A stretch of DNA of 64,000 nt from Nitrospirota bacterium. GTDB lineage: Bacteria > Nitrospirota > UBA9217. The first letter of the stretch is position 1, and every line of letters starts with the position of its first letter. The stretch spans positions 32,001 to 96,000 of the forward strand of contig CAVVUN010000006.1 of NCBI GenBank assembly GCA_963751455.1, written 5' to 3'. The position numbers were made by a program, and so were the translations under genes. The notes beneath the pieces are model-generated. The model was not told the DNA's origin and ran no database searches. It saw nothing but the letters and a program-made list of their open reading frames with translations. This document shows, piece by piece, positions 1 to 64,000 of this stretch.

Positions 1-440
1 TGTTCGGCGTCATAGATGACCTCGTCCATATGCTTTTTCAGGAACAATATCGAGTCGCGTATCATTTTGAGATTTTCTTCGAGCGCGACACTCAGCGCCT
101 TGTGCACATGGAGGTCCCATGATTTGCCGAAGATGGCGGCTGCGTACGCCCCGGAGGCAACGAGCGCTTTTAAACTCGGATCTTCCGCGGCTTTCATCTT
201 TGCGCGGCGGGTTGCGCCGAAGGCGACCAGCTTCGCCTTTTTCAGTTTGACCTGCTGCATCTCCTTGAAAAACTGCACGTCTCGCGGGTTCGACCCCGGC
301 CAGCCGCCCTCGATGTAATGCACTCCGAACTGGTCGAGTTTTTTCGCCACGCGCACCATGTCCTCGACCGAGAAGTTTACGTCCTCTGCCTGGGCCCCGT
401 CACGGAGGGTGGTATCGTATAGTTGAACTCTGGATTTCAT
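1..440 (-). CDS. cimA: Citramalate synthase, N-terminal part (runs off left edge)
   Basis: Not in ORF track; manual translation from ATG at 440: MKSRVQLYDTTLRDGAQAEDVNFSVEDMVRVAKKLDQFGVHYIEGGWPGSNPRD, the DTTLRDG/GGWPGSNP motifs of the CimA/LeuA family; follows lysC. Confidence 0.88.
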   Translation of the reverse strand, partial: MKSRVQLYDTTLRDGAQAEDVNFSVEDMVRVAKKLDQFGVHYIEGGWPGSNPRDVQFFKEMQQVKLKKAKLVAFGATRRAKMKAAEDPSLKALVASGAYAAAIFGKSWDLHVHKALSVALEENLKMIRDSILFLKKHMDEVIYDAE

Positions 441-480
441 AATCTGCCTGGCTTTATTCTTGGCTCGTTCGGAATTACTT

Positions 481-612
481 ATTGCGGATTTCGGATTGCG
501 GATTGCGGATTGAAAACCGCTACACGATTCTGATTTCATTCCGCATTCCGCCTGCGCCCAGCGCTTACGAGTGCGGCTGCGCGGAGTGCAGGGCGCAATC
601 TACAATCCGCAA
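481..612. repeat. Intergenic heptamer repeats (ATTGCGG/AATCCGC) with a nested 42-bp hairpin element at 551-592
   Basis: attgcggatttcggattgcggattgcggatt ... ccgcattccg CCTGCGCCCAGCGCTTACGAGTGCGGCTGCGCGGAGTGCAGG ... aatccgcaat; near-identical copy at 4451-4492. Confidence 0.8.
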
Positions 613-1830
613 TTAGGCGGCTTTCTCCAGTTCGAATGTTTCGTGAAGCACCCTGACCGCCAGTTCCGTATACTTTGCGTCTATCACGCAGGAGATTTTT
701 ATCTCCGAGGTGCTGATCATCATGATGTTGATTCCTTCGCTGCCCATCGCGGAGAACATCTTGGCGGCCACACCGGAATGGGAGCGCATGCCTACGCCGA
801 TGATCGACACCTTGGCGATGTCTTCCTTTACATTGACGCTCTTCGCCCCTATTTCGGCAACGACCTTTTTCATCAGTTCGAGAATTTTTTTGGAATCGGT
901 CCTGGCCACGGTAAAAGACATATCCGTAAGACCCGCCTCTCCGATGTTCTGAATGATCATGTCGACGCTGATGGTGTTCGTCGATATTTCGTTGAATATT
1001 CTGGCTGCTACTCCCGGTTTGTCCGGCACACCGGCTACCGTAACCTTCACCTGGTTCTTATCGTATGCCACGCCGGATACAACCACTCTCTCCATGTCGG
1101 AATCCTCCTTGGTCACGAGCGTCCCCGGGTTGTCGTTGAAACTTGAAAGCACCCGCACCGGGACATTATATTTTTTCGCAAACTCGACCGACCGGGTCTG
1201 AAGGACCTTGGCGCCGAGACTCGCCATCTTGAGCATTTCATCGTAGGATATCTTGTCGAGTTTCCTCGCCTGGGGCACCATGTTCGGGTCGGTCGTGTAG
1301 ACCCCGTCCACGTCGGTATAGATATCGCAGAAATCGGCATTAAGCGCAGCCGCGACCGCGACGGCAGTCAGGTCAGAACCGCCGCGGCCCAACGTGGTCA
1401 CGTCGGACTGTTCGTTGATGCCCTGGAAGCCGGCGACCACAGCCACCTTGCCTTCCTTGACCGCGCAACTGATCCGGTCGCCCGTAATTTTTTCGATGCG
1501 CGCTTTCGTATGCACGCTGTCGGAAATGATTCCCGCCTGCCTTCCGGTAAAGGACTGGGCCTTGTACCCCAGCGATTGAATCGCCATTGCAAGCAGAGCT
1601 ATGGTCACGCGTTCCCCGGTCGAGACGAGCATATCCATTTCCCGCGGGTCGGGATTGTCGCTCACCTGGGAAGCCAGGTTAATTAACTTGTCTGTCTCGC
1701 CGCTCATGGCCGAGACTACGACGACGACATCATGACCTTCCTGCCGGGCCCTGCAAACACGCCGGGCCACGTTTTTAATGCGCTCGGGGTTTCCTACCGA
1801 CGTACCGCCGTACTTTTGAACGATCAGCAA
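613..1830 (-). CDS. lysC: Aspartate kinase with two ACT domains
   Basis: [44 protein letters not shown] motifs; TTG start after GGAGG. Confidence 0.97.
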
Positions 1831-1920
1831 CTTTTTCCTCCGGAAATTGATTTGGCACAGAGCATTGCGAATGGAGCAGCCGGCATTGTCGTCGTCTGAT
1901 CCTGCGCTTTGCGCTCTATT

Positions 1921-3150
1921 TTATTGCACCTTTAAAAAATAATCCATCAGCATATGCCCCTCTTTAAATACCAGGGCATCCTTCCTGTACGCTATGCGCT
2001 CGTCGTAGGTAACCGGATCTCCTTGCCGCTCCTGCCTGGTATCGTAGAGTACGAACGGAACGGGCTCGTTCGAATGGGTCCTGAGCTCGACCGGCGTCGG
2101 ATGGTCGGGAAGCGCAAGTATGCGGTATTCGTCGAATTGCGTCATGCCGTGAATAATATTGCCGACCACTAACTCATCAAAGTCCTCGATCGCCTTTATT
2201 TTGTTTTCAAGGTCCCCTGAATGGCCTGCTTCGTCAGGCGCCTCCACATGCACATACGCGATATCCTTTGTCTTCAGGGCAAACAGCGCGTGCTCCGCTT
2301 TGCCGATATAATTCGTATCCAGCCACCCGGTCGCCCCCGGCACATTAACCACTTCGAATCCGGCATACACGCCGATGCCTTTGGTAAGGTCGACTGCTGA
2401 TATCATTGAACCTTCCAGTCCGTACTTTTCCCTGAACGTCGGCATAACGGGCCTTCGGCCCTGGCCCCAAAGCCAGATGCTGTTTGCGGGCCGCTTGCCC
2501 TTTTCGAGCCTGGCCTTATTGACGGGATGAGCAAGAAGAATTTCGGTTGAAGCTTCCATCAAAGCATTGATGATTTCATCACCGTCCCCGCGGGGCAGGT
2601 AGTCCTGGATGTCCCTGTCGAGAATGTCATGCGGAGGACTGCATTCCATTTTGTCCTTGCCCCGCTTCCATACCATAAGATGACGGTAGCTGACTCCCGG
2701 GTAAAAACGTATCTGATCGGATCCGAGTTTGGCGTCAATCTCCTCGATAAGCAGCCTGGCTTCTTCAGTGCTGATATGGCTGGCGCTGAAATCCTCCATG
2801 ATCGCATTCCGCCCTCGACCGCCGACCGCCTTACCTCCTCTGATGCGGAGCGTCACCAGGTTGCAGCGGTAGGCGATGTCATCAGAAACCAGCTCGACGC
2901 CCATGCTCGCAGCCTCGAGCGGAGACCGGCCGGTATAACAGATTTTGGGATCATACCCCATGACTGAGAGATTTGCGACATCGCTGCCGGGCGGGAACCC
3001 TTCCGGTATCGTATGCACCATTCCGACCTGCCCCAGCGTGGCGAGCCGGTCAAGATTCGGCGTTTTGGCGGCCTGCAGGCATGTCTTGCCTCCGAGCTTC
3101 GCATGCGGCCTGTCCGACATGCCGTCACCGAGTAAAATGATATATTTCAT
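1921..3150 (-). CDS. apgM: Cofactor-independent phosphoglycerate mutase family (ApgM; 'proposed homoserine kinase' subgroup)
   Basis: MKYIILLGDGMSD, PGSDVANLS, HVEAPDEAGH, PDHPTP metal-binding motifs; start reassigned to ATG 3150. Confidence 0.9.
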   Translation of the reverse strand: MKYIILLGDGMSDRPHAKLGGKTCLQAAKTPNLDRLATLGQVGMVHTIPEGFPPGSDVANLSVMGYDPKICYTGRSPLEAASMGVELVSDDIAYRCNLVTLRIRGGKAVGGRGRNAIMEDFSASHISTEEARLLIEEIDAKLGSDQIRFYPGVSYRHLMVWKRGKDKMECSPPHDILDRDIQDYLPRGDGDEIINALMEASTEILLAHPVNKARLEKGKRPANSIWLWGQGRRPVMPTFREKYGLEGSMISAVDLTKGIGVYAGFEVVNVPGATGWLDTNYIGKAEHALFALKTKDIAYVHVEAPDEAGHSGDLENKIKAIEDFDELVVGNIIHGMTQFDEYRILALPDHPTPVELRTHSNEPVPFVLYDTRQERQGDPVTYDERIAYRKDALVFKEGHMLMDYFLKVQ

Positions 3151-3236
3151 AGTGAAATCGAATCCAAAGAACAGAGCCAGGTTGAGAAAAACCCGGATCA
3201 CGAAATCTGCGTTATTTCAATTACGATACGAACTCA

Positions 3237-3479
3237 TTAAGAAGCCTGCTTTTCGTCTTCTACTGCTTCGATCTGCACCCCACGTTCTTTAAGATAGTTA
3301 ATGCCTGCCTCGAGTTTATTTTCCGCCCCCTCAAGTTCGAGCACGACCTCGCCGACGCTTTCAGTGACTTTTGCGCGGCGGATATTCGGCATAACCTCGA
3401 ACTTTTTGGCCATTGTAAAGATCACCGGTTCTTTTATAAGTTCCTGTGGAAAAGTCATCTTGATTCTCTTAATTGCCAT
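3237..3479 (-). CDS. NIL domain protein
   Basis: 80 aa, TFP..LIKEPVI...F.VMPNIRRAKV....GEVVLELEG pattern typical of stand-alone NIL. Confidence 0.8.
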   Translation of the reverse strand: MAIKRIKMTFPQELIKEPVIFTMAKKFEVMPNIRRAKVTESVGEVVLELEGAENKLEAGINYLKERGVQIEAVEDEKQAS

Positions 3480-3582
3480 AGCGCTCCTCCCTGTGTCGAA
3501 TCAGAGATGAACCGGAAACAGAAGAATGGGAGAATGGTAAAGCAAGCTTTCACCGGTTCACGGATTCACCGCGTATTTGCGA

Positions 3583-3858
3583 CTACCTCCCGCCGGCAAT
3601 CGCGGGTACAATGGAAATATTATCGCCGTCCTTCAGCGTTGTCTCTTCCTTGCTTAAAAAACGGATATCCTCTTCGTTCACGTAGATATTGATGAACCGC
3701 CTTATCTTGCCGCCTTCCGACAGCCGCTCCTTCATCCCGGGGAAATCCTTTTCAAGCACTTCCACAAGTTCAGAAATATTCTTCGCGCGGCACTCGACTT
3801 CCGCCTTTCCGCTGGTGATCTTCTGGAGCGGAGTTGGTATTCGTACTTTAATTGCCAT
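3583..3858 (-). CDS. MoaD/ThiS/CysO-like ubiquitin-fold sulfur carrier with C-terminal GG-R
   Basis: [32 protein letters not shown]. Confidence 0.92.
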
Positions 3859-3959
3859 TGCTGCTCCTCCTGAATGAGCCCTTTTAAAAGCCGGCTTATT
3901 GATGAAACAACGTCCTTCCTCGAATCCGTTCGATGCCCGGGGCGGAACCGCCGCGTGCC

Positions 3960-4394
3960 TTATTCGGCCTTCAGAACAATTTCGCTCACGTTACCTTCCT
4001 CTATCAGAAATCCTCTTGCCACAGGCTTTAAACGATCCAGGAGAGACACGATTACATATACGGCGTCCGGATAGTTCGGCAACTGCGTACCCGGCCAGTA
4101 TGCGTTATTGACGTCAACCGGCGACGGATAGGCCTGCCCGGAAGGATGCGAGTGGAAGAGACCGATCATCATGAGGCCTGAATCGCGGATTTCTTTCATA
4201 ACCTTGAACTGCTCCTCAGGGTCCATTTCGTAATAGTCGGGGCCCGGTTTCGCATTCTTCATTACGTATACTTTTTCGACGGAGCCGTCTTTGCCCGCGA
4301 GCATGCCGCACGCCTCGTTCGGGAACCCTGCGAGGCAGTGCTCGTACATTTTCTGAAGGTCGTATTTTTTAATATGTAACATGGGAGGTACCAT
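3960..4394 (-). CDS. JAB/MPN (M67, Mec-like) metalloprotease
   Basis: PNEACGML and [14 protein letters not shown] (HxHx7Sx2D JAMM motif). Confidence 0.92.
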
Positions 4395-4429
4395 ATTGTT
4401 AAGGAAGCGCTGCGTCCCCTCTTATTCGT

Positions 4430-4508
4430 CAATCCGAAATCCGCAATCCGCCTGCGCCCAGCGCTTACGAGTGCAGCTTGCGCGAGTGCAGGGTGAAATC
4501 CGCAATTT
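4430..4508. repeat. Second copy of heptamer repeat plus 42-bp hairpin element (4451-4492)
   Basis: aatccgaaatccgcaatccg CCTGCGCCCAGCGCTTACGAGTGCAGCTTGCGCGAGTGCAGG gtgaaatccgcaat. Confidence 0.8.
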
Positions 4509-5312
4509 TTAATGGCTCATCGAGCAGAACTGCTCGTAATCGATCAGTTCCGTGATTGTCGGATGTTCTCCGCAGACGGGGCACTCCTTGTTGTGCGGCA
4601 CTTTTACGATCCGGAAATTCATGTCCAGCGCGTTCCATAACAGAAGCCTGCCCTTCAGCGGGTCACCGATGTCGAGGATCGCCTTGATCACTTCTGTGGC
4701 CTGCAGCGTGCCGATGACCCCGGTCACGACTCCCAGTATGCCGGCCTCCTGGCAGGACGGCACCATCCCGGCCGGCGGCGGCACCTCGAAGAGACAACGA
4801 TAACACGGCCCCTTGCCCGGATAGATGCTGATAACCTGACCTTCGAACCTGAAAACAGCCGCGCTTATCAGGATCTTCCCGAGCATGACGCAGGCGTCGT
4901 TGACCAGATAACGGGTCGGGAAATTATCGCTCCCGTCCACCACAATGTCATAATTGCGGATGATGTCTTTAATGTTAGCGGAGGACAGCCGCTCCTTGTG
5001 GGTAACGACTTTTACGTCGTGATTGAGGGTTTCGTATGTTTCCTTGGCGGAATCGGCCTTCAGCACCCCGAGCCTGCTCGTATTATGCGCTATCTGGCGC
5101 TGCAGGTTAGATATTTCGACGCGGTCATTGTCGATCACGCCGATAGTGCCCACCCCGGCCGCTGCAAGGTAGTATCCGACCGGCGAGCCAAGTCCTCCGG
5201 CGCCCACGAGAGCGACCTTCGCGTTCAGGATTTTCTCCTGCCCCTCGCCGCCCACCTCGGGCAGCAGAATATGCCTGCTGTAGCGCAGAATCTGGTCTTC
5301 GGTAAATTCCAT
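4509..5312 (-). CDS. moeB: MoeB/ThiF family adenylyltransferase (no rhodanese domain)
   Basis: RYSRHILL, VGAGGLGS, SNLQRQ, DNFPTRYLVND, PCYRCLF, CPVCG. Confidence 0.93.
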   Translation of the reverse strand: MEFTEDQILRYSRHILLPEVGGEGQEKILNAKVALVGAGGLGSPVGYYLAAAGVGTIGVIDNDRVEISNLQRQIAHNTSRLGVLKADSAKETYETLNHDVKVVTHKERLSSANIKDIIRNYDIVVDGSDNFPTRYLVNDACVMLGKILISAAVFRFEGQVISIYPGKGPCYRCLFEVPPPAGMVPSCQEAGILGVVTGVIGTLQATEVIKAILDIGDPLKGRLLLWNALDMNFRIVKVPHNKECPVCGEHPTITELIDYEQFCSMSH

Positions 5313-5375
5313 GATTCTCCATTTCGGATTTCAGATTTCGGATTTATTTTCAATCCGCATTCTGCCTTCCGCAAT

Positions 5376-5636
5376 TTATTTCTTCAACTTCTCTCTGTCT
5401 TTTCTCACGTATATATGCCACTCTTTTTCGCCCTGCTGTTCGATCTTCAGGACCTTCTGTCCTTCGTTCTCCATGCTTTTCGGAACGTTCTCCGACGCGG
5501 CCTTGTGGTCGGTTATGATCTGGAGCACTTCGCCGACATTCATCTTTTCTATCGCCAGCTTGGACCGGACGAATGTATAGGGGCATACTTGCCCTTTGAT
5601 ATCGATCGTCTTATCTGCTTTTATTTCAACTGCCAT
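5376..5636 (-). CDS. TusA/SirA family sulfurtransferase
   Basis: IDIKGQVCPYTFV (CPx motif), 86 aa. Confidence 0.88.
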   Translation of the reverse strand: MAVEIKADKTIDIKGQVCPYTFVRSKLAIEKMNVGEVLQIITDHKAASENVPKSMENEGQKVLKIEQQGEKEWHIYVRKDREKLKK

Positions 5637-5708
5637 TGTACCTCTGCATTAAAATTTGAAGCCTGTTATTAATTGATATGTGCTATGTAATTTTGAATTG
5701 TGGGCTTT

Positions 5709-7016
5709 CTACTTTCCTTCTTCGACCCGTATGACGGTCGTTGCGCCCGCTACGCAATCCATCCTGTTTATCTCATCGAGCGCTCTCCGGACGTCGCGCT
5801 CTACCGCGTCGTGCGTCATCATCACAACCGGCACGGCTTCGTCCACCTTCCGTCCCTTTTGAATCATTGATGAGATGCTGATGTTGTTTTTTCCCAGCAC
5901 GCCGGTGATGCGCGACAAAACGCCCGGTTTGTCCAATGCCGAGAACCGCAGATAATAGCAGGATGTTATGTCGTCCATTTTACGGATTGCAAGAGACCTG
6001 CGGTCGCGGAATGCAGCCACGGGCGAGCGGTCCTTTAAGCCTGCAATGATGTCCCTGCCGATCTCAATGATGTCGCTGACGACGGCGCTGCCGGTCGGCA
6101 TGTCGCCGGCGCCCCTGCCGTAAAACATGGTGGAGCCGACCGCGTCGCCCACAACGGAAAGCGCGTTGAAAACCCCGTCGACAGACGCAATCGGATAGCT
6201 CTCGGGCAGCATGGTAGGATGAACACGCGCTTCTATTTCTCCGTCGACCATCTTCGTTATGGCCAGCAGTTTTATCTTATATCCGAGGTCTCGTGCGAAA
6301 TCTATGTCGAGCGGGGTTATCTTCGAAATGCCCTCGGTGTAAATCTCGTTAAACTTGACCGGGGTCCCGAAGGCAAGCATCGTGAGGATTGCCAGTTTAT
6401 GGGCCGAATCGACGCCCTCTATATCGAACGTGGGGTCGGCCTCGGCGTATCCCTTGGCCTGCGCCTCCTTCAGCACCTCGTCGAATTTTCGGCCTTCGTT
6501 CGTCATGAGCGTAAGAATGTAATTACACGTGCCGTTTACGATGCCGTGGATCGACTGAAGATTATTTGCGGCAAGACCGTTCCTGACAGCTGCAAGAATC
6601 GGGATACCTCCGGCCACGGCCGCTTCAAAACCCACGGTTACTCCGGCCTGCTCGGCCGCAGCATAAATTTCCTCGCCGTGCACGGCCAAAAGCGCCTTGT
6701 TCGCCGTCACGACGTGTTTTTTGTTCTTTATCGCCTCGAGAATGAACTCTTTGGCCGGTTTGTATCCGCCTATGAGCTCTACGACGATATCGATGTCAGG
6801 ATCAGCGACAACCCGCTTCACGTCCGTCGTAAGGGCCGTCTCATTCAGTGAAATTCCCCTGTTCCGTTCGATGTCCAGATCCGCTATCGTTTTCAGAAGA
6901 ACCGGCTTCCCGAGTCTTCTTCTGATCGTCTCCGCATTTTCCATTATTATGCGGGCAGTGCCTGTGCCGACCGTGCCGAAGCCGATAAGGCCGACGTTAA
7001 TCGATTTTTTAGGCAA
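5709..7016 (-). CDS. hom: Homoserine dehydrogenase with ACT domain
   Basis: GFGTVGTG, VVTANKAL, FEAAVAGGIP, NGTCNYIL, GYAEADP, DKPGVL. Confidence 0.97.
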   Translation of the reverse strand: MPKKSINVGLIGFGTVGTGTARIIMENAETIRRRLGKPVLLKTIADLDIERNRGISLNETALTTDVKRVVADPDIDIVVELIGGYKPAKEFILEAIKNKKHVVTANKALLAVHGEEIYAAAEQAGVTVGFEAAVAGGIPILAAVRNGLAANNLQSIHGIVNGTCNYILTLMTNEGRKFDEVLKEAQAKGYAEADPTFDIEGVDSAHKLAILTMLAFGTPVKFNEIYTEGISKITPLDIDFARDLGYKIKLLAITKMVDGEIEARVHPTMLPESYPIASVDGVFNALSVVGDAVGSTMFYGRGAGDMPTGSAVVSDIIEIGRDIIAGLKDRSPVAAFRDRRSLAIRKMDDITSCYYLRFSALDKPGVLSRITGVLGKNNISISSMIQKGRKVDEAVPVVMMTHDAVERDVRRALDEINRMDCVAGATTVIRVEEGK

Positions 7017-7154
7017 GTTCCATTCCTCTTTTTATCATGATAGTGACCTAATTTCGGGATGCTTAAGGCGTAATCAGCGAAGGGTTTCCCGCCGCGGCAA
7101 CTTGTTATCTTTCAAAGAATTTGATCTAACCATTCAATTTAAAAAGTAAAATTG

Positions 7155-7183
7155 ATAATAATGCAGTATGACAGTTTTGTCAA
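7155..7183 (-). promoter_or_regulatory. Sigma70-type promoter of hom operon
   Basis: Minus strand TTGACA-N17-TATTAT about 140 nt upstream of hom. Confidence 0.6.
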
Positions 7184-7343
7184 TAAAAAACAGTTGCTGC
7201 GAGCAGCAGCCTAAAGCGGTAGCCGACAAGTGGAGCGTGTTGAAAAAAAACTGCGGCGTCGGAAAAAACCGAATAGTATCTTAAGGATTCACACCTTTTG
7301 CGAAACTTGCTTTATCGCGTATTGTGACTCTGGAATTAAAAAT

Positions 7344-7372
7344 TTGATTTCAGCCCTCTTTTGTGATACTTT
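7344..7372 (+). promoter_or_regulatory. Putative sigma70 promoter of CsgG-like gene
   Basis: TTGATT-N17-TACTTT with TGn extension; same hexamers and spacing recur before argD. Confidence 0.45.
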
Positions 7373-7437
7373 TGTATAATAATTTATTGTGTCTTTTTGT
7401 GCTTAACACTCCCCGAAAAGGAGCAGGAGATCCAGTC

Positions 7438-8784
7438 ATGAAAAAACGGCTTTTGACCATAATACTTTTCGTCGCTTTTGCCGTCGGTTTAGCATCCACT
7501 GCATCGGCCGAGTTTAAAAAGACAAAGATCGCGGTTCTCGATTTTCAGCTGCAGGGAATGAGAAACGACAGCTCGGACATGGGCAAGATCGTTGCGGAAT
7601 GGTTGATTACCGCGCTTGTCAAGGAGGGGCGATTCGATGTGATCGAACGCAGGCTGCTCGAAAAGGTGCTCGAGGAACAAAAAATGGGCGCTTCGGGACT
7701 CGTCGATGAAAGCAGCGCGTCAAAACTGGGCAGGGTCCTGGGCGCCAAAATCGTAATCACGGGGTCCGTGATGCAGTTCCAGAAAGTGATGGAGGTCAAT
7801 GCGCGCATTATCGAAGTGGAAAGCAGTTCGATTATCGCTGCCGAAAATGTCAAGAGCACAAGCGCAGTGAAACTCGAGGACCTCGTGGTACAGATGGCGG
7901 AAAAGATCATCGCGGACTTCCCGCTCGAGGGGTACATTGTCCAGCGCGACGGAAACATGGTTCTCATTGACCTCGGCAAGCGCACGGGCGTCAAGAAGGA
8001 AATGCAGTTCATCGTTTACCGGGAAGGCAAGATCATAAAACATCCCAAAACCGGTGAGGTGCTCGACATTGAAATAATAAAAACAGGTACGGTCGAGATC
8101 AAGAACATCAAGATCAAGACCGCGGATGCCATCATCGTGGAAGAAACCGAGCCGGGGGCCGTCGCAAATGGACAGATGGTCAAAAGCGCCTCCGATGCCG
8201 TTCCTCATAGTGCTGATTCGAGGACAATTGATTCGGTACCCACCTCGGACGACGGGGACCTTGCTTCCCAGATTGCTTCGATCGACGCAATGATTCAAGA
8301 CCTGCGGCGTACCAAGATGAGCGGCAGCAGCGAATGGAAGATTAAATTCAAGAACGTTGATCGCAGCATAGACGTCGTCCAAAAACGCTATAAGAGGGCG
8401 CCCGAAGTCTATCTTTCGAGGGCAAAATCCATGGAGGCCATCGAAAGGCTCGCCCACGCCGAGAAATTCATACAAAAAGCTCTCTCGTTAAGCCACGACT
8501 ATCTCGCCGCGTACGTGCTCAGGGGGGATATATACGTCTGGGACGCCATGAAACCTTCTCCGCAGAACAGCAGAAGAAAAGATGTGAACTCAGCAGTCGA
8601 CGCATATGAATCGGCGATCGATAAGTCCAAAGATAAAGATTTTCAGGCAATGATGTACCTGAAGATAGGAAATGTTTACGCCGAGCTTGGAGAAAACCAG
8701 AAGAAAGCTAAAGAGTCCTGGCAGAAAGCCGTTGATACTGCGCCGGCCAGCGAAGGCGCCCGTCTTTCAAAGTTGAAAATGTGA
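7438..8784 (+). CDS. Exported CsgG/FlgO-like + FlgT C-terminal-like + TPR protein
   Basis: Signal peptide MKKRLLTIILF..ASA; IAVLDF, RFDVIERRLLEKVLEEQ (CsgG); VLIDLGKRTGVKKEMQF..IIKHPKTGEVL (FlgT_C-like); C-terminal helical TPRs. Confidence 0.75.
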   Translation: MKKRLLTIILFVAFAVGLASTASAEFKKTKIAVLDFQLQGMRNDSSDMGKIVAEWLITALVKEGRFDVIERRLLEKVLEEQKMGASGLVDESSASKLGRVLGAKIVITGSVMQFQKVMEVNARIIEVESSSIIAAENVKSTSAVKLEDLVVQMAEKIIADFPLEGYIVQRDGNMVLIDLGKRTGVKKEMQFIVYREGKIIKHPKTGEVLDIEIIKTGTVEIKNIKIKTADAIIVEETEPGAVANGQMVKSASDAVPHSADSRTIDSVPTSDDGDLASQIASIDAMIQDLRRTKMSGSSEWKIKFKNVDRSIDVVQKRYKRAPEVYLSRAKSMEAIERLAHAEKFIQKALSLSHDYLAAYVLRGDIYVWDAMKPSPQNSRRKDVNSAVDAYESAIDKSKDKDFQAMMYLKIGNVYAELGENQKKAKESWQKAVDTAPASEGARLSKLKM

Positions 8785-9132
8785 GAGCCGATCGAGGATG
8801 TGTCGCGTATGCGACCGCAGTAATCATAAGTTGAGGCCGACGCGGCTTTCAGAGAGCCATATTCTTTTCATTTGAATATTTCCTTGCAAATGTCTCTCAG
8901 CACGCAGTGCCGCTTTCGTGCTGCGCTCAATTTCAGCATTTTTAATTCCCCTCATTAATAGTTCCGTTTCCGCAAGCAGCCAGCGCTCCATATCGCTTCC
9001 CGCATTTGATGATATTTCGAATCGCCCCTCGTGCAGCATACAATCAAATCAGGCTTAAATCCGGAATCGCGTTATTGTGAAGAGAAGCGTGTTCTGTAAC
9101 TCCGATTTACTTATCCAAAACGAAGCAGAAGA

Positions 9133-9254
9133 CCACGTGGCGTTAGCCCGTGGTTGAATGCGTCCCTCTTGTTTCCCTCCTCCTTCAGGGGGAGTTAGGA
9201 GGGGGTGCTTCTTTTGAATTCAAGTGCCACGGGCGTAAGCCCGTGGGTATCTAC
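9133..9254. repeat. Non-autonomous REP/IS200-IS605-like remnant: two CCACG(T)GGCGT(T/A)AGCCCGTGG hairpins flanking a CCCTCC...GGAGGG hairpin
   Basis: Palindromes at 9133-9153 and 9227-9246; no transposase between them. Confidence 0.6.
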
Positions 9255-9265
9255 TTACTTTTAGT

Positions 9266-9294
9266 TTGATTTTTCAATATGAGTATGCTACTTT
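9266..9294 (+). promoter_or_regulatory. Putative sigma70 promoter directly before argD ATG
   Basis: TTGATT-N17-TACTTT, TGn extension, -10 ends 6 nt before ATG 9301, no SD. Confidence 0.45.
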
Positions 9295-9300
9295 TGCAAA

Positions 9301-10494
9301 ATGATAACGAATGACATGCTGGCCGATTCGCAAAAATACATAATGAACACGTATTCACGACAGCCGCTGGTACTCGTAAAGGGCCGGGGCGCCAGGGTAT
9401 ACGATTCGGACGGCAGGGAGTATCTCGATTTTGTTTCCGGGGTCGCGGTCAATAACCTGGGCCATTGCCATCCCCGCGTCGTGGTGGCGCTTCAGAAACA
9501 GGCGCAGCGGCTCATGCACGTCTCGAATCACTACCATAACGAGCCGCAGATAAACCTGGCCAAGGCGCTCGTCGCGCATTCCTTTGCGGACAAAGTATTC
9601 TTTTGCAATTCAGGGACCGAGGCGATCGAAGCCGCCATTAAACTGGCGCGGCGCTACGCACGCGAAGTATTAAAAAAGAACCGGTACGAGATCATCACCA
9701 TGTACGGCTCATTCCACGGCAGGACCATGGGTTCGCTTTCCGCTACCGGCCAGGAAAAATTTCATGCTTCCTTCGAGCCGCTTCTGGACGGATTTCGCTA
9801 CGTGCCCTTCAACGACATCAATGCAGCGGAGCAGGCAATAAACGAGAAGACCTGCGCTGTTCTTGTAGAACCCATTCAGGGCGAGGGCGGGGTCATGATC
9901 CCGTCCGGCAGCTATCTCAAAGCGCTCCGTGAACTGTGCGACCGGCATGAGCTGCTGTTGATCCTGGATGAGGTGCAGACCGGCTTCGGTCGTACAGGAA
10001 AACTGTTCGCGTACGAGCATGACGGCATAAAACCGGATGTCGCTGCACTTGCCAAAGGGCTTGGCGCGGGTATGGCGATCGGGGCGGTGATTGCTTCGGA
10101 AAAGGCGGCCCAGGCCTTTACTCCCGGCTCTCACGGATCCACGTTCGGGGGCAACCCGCTTGCCTGCGCCGCGGCCCTCGCTTCTCTCGAGGCCTTGATC
10201 GAGGACAACATCATAATCCAGGCAGTCGAGGGGCTCGGCAGGCATTTCATGGAGGGGCTTGGCGCCCTCAAGAAAAAATACAGTTTTGTGGTCGATGTGC
10301 GGGGAAAGGGCCTTTTGACGGCTATGGAAATAGACTTCGAAGGCAGGGAAATAGTGACCGCCTGCCTGAAGGACGGTTTCCTCATCAACTGTACGATGAA
10401 CAATGTGCTTCGGTTCATGCCGCCCCTCATTATTCTTGAGGAGGAAATCGATATGCTCCTCGAGGCGCTTGACCGGATACTGGCAAAACGCTGA
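9301..10494 (+). CDS. argD: Acetylornithine aminotransferase
   Basis: FFCNSGTEAIE, SFHGRTMG, EPIQGEGG, DEVQTGFGRTG, HGSTFGGNPL; upstream of argF. Confidence 0.95.
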   Translation: MITNDMLADSQKYIMNTYSRQPLVLVKGRGARVYDSDGREYLDFVSGVAVNNLGHCHPRVVVALQKQAQRLMHVSNHYHNEPQINLAKALVAHSFADKVFFCNSGTEAIEAAIKLARRYAREVLKKNRYEIITMYGSFHGRTMGSLSATGQEKFHASFEPLLDGFRYVPFNDINAAEQAINEKTCAVLVEPIQGEGGVMIPSGSYLKALRELCDRHELLLILDEVQTGFGRTGKLFAYEHDGIKPDVAALAKGLGAGMAIGAVIASEKAAQAFTPGSHGSTFGGNPLACAAALASLEALIEDNIIIQAVEGLGRHFMEGLGALKKKYSFVVDVRGKGLLTAMEIDFEGREIVTACLKDGFLINCTMNNVLRFMPPLIILEEEIDMLLEALDRILAKR

Positions 10495-10515
10495 TACAAC
10501 GTGTGTTCGTTTCGA

Positions 10516-10545
10516 AGGCGGCTGCTAAAGCCGCCTCTATTTTTT
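10516..10545 (+). terminator. Intrinsic terminator-like hairpin between argD and argF
   Basis: AGGCGGCT-GCTAA-AGCCGCCT followed by CTATTTTTT. Confidence 0.5.
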
Positions 10546-10570
10546 GAACGGCACAAAACCCGGAGAACAT

Positions 10571-11515
10571 ATGAATAAAGATCTGCTCGCACTATCGGAC
10601 CTTACCCCGGAAGATATCCGGGATATTCTAAGGCTTTCCTCGTCGCTTAAAAAAATCCAGAAGAGCGGAAAACAGCACCAGCCGCTCAAAGGCAAATGCC
10701 TCGGCATGATCTTCGAAAAATCCTCCACGCGGACGCGCGTCTCCTTCGAAGTCGGCATGTATCAGCTGGGCGGCCGTGCGTTGTTCCTGTCGTCCAACGA
10801 TCTCCAGATCGGCCGCGGCGAGCCGATCGCGGACACCGCGCGGACCCTTTCGCGTTATCTTGACGCAATCATGATCCGGACCTTTGCACAGGCAACCGTG
10901 GAAGAATTCGCACACCAGGCATCGATCCCGGTCATAAACGGGCTGACCGATCTTCATCATCCCTGCCAGGCGCTTGCCGACCTGCTTACGATCAGGGAAA
11001 AACGGGCAAAACTGAGCGGCCTCAGGTTCTGCTACATCGGCGACGGAAACAATATGGCGCACTCTCTGATCGAAGCATGTGCCAAGACCGGCATGCATGC
11101 CTTCCTTGCCTGCCCTCCCGGATACGAGCCTGATGCGGCAATCATGCGTGAAGCACAGCAGGAAGCGGCCAGGAACGGGTCCGACGTTCGCCTTTCGAAC
11201 GATCCCGAGAAAGCAGTCAGGAACGCGGACATTGTGTACACGGATGTGTGGGCAAGCATGGGACAGGAAAGCGAGCATGCCAAACGGGTAAACGCCTTCA
11301 GGGGTTTCCAGGTGGACGCGAAGCTCATGAAGCTGGCTGCGCCGAACGCTCTCGTGATGCATTGCCTTCCCGCTCACCGGGGAGAGGAAATAGCTGCGGA
11401 GGTTATCGACGGTCCGCAGTCCGTGGTTTTCGATCAGGCCGAAAACCGGCTCCATGCTCAAAAAGCAGTGCTCGAGTTGCTCCTCACGCGAAAACGCAAA
11501 AAGCCGCGGGCCTGA
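10571..11515 (+). CDS. argF: Ornithine carbamoyltransferase
   Basis: SSTRTRVSF, HPCQALAD, YTDVWASMG, HCLPAHRG; ATG 10571 after GGAG. Confidence 0.97.
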   Translation: MNKDLLALSDLTPEDIRDILRLSSSLKKIQKSGKQHQPLKGKCLGMIFEKSSTRTRVSFEVGMYQLGGRALFLSSNDLQIGRGEPIADTARTLSRYLDAIMIRTFAQATVEEFAHQASIPVINGLTDLHHPCQALADLLTIREKRAKLSGLRFCYIGDGNNMAHSLIEACAKTGMHAFLACPPGYEPDAAIMREAQQEAARNGSDVRLSNDPEKAVRNADIVYTDVWASMGQESEHAKRVNAFRGFQVDAKLMKLAAPNALVMHCLPAHRGEEIAAEVIDGPQSVVFDQAENRLHAQKAVLELLLTRKRKKPRA

Positions 11516-11805
11516 TTCGGGAAAGATCTTCTCTGCAGCCCTCACTTTCGTTCCGGCACAATGAAATTGAGCGCTGCCGGTCTTCCTAATAATCAGTGCA
11601 AAACCATGTGCCGGGGATACCGCCGGACCCTCATTCATTTATGCAATAAAGTGTATTTGTTTGCAATTTCATTTATTTACTACGTTGTTAGTAATCTATA
11701 AAAGGAATGGCAATAAATCTCAAATTGTAATGTCACGCTGACAAGCACTTTTAAATGTGTTATAACATGATGCAGTATTATGCATAACACGTTTGGAGGC
11801 GGCGA

Positions 11806-12531
11806 ATGAAACCTTTAATCGGCATTACAATGAATTTAGAGGTTCAACCTTCAAGGAACCTGAACGTTCTCGATCAGGACTATGGAAAAGCTGTGGCACA
11901 GGCCGGCGGTATACCGGTGCCGATCCTCGGGATCGAATCATCCATACCGGACCTTGTAAAGCAGCTCGACGGGTTCCTGTTCACCGGGGGAGACGATCTC
12001 CACCCCCGTTTCTATAAAGAAAAACTTCTTAAGGGCGCAAGTACATCGTTGTCGCCGGATATGCGTACCGAATTTGAAATAAAACTCTTCAAGCACGCGG
12101 CTAAAATGAAAAAACCCGTGCTTGGGATTTGCCATGGAGCACAGCTGATTAATGTGGCATTGGGCGGGAGCTTGTATCAGGATATCTCGCGGCAGATCCG
12201 CAAGACCATTAGACACAGTCCGGCAAAAAAAAGCGAAAAGGTGTATCATCCGGTAAGCATTTTTGAAGGCACCAGAATCTGCCACATCATAGGAGATTGC
12301 CAGTTCGGAAAATGCTCGATAAGCGTGCGCAGCTCGCATCATCAAAGCATAAAAAATCCGGGCAAAGGCCTGAGGCTTTCAGCGGTATCATCGGACGGCG
12401 TTTGTGAGGCCCTGGAGTCACGCTCCCAAAAGAATTTCCTGGTCGCTGTACAGTGGCACCCGGAAAAAACGATCAATGACCGATACACGAAGAAACTCTT
12501 CGAGGCGTTCGTCAACGCGTCAAGAAAATAA
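11806..12531 (+). CDS. Gamma-glutamyl-gamma-aminobutyrate hydrolase family (peptidase C26)
   Basis: MKPLIGIT, FTGGDD, LGICHGAQ, SSHHQSI, VQWHPE. Confidence 0.92.
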   Translation: MKPLIGITMNLEVQPSRNLNVLDQDYGKAVAQAGGIPVPILGIESSIPDLVKQLDGFLFTGGDDLHPRFYKEKLLKGASTSLSPDMRTEFEIKLFKHAAKMKKPVLGICHGAQLINVALGGSLYQDISRQIRKTIRHSPAKKSEKVYHPVSIFEGTRICHIIGDCQFGKCSISVRSSHHQSIKNPGKGLRLSAVSSDGVCEALESRSQKNFLVAVQWHPEKTINDRYTKKLFEAFVNASRK

Positions 12532-14129
12532 TCCCCTCAATCAAAGGGAAGCTCTCCTTTCGCTCCTCTGCCTTTTTCTGGTAACGGTTCTGGTAATAAC
12601 CGCTTCAGCCTGCCGAAGAACGGATGATGAACGGCTTTCCGGGTACCTGTACCTTCGCCTGAACGCCAATCCTACCAGCCTCGACCCCGCGCTGATCACG
12701 GATGTAATGGGCGGCGGCATCGCTGCAAAGCTCTTTAACGGATTGGTGCGCTTCAATGAAAATCTGGATATCGTGCCCGACCTCGCCGCGTCCTGGACCC
12801 TTTCCCATGACCAGTTGACCTACACTTTTCGGCTGAGGCCGGATGTCCGGTTCAATACGGGCAGGTATGTAACAGCCGGCGACTTCCGCTATTCGTTCCA
12901 ACGGGTACTGAACCCCGTAACAAAGGCCCCGCTCACCTGGGTTCTTGACAAGATCGAAGGATCGCGCGATTTTGCCACGCGTAAGACGCGCGCGGTCTCC
13001 GGCATCCGGACTCCGGACGATCATACCCTGGTACTGAAGCTTGAAAAACCGTTCGGCCCGTTCCTGTCGCTTCTCGCCATGACGACCGCATACGTGGTCC
13101 CGCACGAAGAGGTGGCGCGCCTTGGCCAGGACTTCGGCAACCACCCTGCCGGGACCGGACCTTATGTCGTGAGCGAATGGAAACATGGTCAGCATATTAT
13201 CATGAAGGCGCGCGAGGATTACTTCGAGGGCAAGGCCCCCTTGCGCGGCATCGTCTACCGTGTAATCCCTGAGGACCTTACCTCCGTCATGGAATTCGAG
13301 ACCGGCCGTCTGGACGTTCTCCTCATCCCTTCGTCCGAATACCGGCGATATACTACGGACCCGGCATGGCGCGACCTGGTATACGCCAAGACCTGGCCTG
13401 AACAGCTATTACCTGGGCTTAAATTGCATGCTGCCGCCGTTGAACGATGTCCGGGTTCGGCGCGCGGTCAACATGGCCATCGACCGGGACCGCATCTTGA
13501 ACACGCTCTTCGAAAAAAGGGGTGTACTTGCTCAGGGCCCCATTCCTCCGGGACTCTGGAAAAACATGTCTCCGACCTCGAAGGGGTATGCCTATGATCC
13601 CGATAAAGCAAAAGAGCTCATACGGCAGGCAGGCGCTGAAGGCGCGCGCATCAAGATCTACATTTCGGCGGACCCGGAGGTCCTGGATATCGTCGAGGTA
13701 ATACAGAACTACCTGGCGAAGGCGGGATTAAAAGCAGATATAATACAGCTGGACTGGAGCGCATTCAAGCACGCGGTCAACGAAGGAGAGCCGAACGCAT
13801 TCTGGCTTTCCTGGTGGGCCGATTATCCTGATCCGGAAAACTTTCTCCTCCCTCTATTCCATTCTGCAAGCGTCGGCTCTGCCGGGAACCGGACCCGCTG
13901 TCTCGATCCTGTCCTCGATAAACTGATCGAAACCGCCCAGAGAACCGTAGATGAACGCAAGCGCTACAGGCTTTACCGTGAGGCGGAGGACCGGATCATA
14001 GACAATGCGCCCTGGGTTTTCATGTGGCACCGGTCCGATAATTTTGTAGTTCAACCCTGGGTAAAGAACTTCAGGGTCTATTCGATCTACTCTATCGATA
14101 AAGGCGGAGACATAACGGTTACCCGCTAA
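12476..14129 (+). pseudogene. Peptide/nickel ABC substrate-binding lipoprotein (family 5), +1 frameshift near 13391
   Basis: ASAC lipobox, NPTSLDPA, GTGPY; frame 1 ends ...YAK then PGLNSYYLGLN continues in the next frame (TAC GCC AAG A CCT GGC CTG); start uncertain; could be a sequencing error. Confidence 0.75.
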
Positions 14130-14159
14130 AAGCACCCTCCAAATCCGCTCATCCATGAT

Positions 14160-14373
14160 ACCCCTCACCCTACCCCTCAAGGGAAAGGGTGTGCTTCATG
14201 ATCGAGAGAACTACGAGTGTCCTCCCCTTGTCAGCAGTTGGTATCCCGCAGGTTCATAAAGTCTTCTAGCGACCGAGCGAAGCAATCTCGATTTAATAAA
14301 ATCGCTAAATCTAGATCGCCGCGTCGGAAAAACCACTCCTCGCCATATCGAAAGTTTTTCAGAGTCTTGCTAG
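14160..14373. repeat. Degenerate REP/MITE-like fragments at the left island edge
   Basis: CCCTCACCC..AAGGG hairpin, GCGAAGCAATCTC motif, and TTTTTCAGAGTCTTGCTAG resembling the MITE end at 40754-40774. Confidence 0.4.
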
Positions 14374-17300
14374 TTTGCTAACTTCATCAGATACCATTTC
14401 TTCTCCCAGATCTTTATCAGCTCGCTAAGCTTCAATCGAATTGACGCCACATCCATCGACAGTTTTTTGATTTCATCAGTCGCTTTAATAATAAATTTTA
14501 GATTATCTTCAGCTTCCTTGCCGGTTGAGGCATTCGCGTTCACGCGATGCAGGGCGTCAATCGCTTCGTTTATCGTCTCGGCATCGCTCATGCTCGCCAT
14601 GGTGATATTTGTAAGATCTGTAATGACCCCTCTCAAAAGCTGGTCCGAACTGTTCAAGACGATCAGTGTTAGCGGATACCTTCCGTATGAAACAAATATA
14701 CCGTTATTGTCGTAGAACACTTCCGTTATGGCTGTATATTCACCGGCCCTATCCGGAAGGTTCAAGGCATAACCAAAGCGCGCGTTCTCATTGGAAGCAA
14801 TGGTTTTCTGCCACGCTATGGATCCTTCCATCGCTATTCCTTCCGGAACAATCGAATCGGCAGTTGTGTCTGCTGGCACCGTCTCAATGATCCTTACTGT
14901 CACCGGCTCTGAGGAATTTTTGACCCCAGTCTGTAGCGGAACGCTGTCCATAGCCCTGGCCGAATGCTCCAGCGGCCTAACATGATTTATACTGTTTACC
15001 ATAAGGGCTGCTGCTTGAGTCTGATCCGATGAGTTCAGCAAGTCGAACGTGTATAGTAACGACCTGCCCTTCCCATACTGATTCGATATGATCACCGGTA
15101 CCATCTGCTGCTTGTCCATCACCGTGCCATATGCCTGAGCCGTTTCCGCACTTATAGTCGCTACGATCGCTTTGCCCAATAGCTTAAGCTCCCCTTCATT
15201 GCTGATGAAGCTTGATTCAAGGTTAACCGCGAGATCGGGTCTCGTTGTCTTTCCGGTCAATTTCACGCCAAAAACGTCATCCAGGAAAGGATTTGCATCC
15301 TGACGGGTCTTCAGGAAAATAAGCCCGTCGCCGAAGTAAACCGCTTCACGGAGTTCTTCGCTTACAACCGGTTCCTTAACATCGATCAGTATGTACGTAT
15401 TGTACCTGCCGGAACGAAGACCAGAGGTAAAGTCATCCATGTTCCCGGCGATCATGTAATTCACGCGAAGTGACGCCAGGAGAGCATCCAGTTGCCGGAT
15501 GTCGGCTTGTTTCTGTTCCCTGTCGGATTTGTCGCTCCAAACCCCAACCAGGACAACGGGTTCCACGCCAATTGCCTTCTCTATATTATCTATGACGATG
15601 AGCCGTACGGTCAAAGATTTTTCTGCCTCTTCGTTCAAAACATTGTCTATGGATTTATAAGTTATAGTGTGAGTTCCTGAGGCAAGCTCCGTAAGACCGA
15701 AGCTTCCGGTATAGCCCTGCCACTCTCCTTCGTCGATACGGTACGTCGTGGTTCGAACGCCGGAAAGGTTGTCCGTTCCGTTCAGCGTAAACAGAGTCTT
15801 CGGTGAAACAATATTAACAATGCCGGGAGAGAGCGGGTCAGAGCCTGATAGCTCGGTTATTGCCTGCTCTTTGTCCAGATTAACGGCGTAAGAATTTTCA
15901 GTCTCTATATTTCCAATATTATCAACAGACCGGAAGGTAATAGTGCGGACCCCGTCCTGATAGGCCCCGAGTTCGACCGGACCGGTATATGTCTCGAAAG
16001 GGCCTTCGTCGACGCGGTATTCTGTTTTGGCTACGCCGGCAAAATCGTCGGTGGCATTTAACTCAATGTGTGTGCTCCCCGAAACGAAAACCTGTCCGTT
16101 CACCTCATATTTCGGAGTTCCAAGGGATAATACCGTTACCGGGGGCGTGGTATCCATCTGGACGGTGAAACCTACTGACAGGGGAATAGTAGTATGCCCT
16201 GCGGTGTCTGAGGCCTTAAAACCGACAGTATGGTTCCCGTTGTCCGCAAGCACTGGCTGCCATATAGCTTCATACCGGCCTGAGGCAGCAATAAGGGGCA
16301 GTGTGTTCCATGGGCCGTCGTCAACACGATATTCTACCGCGCCGATGCCTAATCCGCCGTCCAAAACAGCGGCAGAAATGCCGACTGCCGAATTGTATGT
16401 GCTGTTCTGCACAGGCGAGACGATGGTAACAACAGGCAGTGTATTGATTGGGAGCGAATTCTGGAAGATGTTTCCGCCGCTCTGGAAATATACGCCGTAG
16501 AAGAGCCTGTCTCGACTAAGCGTACCGAGCGGGACGTTAAACGTAGGGGTCGCCGGCTGCGAGGTCAGGGTAAACGTTTGCATATCATGGTGCGCTCCAT
16601 AGCGGATTATCGCAACATACGTGCCGTCCTCGAACTGGGTCTGTTTTTCAACGTTCATGGTCAAAACCGCGGTATCATCATTATAATAGATTTGCTTATC
16701 GAGTGATGCGGTCACGGCTACGTTCACGCCTGCTACGCTGAATCTGGTTTTTCCGGACGTGCCCTGCGAGGCAGCAGCAGCAAGGTTATAATCTACAAGA
16801 TAGTCGGTCGCCTGGGCGTCTTCCGGCACCGCGAAGTTAAATGCCAGGACCTTTTCTTCGCCCGGCTGCAGAACGTTCGACGCCATCTGGTTCAGGACAT
16901 CCATGGCCTTGACCGAGAAATCCGCGCTGCCGGCCAGCGTCCCGGTATTTTTAATTGTAAAATTCAATGTCGCCGCTTTGCCGACCGTAAAGATCGGGCT
17001 CGTCGGAATGGAAGTTATCTCGAAAATCGGGCCTGATACTCTGACCTGGGATTGATTGGTTGCAAGCAGGCTGCCCGAGGAAGTGTAAAGATTGACCTCT
17101 ACAGGATAGGCGCCTGAAATTATGCCCGCAGGATCTAAGTTGATTAGGTAATTCATTGAGTCGTGAGCTTCCAGGCCCGATACTGGCGTTTCGCCTCGCC
17201 AGACAGCCTTGCCGAAATTATCCATGACTGCGAGTGTGATCGTACCGTTCACAATGTTATACCCGTTATTCACGATGTTCATTGTGACCGGTATCAGCCC

Positions 17301-20300
17301 GGTCTTCTCCTGACTTCCGGAAGCCGTCGACATCGTGACGTCATTTTCCCTGGCTACAGTAAACGAGGACGACGCATAGGAATACGGCTGTGAACTTTCT
17401 GCATAGAGCCAGCATGTTCCTTGGATAACGTCAAAGGTGAGAGTATCCGTGAAGGTCTCCCCCTTTGCCAGGAAGTACGATTTTGTCAGACTGAGCACAG
17501 ATGGCTGAAGCGAGTAAGTCACGCTGATAGTTTCATCTATGGTGCCGGTGTTCGTTATAGTCACCGGAACCGTAATCTTCCCCTCGGGATACAAACCTGA
17601 TGGCGTCTGATTCCCCGACCCTATTGTGATCTGCGCTGCCTCTCCATATGTTACGATCTTAGATGCAGTCTGATATACGTCGCCAGTTACATAAACCCTA
17701 TATGTCATTGTCCGGTCAATCTGCTGGTTATATTGTAAAAGTCTCGTTTCACTCGCCGGTATAGTAAGTGAATCGGTATCGATTGCATCCCACGAGCTGT
17801 TGTAAACTGTATATTGTATGTTGATATCAATTCTTCCGGTATTCTTTAACTCTACGTTTAGATAAAAGGGCTTTCTGTCTGCAATATCGGGCCCCGAAAT
17901 AGACATGGTCGCCTTTGGATTAGCAATCTCATACTGATCAGTAATCTCGGCCAGGGTTGCGGTCTGGCTTACACTGCCAATAAGGAAGACGACACCCTCA
18001 AGTCCTGCTGTTGCTGTAGTAGTAAACGTGTGGGTCCCACTTGCTGGAACATTAATATTTTCAGTATGTATGGTTTGCAAACTTCCATCCGACTTCTGAG
18101 ACTTGATTATGAGTTTTAAATTGGTCGCGTTTATCGTTGTGATATTTTTCACTTCACCGGAAATCGTAACCGTTTCTCCCTGTCTGTAGATCTTTTTATC
18201 GGGAGCAAAGAAGAGGACGATGCCGCTGTTAACAATATAGAACGGATATCCCGATCTAGCAATAGTTTGTCCGAGATTGTTCTTCAAAGTAGTTTCAAGA
18301 TATAGTTTACCAAGAGTGTTTAGCGAGCCGATATTTATTGTATAATCATTGTTACTATTTGGCTCTTGATTAATTGGGATCGTTGTTTCAAAGATGGACT
18401 CTGAGCCGCCAATCGAAAAAGGAAGCATTCTTTGAATGCGATTATTGCCGCTGTCTATCGCGTATACGATACCTTCAGCGTTAACTCCTATCTCCGGAAC
18501 TGATTGGAATTGTCCGTCACCGCTGCCGCTGCTGCCCCATTTTGCTTTAAAATTACCATTACTATCAAATTTCTGGACTCGATTATTCAATGTTTCGCCT
18601 ATATATACAAATCCATTGGCGTCTACAGCTATACCACGAGGATAATAAAATTGCCCATTACCGTAGCCAGAACTTCCCCATTTGATAATAAAATTTCCAC
18701 TCGGATCGAACTTCTGGATGCGATAATTATCCGAATCTACAACGTACACAGACCCATCCGGCCCAACAGCCATATTTATTGGGAAATTAAACTGCCCATT
18801 GCCGGTTCCATAACTCCCCCACTTGGTAATAAAGCCGCCATTAGCGTTGAACTTCTGAATTCGATTAATTACAGTATCTGACACATAGATCGAACCGTTA
18901 GAATCAATAGCTATCCCGTTGGCAGACGCAAATTGACCATTGCCGTATCCGTAGCTGCCCCATTTATAAACGAATTGTCCATTCGCATTAAACTTTTGAA
19001 TTCGATTATTCCCGTGATCAACTACATACACATAGCCATCACGAGACACAGCTATACCGTAGGGATAAATAAATAGTCCATTCCCACTGCCATAGCTCCC
19101 CCACTTCGTTATGTAGTTTCCATCCCTATCGAACTTCTGGATGCGATGGTTGTAACTGTCCGCAACATAGATTGAGCCGTCAGATGCTACTGCTATCCCT
19201 TGCGGCCATTTAAACTGTCCATTACCGCTGCCCTGACTTGTGCCCGTCTCTGGAATAAACTGAGTGAATACTCCACCTGACGGCTGTTTATTCTTATAGA
19301 CCTTAATGTCCAGCGTTCCGTTTTCCACACCTCTAGAGCTATTCGCGAGTGTACTGATAGCGGTAATTGTATCTGTGCTCTGGTATGTTTGTTGGTCCGT
19401 CCTGGAAAGGAGACTTGTTACAAGACCCTCAACATTAAAAATTTTGTTGAGTTGTGCCAAGTTCCCTGTTTTCAGATCCTTTACTACAATATTGAGGAAT
19501 ACAATACCTCCTGCAGTCTGAGCCGGAATCGGGATGCTGGTGAGCACCTTTCTCTCTCCTGCAAGGATTTCGCCGGACACGGAACTCTGATAAAGCACTT
19601 CACCTTCGGTATCAGTAATAACTATTTTTTCCGTAGCATATGTCGTATCCACCGCTCCCTCATTTTCGACCCATACAGTTACGACATCGCCGGCAGCTAT
19701 TTGCGTTGCCACTGAGCTATCCACTATCAGATCGGATCCCTGCACGGCAAAACTTGTAAGAGCCGTTATGGAATCGCCTGATAATGAGGTTATAGTAACG
19801 TTGACTCCATGCCGGCCTGACGTAATAGTATCTGGGATCATGAAAGAAAATACTAATTCGCGAGTCGTGCTCGGCGACAGAGATACTGTCGTTGTTTGGG
19901 AATAACCTGTATCGGCAACAGCTAAAGTCACCGTCATTTCGTCCTGGCTGAACTTTCCCGTATTCATTAAATTCATCTTCAAGTTCGCCGTCTCTCTCAT
20001 CCGGTATGTGATCTTATCAAAAGAGAAAGAAGCAGCGGATGAATTTGGAATAGAGATGGTTGTGTGATTAATCGTCCCTGTTTCATCGGACTGAGTAAAA
20101 CTCAAAGTATAGTTCCCGAATTTGAGCATTGGAAGGGGCGTGGACGGAACAGTAATAGTCGTAGTCTGCCCGACTTCAATACTGAAGGTCCGGGTTCCGG
20201 TCGCGACTATAGCACCACTCGGATCGCTGAGGATCACGTTCAAAGTCCCGGATGTCACACCGATCCTACCGATATTGTTTACACCGAATGAAATAGCTGT

Positions 20301-21875
20301 AGAACCATTTGAAAGGGGCGTGGAGAAATTCGGCGTTACCGAAATGCGGCTTTTCAAAGGAGTAACGTTTATCGTGACTGTTGAAGGTTCACTGTCCGTG
20401 AAATAGTCATTAACGACGAGCTCAATGACATAAGTTCCCGCTTTATCGGGTGTAAAAGTCGGGCTAGCTCCGCCCGCATCAGTCAACGTTGCTATGCTGC
20501 TGTCATCAGGTTTGGACGCTATGCGCCAAGCATATTTGAGTGGATCTCCGTCTGGATCACTGCTTTCAAAACCATCCAAGGTGATCTCGTAACTCTGCTC
20601 GCCTGTTTGATTCGCGCCTGCATTGGCGACCGGGGCTTGATTGGTTTGTGATAGAGATGCATCACCCGTAGGAGAATACGTGATGCGGTAGGTTTCGGAA
20701 AGCGCGGGGGTGGCAATACCGTTTATGGAGGTTATGAGATTATCAGTGCCGTCTGATTTCGTCCATTGCATATCGATCGTGTACGGTCCTTCGCCTGTTC
20801 CAAATACCTTCATGATGAAATTGCCCTCAAGAGGTTTAACAATCGCAAGCTGTCTGTAAGGTTCATGAGTCTGTTCGATGCCAGCTAAATCACTTATGGG
20901 TTGATCCATATAGTAAAGAGCCATGGGATCTTCATGAAGCGTCAATCCTGTATCGGGGCTATAGCCCGTTCTTCTTCCTTTAGGGTCAATAATTTGGACT
21001 TCGATCGGGGAGTGAAGTGTGATTCTTCCATTGCTCACATCAAGGGTGCCGCTGGCATATACCCCCTGAAATCTAAGCAGTTTAATGAAGCTATAATTAT
21101 CTCGACCATTATAACGCGCATTAAAGCCTTCAGCATATTGGTAATATCTTCCAGGGTCATAATCCCTGTATTCGCCATTCAGCTTATCATAGCCGCCTAC
21201 AACGACAAAGTGAGTTGGATGAAATATCGGTATACCTTCGTCGACATATTCTGTATAAGATATCTGCATTATATCTGGTAAATAAGACTTAGTATCTTTC
21301 TCCAAGAGATCGTTGAACCTTGCCGGATCGGAATTTTTTTCTACCCAGAAGCAGCCAAAGTCCTTTCTCGAGCATCCAATATCACAACAATAGTTCGGGA
21401 CCACGTAATGATTTAGAGTTGGGAAAGGATACTTTTCGTAAAGTTTTCCTGTTGTGTTAATCCAATGGACAGCTGTGCCGTCATAAGTACTATTATCAAC
21501 CATCCAGGTATTAAGCGTACCTGGATCGAGTCTCGTGTCAAGTTTTGGCTGATGGTCGGCATCCGGTACAAATAATATGCTATTCCAATAGTACAACATC
21601 ATTAACGATGTGAGAGCACAGCCTTTTTGGCAAATTGTACCTGGTGAACAAACTTCTCTACCGTTACCCACATCAACCATGCATGGTGGTGTAAGCGTGC
21701 CTCTGCCGGCATAAGTGTTGCATTCCCATCTACTCGAGCTCTCCACCGAGCTACCTCCCAACTGCCAGAATGGGACGATATAATGATTGATATCTTCATC
21801 AGGAACCGCATGGGAAGTGGAAACAGTCAACACTAAAAGAAGGAAAACAACTATTGGGAGATGGCGCCTATACAT
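14370..21875 (-). CDS. Giant secreted protein: C39-like peptidase head, PKD, CARDB/Ig-like repeats, NHL propeller, Ig/chitobiase-like domains, C-terminal alpha/beta and helical region
   Basis: Signal peptide; Q38, GC86ALTS, TH222FVVVGGYD, YD240PG; HSPIEVQIIDPKGRRTG; NQAPVANAGANQ..LDG..SDPDGDPLKYAW (PKD); GNGQF..P.GIAV..DG.IYV.D..N.RIQKF repeats; DTTPPVT. Confidence 0.85.
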   Translation of the reverse strand: MYRRHLPIVVFLLLVLTVSTSHAVPDEDINHYIVPFWQLGGSSVESSSRWECNTYAGRGTLTPPCMVDVGNGREVCSPGTICQKGCALTSLMMLYYWNSILFVPDADHQPKLDTRLDPGTLNTWMVDNSTYDGTAVHWINTTGKLYEKYPFPTLNHYVVPNYCCDIGCSRKDFGCFWVEKNSDPARFNDLLEKDTKSYLPDIMQISYTEYVDEGIPIFHPTHFVVVGGYDKLNGEYRDYDPGRYYQYAEGFNARYNGRDNYSFIKLLRFQGVYASGTLDVSNGRITLHSPIEVQIIDPKGRRTGYSPDTGLTLHEDPMALYYMDQPISDLAGIEQTHEPYRQLAIVKPLEGNFIMKVFGTGEGPYTIDMQWTKSDGTDNLITSINGIATPALSETYRITYSPTGDASLSQTNQAPVANAGANQTGEQSYEITLDGFESSDPDGDPLKYAWRIASKPDDSSIATLTDAGGASPTFTPDKAGTYVIELVVNDYFTDSEPSTVTINVTPLKSRISVTPNFSTPLSNGSTAISFGVNNIGRIGVTSGTLNVILSDPSGAIVATGTRTFSIEVGQTTTITVPSTPLPMLKFGNYTLSFTQSDETGTINHTTISIPNSSAASFSFDKITYRMRETANLKMNLMNTGKFSQDEMTVTLAVADTGYSQTTTVSLSPSTTRELVFSFMIPDTITSGRHGVNVTITSLSGDSITALTSFAVQGSDLIVDSSVATQIAAGDVVTVWVENEGAVDTTYATEKIVITDTEGEVLYQSSVSGEILAGERKVLTSIPIPAQTAGGIVFLNIVVKDLKTGNLAQLNKIFNVEGLVTSLLSRTDQQTYQSTDTITAISTLANSSRGVENGTLDIKVYKNKQPSGGVFTQFIPETGTSQGSGNGQFKWPQGIAVASDGSIYVADSYNHRIQKFDRDGNYITKWGSYGSGNGLFIYPYGIAVSRDGYVYVVDHGNNRIQKFNANGQFVYKWGSYGYGNGQFASANGIAIDSNGSIYVSDTVINRIQKFNANGGFITKWGSYGTGNGQFNFPINMAVGPDGSVYVVDSDNYRIQKFDPSGNFIIKWGSSGYGNGQFYYPRGIAVDANGFVYIGETLNNRVQKFDSNGNFKAKWGSSGSGDGQFQSVPEIGVNAEGIVYAIDSGNNRIQRMLPFSIGGSESIFETTIPINQEPNSNNDYTINIGSLNTLGKLYLETTLKNNLGQTIARSGYPFYIVNSGIVLFFAPDKKIYRQGETVTISGEVKNITTINATNLKLIIKSQKSDGSLQTIHTENINVPASGTHTFTTTATAGLEGVVFLIGSVSQTATLAEITDQYEIANPKATMSISGPDIADRKPFYLNVELKNTGRIDINIQYTVYNSSWDAIDTDSLTIPASETRLLQYNQQIDRTMTYRVYVTGDVYQTASKIVTYGEAAQITIGSGNQTPSGLYPEGKITVPVTITNTGTIDETISVTYSLQPSVLSLTKSYFLAKGETFTDTLTFDVIQGTCWLYAESSQPYSYASSSFTVARENDVTMSTASGSQEKTGLIPVTMNIVNNGYNIVNGTITLAVMDNFGKAVWRGETPVSGLEAHDSMNYLINLDPAGIISGAYPVEVNLYTSSGSLLATNQSQVRVSGPIFEITSIPTSPIFTVGKAATLNFTIKNTGTLAGSADFSVKAMDVLNQMASNVLQPGEEKVLAFNFAVPEDAQATDYLVDYNLAAAASQGTSGKTRFSVAGVNVAVTASLDKQIYYNDDTAVLTMNVEKQTQFEDGTYVAIIRYGAHHDMQTFTLTSQPATPTFNVPLGTLSRDRLFYGVYFQSGGNIFQNSLPINTLPVVTIVSPVQNSTYNSAVGISAAVLDGGLGIGAVEYRVDDGPWNTLPLIAASGRYEAIWQPVLADNGNHTVGFKASDTAGHTTIPLSVGFTVQMDTTPPVTVLSLGTPKYEVNGQVFVSGSTHIELNATDDFAGVAKTEYRVDEGPFETYTGPVELGAYQDGVRTITFRSVDNIGNIETENSYAVNLDKEQAITELSGSDPLSPGIVNIVSPKTLFTLNGTDNLSGVRTTTYRIDEGEWQGYTGSFGLTELASGTHTITYKSIDNVLNEEAEKSLTVRLIVIDNIEKAIGVEPVVLVGVWSDKSDREQKQADIRQLDALLASLRVNYMIAGNMDDFTSGLRSGRYNTYILIDVKEPVVSEELREAVYFGDGLIFLKTRQDANPFLDDVFGVKLTGKTTRPDLAVNLESSFISNEGELKLLGKAIVATISAETAQAYGTVMDKQQMVPVIISNQYGKGRSLLYTFDLLNSSDQTQAAALMVNSINHVRPLEHSARAMDSVPLQTGVKNSSEPVTVRIIETVPADTTADSIVPEGIAMEGSIAWQKTIASNENARFGYALNLPDRAGEYTAITEVFYDNNGIFVSYGRYPLTLIVLNSSDQLLRGVITDLTNITMASMSDAETINEAIDALHRVNANASTGKEAEDNLKFIIKATDEIKKLSMDVASIRLKLSELIKIWEKKWYLMKLAN
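18430..19250 (-). repeat. About six intragenic NHL repeats (about 47 aa / 141 bp period)
   Basis: Repeated KWGS.G.GNGQF..P.GIAV...G.VYV.D..N.RIQKF. Confidence 0.85.
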
Positions 21876-21895
21876 TTGTTCCTCCTTGGGTGAGG

Positions 21896-23893
21896 TTATC
21901 TATTCTTAGGCTCACATTCAAAAACTTCGGAAACATGCCACGGATATTTACGCACAGGTTTTCTTATCCTCTTCCAGGTTTTTCCACCCTCGGTCGTAAT
22001 AAAAAACCATGCCTTCGTTGTGGGAATAACACCGCGGTCTTTATCAAGAAAAATGAGGTCATAGCCGATAACGCTCGGTTCTTCTTTCGTCCACGTGTTT
22101 CCACCATCTTCGGTAAACAAAAGCCAACCGAAGCCCTCTTCGCTTCTTCCAGTTACCCAACCGGTTTTATTATCCGTAAAAAAAATCCCATTTAGCCATG
22201 CATTGTCTTTCTTATGTTGAAGATTCCATTTTTTGCCGCCGTCCTCGGTATATAGAATAATTCCTGTCCATCCCGCAGCGCCTTCTATTGCTTTGGTGCC
22301 AATAATCCATCCAAATTTAGTATCTAAAAAATGAATATTTCTAAGAAAGTAGTCAGTGCTTCCACTTGCTTGATGTTCCCAACGCTTGCCGCCGTCCGTT
22401 GTGTGAAGAATCATTCCTTGATTACCGACAACCCATCCATTCTCTCGATCAATAAAAGAGACTTCAAATAATCCCGTTCTCAATCTATCGTGTCCCATTA
22501 ATTCTTTAAATTGCGTTGACCAGGTTTTTCCGCCATCGGCGGTATATTTGATTACGCCATAAACTTTATCGATTTCCTTCCGCTCGTTCCTTTCCTCTAT
22601 TGTCCCTACCGCCCAGCCTGTGGAAGAATCTGAGAAAAACAGGCCCCGCACCCATATTCCAACCTCTTGATTCTGTCGTGTGCGACCGCCATCGTCCGTT
22701 CGGCAGATATAGGTAGTGTAATCTCTGGGAGCGTAAATCCACCCTGTTTTTTTATCGACAAAAAAGACGGCAGAGCCGCATTCATCACGTCGTGCTGCCA
22801 TTTTCCATGTCTTACCGCCATCTTCAGTCTTCATGATTTGGCCGTCATCTCCAACGGCCCAGCCGAAAGAAGATCTCGGAAAGGAGATTCCATGTATTTG
22901 TACTAGAAAATCATCTATCCTTTTCGAGTGTTCCGGTAGGACTCCTAGTTTTTCCTTCCATGTTTTTCCTTCATCCGCTGTACAGAAGATGGTCGATCCC
23001 GCTGTACATCCACTTCTCTTGTCCATGAAGGATATTCGGTTGAGAGCATATGACGACCCAGCATGAAGCTGATCGACCCATGTCTTTCCTCCGTCTTTGC
23101 TATGGAAAATGGAGCCTAAACCGATTACAGCCCATCCATTTTTATCATCCGTAAAGAAGATACACCCCCTATCCCATTTGAGCGGAATTTCTGCTCTCCT
23201 CGAGTGACCAGGTGAACCAAAAAACGGTAGTTCAACCGGAAGCTTGCTCTCCTCCCACTTTTTGCCTCCATTTGTCGTCCTATACACTTCATCCCCGGCC
23301 AATAACCAGCCTGTCTGAGGATTAATAAAATATACGCTTGTAATGAGGCGGTTTATGCTGATGTTCACTGTCTCCCATTTTTTTCCTCCATCTATCGTGT
23401 GAAGCACAATCCCCTGAACCTTTATCTCATGTGAAGATTGTTTGCCATCTGCTCCTACCGCCCATCCTTCCTTTTCGTTTAAGAAAAAAAGACTCTTTAG
23501 GACTGCTTTAATCTCTGATTGTATGGCCCACGTCTTGCCGCCATCTCCCGTGTGTAAGATTATTCCTCGATTACCGACCGCCCAACCATTCTTTTCATTT
23601 ACAAAAGTAATATCGAGCAAGTCCTGCGCTATTCCACTTTCTTGCGCTGCCCATGTCTCGCCCGCATCTTCGGTAAAGAGAATGATACCCTGTTCCCCCG
23701 CAACCCAACCCTTCTTCGACGTAACAAATTTCACTCCAAGAAGATTATTTGATGTTGGATATGGATTCTGATATACCCAGCCGTTCCAGCTCCCGGCAAA
23801 GGATTGCATTGGGATAACGGTCAGGATTACGGTAATGGTAATAAGCATCGCAATCTTGTCTTTTTCCATAAATTTCATCATTTTATTTCCCAT
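21896..23893 (-). CDS. YCF48-like BNR/Asp-box beta-propeller protein, cassette B
   Basis: Signal peptide, many T.DGG.TW and GWAVG repeats; paralog of 27252-29207. Confidence 0.88.
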   Translation of the reverse strand: MGNKMMKFMEKDKIAMLITITVILTVIPMQSFAGSWNGWVYQNPYPTSNNLLGVKFVTSKKGWVAGEQGIILFTEDAGETWAAQESGIAQDLLDITFVNEKNGWAVGNRGIILHTGDGGKTWAIQSEIKAVLKSLFFLNEKEGWAVGADGKQSSHEIKVQGIVLHTIDGGKKWETVNISINRLITSVYFINPQTGWLLAGDEVYRTTNGGKKWEESKLPVELPFFGSPGHSRRAEIPLKWDRGCIFFTDDKNGWAVIGLGSIFHSKDGGKTWVDQLHAGSSYALNRISFMDKRSGCTAGSTIFCTADEGKTWKEKLGVLPEHSKRIDDFLVQIHGISFPRSSFGWAVGDDGQIMKTEDGGKTWKMAARRDECGSAVFFVDKKTGWIYAPRDYTTYICRTDDGGRTRQNQEVGIWVRGLFFSDSSTGWAVGTIEERNERKEIDKVYGVIKYTADGGKTWSTQFKELMGHDRLRTGLFEVSFIDRENGWVVGNQGMILHTTDGGKRWEHQASGSTDYFLRNIHFLDTKFGWIIGTKAIEGAAGWTGIILYTEDGGKKWNLQHKKDNAWLNGIFFTDNKTGWVTGRSEEGFGWLLFTEDGGNTWTKEEPSVIGYDLIFLDKDRGVIPTTKAWFFITTEGGKTWKRIRKPVRKYPWHVSEVFECEPKNR

Positions 23894-24134
23894 CTCCTTA
23901 AATCAAGAAAAAACTTTTTGTCTTCGGAGGAATGCCCGATTGCAATTCGTGGATAATTTGAAACATAACATTTCCTCCAAAACAGACCAAACAGTCAAAT
24001 CGATTTTATCGCTCTGCTTTTTTAAAAATTAAACGCGTGGTGAGGGGTTCCAAGGGATGTCGGCAAATCAGAATATTTGAAGCAGAAACCTCAAGTTGCT
24101 ATTGCATATTGTTACATAATATTATATGTTTGTC

Positions 24135-24176
24135 TCGGCTATTCTTGCTATTTTATTCGGCATTTCTTGCTGTCAA
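24135..24176 (-). promoter_or_regulatory. Tandem 14-bp direct repeat (period 22) next to a TTGACA hexamer, upstream of cassette B
   Basis: TCGGCTATTCTTGC (24135-24148) and TCGGCATTTCTTGC (24157-24170); same motif at 30894-30929. Confidence 0.6.
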
Positions 24177-24182
24177 TTTTTT

Positions 24183-25571
24183 GGTAGCGTTGTCAAGTGG
24201 AGACCTGACAAAAGCCCCCCATTTTACGCGCATTATGCATCAAATCCGTTATAGTAATAAGCCAGCCGGACTTTCATGACATTCAGCGCTCCGGCCTCGG
24301 TCCACTTGCTCACGTTTACCCGCATATTGACCGTGCGCATGAGTCGCTCCACCTTGCTCGTGGTCTTACCGTCTAATCTCTTCTTGATCGCCGTAAACAT
24401 ATCCGGGCGGGCATTTTCAAGATAAGCGGCTGTGTGAGTATATTCTCTCTCAGCGCACCGCTTTATCAGTTCATCCAGCCGGGCCTTCTTCGAAGCGATC
24501 ATCGCGGCTATCGTCTGCTTGTCGTCTACAAACGGCCGTATCGCGCAGATTTCCATCAGCTCCACGATCACATACAACCAGTCCTCGCTCTTACGCTTCA
24601 CTTTGTCCTGCCACAACACATACTTCGCTTGATAGGGAATATGCCACAAGCAGCGCTGAACAATTATCTTCACCTTCCCCTTAAGAGCATCCAGGATGGA
24701 GGTGTCGCCGTCGGTGATTAAGGAAAACGGACGGGTGAAGCTCCCCAGAGCCTTGAGACTCTTCTTGAAAAGGTTGTCCCAGGACCCGTTATAATTCCCG
24801 ATATCAAGGCCCGCCACCCGCACGCCGCCACCCTTCTTGTACTGTATGAACGCCTTCAATTCCTTCCCGCGCTTCTTGATTCCCTTGATGCCGATCCCGG
24901 TCCCGTCAGCCTCGCCCTGGGGAAGCTCCTTTTCATCAACCTTGAACTCTATTTCCGACCCCGTCTTTTGGACAGCGCTCCAGACCGTCATCTTGTCCAC
25001 GGCCCAGCCGAACATCTTGCCGATCTTCTCCGCCACACGAAAGGTTGTCAAGGAACCCAGAAGCCCAAGCTTTCGATAAATTTCTGCCGCTATTCGCTTT
25101 TTCGGCTTCATTCCGAGCAGCTTTCGGGTGATGTAGAGCTTACTCCCACAGCGTTTGCAAACAACCTGGAGCTGCTGTAACCAGACCCATTGGTAAAAGG
25201 CATGAATCTTAGTCTTTTTCCCGTGCCGCGTCTTCCATGTGAATTCCCGATCATTGCCGCACCCGCAGGCAAAAGGCTTTTTCTTAAGAGCCATCACATG
25301 CTCGCCAAAGCCTACAAGCACTTTCTGAATGAAGTCCGTCAAAATCTGCGGCAAAAGCTCGGCAAAGGCGGCGAGTATTGATGAAAGAGAGCTGTCCTTC
25401 AAATGCACTTCAAATTGACAATCAAAACTGATGGTGATACCTTTCCTTTGTGGGGTAACACCCATATTGCCCTCCTGTTTTATGGTTAGTTTCGTCCAAA
25501 ACTATTATCCATAAAATGGAGGGCAATTTGTTGTTACTTCATGTCCAAAGTCTCTCCTTTTCTACACTACC
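24183..25571 (-). mobile_element. ISH6-like insertion sequence, 1389 bp, with 8-bp target duplication AATTTTTT
   Basis: Imperfect terminal IRs GGTAGCGTTG.. / GGTAGTGTAG..; AATTTTTT at 24175-24182 and 25572-25579; single transposase ORF. Confidence 0.88.
24233..25465 (-). CDS. DDE transposase (ISH6/UPF0236-like)
   Basis: EADGTG, LITDGD, QRCLWH, TTSKVERLMRTVN; RBS lies in hairpin 25466-25527. Confidence 0.85.
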   Translation of the reverse strand: MGVTPQRKGITISFDCQFEVHLKDSSLSSILAAFAELLPQILTDFIQKVLVGFGEHVMALKKKPFACGCGNDREFTWKTRHGKKTKIHAFYQWVWLQQLQVVCKRCGSKLYITRKLLGMKPKKRIAAEIYRKLGLLGSLTTFRVAEKIGKMFGWAVDKMTVWSAVQKTGSEIEFKVDEKELPQGEADGTGIGIKGIKKRGKELKAFIQYKKGGGVRVAGLDIGNYNGSWDNLFKKSLKALGSFTRPFSLITDGDTSILDALKGKVKIIVQRCLWHIPYQAKYVLWQDKVKRKSEDWLYVIVELMEICAIRPFVDDKQTIAAMIASKKARLDELIKRCAEREYTHTAAYLENARPDMFTAIKKRLDGKTTSKVERLMRTVNMRVNVSKWTEAGALNVMKVRLAYYYNGFDA

Positions 25572-25577
25572 AATTTT

Positions 25578-27135
25578 TTAAGCATGAATCGTGACTGTTG
25601 AAGTTTCACTGTCCGTGAAATAGTCATTGACGACGAGCTGCAGGACATACGTTCCGGCTTTATCAGGCGTAAAAGTCGGCATGACCGCGGTCGCATCAGA
25701 TAGCATCGCTATGCTGTCATCAGGTTTTGTCACCATGCGCCATGCATATTTAAGCGGATCGCCGTCCGGATCATTGCTTGCAGTACCATCGAGGGTAATC
25801 TCATAACTCTGCTCGCCGGTTTGATTTGTGCCTGCATTCGCGATTGGCGCTTGATTGGTTTGTGAGAGGGATGCATCGCCGGTAGGAGAATATGTGATGC
25901 GGTAGCTTTCAAGCAAGGTTGGCGTTGCGGTTCCCGTTATGGAAGTATTGAGATTCTCCGTACCGTCATCTTTTATTCCCTGCATGTCGATCGTGTATGG
26001 CCCGTCACCTGTGCCAAAAATTTTGAGGATATAATTACCTGCAATAGGCTTGACAATATTTAGTATCTTTACAGGCTCCTCAGGAACATCGTCACCGTCC
26101 AGAGAACTCGGTGGTTCCTCAGAAAAATAGAGAGACAACGGATTTTCCTGCAATTTTAAGCCTGTCTCGGGATCATACCCTGTTCTTCTATTCATCGGAT
26201 CAATGATCTGAATTTCAACGGGTGAATGCACGCTGATCCGGAATTCGCTATTCAGATCTGATCTACTGTAGACACCGATATACCTGTATAGTTGCACGAA
26301 AGCAAGATTAGTGTAATACCCTCCTAAAGGCTGTGGAGGTTCAAAATTAGGATTCGGGTTTGTTCGGCCTGGATCGTAAGCGCTATAGCGACCAAGTTCA
26401 GTGCCAGCAAACGTCGAGTCATACCCCGCCACAAGAACAAAATGCACAGGATGATCTCCTCCACCAATGTCGCGCCCTGATATTTTCACAATATCTGGAC
26501 GCCCATGAGAGAGATCCAAGTCCAAGAGGTCCTGGGCTGATGGAAGGCTCCGCGATGAATCGTTCCATCTTGGAATATAGCAGTCGTAATTTTCTGATGC
26601 AAAATGCGGCACCGGGGAGTCATAACATTTCAAGTTGCGCTTAACAAGCGTTTTCCAGTCAGGCCAGGGCCAACCGTCGTAGTAATATTTTGATACTGCG
26701 TCGTCCCAGACCAAGGTTTTTGCTCGAGTTATAGCTTCTATTATCTGTTAACCAAGCATTAAGCGTTCCCGGGTTGAGAGATGAATATAGATAATCTAAA
26801 TAGGGATATTGAGGGTCATCAAAAAAATCGGGCAAATGATTCTGGTTCGGAATCCATTTCATTTCATAATATCTATAGAGCATTGCGAGGGCCGTCGTGG
26901 TACAGCCTGAGCGTGACATCGTGCCAGGGGTACTTTTAGTGCAATTTTCAATTCTTCCATGACCTGGATCGGCAAAAATATCACACTGCCATCCGCCGCT
27001 AAATTGTGTCCACCAGCGCGTATAGAGTTCAAGTTTTCCACCTGACGGCACTGATGGTACGGCGTGTGCCGTGGATGCTGCCAAAACAAAGAGGATCATT
27101 ATCGCAAGGTGCATCGAATATCGTTTCATCAGCAT
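25578..27135 (-). pseudogene. Orphan C39-like peptidase head + PKD domain, cassette A; +1 frameshift near 26717, ends right after PKD
   Basis: Signal peptide, SGCTTTALAML, LNPGTLNAW, HFVLVAGYD, YDPG, HSPVEIQIIDP, PKD, ending TVTIHA*; collinear with the first about 505 aa of the 2501-aa protein. Confidence 0.85.
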
Positions 27136-27251
27136 ATCACACCCCCTGGGGAATATCATGAGCAGCAGCAATCCCTTTCCTCTTGGACTATCTAAAATTG
27201 GAATAGCATTCCAGCTTAGAATAGTTCCATTCTTTTTTGCCCTATTGAAAG

Positions 27252-29207
27252 TTATTTCTTTTTCTCAAATAAATCCGAAAAATGCCATGGGTATTTGGAT
27301 AAAATCCTTCTTGGCTTCTTCCATGTGACTCCTCGGTCTTCTGTAATTGCGGGCCACCCCTTCTCCGAGATAAGCACACCCCGACTGTCATTAAAAGCAG
27401 GATAAATCATACCGACTTGTCCCAAATCTGTCTCCGTCCATGTTTTCCCACCATCTGTTGTATGGAAAACCATGCTGACCTCACCCCATTCAGTCGCACC
27501 TGTTGCCCATCCGTTATTGTTATCGTTGAAGGCCACATTATGTAATCCCACACCTCTCGCAGTATATTGAGCTTCCCAGTGGATTCCTCCGTCCGTTGTA
27601 TGAAGAACAACGCCTGACCACTCCCCCTCACGCGATTTTATTCCCGCTATCCAGCCCGTTTTCGAATCGATAAACTGCACAGCTCTTAATTGCGATATAG
27701 GATCGTCACTTTTCTGAAGTTCCCAGTGTTCGCCGCCGTCAACGGTATGAATAATTGTGCCTCTCTGCCCTACGACCCAACCGATTCGATCATTTAAAAA
27801 AAACAAATTAAAAAAACCGCCTTGAAATCGAAAATTCTCGGAGCCACCCATAAATTTTTTAAATTGCGTTTTCCACGTCTTTCCGCCATCTTTCGTCTGC
27901 CTTATAATCCCCCATCCTTTTGTCACCGCACCTGAATTTTCCTCGATCTCTCCAGCTGCCCAGCCTAATGTTTTATTAACAAAGAAAACACCAAAAACAC
28001 TTAATCCCGTTTCCTGTCTTTGGAAAGAGTGACCACCGTCATCTGTTCTGCAAATATAAGCTGACCATAAGCCGTGAACCCATCCCGTATTTTTATCAAT
28101 AAAAAAAGAATTTCTTCCGCAGTCGTTAGTTCGCGCGGCCATTTGCCAAGTTTTTCCGCCGTCTTCGGTCTTCCTGATTTGGCCGTTTATTCCGACAGTC
28201 CAGCCAGATTTATTTACGAAAGAAATACCATGTAATTCCAGATAATTGATATCATTAATTTTCACGGATAGTTTTGTTAATCGTTCTTTCCATGTCTTCC
28301 CGCTATCTTCGGTACAAACTATATTCGATCCTGTTGCGCAGCCGTTTTTATCATCGCTAAAGGAGATGTGCCTCAGATCATAAGCCATCACTTTAACGGG
28401 GAATCGATTGGTCCAGGTCTTTCCTCCGTCATTGGTAAAATAAATCGGAGAGAAACCCGTTACAACCCACCCCTTTTTCTCGTTGAAAAAATATAATTCT
28501 CCCCAACTCCATTCGGGCGGCACGAGTTCAAACGAACCTGTTCCAAAACGCCCGTGCGCAGGCAGCCTTAAATCAAGTCTGGCTTCGTCCCATTTTTTTC
28601 CTCCGTCCACAGTTCGGTAAACCCGGTCACCTGCAAGCAACCACCCTACTTGAGAACTGATAAAGTAGACGCTCGCAATAGAACGCCTGGTGTCGATGAC
28701 TTGCCTTTCCCATTTCTTTCCTCCATCCGTTGTGTGAAGCAATATGCCTTCATTTCCCACGATCCAGCCTTCCTTGTCATTTAGAAAGAAAAGGCCGTTA
28801 AGCGGTAAATTGAAATCGCCGTCTTGTTGGATCCAGGTCTTACCACCATCATTGGTATGAATGATGACTCCCTTCACTCTTGTCGCGCTCTCTCCGCCTA
28901 CAGCCCATCCTTGACGTTCATTGACAAAGAAAAGGCTTTTGATAATCCGCTCAGTTCCGCTCTCCTGGTGTTCCCACGTGTCGCCGCCGTCTTCAGTGTA
29001 CAGAATCGTCCCCTGCTCTCCGGCTATCCAGCCCTTCTTCGGGGTAACAAACTTGACTGCATAGAGATTGTTCGACGTGGGATACGGGTCCTGATAGATC
29101 CAGCCGTTCCAGCTCCCGGCATCCGATACAGTAGGAATGAATCCAAGAAAAAGGGCTGCGACGATCAGGGTCGACAATGCATTATTGGTCTTTATAAACT
29201 TATTCAT
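27252..29207 (-). CDS. YCF48-like BNR/Asp-box beta-propeller protein, cassette A
   Basis: Same repeats as cassette B; shared AGSWNGW.YQ.PYPTSNNL start and KYPWH.S..FE end. Confidence 0.88.
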   Translation of the reverse strand: MNKFIKTNNALSTLIVAALFLGFIPTVSDAGSWNGWIYQDPYPTSNNLYAVKFVTPKKGWIAGEQGTILYTEDGGDTWEHQESGTERIIKSLFFVNERQGWAVGGESATRVKGVIIHTNDGGKTWIQQDGDFNLPLNGLFFLNDKEGWIVGNEGILLHTTDGGKKWERQVIDTRRSIASVYFISSQVGWLLAGDRVYRTVDGGKKWDEARLDLRLPAHGRFGTGSFELVPPEWSWGELYFFNEKKGWVVTGFSPIYFTNDGGKTWTNRFPVKVMAYDLRHISFSDDKNGCATGSNIVCTEDSGKTWKERLTKLSVKINDINYLELHGISFVNKSGWTVGINGQIRKTEDGGKTWQMAARTNDCGRNSFFIDKNTGWVHGLWSAYICRTDDGGHSFQRQETGLSVFGVFFVNKTLGWAAGEIEENSGAVTKGWGIIRQTKDGGKTWKTQFKKFMGGSENFRFQGGFFNLFFLNDRIGWVVGQRGTIIHTVDGGEHWELQKSDDPISQLRAVQFIDSKTGWIAGIKSREGEWSGVVLHTTDGGIHWEAQYTARGVGLHNVAFNDNNNGWATGATEWGEVSMVFHTTDGGKTWTETDLGQVGMIYPAFNDSRGVLISEKGWPAITEDRGVTWKKPRRILSKYPWHFSDLFEKKK

Positions 29208-29357
29208 CTTTCCCCTCGAAAATTGTTTTGTAAAGATAACCTTCCGACATAATCTCGATTAGAAGCTATTCCTCTGAGGATCGCAGCGAACGCACCAAAT
29301 TATTTTTTTTCAACAAAATTTTTAATCATCTTCAACCTGGCAATATTTTTTTTGACT

Positions 29358-30695
29358 CTACAAATTCATTTCTTGAAAGTCAGCCCGTCTTAATTCGTTA
29401 ATACCGGCATTATAGATATAGTGCCAGCCGACAGCAATGCCGTCAGCATCATAAAGTAAAAGCTCATCATTCGAAATCCAGCGGTCCATATTAATAAATA
29501 GCTCATTCTCGCTTTGGGGCTTAATCTCCGTTAACTTCTTTTTAAGCTCCAGATCCATTACAACAATATGACATACAGGAACTTGAGGGATTTTTTCGCC
29601 CTCTTCATAAAGCCCAGCATCATTTGTATATCCGACAATAATAGAATAACCTACATAATGTTTGTCCGGACTCAATTGGTACTCGTTGATTTTCCCATTC
29701 GTGGACGTAATCTTATTACCGCCTTCTTTCCCGCTCATTTCGTAAAGCTCGCCCTCCTTCAACGTTACGTCCACACGCGCTGATAACGGCTTTCTTTTTC
29801 GGCTCATCGTGCTTTTTCCATCAACAATCCGCTCGACAAGAGACAATTCTCTATCATTGACCCAAGTATAAATTTCTTTTTTATTCTTGAATCCCGGCTT
29901 AGCACCAGCTTTTCCACCCAGGATTTCTCTTTCTGTTGATACGATCAATTCTCGATACTCATTATTAATCCAATCGCCCCAAGAAACAGTCGATTTATCT
30001 ATATACCCACTTCCGGTGTCAAGAGCGTCATAAGCGTCAACCCGGCGATAGGTCTTTATATCCAAAACGTTGTAATAAGTCCTGTTCTTTTCATCAAAAC
30101 CCATGACAGCAGTGCTTAGTCCATTAACCGACTCGCATTCGGTGCAATTTTCACCCGGTTCCATGGTAATTATCATGTATTCTGGCTTTTTCTTTCGCAG
30201 CTCTGCAAATTTAACGACTGGCCTCACTGATTTCGGTAATGAAGCAAATGTTATAAGCTCGTCTTTTTCATTGTCAATCACACCAACGATTATTCTTTCG
30301 GAATCCGGTAAGCCAACATGTATCGGTGCCTGCCTGCCCGTTGATTTGAGATATGTTTTCAAATTCTCGGCCTCTTTCTCGAACCTGCTGATGTTTATAT
30401 TGCATCGTATTGTTACGAACGGCTCCGGCCTTCCGCTGTCATTTAAAATATGGTAGCTGTAATCGAGAAGGGTAAGAGAAATGTCTTCCAAAGTAAGTCC
30501 TCGCAGGCCCTCGACTACTTCAAATCTCGACAATACCTTTTTTCTGTGTTTCTCTTTTCTCAGCTCATCCTGTAATTTTTGAAATGCTGTACCGGATACA
30601 TCAGCAGGCTGCGCGGCGTGGACTACGTCAAACGGTGATTGCCAACAGGCCAATAAAATCAGGACTACGAGCAGATATTTCCTTCTATGCATCAA
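29358..30695 (-). CDS. Exported hypothetical protein
   Basis: 445 aa, signal peptide, GGAGG RBS, CxxC (CTEC), C-terminal TolB-like segment (LSPDKHYVGYS). Confidence 0.7.
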   Translation of the reverse strand: MMHRRKYLLVVLILLACWQSPFDVVHAAQPADVSGTAFQKLQDELRKEKHRKKVLSRFEVVEGLRGLTLEDISLTLLDYSYHILNDSGRPEPFVTIRCNINISRFEKEAENLKTYLKSTGRQAPIHVGLPDSERIIVGVIDNEKDELITFASLPKSVRPVVKFAELRKKKPEYMIITMEPGENCTECESVNGLSTAVMGFDEKNRTYYNVLDIKTYRRVDAYDALDTGSGYIDKSTVSWGDWINNEYRELIVSTEREILGGKAGAKPGFKNKKEIYTWVNDRELSLVERIVDGKSTMSRKRKPLSARVDVTLKEGELYEMSGKEGGNKITSTNGKINEYQLSPDKHYVGYSIIVGYTNDAGLYEEGEKIPQVPVCHIVVMDLELKKKLTEIKPQSENELFINMDRWISNDELLLYDADGIAVGWHYIYNAGINELRRADFQEMNL

Positions 30696-30893
30696 CCACC
30701 TCCTTGCTTTGAAAAACTTTAGTATTAGTTTATTTTATGAATAACATTGACGCTAGTCTCATTTTCAAATACCGTCAAGTTCAAATTCTAACTTGAGACC
30801 GATTTTTATGCGAAACAACAACTAAAAACTTTAAAAATTAATGCAATACAATGAATGGGGTATTTTTAGGGTACTACATAATGTTGCATAATT

Positions 30894-30929
30894 TCGGCAA
30901 TTCTTGCGCTTTCGTTCGGCAATTTTTGC
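30894..30929 (-). promoter_or_regulatory. Tandem 14-bp direct repeat (period 22) upstream of the cassette A unit
   Basis: TCGGCAATTCTTGC (30894-30907) and TCGGCAATTTTTGC (30916-30929). Confidence 0.6.
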
Positions 30930-31009
30930 GATTTTATTGCGAAAAAATTTTAAATTATTGTAAGCATTGAGAACTAAAATTCTCAGATGAGACTTATAGC
31001 CGCTGAAGA

Positions 31010-31330
31010 GTCGTGGAGGTGATTCAAAAATACCCGGCAAACGGCCGGATTACAGGCTGAAATAGTGCAATTGGACTGGAGCGCGTTCAAACACGCGATC
31101 AATGAAGGAGAGCCGAACGCATTCTGGCTTTCCTTGTGGGCCGATTACCCGGACCCTGAAAACTTCTTTTTTCCTCTTTTTCATTCTGCAAGCGCAGGAC
31201 CAGCCGGAAACCGGATTCGCTGTTTTGATCCGGTCCTCGATAAACTGATCGAAACGGCCCAGCGGACGATGGACGACCGGAAGCGCTACAAGCTCTATCG
31301 AGAGGCGGAGACATAACGGTCGTCCGCTGA
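31010..31330 (+). pseudogene. Relic duplicate of the 3' end of the ABC substrate-binding gene (13689-14129)
   Basis: QLDWSAFKHAINEGEPNAFWLS..DYPDPENF..RYKLYREAE; internal deletion between two AGGCGGAG octamers (13981 and 14102 in the long copy). Confidence 0.85.
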
Positions 31331-31365
31331 CAGTCTTCCAAACTCTTTATTACACACTGCTATTT

Positions 31366-31775
31366 TTACGCCACCTTCTTCCCTTTTTCACTCTCTCTCC
31401 GTCCTTCGTGGGTCGATTTCTTCTCTTTATCTTTCATCTTGGGCGTAAGTTCGTTGATCCCGTGAGCCTGCTTTACATGGAAGCTTGCCCATCGGCGATA
31501 AGCTTCTCTGTCATGACAATATAGCGCCACGTACATTCGGGATCCATGTCGCAATTATATTCCTTCATAACCAGGTCTGCGGAAGCAGCAGCATCAGCGG
31601 TCGTGGGATACGAAAAGAGATTTTTGATCCTTCCCTCCAGATCCGGACTCACATCGTCTATCCCATGGACTTCTCTCAAATGCATTGCCACGATACAGGC
31701 AAGCCGTTCCTCGGTCCGCGCAATATGCTTCCAGGAGCAATTGCTCCCCATGCTGGAGCATTTGAACTCTCTATG
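31366..31775 (-). pseudogene. Tandem DUF1059-like small metal-binding protein; start codon lost plus one frameshift
   Basis: REFKCSSMGSNCSW..HLREVHG and EYNCDMDPECTW..HVKQAHG halves; ATAGAGAG instead of ATGAGAGAG after GAGGA; frame change near 31490. Confidence 0.6.
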
Positions 31776-32028
31776 TCAGAATCCTCTTGCGATGTTTCTG
31801 TTAGCCTGCCCTCGATTATGAGAATATACAGAATGTAACATGATGTGACAACAGGATTCATAAAAGTTAAAAAATTCAGCTGCAAGCATTCAAATTTGCC
31901 TAATTGCATGAATTTGAAACAAGCAAAAGTACTTGTCACTTGCACCTTTTAAATTTTGCTGTTATCCTTTCAGTTGAACATAAGACTTTTTCATGATGAT
32001 CTCATTATCTGGTGAGGAGAGTCAGGGC

Positions 32029-32709
32029 ATGAGAAAACCGAAAACATCAGTGGAGCGCCTCACGTTCATAATCTGCTTTTTTTCGGTATTATCGGTATGC
32101 AGCATTTCGTTCGCGGAAACGGACACAGAATATTGGAATGAAGAAGCGATCCAGGGGCATATCTCGGACCGGCTCTCTGCGAGCGTAGAAACCAAATACC
32201 GTTTTAATGACGACGCGAAACAGCATTACTATACGAGTACATCCATGGAATTGAATTATGATTTTCTTTCCTGGCTCGAGGGAGGACTCGGGTACCGGGA
32301 GGTGTTTAAACAGAAAAAGAACGGCTGGCAGCAGGAGAACCGTCCCTCTCTCCAGGTAAGTGTCAAGGGGAAAACCGGCGGCTGGAAAGTCAGGAATCGT
32401 TTGAAGATCGAACGGCGGAAGAAAGACACAGAGGACGCCTACTATCGCTTCAGGAACAAACTGACCCTGAAATCCCCGTGGAAATGGTCTTCCGCGGAGA
32501 TCAATCCCTATCTGGCTGATGAGATATTCAGTGAAAAAAAGAAGCAGGAGGGTTTTAACGAGAACAGGCTGTACGCGGGCGTAGACATGAAGTTGACTGA
32601 ACGTGCGGATCTCAGTCTGTATTATATGTACAACATCGAAAAGAAGAACCGCGAGTGGGGCGGCGACAGGATCAATGTGATCGGCACGGAGCTGACGTTT
32701 TCCTTTTAA
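32029..32709 (+). CDS. DUF2490-like outer-membrane beta-barrel protein
   Basis: Signal peptide, ENRP, RFRNKL, PYLADEIF, FNENRLYAG, terminal Phe. Confidence 0.75.
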   Translation: MRKPKTSVERLTFIICFFSVLSVCSISFAETDTEYWNEEAIQGHISDRLSASVETKYRFNDDAKQHYYTSTSMELNYDFLSWLEGGLGYREVFKQKKNGWQQENRPSLQVSVKGKTGGWKVRNRLKIERRKKDTEDAYYRFRNKLTLKSPWKWSSAEINPYLADEIFSEKKKQEGFNENRLYAGVDMKLTERADLSLYYMYNIEKKNREWGGDRINVIGTELTFSF

Positions 32710-32729
32710 CCTTATAAAGGATCTTTGAC

Positions 32730-33626
32730 ATGACGACCTCGCAGACAATGAGAGCAATACTTCTGTGTACGCTACTGTCGGCGATTCCCGCTTTCGTTGC
32801 CGCTGAAACAGGCGGTCTCCGGCAGATGGGGATAGGCGTAATCAGCTCGAAGCCCGATAAAAGGCTCCGGGATTATGCGGCCATGGCACGATATATTGCA
32901 GAACGCCTGGGGCAGTTCGGAATAAAAAAAGTCAAGATAATCGTTGCGAAAGACAGAGAGGAGCTCATTCGACTCGTTAAACAAGGCGACGTTGATGTCA
33001 TGCTGGAAAGCGCCGTTCCCACGATTGAAATGGAGAAAGCGGGAATGGTGCCGACGCTGCTCGCCTGGCGCAAGGGCGTTCGCCAATACCGGACGCTGTT
33101 CGTGACAAGAAAAGACAGCAGTATAAAAACACTTCAGGACCTGAAGGGAAAAACCATCGCCTTGGAAGATCAATACTCAACTTCGGCCTTTGCCATTCCG
33201 ATTGCCGAACTCAAAATGAATTCCCTTCGCATGGTTCCTGCTGACGGTAAAAGAAACGATGAAAACGCGGTAGGTTATACCTTTGCCGGCGAAGCAAGTA
33301 ATGAAGCATACTGGGTCATCCAGGGCAAGGCAGACACGGCGGCCTTAAGCGACAATGACTGGGACGGCCTGCCCGAAAAGGTACGGGCCGAACTCAGGAT
33401 AATTCATCAGACAAACCCTATCCTGAGATATATCGTGTCGTTCCGCAGCAACCTCAGCTCGGCGATAAAAAACGAGACCCGGAGCATCCTGACGAATATG
33501 GATATGGACACGGAAGGACGGCGGGCGCTGAAGAAAGCATCGGACATCAAAAAAATCGAGCTGCTCACGGATGAGGACCTCCGTTCGCTCGACTATGTAA
33601 GGGGACTGATAAAGTTGCCGGACTGA
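32730..33626 (+). CDS. PhnD-like phosphate/phosphonate-binding periplasmic protein
   Basis: YRTLFVTRKDSSIKTLQDLKGKTIALED.YSTSAF, VIQGKAD. Confidence 0.85.
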   Translation: MTTSQTMRAILLCTLLSAIPAFVAAETGGLRQMGIGVISSKPDKRLRDYAAMARYIAERLGQFGIKKVKIIVAKDREELIRLVKQGDVDVMLESAVPTIEMEKAGMVPTLLAWRKGVRQYRTLFVTRKDSSIKTLQDLKGKTIALEDQYSTSAFAIPIAELKMNSLRMVPADGKRNDENAVGYTFAGEASNEAYWVIQGKADTAALSDNDWDGLPEKVRAELRIIHQTNPILRYIVSFRSNLSSAIKNETRSILTNMDMDTEGRRALKKASDIKKIELLTDEDLRSLDYVRGLIKLPD

Positions 33627-33627
33627 C

Positions 33628-35196
33628 ATGAAAGTAAGCATCAGTAATAAATATGCTGCTGCATTCGGGATCATCAGCCTCGTGGTTACGGCCGTAGTAG
33701 CCGTATCGACCATAGCCCTCCTCGTCCGCGGAGGCAATTCGCTGCGCAAGGAAATAGAGAAAACAGAGCGTGAAATCTATGAAGAGAGCCACGGAAAGAC
33801 GCAGTACAATGTTGCGAACTACCTCGGCAGCTATCTCTTTGTTCCGCTCTATCAGCTGGACATCGATAGCATAAACCGGCTTATCAAGGACATGAAAAAG
33901 GCGCTTCCGATCGACTCATTTCTGATCACGGATCCATCAGGCAGGGTCCTGACTGATGGAACAAAACAAAACCATTCGTACGGAATACAGTTGAACCTGG
34001 ACCGCTCATCGCTCGCACGGGGCACCGTCATCGAGAAGAATGAACCGGCCGGCCGAAGGATCAGTTTTTGCGTAAGAGCCGGAAATTACACGGCAGGTTA
34101 CGGAGAGATTGTTTTTTCTCATGCGCCGCTCAAAAACGCAATCGAGCGGCACCGCCAAAGCCTTTCCAGAACATGGAACGAATTTACCGGGGAATTCATC
34201 AAGATCAGCATGATCAGCTTCGCGCTCGTTCTCATGCTCGCGGGCTTGTTGAGTTTTCTCTTTTCCCGTACTCTTTCGCGTCCGCTCATCGCGCTCAAAG
34301 AGGCCACCGACCACGTCGCCCGGGGAAATCTGGACCACCGGGTGATGATTACTTCGGAAGATGAGATCGGGGAACTGGCTGCTTCCTTCAACCGGATGGT
34401 ATCGGATCTCAAGATTTCAACGGAACGGCTCCGGGATGCGAATGAAAAACTTAAGGCGCTGGACAGCCTGAAATCCGAATTCATTTCGATCGTATCTCAT
34501 GAGCTGCGCACGCCGATCACGTCCGTAAAGGCATTCGCCGAACTTATCCTGATAAAACCGGCCATGCCTGAGAAAAAGAAAGAGGAATTTCTCAAGATCA
34601 TCAAGTGCGAGAGCGATCGCCTCGCGCGGCTGATCAACGATATCCTCGATATCACCAGGATCGAAACAGGAAAATTATACTGGCACATGGACACGGTGTC
34701 ATTGGATGAAGTGGTCCGTCATTCGGTGGCAAGCATGCAACCGCTCGCAAGCAATAAGCACATTACCATTATAGACGAGATGGAGGAAGGCTTGCCCTCG
34801 CTCTTTGCGGACAGGGACCGGCTGGTGCAGGTTGTAACTAACATCGTATCGAATGCAGTCAAGTTTACACAGGCGGGAGGAAAGATATCGGTAAGGGCAT
34901 CCAGGCACAATGGAGTGCAACCCTCAGTTACCATATCGGTATCGGACACCGGCATCGGGATACCGGAAGACAGCCTGCACCTGATTTTTGATAAATTTCA
35001 TCGCGCACAAAACAACCGGTTTGTCCATACCAGCGAGGGCACGGGCCTCGGTCTCGCCATTGCCCGGGAAATCGTGGAGCATCATGGCGGCGTAATTCGC
35101 GCGACGAACAACCCTGATCGAGGATCCACTATTTCTTTTACGCTGCCTCTTGAGAAAGGCGATTCTCGCCAAACCCCGGTTACGGCCGGGGCCTGA
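33628..35196 (+). CDS. HAMP-domain sensor histidine kinase
   Basis: Two TMs, DEIGELAASFN, SHELRTP, NIVSNAVKF, DTGIGI, GTGLGL. Confidence 0.95.
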   Translation: MKVSISNKYAAAFGIISLVVTAVVAVSTIALLVRGGNSLRKEIEKTEREIYEESHGKTQYNVANYLGSYLFVPLYQLDIDSINRLIKDMKKALPIDSFLITDPSGRVLTDGTKQNHSYGIQLNLDRSSLARGTVIEKNEPAGRRISFCVRAGNYTAGYGEIVFSHAPLKNAIERHRQSLSRTWNEFTGEFIKISMISFALVLMLAGLLSFLFSRTLSRPLIALKEATDHVARGNLDHRVMITSEDEIGELAASFNRMVSDLKISTERLRDANEKLKALDSLKSEFISIVSHELRTPITSVKAFAELILIKPAMPEKKKEEFLKIIKCESDRLARLINDILDITRIETGKLYWHMDTVSLDEVVRHSVASMQPLASNKHITIIDEMEEGLPSLFADRDRLVQVVTNIVSNAVKFTQAGGKISVRASRHNGVQPSVTISVSDTGIGIPEDSLHLIFDKFHRAQNNRFVHTSEGTGLGLAIAREIVEHHGGVIRATNNPDRGSTISFTLPLEKGDSRQTPVTAGA

Positions 35197-35386
35197 AAGT
35201 ATCCTATAGTTTCCCTTCTTAACGCTGCAGGCGCTTTTTTAAACTTCAGCCTGATTTATGCTATAAGTATTTATTGATTTATGATATAGTTGAACTTAAC
35301 AAATTTTTATTTCTGGAGTGTCTATTATGCATGCTACCGAAAAAAATATTACAAGCGGACATTTAAGATCATCGATAGGGTTTGAA

Positions 35387-35860
35387 ATGATCGTCGGAGA
35401 CGTGATGACACGAAAGGTCATTTCCATTTCAAAATACGAGACCATCATGAACGTCGCTGATATTTTAACGGAAAAAAATATCAGCGGGCTTCCGGTCGTG
35501 GACAAAGAAAACAAGGTGATCGGAATAATAACGCAGGCGGACATTCTTTCAATGGTTGGCGTCCGCAGAGAGCACACGTTCAAGGACCTGTTGAAATACA
35601 TGCTTGGAGAACCGCTCCCGCAACATAAACTCGGAGACCATGTCGGAGATATTATGACCAGTCCGGCTTTGACGATCGGACCAGATACGAATATTGCCGA
35701 AGCGGTAAAGATGATGGATGAGAAAAGGATCAGAAGGCTGACCGTAGTGGATGAGAGCGGCATTCTTATCGGGATTCTTACGAGAGCCGATGTCCTGAAG
35801 GCGGTGATCAATAAAATAAAATCCGATCAGCAGGAGACACACGGAGCTGCGGACAGATAG
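35387..35860 (+). CDS. CBS domain pair protein
   Basis: VGDVMT, ISGLPVVD..VIGIIT..DIL, IRRLTVVD..LIGILTRAD. Confidence 0.9.
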   Translation: MIVGDVMTRKVISISKYETIMNVADILTEKNISGLPVVDKENKVIGIITQADILSMVGVRREHTFKDLLKYMLGEPLPQHKLGDHVGDIMTSPALTIGPDTNIAEAVKMMDEKRIRRLTVVDESGILIGILTRADVLKAVINKIKSDQQETHGAADR

Positions 35861-35930
35861 TAACACCTACGGGCTCAGTCACGGTTTAAACTCCGGAACC
35901 GCCGGAATTCCTCCGTTTCTTCCTGCCGGC

Positions 35931-36914
35931 CTAATTCTTCCGCATCATTTCTACCAGCGAAAACCATCCGCGTGCATCCGAAAACCACCGTCTGATCTTC
36001 AATCCCGCATCAGTTGCAATCCTTTCCACGGTTTCTCTCTTGAACTTCCTGCACACTTCGGTGTGAATAGTCTCTCCCTTGATCATCGTAACACGCATAT
36101 CAAGCGCATCAATCCTTACTGATATATCGCGGTTCGCGCGCAGGTGCATCTCGACCCTCTCCCGCGTTTCATCATAGAAGGCGGCATGGTCGAAGTCGGC
36201 AGGATCGAAATGCGCCTTCAGCTCCCGGTTCATCACATTCAGAATGTTTTTATTGAATGCTGCCGTAAGGCCCTGTGAATCGTTATAGGCTGCTTCAAGT
36301 ATGTCCTTCGGCTTGACCATGTCCATGCCGACAAGAAAGCGGCCCCCGTGCCCCATGCTTGCTGCAATATGTCTCATGAATTTTCCGCCTTCCGCTTCGC
36401 TGAAGTTGCCTATTGTGCTGCCGAATAATACAATCAGGTTCCCTTCGAAAGGCAGGGAATGCAGCCGCCTGGTGAAATCGGCAACAATGCATTGAACCTT
36501 GAGATCCGGATAGAGAACGATGAGTTCTTCAGCCGCCCGCGTCAAAACCGACCGGCACACGTCGATCGGCACGTAACGCAAGCCCGAATGCAGGCCGTTT
36601 CTCGCGTCGAGCAGCGCCTTGATCTTCCGGTTGGCGCCCGATCCCAGCTCGATTATGGTGTCCCCGTCCGTGTCCCGCATGATTGCGTCTGCCTCGTGCT
36701 TTAAAATCGAGAGCTCCGTACGGGTCTGATAGTATTCGGGCAACTCGCAGATCTTCTCAAACAGGGAGGAGCCCCGGGCATCGTAAAAATATTTCGAGGG
36801 GAGGAACTTGCGGGCTGCGGTCAGCCCCTCATACACTTCGCGTTTCATGTCGTCGAGCAAAGTCCCGGTCATGTAATTGATGGTTTGAAGGCGGGATGAA
36901 AATGATGCCGTCAT
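35931..36914 (-). CDS. egtD: L-histidine N-alpha-trimethyltransferase (EgtD/EanA type)
   Basis: LPSKYFYDARGSSLFEKICELPEYYQTRTE, ELGSG, GSTIGNF, AYNDSQG, IHTE..RKF. Confidence 0.92.
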   Translation of the reverse strand: MTASFSSRLQTINYMTGTLLDDMKREVYEGLTAARKFLPSKYFYDARGSSLFEKICELPEYYQTRTELSILKHEADAIMRDTDGDTIIELGSGANRKIKALLDARNGLHSGLRYVPIDVCRSVLTRAAEELIVLYPDLKVQCIVADFTRRLHSLPFEGNLIVLFGSTIGNFSEAEGGKFMRHIAASMGHGGRFLVGMDMVKPKDILEAAYNDSQGLTAAFNKNILNVMNRELKAHFDPADFDHAAFYDETRERVEMHLRANRDISVRIDALDMRVTMIKGETIHTEVCRKFKRETVERIATDAGLKIRRWFSDARGWFSLVEMMRKN

Positions 36915-36929
36915 AATCAGCTCTCCTTA

Positions 36930-39900
36930 TTATCTGCAGGGAATAAATTGTATGCTGCTTTTTGACGTGCGAATCATTTCATGAAAACGGGTTATGGCTT
37001 TCTCGATTTCCTCGGACGTGTTATCGATGCCCAGAGAGATGCGTATCGAGCAATGCGCCTCTTCCTCCGACAGCCCCATGGCAAGAAGAACATGGGAAGG
37101 TTTCGGAGAACCGGAGCGGCAGGCTGATCCCGAAGAGAGACATACTCCTTTCTGATCAAGCGCAAGCACCACGGACTCTCCGCGCATACCGGGCAGCGTC
37201 ATATTCACGGTATTCGGCAACCGATCAGTGACGTCTCCGTTTATGCAGGAACCGGCAGCAAGCTGCAGAAGAGCGCGTTCAAGCCGGTCACGCATCGTTC
37301 TGACGCTCTGCATCCGCGCCAGATTTGCTGCTGCAAGCTGCGCCGCCTTTCCAAGTCCTGCAATGGCCGGCGCGTTCTCGGTCCCGGCCCGCAGGCCCCC
37401 CTCCTGGCTGCCGCCGTGAATGAGCGGTTCAAGCACCGCGCCTTTTCGCAGGTAAAGAATGCCGACGCCTTTCGGTCCGTGTATTTTGTGTCCCGACGCT
37501 GAAAGGAAATCGACACCCAGCGTGTCAACGTCCAGCGGAACTTTTCCGACTGCCTGGACTGCATCGGTATGAAACAGCACGCCATGCTCCCTGGCGATTC
37601 GCGAGAGTTCGGGAATCGGCTGAATCGTCCCGGTTTCGTTGTTCGCGGTCATGATGCTCGCGAGGAGCGTTCTGTCCGTCAACGCGGCTTGAAATTTTCC
37701 GGGGTCTGTCTTTCCTGTCCTGCTGACCGGCAGATACGTAAGCTGAAAGCCATTCCGTTCAAGCCAGGCGCATGTTGCAAGCACCGAAGGATGCTCCACC
37801 GATGTCGTGATAATATGGTTTTTGCCTTTCCTGTTCGCGAAAGCGACCCCTTTCAACACAAGATTGTTGGACTCGGATCCCCCTCCCGTAAAGACGATCC
37901 GTCTTGCCGTACAATTCAGCAGCTGCCCGATACTCCGCCGTGCCGCTTCTATCGTGAAATGCGCGTCCCTTCCCTCCCTGTAGATGCTCGACGGATTTCC
38001 ATACCGGTGTCTTAAGCAATCCGTCATTACTTCCAGCACCTCCGAAGCTACCGGCGTGGTGGCGTTATGATCCAGGTAAATTCGTCCTGCTGACGATAGG
38101 GCCGAAGTTTCCCTGACTGAAACAGGAAAATATTCACCCGTATCAATTCGATGGCCGGCAGCAGCCGTTGAAACCCTCCTGACATCGCAGAGAAGCGCCT
38201 TGTACACCGGGAACCCGGATATCGGATCATATTGTCCGAGGTCGGTAAGATCGTTGACATTGCAGTGCTGCCATGCCTCCGGCCCAACCGGTCCTCCCCC
38301 TCCCATGTTAGCGTCAACAGTTCCCTGCACAATGTCTTCCGTTACGAGCGCCCGCATCCTTATCTGCCCTCTTGAAGTCATGACCGACACAACGTCTCCC
38401 TGTTTGATGTTTCTTGTGCGTGCGTCTTCGATATTAATAGTGACTGTCGGCTCCGGCCGTTCACGGCACAGTTCAGGAACACCATGGTGCTGAGACCGGA
38501 AGTCGGTCGTCACGCGGGAACCTGAATTAAAAACGAGCGGGAAACGTTCAGCCAGGTCCGGCCGGGACCGCGGACCCTCCCTGGGTTCTGTATAGACCGG
38601 AAGCGGATCGTAGCCGTATTCCTCAAGGATCGAGGAAGCGATTTCGAATTTGCCGGAGGGTGTTTCGAACCCCGGCTGCTTGTCCTTCCTCAAGAGCCCC
38701 TTCTCCCATTTTTTGTATTGCATCATGACCGTGGGGACGCTTACTGTTCCACCGGCCTCTCGGACGTCTGCGAGCGTAAAACCGGAACCTTTCAGAACGT
38801 GCTTCAGAAGCTCCTCCTCGTTTTGCGGATACCGGTCTCCGTAGCCCAGGCGCTGTGCGAGGCCCGCCATGATGAAAAAATCGTTTCGCGCTTCACCCTG
38901 CGGTTCTATCACTTTTTCCCGGATCCGGAATACCGGCCCGTAGGTCATATACGACTCGATCTCGTACATCGTACAGGCAGGCAGAACAATGTCCGCATAA
39001 GCGCAGTCGGCAGTAAGCTGACGATCGATGCAAACCAGGAAATCGAGGCTGCCGAGCGTTTTTCTCCAGATTTCCGGTTGGGGCCATGAGGTCAGAATTG
39101 AAGATCCGAGGATAAGGAGAGACGTGACCGGATAGGGACGACCGTTCAAAACCGCGTCCGGGAGGGCCTGCGGGTGGGATTCGTCCCTGTAGAGGCTGTA
39201 GATCGGGAAATGCTCCCTGCCTATCGACTTCCCCGGGTCCGGGTTCTTGACATGGCCGTCCCTGTTGATGGGGAACCTGTTTTCGTTCATGGTAAAGCAG
39301 CGTCCGCCCGGGACATCCATCTGACCTGCAAGCGCCCACAGTATCATGGTCGCCCGTATTGCCTGGACCCCGCTGTCGCTGTATTCGAGGCCGCTGTACA
39401 TTATCGGAGAAGCCCCGTTCGCATCCGCGATTCGCCTCGCGAGAGACCGTACGGTATCCGCGGCCACGCCGGTAATGTGCTCCACGACCTCCGGTCTGAA
39501 GTGCCGGACATATTCCGAAAATTTGTCGAATCCCCTTGTCCAGTCGCGAATAAAAGCCTCATCATGCGATTCTTCGCTGAGCAGCACGTTGCACATACCC
39601 AGCGCAAGGGCCCCGTCCGTGCCCGGCCTGATCCTGATCCATTCCGCGCCCGGGAGCCCGGCAGTCCGGGTCCTTCTCGGATCGATCATGACAAGGCGCG
39701 CGCCGCGCTGCACCGCCCCCGAGATCCTCTGAAAATCGAGGGGAGGGCAGTCGGTTGCGGGGTTCGCACCCCAGACAACGATGAGCCCGGCATTTTCAAT
39801 GTCCGAGAACATGTTTATAAGCATGCCGCCCATTGTCACATGGGGAGCGATCATGGCAAAAGAAACGTAGCAGAGGGAACCGACACCCATGGTATTCGGC

Positions 39901-40310
39901 GAACCGTATGGGAAGAGCACACTCGAGGCTGACGAGACAGCAACGCCCTTCGGCTGGTATACATCGCACAGGGAGAGCTCGAAGCTTCCCCTCCCCGTAT
40001 AGATGGCGGCAGCCTGGGGGCCGTACTCTGCCTTGACCCTGTTAAGCTTCCCCACGATGATTTCATAGGCGAGGTCCCACGAGATTGCTTCAAAATCGTA
40101 GCTGCCCTTTGCGCCTTTCCTGCGCATCGGATGGAGCAGCCTGTCTTTCGAATACACAATACCGGCGGAGTTTTCTCCGAGCTTGCAGAGCATCCCAAGC
40201 TGCGATGTTTCGTCGGGCCTGATTGAATCGAGCCGCCCCTTTTCATCAAAGGCGGCAACGATCCAGCACCCGGCCGGACAGACGCCGCACAATGCACGTT
40301 TTTCGATCAT
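36930..40310 (-). CDS. Molybdopterin-oxidoreductase + IscS-type cysteine desulfurase fusion (metallopterin-dependent ergothioneine synthase, MES-like)
   Basis: CGVCPAGC..LCKLG 4Fe-4S motif, VWGANP, IRPGTDGALA, ADIVLP; then YLDHNATTP, HTDAVQ, SGHKIHGPKG, SSGSAC; ends FIPCR; directly upstream of egtD. Confidence 0.88.
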   Translation of the reverse strand: MIEKRALCGVCPAGCWIVAAFDEKGRLDSIRPDETSQLGMLCKLGENSAGIVYSKDRLLHPMRRKGAKGSYDFEAISWDLAYEIIVGKLNRVKAEYGPQAAAIYTGRGSFELSLCDVYQPKGVAVSSASSVLFPYGSPNTMGVGSLCYVSFAMIAPHVTMGGMLINMFSDIENAGLIVVWGANPATDCPPLDFQRISGAVQRGARLVMIDPRRTRTAGLPGAEWIRIRPGTDGALALGMCNVLLSEESHDEAFIRDWTRGFDKFSEYVRHFRPEVVEHITGVAADTVRSLARRIADANGASPIMYSGLEYSDSGVQAIRATMILWALAGQMDVPGGRCFTMNENRFPINRDGHVKNPDPGKSIGREHFPIYSLYRDESHPQALPDAVLNGRPYPVTSLLILGSSILTSWPQPEIWRKTLGSLDFLVCIDRQLTADCAYADIVLPACTMYEIESYMTYGPVFRIREKVIEPQGEARNDFFIMAGLAQRLGYGDRYPQNEEELLKHVLKGSGFTLADVREAGGTVSVPTVMMQYKKWEKGLLRKDKQPGFETPSGKFEIASSILEEYGYDPLPVYTEPREGPRSRPDLAERFPLVFNSGSRVTTDFRSQHHGVPELCRERPEPTVTINIEDARTRNIKQGDVVSVMTSRGQIRMRALVTEDIVQGTVDANMGGGGPVGPEAWQHCNVNDLTDLGQYDPISGFPVYKALLCDVRRVSTAAAGHRIDTGEYFPVSVRETSALSSAGRIYLDHNATTPVASEVLEVMTDCLRHRYGNPSSIYREGRDAHFTIEAARRSIGQLLNCTARRIVFTGGGSESNNLVLKGVAFANRKGKNHIITTSVEHPSVLATCAWLERNGFQLTYLPVSRTGKTDPGKFQAALTDRTLLASIMTANNETGTIQPIPELSRIAREHGVLFHTDAVQAVGKVPLDVDTLGVDFLSASGHKIHGPKGVGILYLRKGAVLEPLIHGGSQEGGLRAGTENAPAIAGLGKAAQLAAANLARMQSVRTMRDRLERALLQLAAGSCINGDVTDRLPNTVNMTLPGMRGESVVLALDQKGVCLSSGSACRSGSPKPSHVLLAMGLSEEEAHCSIRISLGIDNTSEEIEKAITRFHEMIRTSKSSIQFIPCR

Positions 40311-40469
40311 GGCTGCATACCATTGATTGAGTAGACCGAGAGTTTGCGGGAGATATATCTATGAACCTATCACGAGGAATACTAACTGTCAAAAGACGGG
40401 GAGAGGAGAGTGAAGTGACTGGAAATCCGGAGTGAATCTCTCTTCGTAAATTGTAAGTATGAGAAGAAT

Positions 40470-40774
40470 CTAGCAGGCTGCTGAAAAAGTGTTTTGAGTG
40501 GTTCGACAAGCTCACCACGAACGGATAATCCTGAAAAAAGCAGTTGGACACGGATAAAATCTGATCAACACGGATTTATAGGAAGTTACGAACAGTAATG
40601 TTCACCCAAAAGGCGAGATGGCTTTTTGCTCTATCACATTGTTTTGATCCGCTGTTTCCGTGTTCATCCGTGTTCAAATGCCGTTTTTAGGATAATAGCA
40701 AATGTTTCAATGGCCGAACCGTTCGCCCTGAGCCTGTCGAAGGGTGAACGGGGCTTTTTTCAGCAGACTGCTAG
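40470..40774. mobile_element. MITE A: CTAG-flanked, TIR CAGGCTGCTGAAAAA, containing nested REP pairs
   Basis: CTAG CAGGCTGCTGAAAAAG ... CTTTTTTCAGCAGACTG CTAG. Confidence 0.75.
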
Positions 40775-40982
40775 TGTAGTGTCTCACAAACGACTGGTGT
40801 TATCATAGCGAGTAGGCCGCAGCCAAACTTGTAGGGCAAGGCTTTAGCCTTGCTGAAACGCCGGAACAGCAGCAACCCTAAAGGGTCGCCCTACAAATTC
40901 ATCAGCAAATATTTATGCGAAGATATCAAGTTTTCGATGAGAAATCATCATAACACCGTCCATTTAAGAGACACTACACTAG
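40771..40982. mobile_element. MITE B: CTAG-flanked, TIR TGTAGTGTCTC, containing a GTAGGGC..GCCCTAC REP
   Basis: CTAG TGTAGTGTCTC ... GAGACACTACA CTAG. Confidence 0.75.
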
Positions 40983-41010
40983 CAGGCTGGTGTTTGAACC
41001 GGCCGGATTC

Positions 41011-41655
41011 CTAGGTTTCCCGGTTATTGCGGGACGAGAAAAACCACTGCACGAAATAATCCCCGATAAAACCGACATACGCTCCGGCGATAACATCACT
41101 CAGAAAATGATAATTTGTGGCAATGAGCGCCACTGAGAGAACCGCCAGACAGCCGTACGCAGCATACCGGTACCGGGGATAATAGCGGGCAACGGCAAGA
41201 AAGAAAGCGGTAAAAACAGCCATGTGACCGGAAGGAAAACTTGTGTAGTTTCCGCTTCCATGAAACCAGTGAAATTCCCTTGCCCTGGGATACTGCACCC
41301 AGAACCGGGCATCTATCCTTCCGACAATCATCTTGAGCACTGATTTCGCGACAAACGTCAACGGCAGCGTGACCGCAATCATTCGGGAAAACCGGGTATG
41401 CTGGTTGTATACGCCGTGCCGCGTCAAATAGAGATAAGCGGCCCATGAGGCGCCGGAGACGACGCACACGATAAGAAACAGGACGTCCGGGACGTTCGAG
41501 GAGAAGACGTCCATTTTTGCCATCAGGACTTTTTTCACGAAAAACGCAACCGGTTTGTCGAGTAAATAATAACTACCCGTCACAGACACTGCGGCAAGCA
41601 GGGAACTGAACCAAATATTCTTCGTATTCGAATTCATGGCCGGTAATATTCTCAT
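41011..41655 (-). CDS. PAP2 family membrane phosphatase
   Basis: KMIVGR, SFPSGH, HFLSDVIAG; hydrophobic. Confidence 0.88.
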   Translation of the reverse strand: MRILPAMNSNTKNIWFSSLLAAVSVTGSYYLLDKPVAFFVKKVLMAKMDVFSSNVPDVLFLIVCVVSGASWAAYLYLTRHGVYNQHTRFSRMIAVTLPLTFVAKSVLKMIVGRIDARFWVQYPRAREFHWFHGSGNYTSFPSGHMAVFTAFFLAVARYYPRYRYAAYGCLAVLSVALIATNYHFLSDVIAGAYVGFIGDYFVQWFFSSRNNRET

Positions 41656-41694
41656 GGATCTGGAAAAATGACAAGCATTTATCCGGAAAACGGC

Positions 41695-41845
41695 AATTGG
41701 ACGCGGATGAACGCAGATTAGCGCAGATAAAACAAAGTCTTTTTGATCAAATGCGACTCGCCAGTTCGGTGATTCTTTTTAGAAGTTGAAAATCTTTTTT
41801 ATTCAAGCTTTATCTGCGTCTATCCGATTTTTCTGCGTCTCAAAT
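41695..41845. repeat. Inverted 9-mer repeat element (ACGCGGAT/ACGCAGAT vs ATCTGCGT); related copies at about 40545-40680 and 53880-54000
   Basis: ggacgcggatgaacgcagattagcgcagataa ... ttatctgcgtctatccgatttttctgcgtc. Confidence 0.6.
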
Positions 41846-41892
41846 GCTCGTTTTAGGTTTATGCCTGAAGTGCAGTGAGGCGCACTGCCGGG

Positions 41893-43221
41893 TCAGGCGC
41901 GGGACCCCTGCCTTCGGGGTTTGAAACTGCGGGAAGCCGGTTTCTGCGCAGCGGCAACTGCAGTGCGGGAAGAAGAATCCTTCTTCGGCTGGTGCGCTCC
42001 GGGCCGTTCCGCGAAAGCCGGACGGTTTCCCTTCTGCGGTGCGCGCGACCGCGGTTCCCGCGGCGGACGGGCAAATTCCGCATCACGCTGAGGCGCGGCT
42101 TTTTTGTAATCGAAGTCCTTGAGTGTCCTGCGCTCTATACTCCTGCCGATGACCCGCTCTATGCTCCGTACCAGAGGATCATCTTCCCTGGTGACAAAGG
42201 TAAAGGCATCGCCCGTTTTGGCGGCCCGGCCCGTACGGCCGATACGGTGCGTATACGCGTCGGTCGTGTCGGGGATATCGTAGTTGATTACATGAGATAT
42301 GCTCGACACATCTATGCCGCGCGCTGCGATGTCGGTCGCCACAAGGATCTGGTAGGAGCCGTCGCGAAATCCATCGAGCGCGGCCTGGCGCCTGTTCTGG
42401 GACAAATTGCCCTGGAGCGATGCGGCCTTGTAGCCGGCCTTCTCGAGCTGCTGTCCGATCCGTTTTGCGCGATGCTTGGTCCGCGTGAAGATGAGAATGG
42501 ATTCCGTATCCGTGTGCTTCAGCAGTTCCATCAGCAGCGCAGTCTTTAAATGCTGCTCGACCGGATACAGTGCATGTGATACGGTGTTGAGGGGCGCAGT
42601 GTGGTCTACCTGCACCGTCACGGGTTTGTGCAGTACTTCATGCGCGAGCTTCCGTATATCATCCGCCATCGTTGCCGAGAACATGAGCGTCTGGCGCTTG
42701 GGCGGCACGTGCCTGATGATCCTCCTGACGTCCGGCAGGAAACCCATGTCGAACATCCGGTCGGCTTCATCAAGAACGAGCACCTCGAGGTGTGACAGGT
42801 CAATCGTCTTTTGGTTGATATGGTCCAGCAGCCTGCCGGGACAGGCTACGACGATCTCGACGCCTGCGCGGAGTTTCTGGACCTGGGGGTTAATAGAGAC
42901 GCCGCCGTAGATCGTGATGCTGCGCACGCGTGTCTTCCGGCCGAGATCTGCGATCGAGACGTTGATCTGTTCGGCCAGCTCGCGCGTAGGCGCGATAATA
43001 AGGGCCCGCACGATGCCTCGGGGACCGGTCAGCAGCCGTTCGAGAATAGGCAGGACGAATGCTGCAGTTTTTCCGGTTCCTGTCTGCGCGAGGCCCATGA
43101 CATCGCTGCCCTGCATGACCGGCGGGATCGCCTTGACCTGGATCGGTGTGGGAACCCGGTAGCCGAGCGCTTCCACGCCGGCCGCTATGTTTGGATGGAG
43201 CTTGAACGAACTGAAATTCAC
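41893..43221 (-). CDS. rhlE: DEAD-box RNA helicase (RhlE-like)
   Basis: AQTGTGKT, PTRELA, DEAD, SAT, TDIAARGID, HRIGRTGR; start reassigned to GTG 43221 (VNFSSF) after AAGAAGG. Confidence 0.9.
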   Translation of the reverse strand: MNFSSFKLHPNIAAGVEALGYRVPTPIQVKAIPPVMQGSDVMGLAQTGTGKTAAFVLPILERLLTGPRGIVRALIIAPTRELAEQINVSIADLGRKTRVRSITIYGGVSINPQVQKLRAGVEIVVACPGRLLDHINQKTIDLSHLEVLVLDEADRMFDMGFLPDVRRIIRHVPPKRQTLMFSATMADDIRKLAHEVLHKPVTVQVDHTAPLNTVSHALYPVEQHLKTALLMELLKHTDTESILIFTRTKHRAKRIGQQLEKAGYKAASLQGNLSQNRRQAALDGFRDGSYQILVATDIAARGIDVSSISHVINYDIPDTTDAYTHRIGRTGRAAKTGDAFTFVTREDDPLVRSIERVIGRSIERRTLKDFDYKKAAPQRDAEFARPPREPRSRAPQKGNRPAFAERPGAHQPKKDSSSRTAVAAAQKPASRSFKPRRQGSRA

Positions 43222-43290
43222 TATGACCTTCTTTCTTGCGGCATCATCTTCAGGAAGAACATGCATCCCCGCCGCCGGGATACACTCCAT

Positions 43291-43416
43291 AAATAAAAAG
43301 GCTATCAGGATTCACCGTGATAGCCTCCGTTTCAACTCTGCACAGCTGGCATATCGGCGGCCGGCTTGAATCGATGAATACAGGTGCGAGCCGGCCCCTC
43401 ACCATAATCAAGAATC
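43291..43416 (-). promoter_or_regulatory. Structured 5' leader of rhlE with intrinsic terminator (candidate attenuator)
   Basis: Stem GGCCGGCT/AGCCGGCC, then AGGCTATCA-loop-TGATAGCCT followed by TTTTATTT, upstream of the start codon. Confidence 0.65.
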
Positions 43417-43422
43417 AAGCGT

Positions 43423-43452
43423 ACAATACCATACAGAGAAACATGATGTCAA
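43423..43452 (-). promoter_or_regulatory. Sigma70 promoter of rhlE leader
   Basis: TTGACA-N18-TATTGT with TGn extension. Confidence 0.55.
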
Positions 43453-43582
43453 AGATATAATGGACATCGAAACCTAACAGAGGGAAAATGCTGACAAAAA
43501 AATGAAATTTGCTGAAAAAGAAGCAAATTTTGCAGACATATTTTCTCTGTCTGCGCAGGATGGTGAAATTTATTATTGGGGT

Positions 43583-43846
43583 CTACGCTTCAACAAAGCA
43601 AAGGTCATTGTCGCCGAACTGACAATCGTCTGGCACGAGTCTCTGCTCGCCGTGTCCCCTCGTCGTGCTCCTGATGGCTTCGAGCGCACCGGGTTCGCCT
43701 TGCGGGATCCCGGGAATCTCGGGTTCGAGCACAGGCTGTTTCAGCTCTTCGGCCTCATCCCTGAACGCTCTCACCTCGTAGGCCTCGGTAAGTGTTTCCC
43801 GATCCTGAAATTTCAGGATTTTCTTTAAAGCCGCTTTCATTGTCAT
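43583..43846 (-). CDS. Small acidic hypothetical protein
   Basis: 87 aa, AAGAGG RBS, follows putA on the same strand, ends PDDCQFGDNDLCFVEA. Confidence 0.55.
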   Translation of the reverse strand: MTMKAALKKILKFQDRETLTEAYEVRAFRDEAEELKQPVLEPEIPGIPQGEPGALEAIRSTTRGHGEQRLVPDDCQFGDNDLCFVEA

Positions 43847-43896
43847 CGCCTCTTTTCCGTTTTTTTCTTTGCTTTAATTATAGCACCACGCTTCAC

Positions 43897-46809
43897 CTAC
43901 GCTTGCTCGAAGGGAGCAAATCCGCGTCGTATCGTGTTCTCGCTCGTACTTACGGGATTCATGAACTGAAGCAGATAGTCCGGGCCGCCTGCCTTGGAAC
44001 CGATGCCGGACATGCCGAACCCGCCAAAAGGCTGCCGGCCCACAAGCGCACCCGTAATTTTCCTGTTGATATAAAGATTTCCGACAAGAAACTCACGTTT
44101 GACTTTCTCTATGTTCGCCGGGCTTCTCGAAAAAAGCCCGCCCGTCAGCGCGTACACGCTTTTATTTGCGATGCGTACGGCATCATCGATGTCCTTTGCA
44201 CGCAGTACGGCAAGGACGGGCCCGAATATCTCCTCGGTCGCAATCCGGGATTCGGGATCGGCATCTGCAATAATGAGCGGGCCGGCAAAGTACCCTTCGC
44301 CTGATACCTTTTTTTCGAAGATAGCTTTTCCCTCGGTCCTCCCGATGTCTCCGTATGCCCGAATCTTGTTGAGCGCCGATTGATCGATGACCGGTCCTAT
44401 AAAATTGCCCGGATCTTCCGGATTCCCGATTCTTAAACTCGCAGCAGCCTGCGTGAGCCGGTCGCATAGTTTCTGGTATATTTGGCCCACGATAATGAGC
44501 CGTGAACAAGCAGAGCACTTCTGCCCCTGGTATCCAAAGGCGGACTCTATGATGCCTTTTACCGCTTCATCAAGATCCGCTGTTTCGTCTGCGATGATCG
44601 CATTTTTCCCGCCCATTTCCGCAACCACCCGCTTGACGGCGCGCTGGCCTTGTTTGATCTCACTCGCCAGCTGAGTGATCCGGAGACCGACTTCCCGGGA
44701 ACCCGTGAATGCGATGAAATCAATTGACGGATGGCTGACCAGGTATTCACCGACTTCCTTTCCCGGTCCCGGCAGGAACTGCAGCACGCCGGCCGGGAGT
44801 CCCACTGACCTGAAGGTTTGAACGAGCCGGTATCCGATAACCGGAGACAGGCCCGAGGGTTTGAAGATAACGCAGTTGCCCGTGACGATTGCAGCAGAAG
44901 TCATTCCCGTTGCTATCGCGAGCGGAAAGTTCCATGGCGAAATAACGACCCCGATGCCTTTTGAGTGATAGGTGTATTCATTTTGTTCACCCGGATAGCC
45001 GTCCAGGATTCGCGGCTTGCCCAGGCGAAGCATTTCCCTGCCGTAGTATTCCAGATAATCTATCGCCTCAGCCACGTCGCCGTCCGCATCCTTCCAGGTC
45101 TTTCCTGCTTCCAGCACTTCGAGCGCTGCAAGCTCGAAGCGTTTTTTTCGCATTTCCTCGGCAGCCCTGAAAAGATAGTTCGCCCGCTTTTCCGGCGAGG
45201 TCTTTCTCCATGGATAACGGGCGGTAAGAGCGGCACTTATCGCTGCATCCGCGTCTTTTGTCCGGCTGGATGACACCTTTCCAATAACTTCGTCAGGCTT
45301 TGACGGGTTTCTTGACACAATTTCCGCATCGGTCATGAACTCCCGGTCTCCTATTACCAGCGGTAATCTGCCGCCCATGTTCGAGCGCACTTCGACGAGC
45401 GCTTGAGACATCCTGTTTCTATTCTCCGCAATCGAGAAGTCCAGAACAGGTTCGTTCCTGAAACCCGGTGCTGCCCGTTCTATTGTCCTCACCTCCTGGC
45501 GCACCCTCGGCGGCTTCATCAGGTCCGAAAACGGAATGTCCCTGCCATAGGACCGTCTCAGGAACGATTCGTTCGATGTATTTTCGAGAAGACGCCGCAC
45601 GAGGTAAGCCATGCCGGGGATCAATTCGCCTGCGGGAGTATATACCCGCACCTGGTAACCGTGCTCCTGCAGGGACTTCCGGAGGGGTTCTGCCATACCG
45701 TAAAGGACCTGGAACTCGTACTCCTTCCGGAAAGTTTTTGCCGAATCCGCGCATGCGATTGCATAGCTCACGCTTCGCAGGTTGTGCGTGGCGATGACCG
45801 GCCGGATAATGTCCTTGTTTTCAAAAAGAGCCTTTGCAAGTTTCTCGAAACAGGCGTCTGTCTGGTCCTTCCGCAGATATACCGGGACCGGCCAGCCTCT
45901 CTGCCGGTTAATGACCACTTCATAATCCCAGTACGCTCCCTTTACCAGACGAATGCCGATTACTCTATTCCGCTGCCTGGTCCAGTTGATCAGTCCGGCG
46001 ATGTCGTCTTCCGAATCCGCAAGATACGCCTGGATCGCGATTCCGACGCCCGGCAGGTCTTTAAATTCATCCTCCTCGATGATGCTTTTGAATGCCGCGA
46101 TGGTCAAACCCTTGTAATAGTAATGCTCCATGTCGAAGGTGATGGAAATCCCGAGTTTCTTCGCTTTTCGGAGCACGGGCCTGAGCCCGTGCTTGATCCT
46201 CAATATCGAGCCGTCCCAGTCAACAGGGTCAAGCTGCGAATAAAAAGAAGATATTTTGACGGATACATCCGGCCGGGCCCCCGGCATGGTGTGGTGAATA
46301 AATTCGAGAAGCGCAAGGTATCGCTCTGTATACTTAAGCGCCTCCATATCACTCACCACTACCTCGCCCAGAATGTCAAGGCTGAACGAAGTTCCGTCTG
46401 ATTGCATTTTCAGGAGGATCCGGGCAAGGTCCTCCGGATCTTTTCCTGCGATGAACTGGCGTGCAACCGATTCAATGCCCTTCCGAACGATTGGTCCGAC
46501 AATCCACGGAACGATACCCCTCATAGGAAGGACCCCGATGCCGCTTCGCAGGAGGGCCGGCATCTCCGAATCTCCGTCGAAATACTCCCGCAGGAGGCTT
46601 ACCACGGATTCATTTGACTTCAGCGAAGGCAACAAATCCACAAAACGAAAAAGACGGACCTTGAACTCTTCATTTTTCATGGCACGGTCCATAAGCGCGC
46701 CGGTCCACCTCTTCCTGTTGAAAATCGGCGGAACATCGTCAAAGCCGGAATATATACCGAACCCTGTCTTCCGCACTCGCGCTTCGATATCGTCGATGAC
46801 TTTTTCCAT
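43897..46809 (-). CDS. putA: Bifunctional proline dehydrogenase / P5C dehydrogenase
   Basis: [32 protein letters not shown]; [28 protein letters not shown]. Confidence 0.96.
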
Positions 46810-46947
46810 ACAATAATTGTAGCACCGCCGTGCAGTTTTTACGGGCCGGTATTACATTACTTCCATTAATCTGGTAGAATCGAACAAGGGGCTGTTAAGA
46901 ATTTTTTGCGAAGCTTTTTTCGGTTTTCACCGGGTCAGGAGGGTTCT

Positions 46948-47433
46948 ATGGACATATACGAATATGCCATGAAGCTCGAGAAGGACGGTGAGGGATATTA
47001 TCGGGAACTCGTGATCAAGGTCGATAATCCGGGATTAAAGACGATATTGACCATGCTCGCCGACGCAGAGGTCCGCCATTACAATACCTTCCGGAGCATG
47101 AAAAACAATGAGCCGGTATCTGTCCCGGATACAACGCCTCTTCTCACTGAAGTAAAAAACATTTTCGTGCGTATGAAAGAGGAAGAAAAGGCTATTACGG
47201 AGAACGCCTCCGACATAGACCTCTACCGGAAGGCACAGGACATTGAAAAGAAGACGGAAGAATTTTATACCGAAAAATCAGCGGAAGTACCGGCAGCGCA
47301 AAAGCCTATATTTCTCAAGATAGCTGACGAGGAGAGAAAACACTATCTTATCCTCGAAAACATCATCAATTTCGTAAGCAGGCCGTTCGAATGGCTTGAA
47401 AACGCCGAATGGTACCATTTGGAAGAATATTAA
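46948..47433 (+). CDS. Ferritin/rubrerythrin-like protein
   Basis: AMKLEKDGEGYY, AEVRHY, AQDIEK..EFY, EERKHY; ATG after AGGAGG. Confidence 0.88.
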   Translation: MDIYEYAMKLEKDGEGYYRELVIKVDNPGLKTILTMLADAEVRHYNTFRSMKNNEPVSVPDTTPLLTEVKNIFVRMKEEEKAITENASDIDLYRKAQDIEKKTEEFYTEKSAEVPAAQKPIFLKIADEERKHYLILENIINFVSRPFEWLENAEWYHLEEY

Positions 47434-47488
47434 GAGTGAAGTAAGAAGTAAGAAGGCAGAAGCATCGCACTTCTTAATTCGCGTTTTC

Positions 47489-50400
47489 CTAATTCTTACT
47501 TGAAGTATCTCCCGGTTTCCACGAAGCCATGTGCTTCAGATATCTCCATCTTCTCTTCACATCCGCGTCCGCCAGTTTCGAAAGCTCCGCTGCAAGCTCG
47601 GGCTTGGTCATCCGGAGAATGCGGTACCGGTTCTCGGTTATTGCATATTCCTCGAATGAGATGGACGGCTCGCCGCTGTCGATGATAAGAGGATTGTTTC
47701 CCTGCTTTTCCAAATCCGGGTTGTACCGGTAAAGCGGCCAGTGGCCGCACGCAACCGCTTTTTTATTGTGCTCGACGGTCTCGGCAAGGTTGAACCCCTG
47801 GGCGATGCAGGTTGAGTACGCGATCACCAGCGACGGCCCGTTGAACGCCTCTGCTTCGAGAAACGCCTTTACGGTCTGGCCGGGATTGGCCCCGAAGGCA
47901 ACCTGCGCCACGTAGATGGTTCCGTAGGTCGCCATGATCATGCCGATGTTCTTTTTCGGCGTGCGCTTGCCAGCTGCGGCGAACTGGACAACCGCGGATA
48001 TGGGAGTCGCCTTGGACATCTGTCCCCCGGTATTCGAGTACGTTTCCGTATCGAGGACGAGCAGATTGATGTTTTTTCCCGAGGCAAGCACATGGTCCAC
48101 CCCGCCGTACCCGATGTCATAGGCCCAGCCGTCCCCGCCCACTGCCCATACCGACTTTTTCACGAGATAATCCGACAGGAACAATAACCGCTTTGCTTCC
48201 TGAGATACATCCTTTGCCAGTGCTTCCTTAAGCTTTACAACCCGCTTTCTCTGCTCATCGATCGCCTGCTGGGATAACTGGTCAGCGATCTTCACCGCCT
48301 TGAACAGTTCTGCTGTTTGCCCGTATCTTCCCGTCTTTTCGAGCACATCGAGCAGGCGCACGGCCTCTTCGTAAAAGAAGTCCATGGTCTGCCGCATACC
48401 GAACCCGAATTCAGCATTGTCCTCGAAGAGCGAGTTGGACCATGCAGGTCCCCTGCCGTTTTTATCCTTCGTGTACGCGGTATCCGGAAGGTTTCCGGTA
48501 TATATCGAAGAGCACCCGGTTGCGTTCGCTATCAGCAGGCGGTCTCCGAAGAGCTGCGAAAGCAATCGCAGATAAGGCGTCTCTCCGCACCCGGCGCATG
48601 CGCTGTGATATTCAAAGAGCGGCCGCTTGAACTGGCTGCCTTTTACCGTGGCAGGATTGTATCGCGACGGATCGAGTTCGGGAATTGACATGAAGAAATT
48701 AAAATTCTGGATTTCTTCCTGCCGGTGCTCTTCCTGAAACCGCAGGTTGATCGCCTTGAAATCCGGGATCTTTTTTCCGCTGGCGTCCTTGCCGTATGCA
48801 GGACAGACAAACACGCAGGAGCCGCAGCCCGTACAGTCCTCGGGTGCGACCTGCACGGTATATTTGAGCCCCTTCAGTTCCTTACCGGAAGCGTCGACTG
48901 ATTTGAACTTTGCCGGCGCATTGTTCAGTACGGATGGTTCGTATGCCTTGATCCTGATGGTCGCATGCGGGCAGACAAAGGAGCAGAGACCGCACTGGAT
49001 GCAGATCTGCGGCTCCCAGATCGGTATCTGCACGCCGATGTTTCTCTTCTCGTACTGGGTCGTTCCGGTAGGCCACGTGCCGTCCGCGGGTATCGCGGAA
49101 ACGGGAAGCAGGTTCCCCTTGCGCGCAAGAATCATGGCGTTCACCCGCTTCACAAAATCCGGGGCGTTCTCGGGAACTATCGGCCGCTGCTTCGTGGCGG
49201 CCGTTACCCTGTCCGGAACCGGGACCTGGTGGATGCTCTCCGCTGCACGGTCAACTGCCGAAACGTTCATGTCCACGACTGCCTGGCCCTTTTTTCCATA
49301 GGTTTTTGCTATCTGGTCCTTGAGCGCGGCAACCGCCCGGTCGCGGGCCAGAATGCCGGAGATCAGGAAAAAGGCCGTTTCCATGATCATGTTGATCTTG
49401 ATCCCGAGCCCTACTGCCGACGCGATGGAAAATGCGTCGATCACATGGAATTTCATCTTCTTCGCGATCAGCTGCTCCTGCACTTCAGCGGGCAGGCTGT
49501 CCCATGCCTTTTCCTTTTCGTACGGCGTAGTCAGGAGAAACGTGCCGCCGGCTTCAGCCTGGGAAAGCATGTCGAGCCGTTCGAGGAAGGATGGATTATG
49601 GCAGGCGATGAAGTCGGCCTTCGAGATGAGATACGGGTCCCGTATCTTCTCTTCGCCGAAACGAAGATGGGACACGGTCACGGATCCGGATTTTTTGGAA
49701 TCGTACACGAAATAGGCCTGGGCGTAATTGTCGGTCTCTGTCCCGATGATCTTGATTGCGTCCTTGTTCGCGCCGACCGTGCCGTCCGCACCCAACCCGT
49801 AGAACAAAGCCCGATACATGGTTTTGCCCTCGATCCTGAACGACTCATCATACTCGAGGCTGGTATGAGTCACATCGTCGCTGATGCCGACTGTAAAATG
49901 GTTCTTCGATCCCCGCAGGTTGTCGTATACAGCCTTTGCCATTGCCGGGGTGAAATCCTTGGATCCCAGACCGTAGCGGCCGCCAACGATTTTCGGATAG
50001 GTGCTGAACTTCGCTGCCTTCTTTTCGAGCGCTTCTCCCACTGCAGTCCTGACATCGAGATACAGCGGTTCCCCTACTGCCCCGGATTCCTTTGTCCTGT
50101 CCAATACGGCAATCGCCTGGACTGTTGCGGGGAGCGTGCCCACAAAATCTTCGATTGAGAAAGGACGATAAAGCCTCACCTGCACGAGCCCCAGCTTCTC
50201 ACCCTGCCTGTTCAGCTCATCGACTGCGAGCTGGAGCGATTCTCCGGCTGACCCCATCACCACGGCAACTCGTTCTGCATCAGGGTGCCCGTAATATTCA
50301 TACAGCCGGTATGTTCTGCCTGCGACAGCCTTGAATTTATCCATGGCCTTCTGCACGATGCCCGGCGCCTTGTCGTAAAACGGATTGACCGTTTCCCTGC

Positions 50401-51082
50401 CCTGGAAATAGACATCCGGGTCCTGCGCGGTCCCGCGTATTGCCGGCCTGTCAGGGGTAAGGCCTCTCATGCGGTGGCTGAGAATAAGCTTCTCGTCAAG
50501 CATTTCCCGCATATCGTCAAAGGCAAGCTCTTCGACCTTGCGGATTTCGTGCGATGTTCTGAACCCGTCAAAAAAATGAATGAACGGCACCCGGGACTCG
50601 AGTGTCGTGGCCTGCGCGATCAGGGCAAAATCCATCGCTTCCTGCACGTCCTTCGAGCAGAGCATGCCGAAGCCGGTGAAGCGCGCGGCCATTACGTCCG
50701 AATGGTCCCCAAAAATCGAAAGCGCCTGGTATGCAAGCGACCGGGCGGTCACGTGGAAAACCGTAGGGGTCAGTTCTCCGGCAAGCTTGCACATGACCGG
50801 CATGATAAGGAGCAGCCCCTGCGACGCGGACACCGTTGTAGCAAGCGCTCCGGTCGTAAGCGACCCGTGTACCGCTCCGGCAACTCCGGCCTCAGACTGC
50901 ATCTGACTCACGCGCGGCACCGTACCCCATATGTTCACCGCGCCTTTGGCTGATTTTTCATCGCAGATCTGAGCGATCGGGGTCGAGGGAGTTATGGGAT
51001 AGATCGTGATGATTTCGTTTGTAGCATGGACTACATGAGCGCATGCAGTGCATCCGTCGATAGTAACAACCTTCCTTTTCAT
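47489..51082 (-). CDS. nifJ: Pyruvate:ferredoxin (flavodoxin) oxidoreductase
   Basis: YPITPS, CIQCGLCSFVCP, CTGCGSCVFVCP, ACAGCGE, NATGCSSIY, GGDGWAYDIG. Confidence 0.97.
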   Translation of the reverse strand: MKRKVVTIDGCTACAHVVHATNEIITIYPITPSTPIAQICDEKSAKGAVNIWGTVPRVSQMQSEAGVAGAVHGSLTTGALATTVSASQGLLLIMPVMCKLAGELTPTVFHVTARSLAYQALSIFGDHSDVMAARFTGFGMLCSKDVQEAMDFALIAQATTLESRVPFIHFFDGFRTSHEIRKVEELAFDDMREMLDEKLILSHRMRGLTPDRPAIRGTAQDPDVYFQGRETVNPFYDKAPGIVQKAMDKFKAVAGRTYRLYEYYGHPDAERVAVVMGSAGESLQLAVDELNRQGEKLGLVQVRLYRPFSIEDFVGTLPATVQAIAVLDRTKESGAVGEPLYLDVRTAVGEALEKKAAKFSTYPKIVGGRYGLGSKDFTPAMAKAVYDNLRGSKNHFTVGISDDVTHTSLEYDESFRIEGKTMYRALFYGLGADGTVGANKDAIKIIGTETDNYAQAYFVYDSKKSGSVTVSHLRFGEEKIRDPYLISKADFIACHNPSFLERLDMLSQAEAGGTFLLTTPYEKEKAWDSLPAEVQEQLIAKKMKFHVIDAFSIASAVGLGIKINMIMETAFFLISGILARDRAVAALKDQIAKTYGKKGQAVVDMNVSAVDRAAESIHQVPVPDRVTAATKQRPIVPENAPDFVKRVNAMILARKGNLLPVSAIPADGTWPTGTTQYEKRNIGVQIPIWEPQICIQCGLCSFVCPHATIRIKAYEPSVLNNAPAKFKSVDASGKELKGLKYTVQVAPEDCTGCGSCVFVCPAYGKDASGKKIPDFKAINLRFQEEHRQEEIQNFNFFMSIPELDPSRYNPATVKGSQFKRPLFEYHSACAGCGETPYLRLLSQLFGDRLLIANATGCSSIYTGNLPDTAYTKDKNGRGPAWSNSLFEDNAEFGFGMRQTMDFFYEEAVRLLDVLEKTGRYGQTAELFKAVKIADQLSQQAIDEQRKRVVKLKEALAKDVSQEAKRLLFLSDYLVKKSVWAVGGDGWAYDIGYGGVDHVLASGKNINLLVLDTETYSNTGGQMSKATPISAVVQFAAAGKRTPKKNIGMIMATYGTIYVAQVAFGANPGQTVKAFLEAEAFNGPSLVIAYSTCIAQGFNLAETVEHNKKAVACGHWPLYRYNPDLEKQGNNPLIIDSGEPSISFEEYAITENRYRILRMTKPELAAELSKLADADVKRRWRYLKHMASWKPGDTSSKN

Positions 51083-51405
51083 ATTTCCCTCCTACAGTGC
51101 CTTGCCGTAGATACGCCTGTGTTTCAGTTCCCGCGGAAAAACTTTTTTGCCGCAAAGATGCTCAAAAGTCGCAAAGGGGAACGGCCGTCTTCCGGTCAAG
51201 GTCGCGGTAATTTTTTTCTTTTAAGTATAACAAGCGCCCACACGGAGGATATTCGCAGTGCTGCCGTATAGCACTTTACTCCTCATCGATTATTGACGAA
51301 TTGATGATATAGTTGAAATATCGGTACGAAAAGATATGCACGGGGGAGGATCGGCAAACACGGAAATGCGGGGAAGAAAAGATATGCACCCTGAGGGAAT
51401 GCAAA

Positions 51406-51597
51406 ATGAAAAAAATGAAGGTTCAAACGAATAACGGCAACTCAGGACATTCAGTGAAACACGCGGAGCCGGCAATAGGCCATGCGCAGGACTATTCAGG
51501 ACCTCAATCGACTCGTTCGGTTATAAAGTGGGTCGCTATAGCAGGGCTGATACTGGGAGCTTTTGCCTTTTTCATGCGGCCGAAAAAGGCATACTGA
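51406..51597 (+). CDS. Small single-TM hypothetical protein
   Basis: 63 aa, GAGGGA RBS, VIKWVAIAGLILGAFAFF followed by RPKK; overlaps the gpgS stop region. Confidence 0.4.
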   Translation: MKKMKVQTNNGNSGHSVKHAEPAIGHAQDYSGPQSTRSVIKWVAIAGLILGAFAFFMRPKKAY

Positions 51598-52813
51598 CCC
51601 GCGCCTCCGTATTATCATCGTCCACCGCGTTTTTAAGCATCTCGAGGATATCCGGGATTGCCGAGGTGACGCGGTTCCAGTTTGCAATGAGGGGCGTGCC
51701 GAGCGGGTCGTTCATATACACCTGCGCGGCAAGTGCGAGCGCCCTTGTAAACGCGTCCACAGCCTTGGCTTCGTCGTGCCGGTCGAATAATAATCCGTTG
51801 ATGGCCGCGTCCGCCTCATACTTCATGATCGTGTCTTCGGCCTGCCTCAGGTAGGCCACGGATAGGGACTTGAAGAACCCCTCCGAGAAGATGACGCCTT
51901 CGGAAGCAAGGGTCCTGAAGATCGATTTGCATATATCAATCGTCATCTTCATCAACCCTTTTTCAGGGTCCTGCGCTGAAAGCGCCTGGTGTTTGTGTTC
52001 GTAGGTCGCGGCGATATCCACCTGGCAGACGCGGCGCGGAGAATAGTTGCGGTAGACTTCGGCAAGAGACCCTACTTCGAGGCCCCAGTCCCACGGTATC
52101 CTGTTTACCCTCGCAACGTCCGTAGTCATGCAGAATTCTCCTGAGAGCGGGTACCGGAAGCTGTCCAGGAACATCAGAAAACTGTGCGGCCCGATGAGCT
52201 GCTGGATCGAGCGTACGAGCGGGGTTACCAGGAGCCGCGTAACCCGGCCGTGCATTTTATTCGTGACCCTGCTGTAAAACCCCTTGCAAAAGACATAATC
52301 CAGGTTCGGGTTTACCACGGGGTAGCAGAGCCGGGCAAGCATTTCGCGTCCGTAGGTGAGGATATCGCAGTCATGAAGGACTATCACCTCGGACCGTGCC
52401 CGGGCAAGGATATATCCGTAAGCCAGCCACGCGGAACGGCCCTTGCCGCGCTGCCCGGCATCGAGCCCGTGCCGGGAAAGCGTCTCGTATATTTCGATGA
52501 TCCGTTTCCCGTCATTATGGATGATTTTAACATCCGCGCATACCGGAGCCATGAACCGTCTGACGTGGTGAAATTCGTTCTCTCCGGCCTTGTCCAGTAC
52601 GAGAATGATCTCCTTCAGGTAATTTACCTTCGAAAGCTCTTTTACGATCGCGGGCATCGCCTGGCCCTCGAACTCGGAATAGAGCGCGGGAAGGACCAGG
52701 GCTATCGGCCGCTTCCTTGAATACGTGCGGAGTTCCGTCTCGAGCCGCTCAAGGGAGGGCCTGCCGATCTGGTGAAGAGTGGTGATGATTCCGGTCTGGT
52801 AAAAATCGCTCAT
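51572..52813 (-). CDS. gpgS: Glucosyl-3-phosphoglycerate synthase family, copy 1
   Basis: MSDFYQTGIITTLH, GKGRSAW, LHDCDI, CKGFY, YPLSGEF, DWGLEVG, YEHKHQ. Confidence 0.8.
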   Translation of the reverse strand: MSDFYQTGIITTLHQIGRPSLERLETELRTYSRKRPIALVLPALYSEFEGQAMPAIVKELSKVNYLKEIILVLDKAGENEFHHVRRFMAPVCADVKIIHNDGKRIIEIYETLSRHGLDAGQRGKGRSAWLAYGYILARARSEVIVLHDCDILTYGREMLARLCYPVVNPNLDYVFCKGFYSRVTNKMHGRVTRLLVTPLVRSIQQLIGPHSFLMFLDSFRYPLSGEFCMTTDVARVNRIPWDWGLEVGSLAEVYRNYSPRRVCQVDIAATYEHKHQALSAQDPEKGLMKMTIDICKSIFRTLASEGVIFSEGFFKSLSVAYLRQAEDTIMKYEADAAINGLLFDRHDEAKAVDAFTRALALAAQVYMNDPLGTPLIANWNRVTSAIPDILEMLKNAVDDDNTEARVSMPFSAA

Positions 52814-52859
52814 GGTTATCTGATAAACCTAATCCGGACAAGCCGGATACAAAAACTCT

Positions 52860-52968
52860 TGAACCGCCAAGGCGCAAAGGTCGCGAGGAAGGCGAAACTA
52901 AACGCTGGAGTTTAAACCTGACAAAACGCTTTACGGTTTCCTAGCGTCCCTCGCGTCTTCGCGGTGAA
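52860..52968. repeat. Inverted 9-mer intergenic repeat
   Basis: aaccgccaaggcgcaaaggtcgcgagg ... cctagcgtccctcgcgtcttcgcggt. Confidence 0.45.
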
Positions 52969-53145
52969 ATATTCTTTCCTTTTTGAGAAGATTTTCACTC
53001 GTAATTGACTAACTGGTGCTATCATGGCCGATCGCATTGTCGTCTCTGGACGGCAGCTAATCAAATCCGTTATTCTGTTACTGTGACACTCTGACACTTT
53101 CATGCGTCCTTCGTCCTCTCATCTCGCACCTCGTCCCTTGCCGCT

Positions 53146-53835
53146 TCACAGGTGTTCGATGTCCTTTTTCACTTTATCCGTTTCCCTGTCCATCATCTTG
53201 CGGGCGGCGTCGATTCCTCCGATGCCGAACGAAATAGAGAGGGCCAGGACAACGCCCCCGAAGATAATCGAGAAGGCGGCAAGGACGATATGGGGCGCAA
53301 TCGCGAGCTGTTCGAGCGCCATCGCGAGGACCATCATCATGAGCAGCAACCGCACGACCTCAACGAGCAGGTGCGTATAGTAGAAGCCGCTGTTCACCGC
53401 CGCGATAAGAACGGTCCTGACGATGAAACCGGAGATGATATAGCCGAACACCAGGATCAGCACCGCGGAAAAGGCACGGGGGAGATAAAGGAAGAATTGC
53501 GCAACGAGATGTTCGATGGCGGGTATGTTCAAGGCATTCAAGCCGGCCATAGCCGCGATAATGACGATCAGCCAGAAGCTGACTGCGCCTGCGATCTTCG
53601 AAGGTTTCGCCCAGAGGTCCCCTTTTCTCATGATGGATGTCAGCCCCATCCGGTCGCTCCAGTTATCGAATTCCATTGTCCGGAGCAGTTTGACCAGCCC
53701 GGTCCTGACCAGCTTTGCGGTGACGATCCCGATCAGGACGATGATCAGCATCGCAAGCAGGTTCGGGCTGAATCGGGTAAATTGAACGAATACCTCTCTG
53801 ACCGGATCAAGGACCAGCTTCACAAATGTTTCCAT
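53146..53835 (-). CDS. CmpX-like membrane protein (MscS TM-helix repeats only), copy 1
   Basis: PNLLAMLII, FLYLPRAFSA, ALEQLAI, SFGIGG. Confidence 0.75.
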   Translation of the reverse strand: METFVKLVLDPVREVFVQFTRFSPNLLAMLIIVLIGIVTAKLVRTGLVKLLRTMEFDNWSDRMGLTSIMRKGDLWAKPSKIAGAVSFWLIVIIAAMAGLNALNIPAIEHLVAQFFLYLPRAFSAVLILVFGYIISGFIVRTVLIAAVNSGFYYTHLLVEVVRLLLMMMVLAMALEQLAIAPHIVLAAFSIIFGGVVLALSISFGIGGIDAARKMMDRETDKVKKDIEHL

Positions 53836-54046
53836 GCCACACCTCCGTGATTATCTCCAAGTGCAACTGCTCAGGAAAGATTATCCGCAGATTACAAAGA
53901 TTTCACAGATTAAACCAAACCTGAATTCAGGTTTTTAAATCTGCGTCTATCTGCTTGTGCCCGCGCTTTGGCAACAGCAGGGTACGAAATCTGTGGATAA
54001 AGCTTTTCCCATGCGTAAATGACTTTCATCGTTCAAATCTGTGTAG

Positions 54047-55336
54047 TTACTTCCAATTTTTGATCAAGTGGTCCTTGCTCTGTTCGAATTCCAGGCAGAG
54101 TTTTTCGATCTCCGCTTCTACCTCGTCCTGCCCGAGATGCTCGGTTTCCCGGATAAATGAAGCGGTCCTGCCCAGATACAGCGGGGTCAGGGACTTGAGC
54201 AGCTGTTCGCGCGGGAGGACACGGTTATGGTATGCCATGGCATAGTCATAGATGATCCTTGTCCATAGACTCTGCGGAAACAGTATCTCTCCGTTGGCGC
54301 GGGCGGCTGCCTGCTCGACTTCGGCGAGGTCGGCGTTGCTCAGTATTTCCGCCCATATCGTACAAAGCCCGCGGACACCCTCCCTGAAAATAACGCGCAT
54401 GCGGTCAGTATTGACGTTAATGGGCTCGAGCCCTACCGAGTAGCGGAACCCGAAGGTAGGCACAGATTCAGAACCCCGTATCTGTTTCCAGGCGTCGACA
54501 TGATTCTCGATCTGGCCGAAGACCGCCCCCGTGACCTGCGCAAGCATCGCGCTCAGGTCCGATCCCGGGTCCTTGGGATCGTGGATCTTTGCTCCGAGAA
54601 AAGCCTGTGCAACCTTGAAGTTGTTCGCTATTGCCTCGGACGTCATCCAGACATCGATGCCGTACCGTGCCACGTCGGTTTCCCAGACTTGTTTCGAAAG
54701 ATAATATTCGGCCAGTCTTCCTGAAAAGCCGAAGTCGCCGCCGATCGGCTGCCGTATGCGCTTGCCGTAAATCGCGCGAATGAAAGGATAGATAATGCTG
54801 TTTGTGATCGTTCCGTCGTATTTATGCCGGTGATACAGCGGAGCGACGTAGTCGAACCCCCCATTCAAAACCGGTTTGAGGAGCAGCTCGATCCATTCGG
54901 GTGTTATGCTCCGAAGGTCCGAATCGACTACAGCGCAGGCCTTTACCTGCAATGCCGAGGCAATCTCGAAAATGGCGCGAAGAGCGCTTCCTTTCCCGGG
55001 AATTCCAAGATAGGGGAAAGCCATTTTGAATGCGGGCCGGACCCGGTGATGAAGGAGAATGGATTGATAGTCCTCAACGCCGCTGTTCCGCGCAACGTCG
55101 ATCGTGCCGTCAGAGGAGCCTCCGTCGGAAACTACTATGACGGCCTTATGTTCGGGGAAATACTTGGCGAGACCTGCCTGCACTGCGTGAATGACGTGGC
55201 CGATTGTCCCGGCATTGTTGAAAGCCGGCACGCCGACGAGAATATCCGCGGTTTGAATCTTATCAAGATGCTCCTGGACGGTTCTTCCGGCGATGATGCC
55301 TGTCGAAATATCCTCGGTTCTGCTGAACGGTTCCAA
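54047..55336 (-). CDS. GT2 glycosyltransferase, glucosylglycerate/mannosylglycerate synthase-like, copy 1
   Basis: SDGGSSDGT, PGKGSAL, DSDLRSI, RHKYDGTITN, RQPIGGDFG, YGIDVWMT, GAKIHD. Confidence 0.8.
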   Translation of the reverse strand: MEPFSRTEDISTGIIAGRTVQEHLDKIQTADILVGVPAFNNAGTIGHVIHAVQAGLAKYFPEHKAVIVVSDGGSSDGTIDVARNSGVEDYQSILLHHRVRPAFKMAFPYLGIPGKGSALRAIFEIASALQVKACAVVDSDLRSITPEWIELLLKPVLNGGFDYVAPLYHRHKYDGTITNSIIYPFIRAIYGKRIRQPIGGDFGFSGRLAEYYLSKQVWETDVARYGIDVWMTSEAIANNFKVAQAFLGAKIHDPKDPGSDLSAMLAQVTGAVFGQIENHVDAWKQIRGSESVPTFGFRYSVGLEPINVNTDRMRVIFREGVRGLCTIWAEILSNADLAEVEQAAARANGEILFPQSLWTRIIYDYAMAYHNRVLPREQLLKSLTPLYLGRTASFIRETEHLGQDEVEAEIEKLCLEFEQSKDHLIKNWK

Positions 55337-55624
55337 TTAGACTCCTGCATGCTGACTTTCTCTCGCGGAGAAAACGATCCCGGCCGTATGGGAAGCACGA
55401 CGGACCTTCCTCAATAAATCAAACTAAATTATTCGAATATTCAATTCTGTGATCAGGATCACTAAAACAAAGATTGCATGAATTTTGCCGCTTCCTGACG
55501 ACTAGCTGTCGCGATTGCCCGGAAGATACTGGAGAGTCTTGCAAGATGGGAGGCTCTATTAGATGGCTTTCGAATGTAAGAACAAGCACAGAGTTGCCAA
55601 GCTGCACATCTTCATTGTATTGCC

Positions 55625-57928
55625 TTACCGAACACTGTCTTTCAGGGTAGCACGATTGATGCCGTTGCGCCTCGCAAACTTATGATAATCGCCTGAAACC
55701 TGTCCCACTGCTATCGCAAGCAGCTCTTCTAACACCCGTGTAACTTCGTCCTGCTTATTGACATAGTAATCAGCGAAAGCGCTCCCACCAACGGCAATCG
55801 ATACGCCCCTGCCCTTAATCGCTTTAAAAGCGTCTTCATCCGTAATATCATCTCCGATATAGACAGGGATCCTTCCCGGTCCCCGGTGTCCCAGAATCCA
55901 GGAAACGGCATCCCCTTTGTTCCAGGCGTTGAGGGGCCTTATCTCGAAGACCTTCTTCCCTGACGTGATCCTGAAGCTCTTTTCGTATATGCGCGCGATC
56001 CGGGCGAAAAGGGCCGAAAATTCAGCGAGCTTTCTCAAATCCACCAGCCGGTAATGAACGCTTCCCGTAATCCCCTTGTCCTCGACCAGCACTCCGGGAA
56101 TGGATGACATTGCGGACCTGAGCCTGTCCAGAAAGTCTTTGAGTAGCCGGCGATCACGGCGCAACTGCCGGTTCAGCAGCGTCTTCCCGCCGGCACTGAT
56201 CTCGGAGCCGTGATTTCCGGCATAGACAATGCCCTCGATCGCGACCAGTTGCTGGAGATCTTCCACATTGCGGCCCGAAACGATGGCAACCGGGATACGG
56301 TCGGCGAGCCGTGAGATGAGTTCCCGTGTTGCATCGGATATAACAGCACGTTCCGGAGAGTCGGCAATCGGCGCCAGGGTGCCGTCGTAGTCAAGAAAAA
56401 GGAAGACCCGGCCTTCGTTGAGCAGCTCCCGGACATCAAGCCTGTGATCCAATAAGCTGATCGCCAGATTTTGCTTTCCGCGGGCCAGATCGATGATGTC
56501 TTCGAGAAAGTCCCTTATCCATTTATAGATGTCGTTATCCCTGATCTGCTTCCTGAGAGCCGCCATGAAAAGTCTCTTTTCTTCCGTGGAAAGATCAAGG
56601 GCTTTTTTAATCGTTGCGGAAAACTCGTCGAGGTCATACGGGTTTACGAGGATGGCGCCCTGCAATTCATCCGCTGCCCCCGCCAGTTCGCTCAGGATGA
56701 GAACGCCTTTATCTTCGACCTGTGAAGCCGCGTACTCCTTTGCCACAAGATTCATTCCGTCATAAATGGAGCTGATGATCGCGATATCCGCGATGCGGTA
56801 GTACAGGACCAGTTCCGGATGTTCAATTTTCTTATCGATGTATACGATCGGCTTCCACGAGCCCCTGCTGAACTTCTTGTTAATGTCCGCAATGAGTTTT
56901 TCAACAGTCTCCCGGTAACTGACGTACGGCTCTTTCAGTCTGGTCGGGACCGCGATCTGGATGAAGGTGAATCTTCCCCGTAATTTTTCATACCGGTCGA
57001 AAAAGAGCGCAATCGCCTGCAGGCGCTTTATCAGGGCCTTGGTATATTCAAGTCTGTCCACGCCGATGCCGACAAGGTCGGGCAGCGAGTGGCGTTTTCG
57101 GATTTCCCGGACAGCGCTTGAGACCTGCGGCGACGAGGCCATGCCGACGAATTTATTGTAGTCGATGCTTATGGGAAAAGCCTTCAGCGTCGTGACGCGG
57201 CCGCGGTAAAGTATGGTCGACCGCTTGCGGTCGATCTCTGCGCCAAGGCATTCCCGTGCACAGTCGAGAAAATTCCTGACAAAAAGCGGTATCTGAAACC
57301 CGATAAGATCGCTGCCGAGCAGACCCTCCAGGATTTCACGTGACTGCGGGCAGACCCGAAAGACGCTCCAGTCGGGCCAGGGAATATGCCAGAAATGGGC
57401 TATGGTGAGATCGTTCTTTTTCTCTCGCAGGAAACCGGGCGCGAGGCAAAGATGGTAGTCATGGAACCAGACAGCGCTGTCAGCATCGGCTTCCTCCAGT
57501 ACCGCTTCGGCAAACGCCAGGTTCACTTTTAAATAGTAGTCCCAGAATTTTTTTCGAAAATAAACACGGTCAAGCGTGATATGGCAGAGAGGCCAGAGCA
57601 CCTGGTTGGAATAACCGTGATAATAGTTGTCCGCTTCCAATGGACTGAGCCACACCCGCTTCAGAATGTATGAGGGATTGTCAGGGGGAACAAGGATCCG
57701 GTTATGGCCGTCGACCACATCCGTATCGCCAGTGCCGCTTCCCCAGGCGACCCATACGCCGCCCGTGGCCTTCAGGACATCGTCCATGGCGGAGGTCAGT
57801 CCTCCTGTGGGTTTCTCCACCTTGATGCTCAATCCTGTTTTTTTATGAATGTACGGCTCCCGGTTCGAAACGACGATCAGTTGTTTCCCGGAAAGCTCTT
57901 TTTTCACGAATTGCGCCAGTTTATCCAT
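55625..57928 (-). CDS. otsA: Bifunctional trehalose-6-phosphate synthase/phosphatase (OtsA-OtsB fusion)
   Basis: VSNREPY, HDYHL, FWHIPWP, VDRLEYTK, DGMNLVAKEY; HAD domain LDYDGTL, IGDDITDEDAF. Confidence 0.93.
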   Translation of the reverse strand: MDKLAQFVKKELSGKQLIVVSNREPYIHKKTGLSIKVEKPTGGLTSAMDDVLKATGGVWVAWGSGTGDTDVVDGHNRILVPPDNPSYILKRVWLSPLEADNYYHGYSNQVLWPLCHITLDRVYFRKKFWDYYLKVNLAFAEAVLEEADADSAVWFHDYHLCLAPGFLREKKNDLTIAHFWHIPWPDWSVFRVCPQSREILEGLLGSDLIGFQIPLFVRNFLDCARECLGAEIDRKRSTILYRGRVTTLKAFPISIDYNKFVGMASSPQVSSAVREIRKRHSLPDLVGIGVDRLEYTKALIKRLQAIALFFDRYEKLRGRFTFIQIAVPTRLKEPYVSYRETVEKLIADINKKFSRGSWKPIVYIDKKIEHPELVLYYRIADIAIISSIYDGMNLVAKEYAASQVEDKGVLILSELAGAADELQGAILVNPYDLDEFSATIKKALDLSTEEKRLFMAALRKQIRDNDIYKWIRDFLEDIIDLARGKQNLAISLLDHRLDVRELLNEGRVFLFLDYDGTLAPIADSPERAVISDATRELISRLADRIPVAIVSGRNVEDLQQLVAIEGIVYAGNHGSEISAGGKTLLNRQLRRDRRLLKDFLDRLRSAMSSIPGVLVEDKGITGSVHYRLVDLRKLAEFSALFARIARIYEKSFRITSGKKVFEIRPLNAWNKGDAVSWILGHRGPGRIPVYIGDDITDEDAFKAIKGRGVSIAVGGSAFADYYVNKQDEVTRVLEELLAIAVGQVSGDYHKFARRNGINRATLKDSVR

Positions 57929-57994
57929 GAGACCTCCGGTCTGCTAACGGCTGATTTTGTGTCTCGCGACAGAATGCCGCCGGAACAGAATTAC

Positions 57995-59036
57995 TCATTT
58001 TTTCCACCCCTGATCTTCCCTGACATAAACGGTCCGGTGCGGGAAGGGAATCTCGATGCCTTCCTCCCTGAACCGTTTGAAAATCCTTTTTCGGAGCTCG
58101 TGCTGGGCGAGATACTGGTCAACGAATTCCCCTACCTGGCAGATAAGCGTGAAATCCAGGGAGCTGTCGTCGATGCCGGGGATGAAACGTACGAACGGCT
58201 CCGGCTCTCCGAGGAGCCCCGGCACCTCTCCCACGGAGTTCTTCGCGACCTCGACCAGAATCCGCTCGATCCGCTCAGGATCGGAGGAATAGCTGACACC
58301 GACCGGGATGAGCAGGGACATCCGCTTTTGCGGGAGATAGTAATTCGTCACCACACTCTGGGCGAGCTTGCTGTTCGGTATGACGACCATATTATTCGGC
58401 AACATTCGGACGCGGGTTGTCCTCCAAGTAATGTCGTCAACGTAGCTTTCCTGCCCCGACTCCAACCTAACGAAGTCGCCTACGCGCACGGCTTTTTCCA
58501 CGAGTATATGGATACCGGCGAACAGGTTTGCGAGTGTGTCCTGGAGCGCAAGGGCCACTGCAAGACCGCCGATGCCGAGGGCGGTGATAAGCGGCGCAAT
58601 CGAAATTCCAAGAAATCCAAGGATGACGAGCAGGCCAAGTATGATGATGATGCCCTTCAAAAGGGCATACGCGAGCCCCGTTGTCGGCAGGGGCAGATTA
58701 GACTGCAGGACGTAACTCTTGAATGCCCTGCCGGGCAGGTTCGCCGTCGCGATTGTGACCGAAAAGATGACAATAACGTAGATAATATTGCCGATAAGGC
58801 GCACATGTTGCTCCGGAATTTCGGAAAAACTGACTCCGAAATAGACGCCCAGTGCTATGGCCCAGAAAATACTGGGGGCCTTGAATGAAGTCACGAATAT
58901 GTCGTCGATCTTCGTTTCGGTTTTTTTCGCCCACTGTGATATATCGGAACGCTACGGCCCTGACGGTCAGCAGCAGGCCTATAAAGACAAGGGACGCTGC
59001 GGACGGGATAAGGAAGCTCTTGAAAGTGGTATCCAT
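57995..59036 (-). pseudogene. mscS: MscS mechanosensitive channel, frameshift near 58935
   Basis: N-terminal TM MDTTFKSFLIP..AFRYI in one frame, WAKKTETKIDDIFV.. and LGIGGLAVALALQDTLANLFAG in the next. Confidence 0.75.
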
Positions 59037-59089
59037 GATTTTACCTCTTCACCGGATGTGATATTGCCATAAACTTTTACAGATGGTTC

Positions 59090-60298
59090 TCATGCGTTAT
59101 CTTCATCTACCGCATTTCTGAGCATATCGAGAATATCCGGAATTGCCGACGTCACCCGGTTCCAGTTTGGGATAAGCGGTGTTCCCAGGGGGTGGTTCAT
59201 GTACACCTGGGCCGCCAATCCTATCGCCCGCGTGAACGCGTCCACCGCCTTTGCTTCCTCGTGCCGGTCGAATAACAGCCCGTTGATGGCCGCGTCCGCC
59301 TCGTACTTCATGATCGTGTCTTCAGCGTGCCGCAAATACGCGACTGAAAGGGACTTAAAGAACCCGTCCGAGAAGATAACCCCTTCCGATGCAAGTGTCC
59401 TGAAGATCGATTTGCAGATATCGACCGTCATCTTCATGAGGCCCTTTTCCGCGTCCTGCGATGAAAGCGCCTGGTGTTTATGCTCGTACGCGGCTGCAAT
59501 ATCCACCTGGCATACGCGGCGCGGTGAATAGTTGCGGTACACCTCGGCCAGAGATCCGACTTCAAGCCCCCAGTCCCACGGTATCCGGTTGACCCTCGCA
59601 AGATCAGTAATCATGCAGAACTCTCCGGAGAGCGGGTACCGGAAGCTGTCCAGGAACATCAGGAAACGGTGCGGCCCAATGAGCTGCTGGATAGACCGGA
59701 CAAGGGGCGTTATGAGAAGGCGCGTTGCCCGGCCGTGCATCTTGTTCGTTACCCTGCTGTAGAATCCTTTGCAGAAAACGTAATCCAGGTTCGGGTTTAC
59801 CACGGGGTAGCACAGCCGGGCCAGCATTTCGCGGTTATATGTAACGATATCGCAGTCATGGAGCGCTATTACTTCGGAGCGGCCTCGCGCCAGGACATAT
59901 CCGTACGCCAGCCACGCGGAACGGCCCTTGCCGCGCAGTCCCGCATCAAGGCCGTTCCGTGAAAGGGTTTCGTATATTTCGATGATCCGTTTGCCGTCAT
60001 TATGGATGATTTTAACGTCGGCAGATACGGTCGACATGATCTCACGGACCTGGTGGAACTCTTTCTCCGCGGCCTTGTCCAGGACCAGTACGACCTCCTC
60101 CAGGTAATTCACCTTCGAAAGCTCTTTGACGATCCCCGGCATGGCCTGTCCCTCGAACTCGGAATACAGCGCGGGGAGGACCAGTGCTATGGGCCGCTTT
60201 TTTGAAAACGTGCTTAGCTCGGATTCAAGCCGATCGAGGGATGGTTTCCCCAGAGCATGAAGGGTAGTTATGATTCCGGTCTGATAGAAGTCGCTCAT
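59090..60298 (-). CDS. gpgS: Glucosyl-3-phosphoglycerate synthase family, copy 2
   Basis: Closely similar to 51572-52813 throughout. Confidence 0.8.
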   Translation of the reverse strand: MSDFYQTGIITTLHALGKPSLDRLESELSTFSKKRPIALVLPALYSEFEGQAMPGIVKELSKVNYLEEVVLVLDKAAEKEFHQVREIMSTVSADVKIIHNDGKRIIEIYETLSRNGLDAGLRGKGRSAWLAYGYVLARGRSEVIALHDCDIVTYNREMLARLCYPVVNPNLDYVFCKGFYSRVTNKMHGRATRLLITPLVRSIQQLIGPHRFLMFLDSFRYPLSGEFCMITDLARVNRIPWDWGLEVGSLAEVYRNYSPRRVCQVDIAAAYEHKHQALSSQDAEKGLMKMTVDICKSIFRTLASEGVIFSDGFFKSLSVAYLRHAEDTIMKYEADAAINGLLFDRHEEAKAVDAFTRAIGLAAQVYMNHPLGTPLIPNWNRVTSAIPDILDMLRNAVDEDNA

Positions 60299-60373
60299 AG
60301 CGCTATCTCATCCTCGTCCTTCGGCCATGGTCCCTCCGTCCCTCGTCCGTCTCTCATCTCGTCCCTCGCCGAT

Positions 60374-61063
60374 TCACAGATGCTCAATGTCCTTTTTTAC
60401 TTTTTCCGCCTCTTTGTCTATTATCCTTCGTGCTGCCTCAATGCCGCCGACTCCTAACGCGATTGCCAGTGCGAGAATGACTCCTCCGAAGATGATCGAG
60501 AACGCAGCAAGAACAATATTCGGCGCGATCTGGAGCTGTTCAAGAGCCATGGCGAAGACCATTATCATCAGAAGCAAACGTAGCACTTCAACGAGCACAT
60601 GAGTATAATAGTAGCCTCTGTTCACCGCGGCTATAAGGACTCCCCTGACGATGAAACCCGAGATCATGTAGCCGAAGACCAGGATCAGTATTGCGGAAAA
60701 TATACGCGGCAGGTAGAGGAAGAACTGGGCGACAAGGTTCTCGAGAGCCGGAATTTTGAGTGCATTGAAGCCGGCCATGACCGCAACAACGACGATCAGC
60801 CAGAAGCAGGCAGCACCGGCGATCGTCGACGGCTTCGCCCACAGGTCGCCTTTTCTCATGATCGACGTCAGGCCCATACGGTCGCTCCAACTGTCGAACT
60901 TTATGGTCCGAAGCAGTTTGGCTACGACAGCCTTGGCGAGCCTGCCCGCAATAAGACCGACGAGCATAATGCTGAGCATGGCGAGTATGTTCGGGCTATA
61001 CCGGGTGAATTGAAGAAACACCTCCTTCAGCGGTTCAAGGACCAACATAATGAACGTTTCCAT
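60374..61063 (-). CDS. CmpX-like membrane protein, copy 2
   Basis: 229 aa, collinear paralog of 53146-53835. Confidence 0.75.
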   Translation of the reverse strand: METFIMLVLEPLKEVFLQFTRYSPNILAMLSIMLVGLIAGRLAKAVVAKLLRTIKFDSWSDRMGLTSIMRKGDLWAKPSTIAGAACFWLIVVVAVMAGFNALKIPALENLVAQFFLYLPRIFSAILILVFGYMISGFIVRGVLIAAVNRGYYYTHVLVEVLRLLLMIMVFAMALEQLQIAPNIVLAAFSIIFGGVILALAIALGVGGIEAARRIIDKEAEKVKKDIEHL

Positions 61064-61076
61064 GGAATACCTCCCT

Positions 61077-62354
61077 TCATCTCCAGGTCTTGATCAAGTG
61101 GTCTTTATTCTTTTCGAACTCCAGACACAGTTTTTCAATCTCGACCTCGGTCTCGTCCTGTCCGAGTTTTTCAACACTGCGGATAAAAGATGCGGCCTTT
61201 CCGAGATACAGCGGGGTCAGGGACTTGAGGAGTTGCTTGCGAGGGAAGATACGCTGGCGGCACGCAACGGCATAGTCATAAATGATTCTCGTCCAGAGAG
61301 AATTCGGAAAAACCAGATCCTGATCGGCCGCAACCCCAACGCGCTCAACCTCTGCGAGGTCGCCCCATCCCAGAACCTTGCCCCACATGGTTCTCAAGCT
61401 TTTGATCCCTTCACGAAAAATTACAAGCATCCCTGCAATATCCGCATGGACCGGTTCAAGTCCCACGGTATAGCGGAAGCCGAACGTCGGAACGGGTTCC
61501 GGGCGGTGTATCTGTTTCCATACGTTCCCATAAATTTCGATCTGTCCAAAAGCCGCACTCATTACCTGCGCGAGCATCTCACTCAGATCCGATGCCTGGT
61601 CCCCGGGATCGTGGATTTTAGCGCCAAGAAAAGCCTGAGCGACCTTGAAGTTGTTGGCCAGCGCCTCTGTCGTCATCCAGATATCGATTCCATGCCGGGC
61701 AACATCGGTCTGCCAGACGTCCTTTGTCAGATAATATTTCGCGAGCCTGCCGGAAAAGCCGAAGTCTCCTCCAATCGGCTGACGAATCATTTTGCCGTAA
61801 AGCGCCCGGGTCAATGGATAGACGATTGTGTTCGTAATAGTACCGTCGAACTTGTGCCGGTGATAGAGTGGTGCGACATAATCAAATCCCTCCTTGAGCA
61901 CCGGTTTCAAAAGGAGCTCGATCCACTCGGGCGTAATGCTCCTGACGTCCGCGTCGACGATTGCGCAGGCCTTGACGTCGAGAGCGGCCGCTGACTCGAA
62001 TATCGCGCGGACCGCGCTTCCTTTTCCCGGAAACCCCTGGTACGACGCCGCCCTTTTTAAGACGGATCTCGCCGGGCGATGAACCAGAATGGATTGAAAG
62101 TCCTCAAAAATCGTGTTGCGCACCACATCGATCGTGCCGTCTGAGGAATCGCCGTCCGAATTGAGGATTACAGCCTTGTAATCAGGAAAATACTTGGCAA
62201 GGCCCGCCTGAACCGCACGGATCACGTGACCAATGGTCCTTGCGCTGTTGCGGGTCGGGATACCGACGAGGATATCGGCCGTTCTTATCTTTTTGACGAC
62301 ATCGCTGACCGCTCCACCGGTAACTAAACTTCTCGAAAGATCCTCCGATATCAT
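61077..62354 (-). CDS. GT2 glucosylglycerate synthase-like, copy 2
   Basis: Paralog of 54047-55336; DADVRSI, RQPIGGDFG. Confidence 0.8.
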   Translation of the reverse strand: MISEDLSRSLVTGGAVSDVVKKIRTADILVGIPTRNSARTIGHVIRAVQAGLAKYFPDYKAVILNSDGDSSDGTIDVVRNTIFEDFQSILVHRPARSVLKRAASYQGFPGKGSAVRAIFESAAALDVKACAIVDADVRSITPEWIELLLKPVLKEGFDYVAPLYHRHKFDGTITNTIVYPLTRALYGKMIRQPIGGDFGFSGRLAKYYLTKDVWQTDVARHGIDIWMTTEALANNFKVAQAFLGAKIHDPGDQASDLSEMLAQVMSAAFGQIEIYGNVWKQIHRPEPVPTFGFRYTVGLEPVHADIAGMLVIFREGIKSLRTMWGKVLGWGDLAEVERVGVAADQDLVFPNSLWTRIIYDYAVACRQRIFPRKQLLKSLTPLYLGKAASFIRSVEKLGQDETEVEIEKLCLEFEKNKDHLIKTWR

Positions 62355-62566
62355 TCAGCGCCTCCGGGCTTATCCAGCAGAACCACTTGCAGGTCCATAC
62401 GTGTGTCCTGTCGTTCTGTTCCGATCAAATATTTTTGACTAACAAGGGCATCGAGACAAAGAATATGTACGTGTCAGGCCGCAAACCCCTGCTTGCGTCA
62501 TGATATGGATCTGCCGCTGATAATGCGGCGTTGAATATGTCTATCAATAATATCGTTTTCATCGTT

Positions 62567-63358
62567 TCAGGTTAGCAGGTTCATAACGGCTTCGCTCCAG
62601 CCTTTTGGTCCGATGCCTTGTGTGCGGACGATACCCGGTATGCGAATCCTGGGGTCATGTCTTCCGTTAGCCTTTTTAATGAGAACGGGTCGATCTACGG
62701 TAAGGAGAAAAGGCAGATCGTTCAGGCTGTCACCAATCCCGATTGTCGTGATGGAGTTATTTTCACGTTTATAGAGGTCGCGAAGCCTTTCCACCGCCCT
62801 GCCCTTATGGTGATTGCCCATTATGTGGAAGAACTGGCCCTGTGTCCACCGCAGTTTCTCCCCCTCGATTGCCTGCAAAAACCGCTCATCCGCGCCGTTC
62901 AGAAATACGAACGGTTCGCTGAAATCGCGTTTTTTTGCGAGCTCCGCCTCGTTCCTGGCCAAACCGGTCAAGGAAGCCACTTCCCCCAGGCTCATATCTC
63001 CAAATCCGCGGACCGCGATGCCCAGGCGGTCGCGCATCTCCACAAATTGCCTGCGTATCTGTTCGTAGGGCTTTCCAAACGAAATTATCCGGTAATCATC
63101 ACTGATCTTTCCCGGTACAGGGACGTTAAAATAGTTCCGGGGGATATAGATGCCTCCTCCGTTTTCAACTACAAACGGATGCCCGTTCCCAAGAAGTGTT
63201 CTCCATACCTCGATCTCAGCCCTCGTTTTGCTGGACACAAAAATCACCGCTGCATCTTTCCGCCTTGCCAACTCAAGCGCCGGTCGAGCTGCTTTCGCCG
63301 AATAGGTCTCAGGATCAAGCAGTGTCCCGTCGAGGTCTGTGAAAATAATCGTTTTCAT
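62567..63358 (-). CDS. gpgP: Glucosyl/mannosyl-3-phosphoglycerate phosphatase (HAD IIB)
   Basis: IFTDLDGTLL, SSKTRAE, VENGGG, RDFSEPF, GDSLND; heads the gpgS cluster. Confidence 0.85.
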   Translation of the reverse strand: MKTIIFTDLDGTLLDPETYSAKAARPALELARRKDAAVIFVSSKTRAEIEVWRTLLGNGHPFVVENGGGIYIPRNYFNVPVPGKISDDYRIISFGKPYEQIRRQFVEMRDRLGIAVRGFGDMSLGEVASLTGLARNEAELAKKRDFSEPFVFLNGADERFLQAIEGEKLRWTQGQFFHIMGNHHKGRAVERLRDLYKRENNSITTIGIGDSLNDLPFLLTVDRPVLIKKANGRHDPRIRIPGIVRTQGIGPKGWSEAVMNLLT

Positions 63359-63391
63359 ATGAGACTGTATCCCGGATTGACTGACGCCGAA

Positions 63392-63610
63392 TCAGTGAAT
63401 TTGTCTCTTTTCGGCTGTTTTTCGCCTTGCGCTCAACCCGCCTAACAATTGCGCCATGACAACACCGGTCAGCACGGAAGCAACTGCCACTGATGCCAAT
63501 GAAGTTTCGAATTTCCAGATCAGAAAGGAAACAGGAACCGGAACCTCATTCTGAGCGGAAAAAGCGATAATCAATCCCACGATAAGAATGATGAGAATAA
63601 CGTGTTTCAT
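63392..63610 (-). CDS. LapA/DUF1049 family small membrane protein
   Basis: IIAFSAQNEVPVPVSFLIWKFETSLA; GGAGG RBS. Confidence 0.8.
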   Translation of the reverse strand: MKHVILIILIVGLIIAFSAQNEVPVPVSFLIWKFETSLASVAVASVLTGVVMAQLLGGLSARRKTAEKRQIH

Positions 63611-63725
63611 ATTCCTCCTGGGAAACATGACCTATACGGAAATGTCAGAGCGATTCCGTGGACGACGTGAAATGCTGCACGATACCCGTTACACGACCCG
63701 AAGAATAATATTGCGCTGCAGTTTC

Positions 63726-63998
63726 TTAGGAAGAATGAGAAGGGGGAGAGATTCCTGATCTGGAGAAACAATAATGGGACGAACGTGCCTGATGCAAAAG
63801 AGAGACATGATGACTACGGTTCGCACTCTGGAAAGGTTTCAAGGTGAAATGAGAGGCAGCATCTTTATATTCGAATGACTTGTTCGCTGGTGAGCAGTTG
63901 CTGAAGTCCGGAGTTGAGAAGATAAATTCTTTCGAATGTTTCGTTTTTTTAAATTGCTGCCACAGAATAATATCGAACAACAGGGGCGCAGTATTCCG
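63726..63998 (-). CDS. C-terminal part of a hypothetical protein (open to right edge)
   Basis: Frame open from the window end; ends FSRSGISPPSHSS. Confidence 0.35.
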   Translation of the reverse strand, partial: RNTAPLLFDIILWQQFKKTKHSKEFIFSTPDFSNCSPANKSFEYKDAASHFTLKPFQSANRSHHVSLLHQARSSHYCFSRSGISPPSHSS

Positions 63999-64000
63999 GT

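What the first reader, a model, noticed from the sequence alone, without database searches (positions are those of the whole stretch)
14370..29207. Candidate N-terminal 'head-swap' polymorphic system: paired YCF48 + C39-peptidase cassettes feeding one giant stalk
Seen: two collinear units on the minus strand, A (27252-29207 + 25578-27135) and B (21896-23893 + 14370-21875). The peptidase heads are strongly diverged apart from catalytic motifs. The following HSP(I/V)E...PKD region is conserved at DNA level (20371-21014 vs 25588-26228), and unit A stops precisely at the end of that PKD domain (TVTIHA*). Inference: this mirrors Rhs/CDI orphan modules but at the N-terminus. Recombination between the two PKD blocks would delete about 5.2 kb and place head A, with its own upstream YCF48 partner, on the 2000-aa stalk. 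Alternatively B invaded and displaced A. I know of no described system with this layout.
Basis: partly seen in the sequence, partly recalled or inferred. Interest (0 to 1): 0.85.

Follow-up and report, generated by a model that had tools for sequence, protein, structure and literature searches.

The report
Mirror-image polymorphic toxin, swappable front heads
This bacterium carries giant proteins whose front enzyme domain and the gene just before it vary together between genomes, with leftovers of other such pairs lying upstream; they are likely secreted toxin-plus-immunity weapons against other bacteria, built back to front compared with the textbook ones.

Summary
Both units are real. The partners are double BNR propellers, not true Ycf48. 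A plain decayed duplication is rejected: head A and its partner group with other lineages, while only A's PKD shares recent ancestry with B. Across homologs, head and stalk trees conflict (AU p≤1e-4 in two tests) and head and partner trees share 4 of 5 splits. The same stalk carries M23, Amidase_6 or phospholipase-like heads elsewhere. The layout 'old partner + head remnant, then new partner + full giant' recurs at a second locus of this genome (M23 head, 108-nt exact tract) and in metagenome locus L045. Best reading: an N-terminal mirror of Rhs/T6SS cassette displacement in Sec-exported giant proteins, with B as the invader. A ready-to-swap silent cassette is unlikely (79% identity, 24-nt longest match).

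The parts
29358..30695 (-). U: 445-aa protein with a signal-like N-terminus and no family; third partner-like gene of the array
   Evidence: No Pfam or NCBIfam hit. Homologs sit beside this YCF48-like subfamily in G277 (65%), L050 (C-terminal part, 51%) and G174 (N-terminal part, 49%)
27252..29207 (-). YA: intact double BNR beta-propeller with signal-like N-terminus; partner of head A (putative orphan immunity)
   Evidence: groups with the L048/L049 partners as head A groups with the L048/L049 heads
25578..27135 (-). Orphan head A: signal peptide, C39-like peptidase, HSP domain, PKD, stop; one-base frameshift near 26715
   Evidence: mosaic ancestry
25588..26057 (-). A copy of the late-HSP/PKD block (78.7% to B's copy)
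24183..25571 (-). ISH6-like insertion sequence (transposase 24233-25465) with 8-bp target duplication; later passenger
   Evidence: NF041731 E 2e-56, below the curated cut-off
21896..23893 (-). YB: double BNR beta-propeller; cognate partner of head B (putative immunity)
21036..21875 (-). B signal peptide and C39-like papain-fold head (Q38, C86, H222, D240)
20367..21020 (-). B HSP domain (20646-21020) and PKD (20367-20645): conserved linker, inferred crossover zone
14370..20360 (-). B stalk: Ig/CARDB/MG-like domains, NHL propeller (18426-19238), Big_7/OmpL47 repeats (15576-16445), C-terminal domain ending WEKKWYLMKLAN
   Evidence: residues 507-1808 shared with the C1 M23 giant, 1811-2498 with the C4 7038-aa giant
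13690..13988 (+). 3' part of the ABC solute-binding protein gene; left boundary repeat of the 17-kb block
31011..31333 (+). Decayed 81% copy of the same 3' part with an internal deletion; right boundary repeat

Best explanation
The locus encodes a giant modular protein with a variable N-terminal C39-like peptidase head and an upstream beta-propeller partner that varies with it, likely a Sec-exported antibacterial toxin with its immunity protein, and unit A is likely the previous partner-plus-head cassette left upstream when cassette B came in. Shown: head and partner are inherited together and independently of the stalk; unrelated enzyme heads sit on the same stalk; partner-plus-head remnants lie upstream of complete cassettes at three loci. 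Inferred, step by step: (1) the signal peptide sends both proteins out of the cytoplasm; (2) the stalk holds the head away from the cell or releases it; (3) the head cuts an envelope target of a neighbouring cell, most likely peptidoglycan stem peptides, because sister heads are M23 and Amidase_6; (4) the partner inhibits the cognate head in the producer's periplasm; (5) a foreign partner-plus-head fragment anchors by homology in the late-HSP/PKD linker and joins illegitimately on its other side, which duplicates the linker and leaves the old partner intact and the old head to decay. This is the mirror image of Rhs/T6SS C-terminal displacement. Occasional gene conversion between orphan and active heads follows.
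For: Head vs proximal stalk trees (10 taxa) reject each other, AU p<1e-50 both ways. Head vs distal stalk (10 taxa, partly different) AU p about 1e-4. Mantel C39~HSP r=0.67, p=0.001; C39~stalk r=-0.16 and -0.10. Head vs partner trees (8 taxa) share 4 of 5 splits, chance 0.001. A BNR partner lies directly upstream in 5 of 7 metagenome loci with upstream sequence and in G293. A/B share 52 of 72 identical codons in PKD (hand sums; 33-55% against 8 other loci) but 21 of 51 in the early HSP, as expected if the linker was duplicated or converted in place. Second array in this genome, C1: lipoprotein, M23 head stub (cut near residue 187, frameshifted, 108-nt exact tract), lipoprotein, M23 giant. L045: BNR gene, head stub of the L050 class (48% over 47 aa; its BNR gene is 63-65% to L050's), new partner, giant. 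L050: extra BNR gene, 93% identical to the cognate one in the N-half and 63% in the C-half. L042 and L050 share a site (purC 84%) but their heads are 28% identical. Other heads on the stalk: M23 (E 4.5e-13), Amidase_6 (E 2e-12), phospholipase-C-like (motif reading, Atlas lead only). Fold neighbours include the T6SS effector BtaeB (Z 10.0, rmsd 3.5, 147 aligned), PeiR (Z 9.3, 3.7, 137) and the CDI C39 toxin 8ssm (Z 8.7, 3.0, 124).
Against: No functional evidence of toxicity, substrate or inhibition. The fold list is generic papain: SpeB (Z 10.8), interpain and PCAT leader peptidases tie with or beat the toxins. C39 alone vs partner is not significant (Mantel r=0.31, p=0.07), and AU weakly rejects the one differing split (p=0.03 and 0.007). 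Neighbouring genes share trees by linkage alone, and the three proteins that drive the head/stalk conflict (P0010, P0012, P0013) have no known partner. Pairing is not strict: the G293 head (50% to L045) has a BNR partner while L045 and L046 have another family. The stalk is not strongly conserved (median 57% and 43%, against 31% for C39). 4 of 7 informative C39 loci are single cassettes. Headless members exist (P0050, G239). The distal-stalk tree does not place B's stalk with A's relatives (low support). Zhang et al. 2012 read N-terminal peptidases as auto-processing enzymes (PMC3482391, passages). How the protein crosses the outer membrane and reaches a target wall is unknown.
Confidence: 0.6

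Rival explanations
1. Same cassette exchange, but no warfare: the giants are surface exoenzymes or adhesins. The C39 head processes its own protein or scavenges polymers, and the upstream propeller is a folding, anchoring or substrate-binding accessory.
For: C39 domains near the N-terminus of Omnitrophota giants were proposed to self-cleave (10.1101/2023.11.21.568195, passages). Closest folds include general proteases and leader peptidases. The partner's best fold hits are GH74 xyloglucanases and Ycf48. Headless stalks exist.
Against: M23, Amidase_6 and PLC-like heads in the same slot are not auto-processing enzymes. Each head class has its own upstream family. Partners are kept intact and duplicated after the head is lost (C1, L045, L050, and G277 with no head beside it), which an accessory role does not predict.
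Confidence: 0.2
2. One reading: A is a silent reserve head that PKD-to-PKD recombination places on the stalk as a switch within the population.
For: A is nearly complete, keeps all catalytic residues and ends at a domain boundary. Identity peaks at the PKD 3' end (87%). A 108-nt exact tract at C1 shows orphan-active exchange does occur in this genome. The frameshift may be an assembly error (about 14%).
Against: 79% identity and a 24-nt longest match, dS 1.31 over HSP+PKD, against 95% over 522 bp in the tested Rhs case (PMC3967940). The other orphans stop before the linker or carry stops, so they cannot be swapped whole. Such a deletion would also remove YB.
Confidence: 0.1
3. A is not an orphan but a working short, diffusible form (signal, C39, HSP, PKD) expressed beside the giant form.
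For: G293 has a stand-alone 602-aa form with its BNR partner. dN/dS is about 0.16 between A and B over HSP+PKD. The end at a domain boundary pre-dates the IS.
Against: The frameshift, if real. dN/dS between old paralogs mostly records past selection. Other upstream heads are cut at scattered points (about residue 42, 187 and mid-PKD), which fits random junctions. This reading is compatible with the toxin function and differs only on A's present state.
Confidence: 0.08
4. Simple tandem duplication of one cassette followed by decay of the first copy.
For: Collinear units; A truncated and frameshifted, with an IS behind it. A block duplication with a truncated first giant exists on contig C4.
Against: Head A groups with L048/L049 (support 92-98) and YA likewise (87), while B groups with P0010, so A and B are not sister copies. 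Ancestry changes within the gene.
Confidence: 0.02

Closest known systems
Rhs/CDI polymorphic toxins with orphan CT-immunity modules (Zhang 2012 PMC3482391; Koskiniemi 2014 PMC3967940; passages read)
   Same: Large carrier, variable enzyme domain behind a conserved junction, adjacent partner gene, orphan modules in tandem; Tox-PLC39 is a listed toxin class.
   Different: Here the variable enzyme is N-terminal, and the partner and orphans lie upstream. [quoted passage not shown] No RHS or filamentous-haemagglutinin repeats; orphan homology is 79%, not 95%.
Sequential displacement of T6SS effector-immunity modules in Vibrio cholerae (Kirchberger 2017 PMC5361080; passages read)
   Same: A new module anchors by homology, the old immunity gene is kept, effector remnants are left, arrays grow.
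   Different: Mirror polarity; signal-peptide proteins; no T6SS sheath gene VipB found in this genome.
Xanthomonas/Stenotrophomonas T4SS effectors with XVIPCD (PMC6759196) and WHIX T6SS effectors (PMC12135965); passages read
   Same: N-terminal envelope-attacking domains (peptidoglycan hydrolases, proteases, phospholipases) with an upstream periplasmic immunity gene.
   Different: Those are injected effectors defined by XVIPCD or WHIX. These are 2,500-3,900-aa signal-peptide proteins on Ig/NHL stalks with variable C-termini and upstream orphan heads. No XVIPCD or WHIX domain was reported by the Pfam scans; I did not search for them specifically.
Omnitrophota giant proteins (West-Roberts 2023, 10.1101/2023.11.21.568195; 10.64898/2026.06.07.730766; passages read)
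   Same: Very large proteins with a C39 domain near the N-terminal signal peptide, proposed to attack prey envelopes.
   Different: Those are far longer and mostly multi-TM. The passages seen mention no cognate partner gene or head exchange ('immunity' occurs once, in a citation, and 0 times).
C39-like toxins and lysins of solved structure: BtaeB (9jdd), StbD/CdiA-CT (8ssm; 10.64898/2026.05.07.723447, abstract), PeiR (8z4h; PMC6189367, search listing)
   Same: Same papain/C39 fold, Z 8.7-10.0.
   Different: 11-15% identity. Their targets differ from each other (topoisomerases, pseudomurein), so the fold does not fix the substrate.

Membership tests
Peptidase C39-like (PF13529), papain fold | Papain fold with Cys-His-Asp/Asn and Gln | tested here: met
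   Model pLDDT 86.6; Z 10.3 to 3erv; Cys in 13 of 13, His in 14 of 14, Asp in 10 and Asn in 4 of 14
Peptidase C39-like (PF13529), papain fold | Score over the Pfam cut-off | tested here: inconclusive
   No hit for the window heads. 6 of 8 homolog heads hit, 1 at the cut-off. Atlas 0.96 to PF13529 clusters
Ycf48 photosystem II assembly factor | Single propeller of about 330 aa scoring over the equivalog cut-off | tested here: not met
   About 630 aa, double-propeller-sized; 179 and 197 bits against 326
GH74 xyloglucanase | Two catalytic aspartates in the inter-propeller cleft | not tested
   Fold similarity only (TM 0.35-0.49, 10-14% identity); no sequence hit to GH74 at E 1e-5
Polymorphic toxin systems (Rhs/CDI type) | Variable domain exchanged on a conserved carrier | tested here: met
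Polymorphic toxin systems (Rhs/CDI type) | Toxin domain C-terminal, immunity gene downstream | tested here: not met
   Head N-terminal, partner upstream in all loci seen
Polymorphic toxin systems (Rhs/CDI type) | Orphan modules and extra immunity genes in arrays | tested here: met
   Window, C1, L045, L050; remnant in G174
Polymorphic toxin systems (Rhs/CDI type) | Toxicity neutralised by the cognate partner | not testable with these tools
T6SS effector-immunity modules | T6SS machinery in the genome, no signal peptide on the effector | tested here: not met
   VipB 0 matches in G000, 100% complete (one marker only); effectors carry signal-like N-termini (sequence reading)
X-T4SS (XVIPCD) or WHIX effectors | XVIPCD or WHIX secretion domain | not tested
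   Not reported in Pfam or NCBIfam scans; no dedicated search
ISH6 insertion sequence | ISH6 transposase, terminal inverted repeats, target duplication | tested here: inconclusive
   191 bits against a 240 cut-off; inverted ends and 8-bp duplications at 8 of 8 copies

The most novel reading that the evidence does not exclude
An undescribed class of polymorphic toxin systems with inverted polarity: Sec-exported giant Ig/NHL-stalked proteins carry interchangeable N-terminal envelope-lytic warheads (C39-like, M23, Amidase_6, phospholipase-like). Each has a cognate upstream immunity gene, here a double BNR propeller that would be a new protease-inhibitor family. They renew themselves by N-terminal displacement, leaving upstream arrays of old immunity genes and orphan heads that still donate sequence to the active head.
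Probability: 0.5. Interest if true: 0.82.

Novelty: new variant of a known kind. Interest (0 to 1): 0.72.

Why it matters
Surveys of polymorphic toxins look for a variable C-terminus and a downstream immunity gene, and read N-terminal peptidases as processing enzymes, so this family would be missed by design. If right, it shows that displacement-and-orphan evolution also runs in mirror image, and it gives a function to many unannotated 'YCF48-like' and NHL/PKD giant genes in environmental genomes. It also supplies testable new lytic enzymes with matching inhibitors: two cognate and two cross pairs (A/B heads by YA/YB) lie in one window.

Tried and rejected
Read mapping: one public run held 5% of the words; its 5 laid pieces covered the IS and two 19-20-nt bits, so neither the junction nor the frameshift could be tested, and no RNA holder was listed. 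IS-mediated truncation of A: rejected, clean 8-bp duplication. 60 sampled relatives: no head homolog, only PKD/HSP hits. GTDB pattern scan: 6 of 30 stretches confirmed, all distant (25-36%); I read 2 of the 6 and neither had the partner. Phylum searches of 401 genomes: head profile 7 (only G293 complete, G174 remnant), partner subfamily 2, stalk 6, each count including G000, so the family is rare and patchy in those searched. Foldseek on the two-domain head: no match at E 0.001; the HSP domain's fold was barely tested. PDB sequence search: only weak C39 hits, the top rows were kelch-like chance matches. Promoter and terminator scans: at shuffle level. Distal-stalk tree to test whether B's stalk was A's: unresolved. 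The representative search used a profile that unintentionally included the stalk, so it sampled stalk relatives rather than distant heads. Complex prediction of head B with YB was not available, so there is no verdict on binding. The cluster look-up for names and accessions could not be made, so no tool named the taxon; Nitrospirota is my untested guess and was used only as a search term. Earlier-findings look-ups returned nothing. No paper on BtaeB's activity was found (one mention in PMC13402684). Supplements were not consulted.


Full report
Observation. The minus strand carries, in reading order, U (29358-30695), YA (27252-29207), head A (25578-27135), an insertion sequence, YB (21896-23893) and giant B (14370-21875). 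YA and YB are 48% identical. A and B align over B residues 1-504 (31% over 1-134, 52% over 138-504) and A stops at the end of PKD. A is split by a one-base frameshift near 26715. With 53 frameshift sites in 554 kb of paralog-covered sequence (an upper bound on errors since true pseudogenes are included), one in 1.55 kb has about a 14% chance, and the neighbouring ABC solute-binding gene is also split. An ISH6-like element with 8 near-identical copies fills 24183-25571; its 8-bp target duplication overlaps A's stop codon, so A already ended there. The 17-kb block is bracketed by the 3' part of the solute-binding gene and an 81% decayed copy of it, as expected of an integrated block (inference).

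The head. Pfam and NCBIfam do not recognise it, but 6 of 8 homolog heads hit PF13529 weakly and the Atlas gives PF13529 clusters at 0.96. The model (pLDDT 86.6) matches papain-fold enzymes at Z 8-11: streptopain 10.8, 3erv 10.3, the T6SS effector BtaeB 10.0, PeiR 9.3 and the CDI toxin 8ssm 8.7. Q38, C86, H222 and D240 of B are kept in A. Cys is present in 13 of 13 heads that cover it, His in 14 of 14, Asp in 10 and Asn in 4 of 14. The fold shows a cysteine peptidase, not its substrate. The partner is about twice the size of Ycf48, scores 179-197 bits against a 326 cut-off, and its best fold hits are double-propeller GH74 enzymes and Ycf48 at 10-20% identity.

Homologs and pairing. A metagenome scan confirmed 9 of 253 candidate stretches. 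Two begin inside the gene. Of the other 7, 5 have the BNR gene directly upstream (L042, L044, L048, L049, L050), and 2 with a related head subtype (L045, L046) have a different 402-418-aa gene. G293 has a BNR gene before a stand-alone 602-aa form. Median pairwise identity is 31% for C39, 53% HSP, 68% PKD, and 57% and 43% for two stalk segments (the 57% includes G293's unrelated tail). The head is therefore the most variable part, but the stalk is not invariant. L042 and L050 share flanking genes (purC 84%) yet their heads are 28% identical.

Exchange. The head (24-410) and proximal stalk (506-860) trees of 10 proteins reject each other at AU p<1e-50. A second set with the distal stalk gives p about 1e-4, with a supported conflict: P0010 goes with B by head and with L049 by stalk. 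C39 identity tracks HSP (r=0.67, p=0.001) but not PKD or stalk (0.02, -0.16, -0.10), placing the breakpoint near the HSP/PKD border. Head and partner trees of 8 pairs share 4 of 5 splits (chance 0.001). Against this, C39 alone versus partner is not significant (p=0.07), the differing split is weakly rejected (p=0.03, 0.007), and linkage alone can give congruence. Head A and YA both group with L048/L049, and head B with P0010, so A is not a duplicate of B. Yet A and B share 52 of 72 identical codons in PKD against 33-55% with 8 other loci, and only 21 of 51 in the early HSP (hand sums). The linker was thus duplicated or converted in place. The exchange is old: dS is 1.31 over HSP+PKD and the longest exact match is 24 nt.

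Other heads. Of 165 proteins screened, 31 passed my filter for head, stalk or C-terminal similarity. Besides C39 forms and fragments lacking the N-terminus, the stalk carries M23 (contig C1 of this genome, E 4.5e-13; P0072 by motif only), Amidase_6 (P0053, E 2e-12) and phospholipase-C-like heads (P0029, P0058, P0059, G064; my motif reading plus a low-recognition Atlas lead). P0050 and G239 are headless. These forms have a different module of about 520 aa in place of HSP-PKD, opened by a recurring C..G.DHPDD motif, so a second exchange boundary lies near B residue 506. C-termini also vary (FG-GAP, OmpL47, the WEKKW domain).

Orphans recur. Contig C1 reads lipoprotein (452 aa), M23 head stub, lipoprotein (432 aa), M23 giant. 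The stub is frameshifted, cut near residue 187 and ends 14 bp before the next gene. It holds a 96-100% tract (108 nt exact) between 64% and 80% flanks, and the two lipoproteins are 80-90% identical at the front and 16-36% at the back. L045 reads BNR gene, a stub with signal peptide and first residues of an L050-class head (48% over 47 aa), new partner, giant; its BNR gene is likewise closest to L050's. L050 has an extra BNR gene and two further secreted-looking genes, with no head remnant found. G174 has a decayed HSP-PKD remnant before a gene that starts like the BNR gene, and G277 has U plus BNR with no head. Of 7 C39 loci with at least 1.5 kb upstream of the cognate partner (window, L042, L044, L045, L046, L050, G293), 3 have extra partners and 2 have head remnants; 4 are single.

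Mechanism. The pattern fits displacement: an incoming partner-plus-head fragment anchors in the conserved linker, its other end joins at a variable point in the resident gene, the old partner survives and the old head decays. This mirrors the model of Kirchberger et al. (PMC5361080, passages). That B's stalk was once A's is predicted but not resolved by the tree. The antibacterial role is inferred from the head classes and from the retention of partners after head loss. Signal peptides are read from the sequence. No T6SS VipB was found and 5 secretins are present; the outer-membrane route is unknown. A standing swap reserve is unlikely given 79% identity against 95% over 522 bp for the tested Rhs orphan (PMC3967940, passages), though the C1 tract shows orphans still donate patches.

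Comparison. Classical polymorphic toxins have C-terminal toxins, and Zhang et al. say so for peptidases (PMC3482391, passages); this locus fails that feature but works like them in exchange and arrays. N-terminal toxins with upstream immunity are known from XVIPCD and WHIX effectors (PMC6759196, PMC12135965, passages). Omnitrophota giants have N-proximal C39 domains (passages). Ten literature searches found no description of upstream orphan-head arrays on Sec-exported giants; the library lacks most subscription papers. Verdict: new variant of a known kind, with exchange well supported and function inferred. Interest 0.72.

Noticed in passing
G000:C1:664046-678487 (L001:4046-18487): Second array in the same genome: two lipoproteins, an M23 head stub with a conversion tract, and an M23 giant of about 3,750 aa (one frameshift) sharing B's stalk.
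   Followed up: yes
G000:C4:29890-72616 (L002-L004): Duplicated block (78% over 4.5 kb): large proteins ending in a phosphodiesterase/alkaline-phosphatase-fold domain, each followed by 1-2 paralogous secreted genes of about 295 aa (a classical C-terminal toxin-immunity look). Then a 507-aa truncated copy and a full 7038-aa giant with an HExxH motif that shares B's C-terminal 690 aa (63%).
   Followed up: partly
G000:C15:1523845-1538423 (L005): A further, fragmented giant ending in the same WEKKWYLM domain, with a transposase-like ORF inside the C-terminal part.
   Followed up: no
L083:6800-11120 (G240:C5): 1130-aa transglutaminase-like protein with a weak C-terminal CHAP hit, followed by a propeller gene, upstream of a stalk-family giant; resembles the C4 layout with another C-terminal domain.
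   Followed up: no
window 14373-15545: C-terminal domain of about 390 aa ending [WF]E[KR][KR]W, shared by giants with different heads; candidate export or anchoring domain with no Pfam hit.
   Followed up: no
L063:1399-3640 (G174) and P0001: Both HSP-PKD remnants stop in mid-PKD with a similar short tail; the G174 remnant is cut by a transposase-like insertion and followed by a chimera of the BNR gene's start and a U domain. P0001 may be another orphan head.
   Followed up: partly
window 24183-25571: ISH6-like element with 8 near-identical copies, A/T-rich 8-bp targets, below the NCBIfam cut-off; probably recently active.
   Followed up: partly
window 12404-14129: The ABC solute-binding protein gene is split by a frameshift near 13500-13600; assembly error or real.
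   Followed up: no
window 36930-40310: 1126-aa fusion of molybdopterin oxidoreductase domains with a class-V aminotransferase.
   Followed up: no
L065:7901-10832 (G254): A distant 605-aa HSP-domain protein is followed by a 301-aa paralog of its N-terminal part and then a transposase-like ORF.
   Followed up: no
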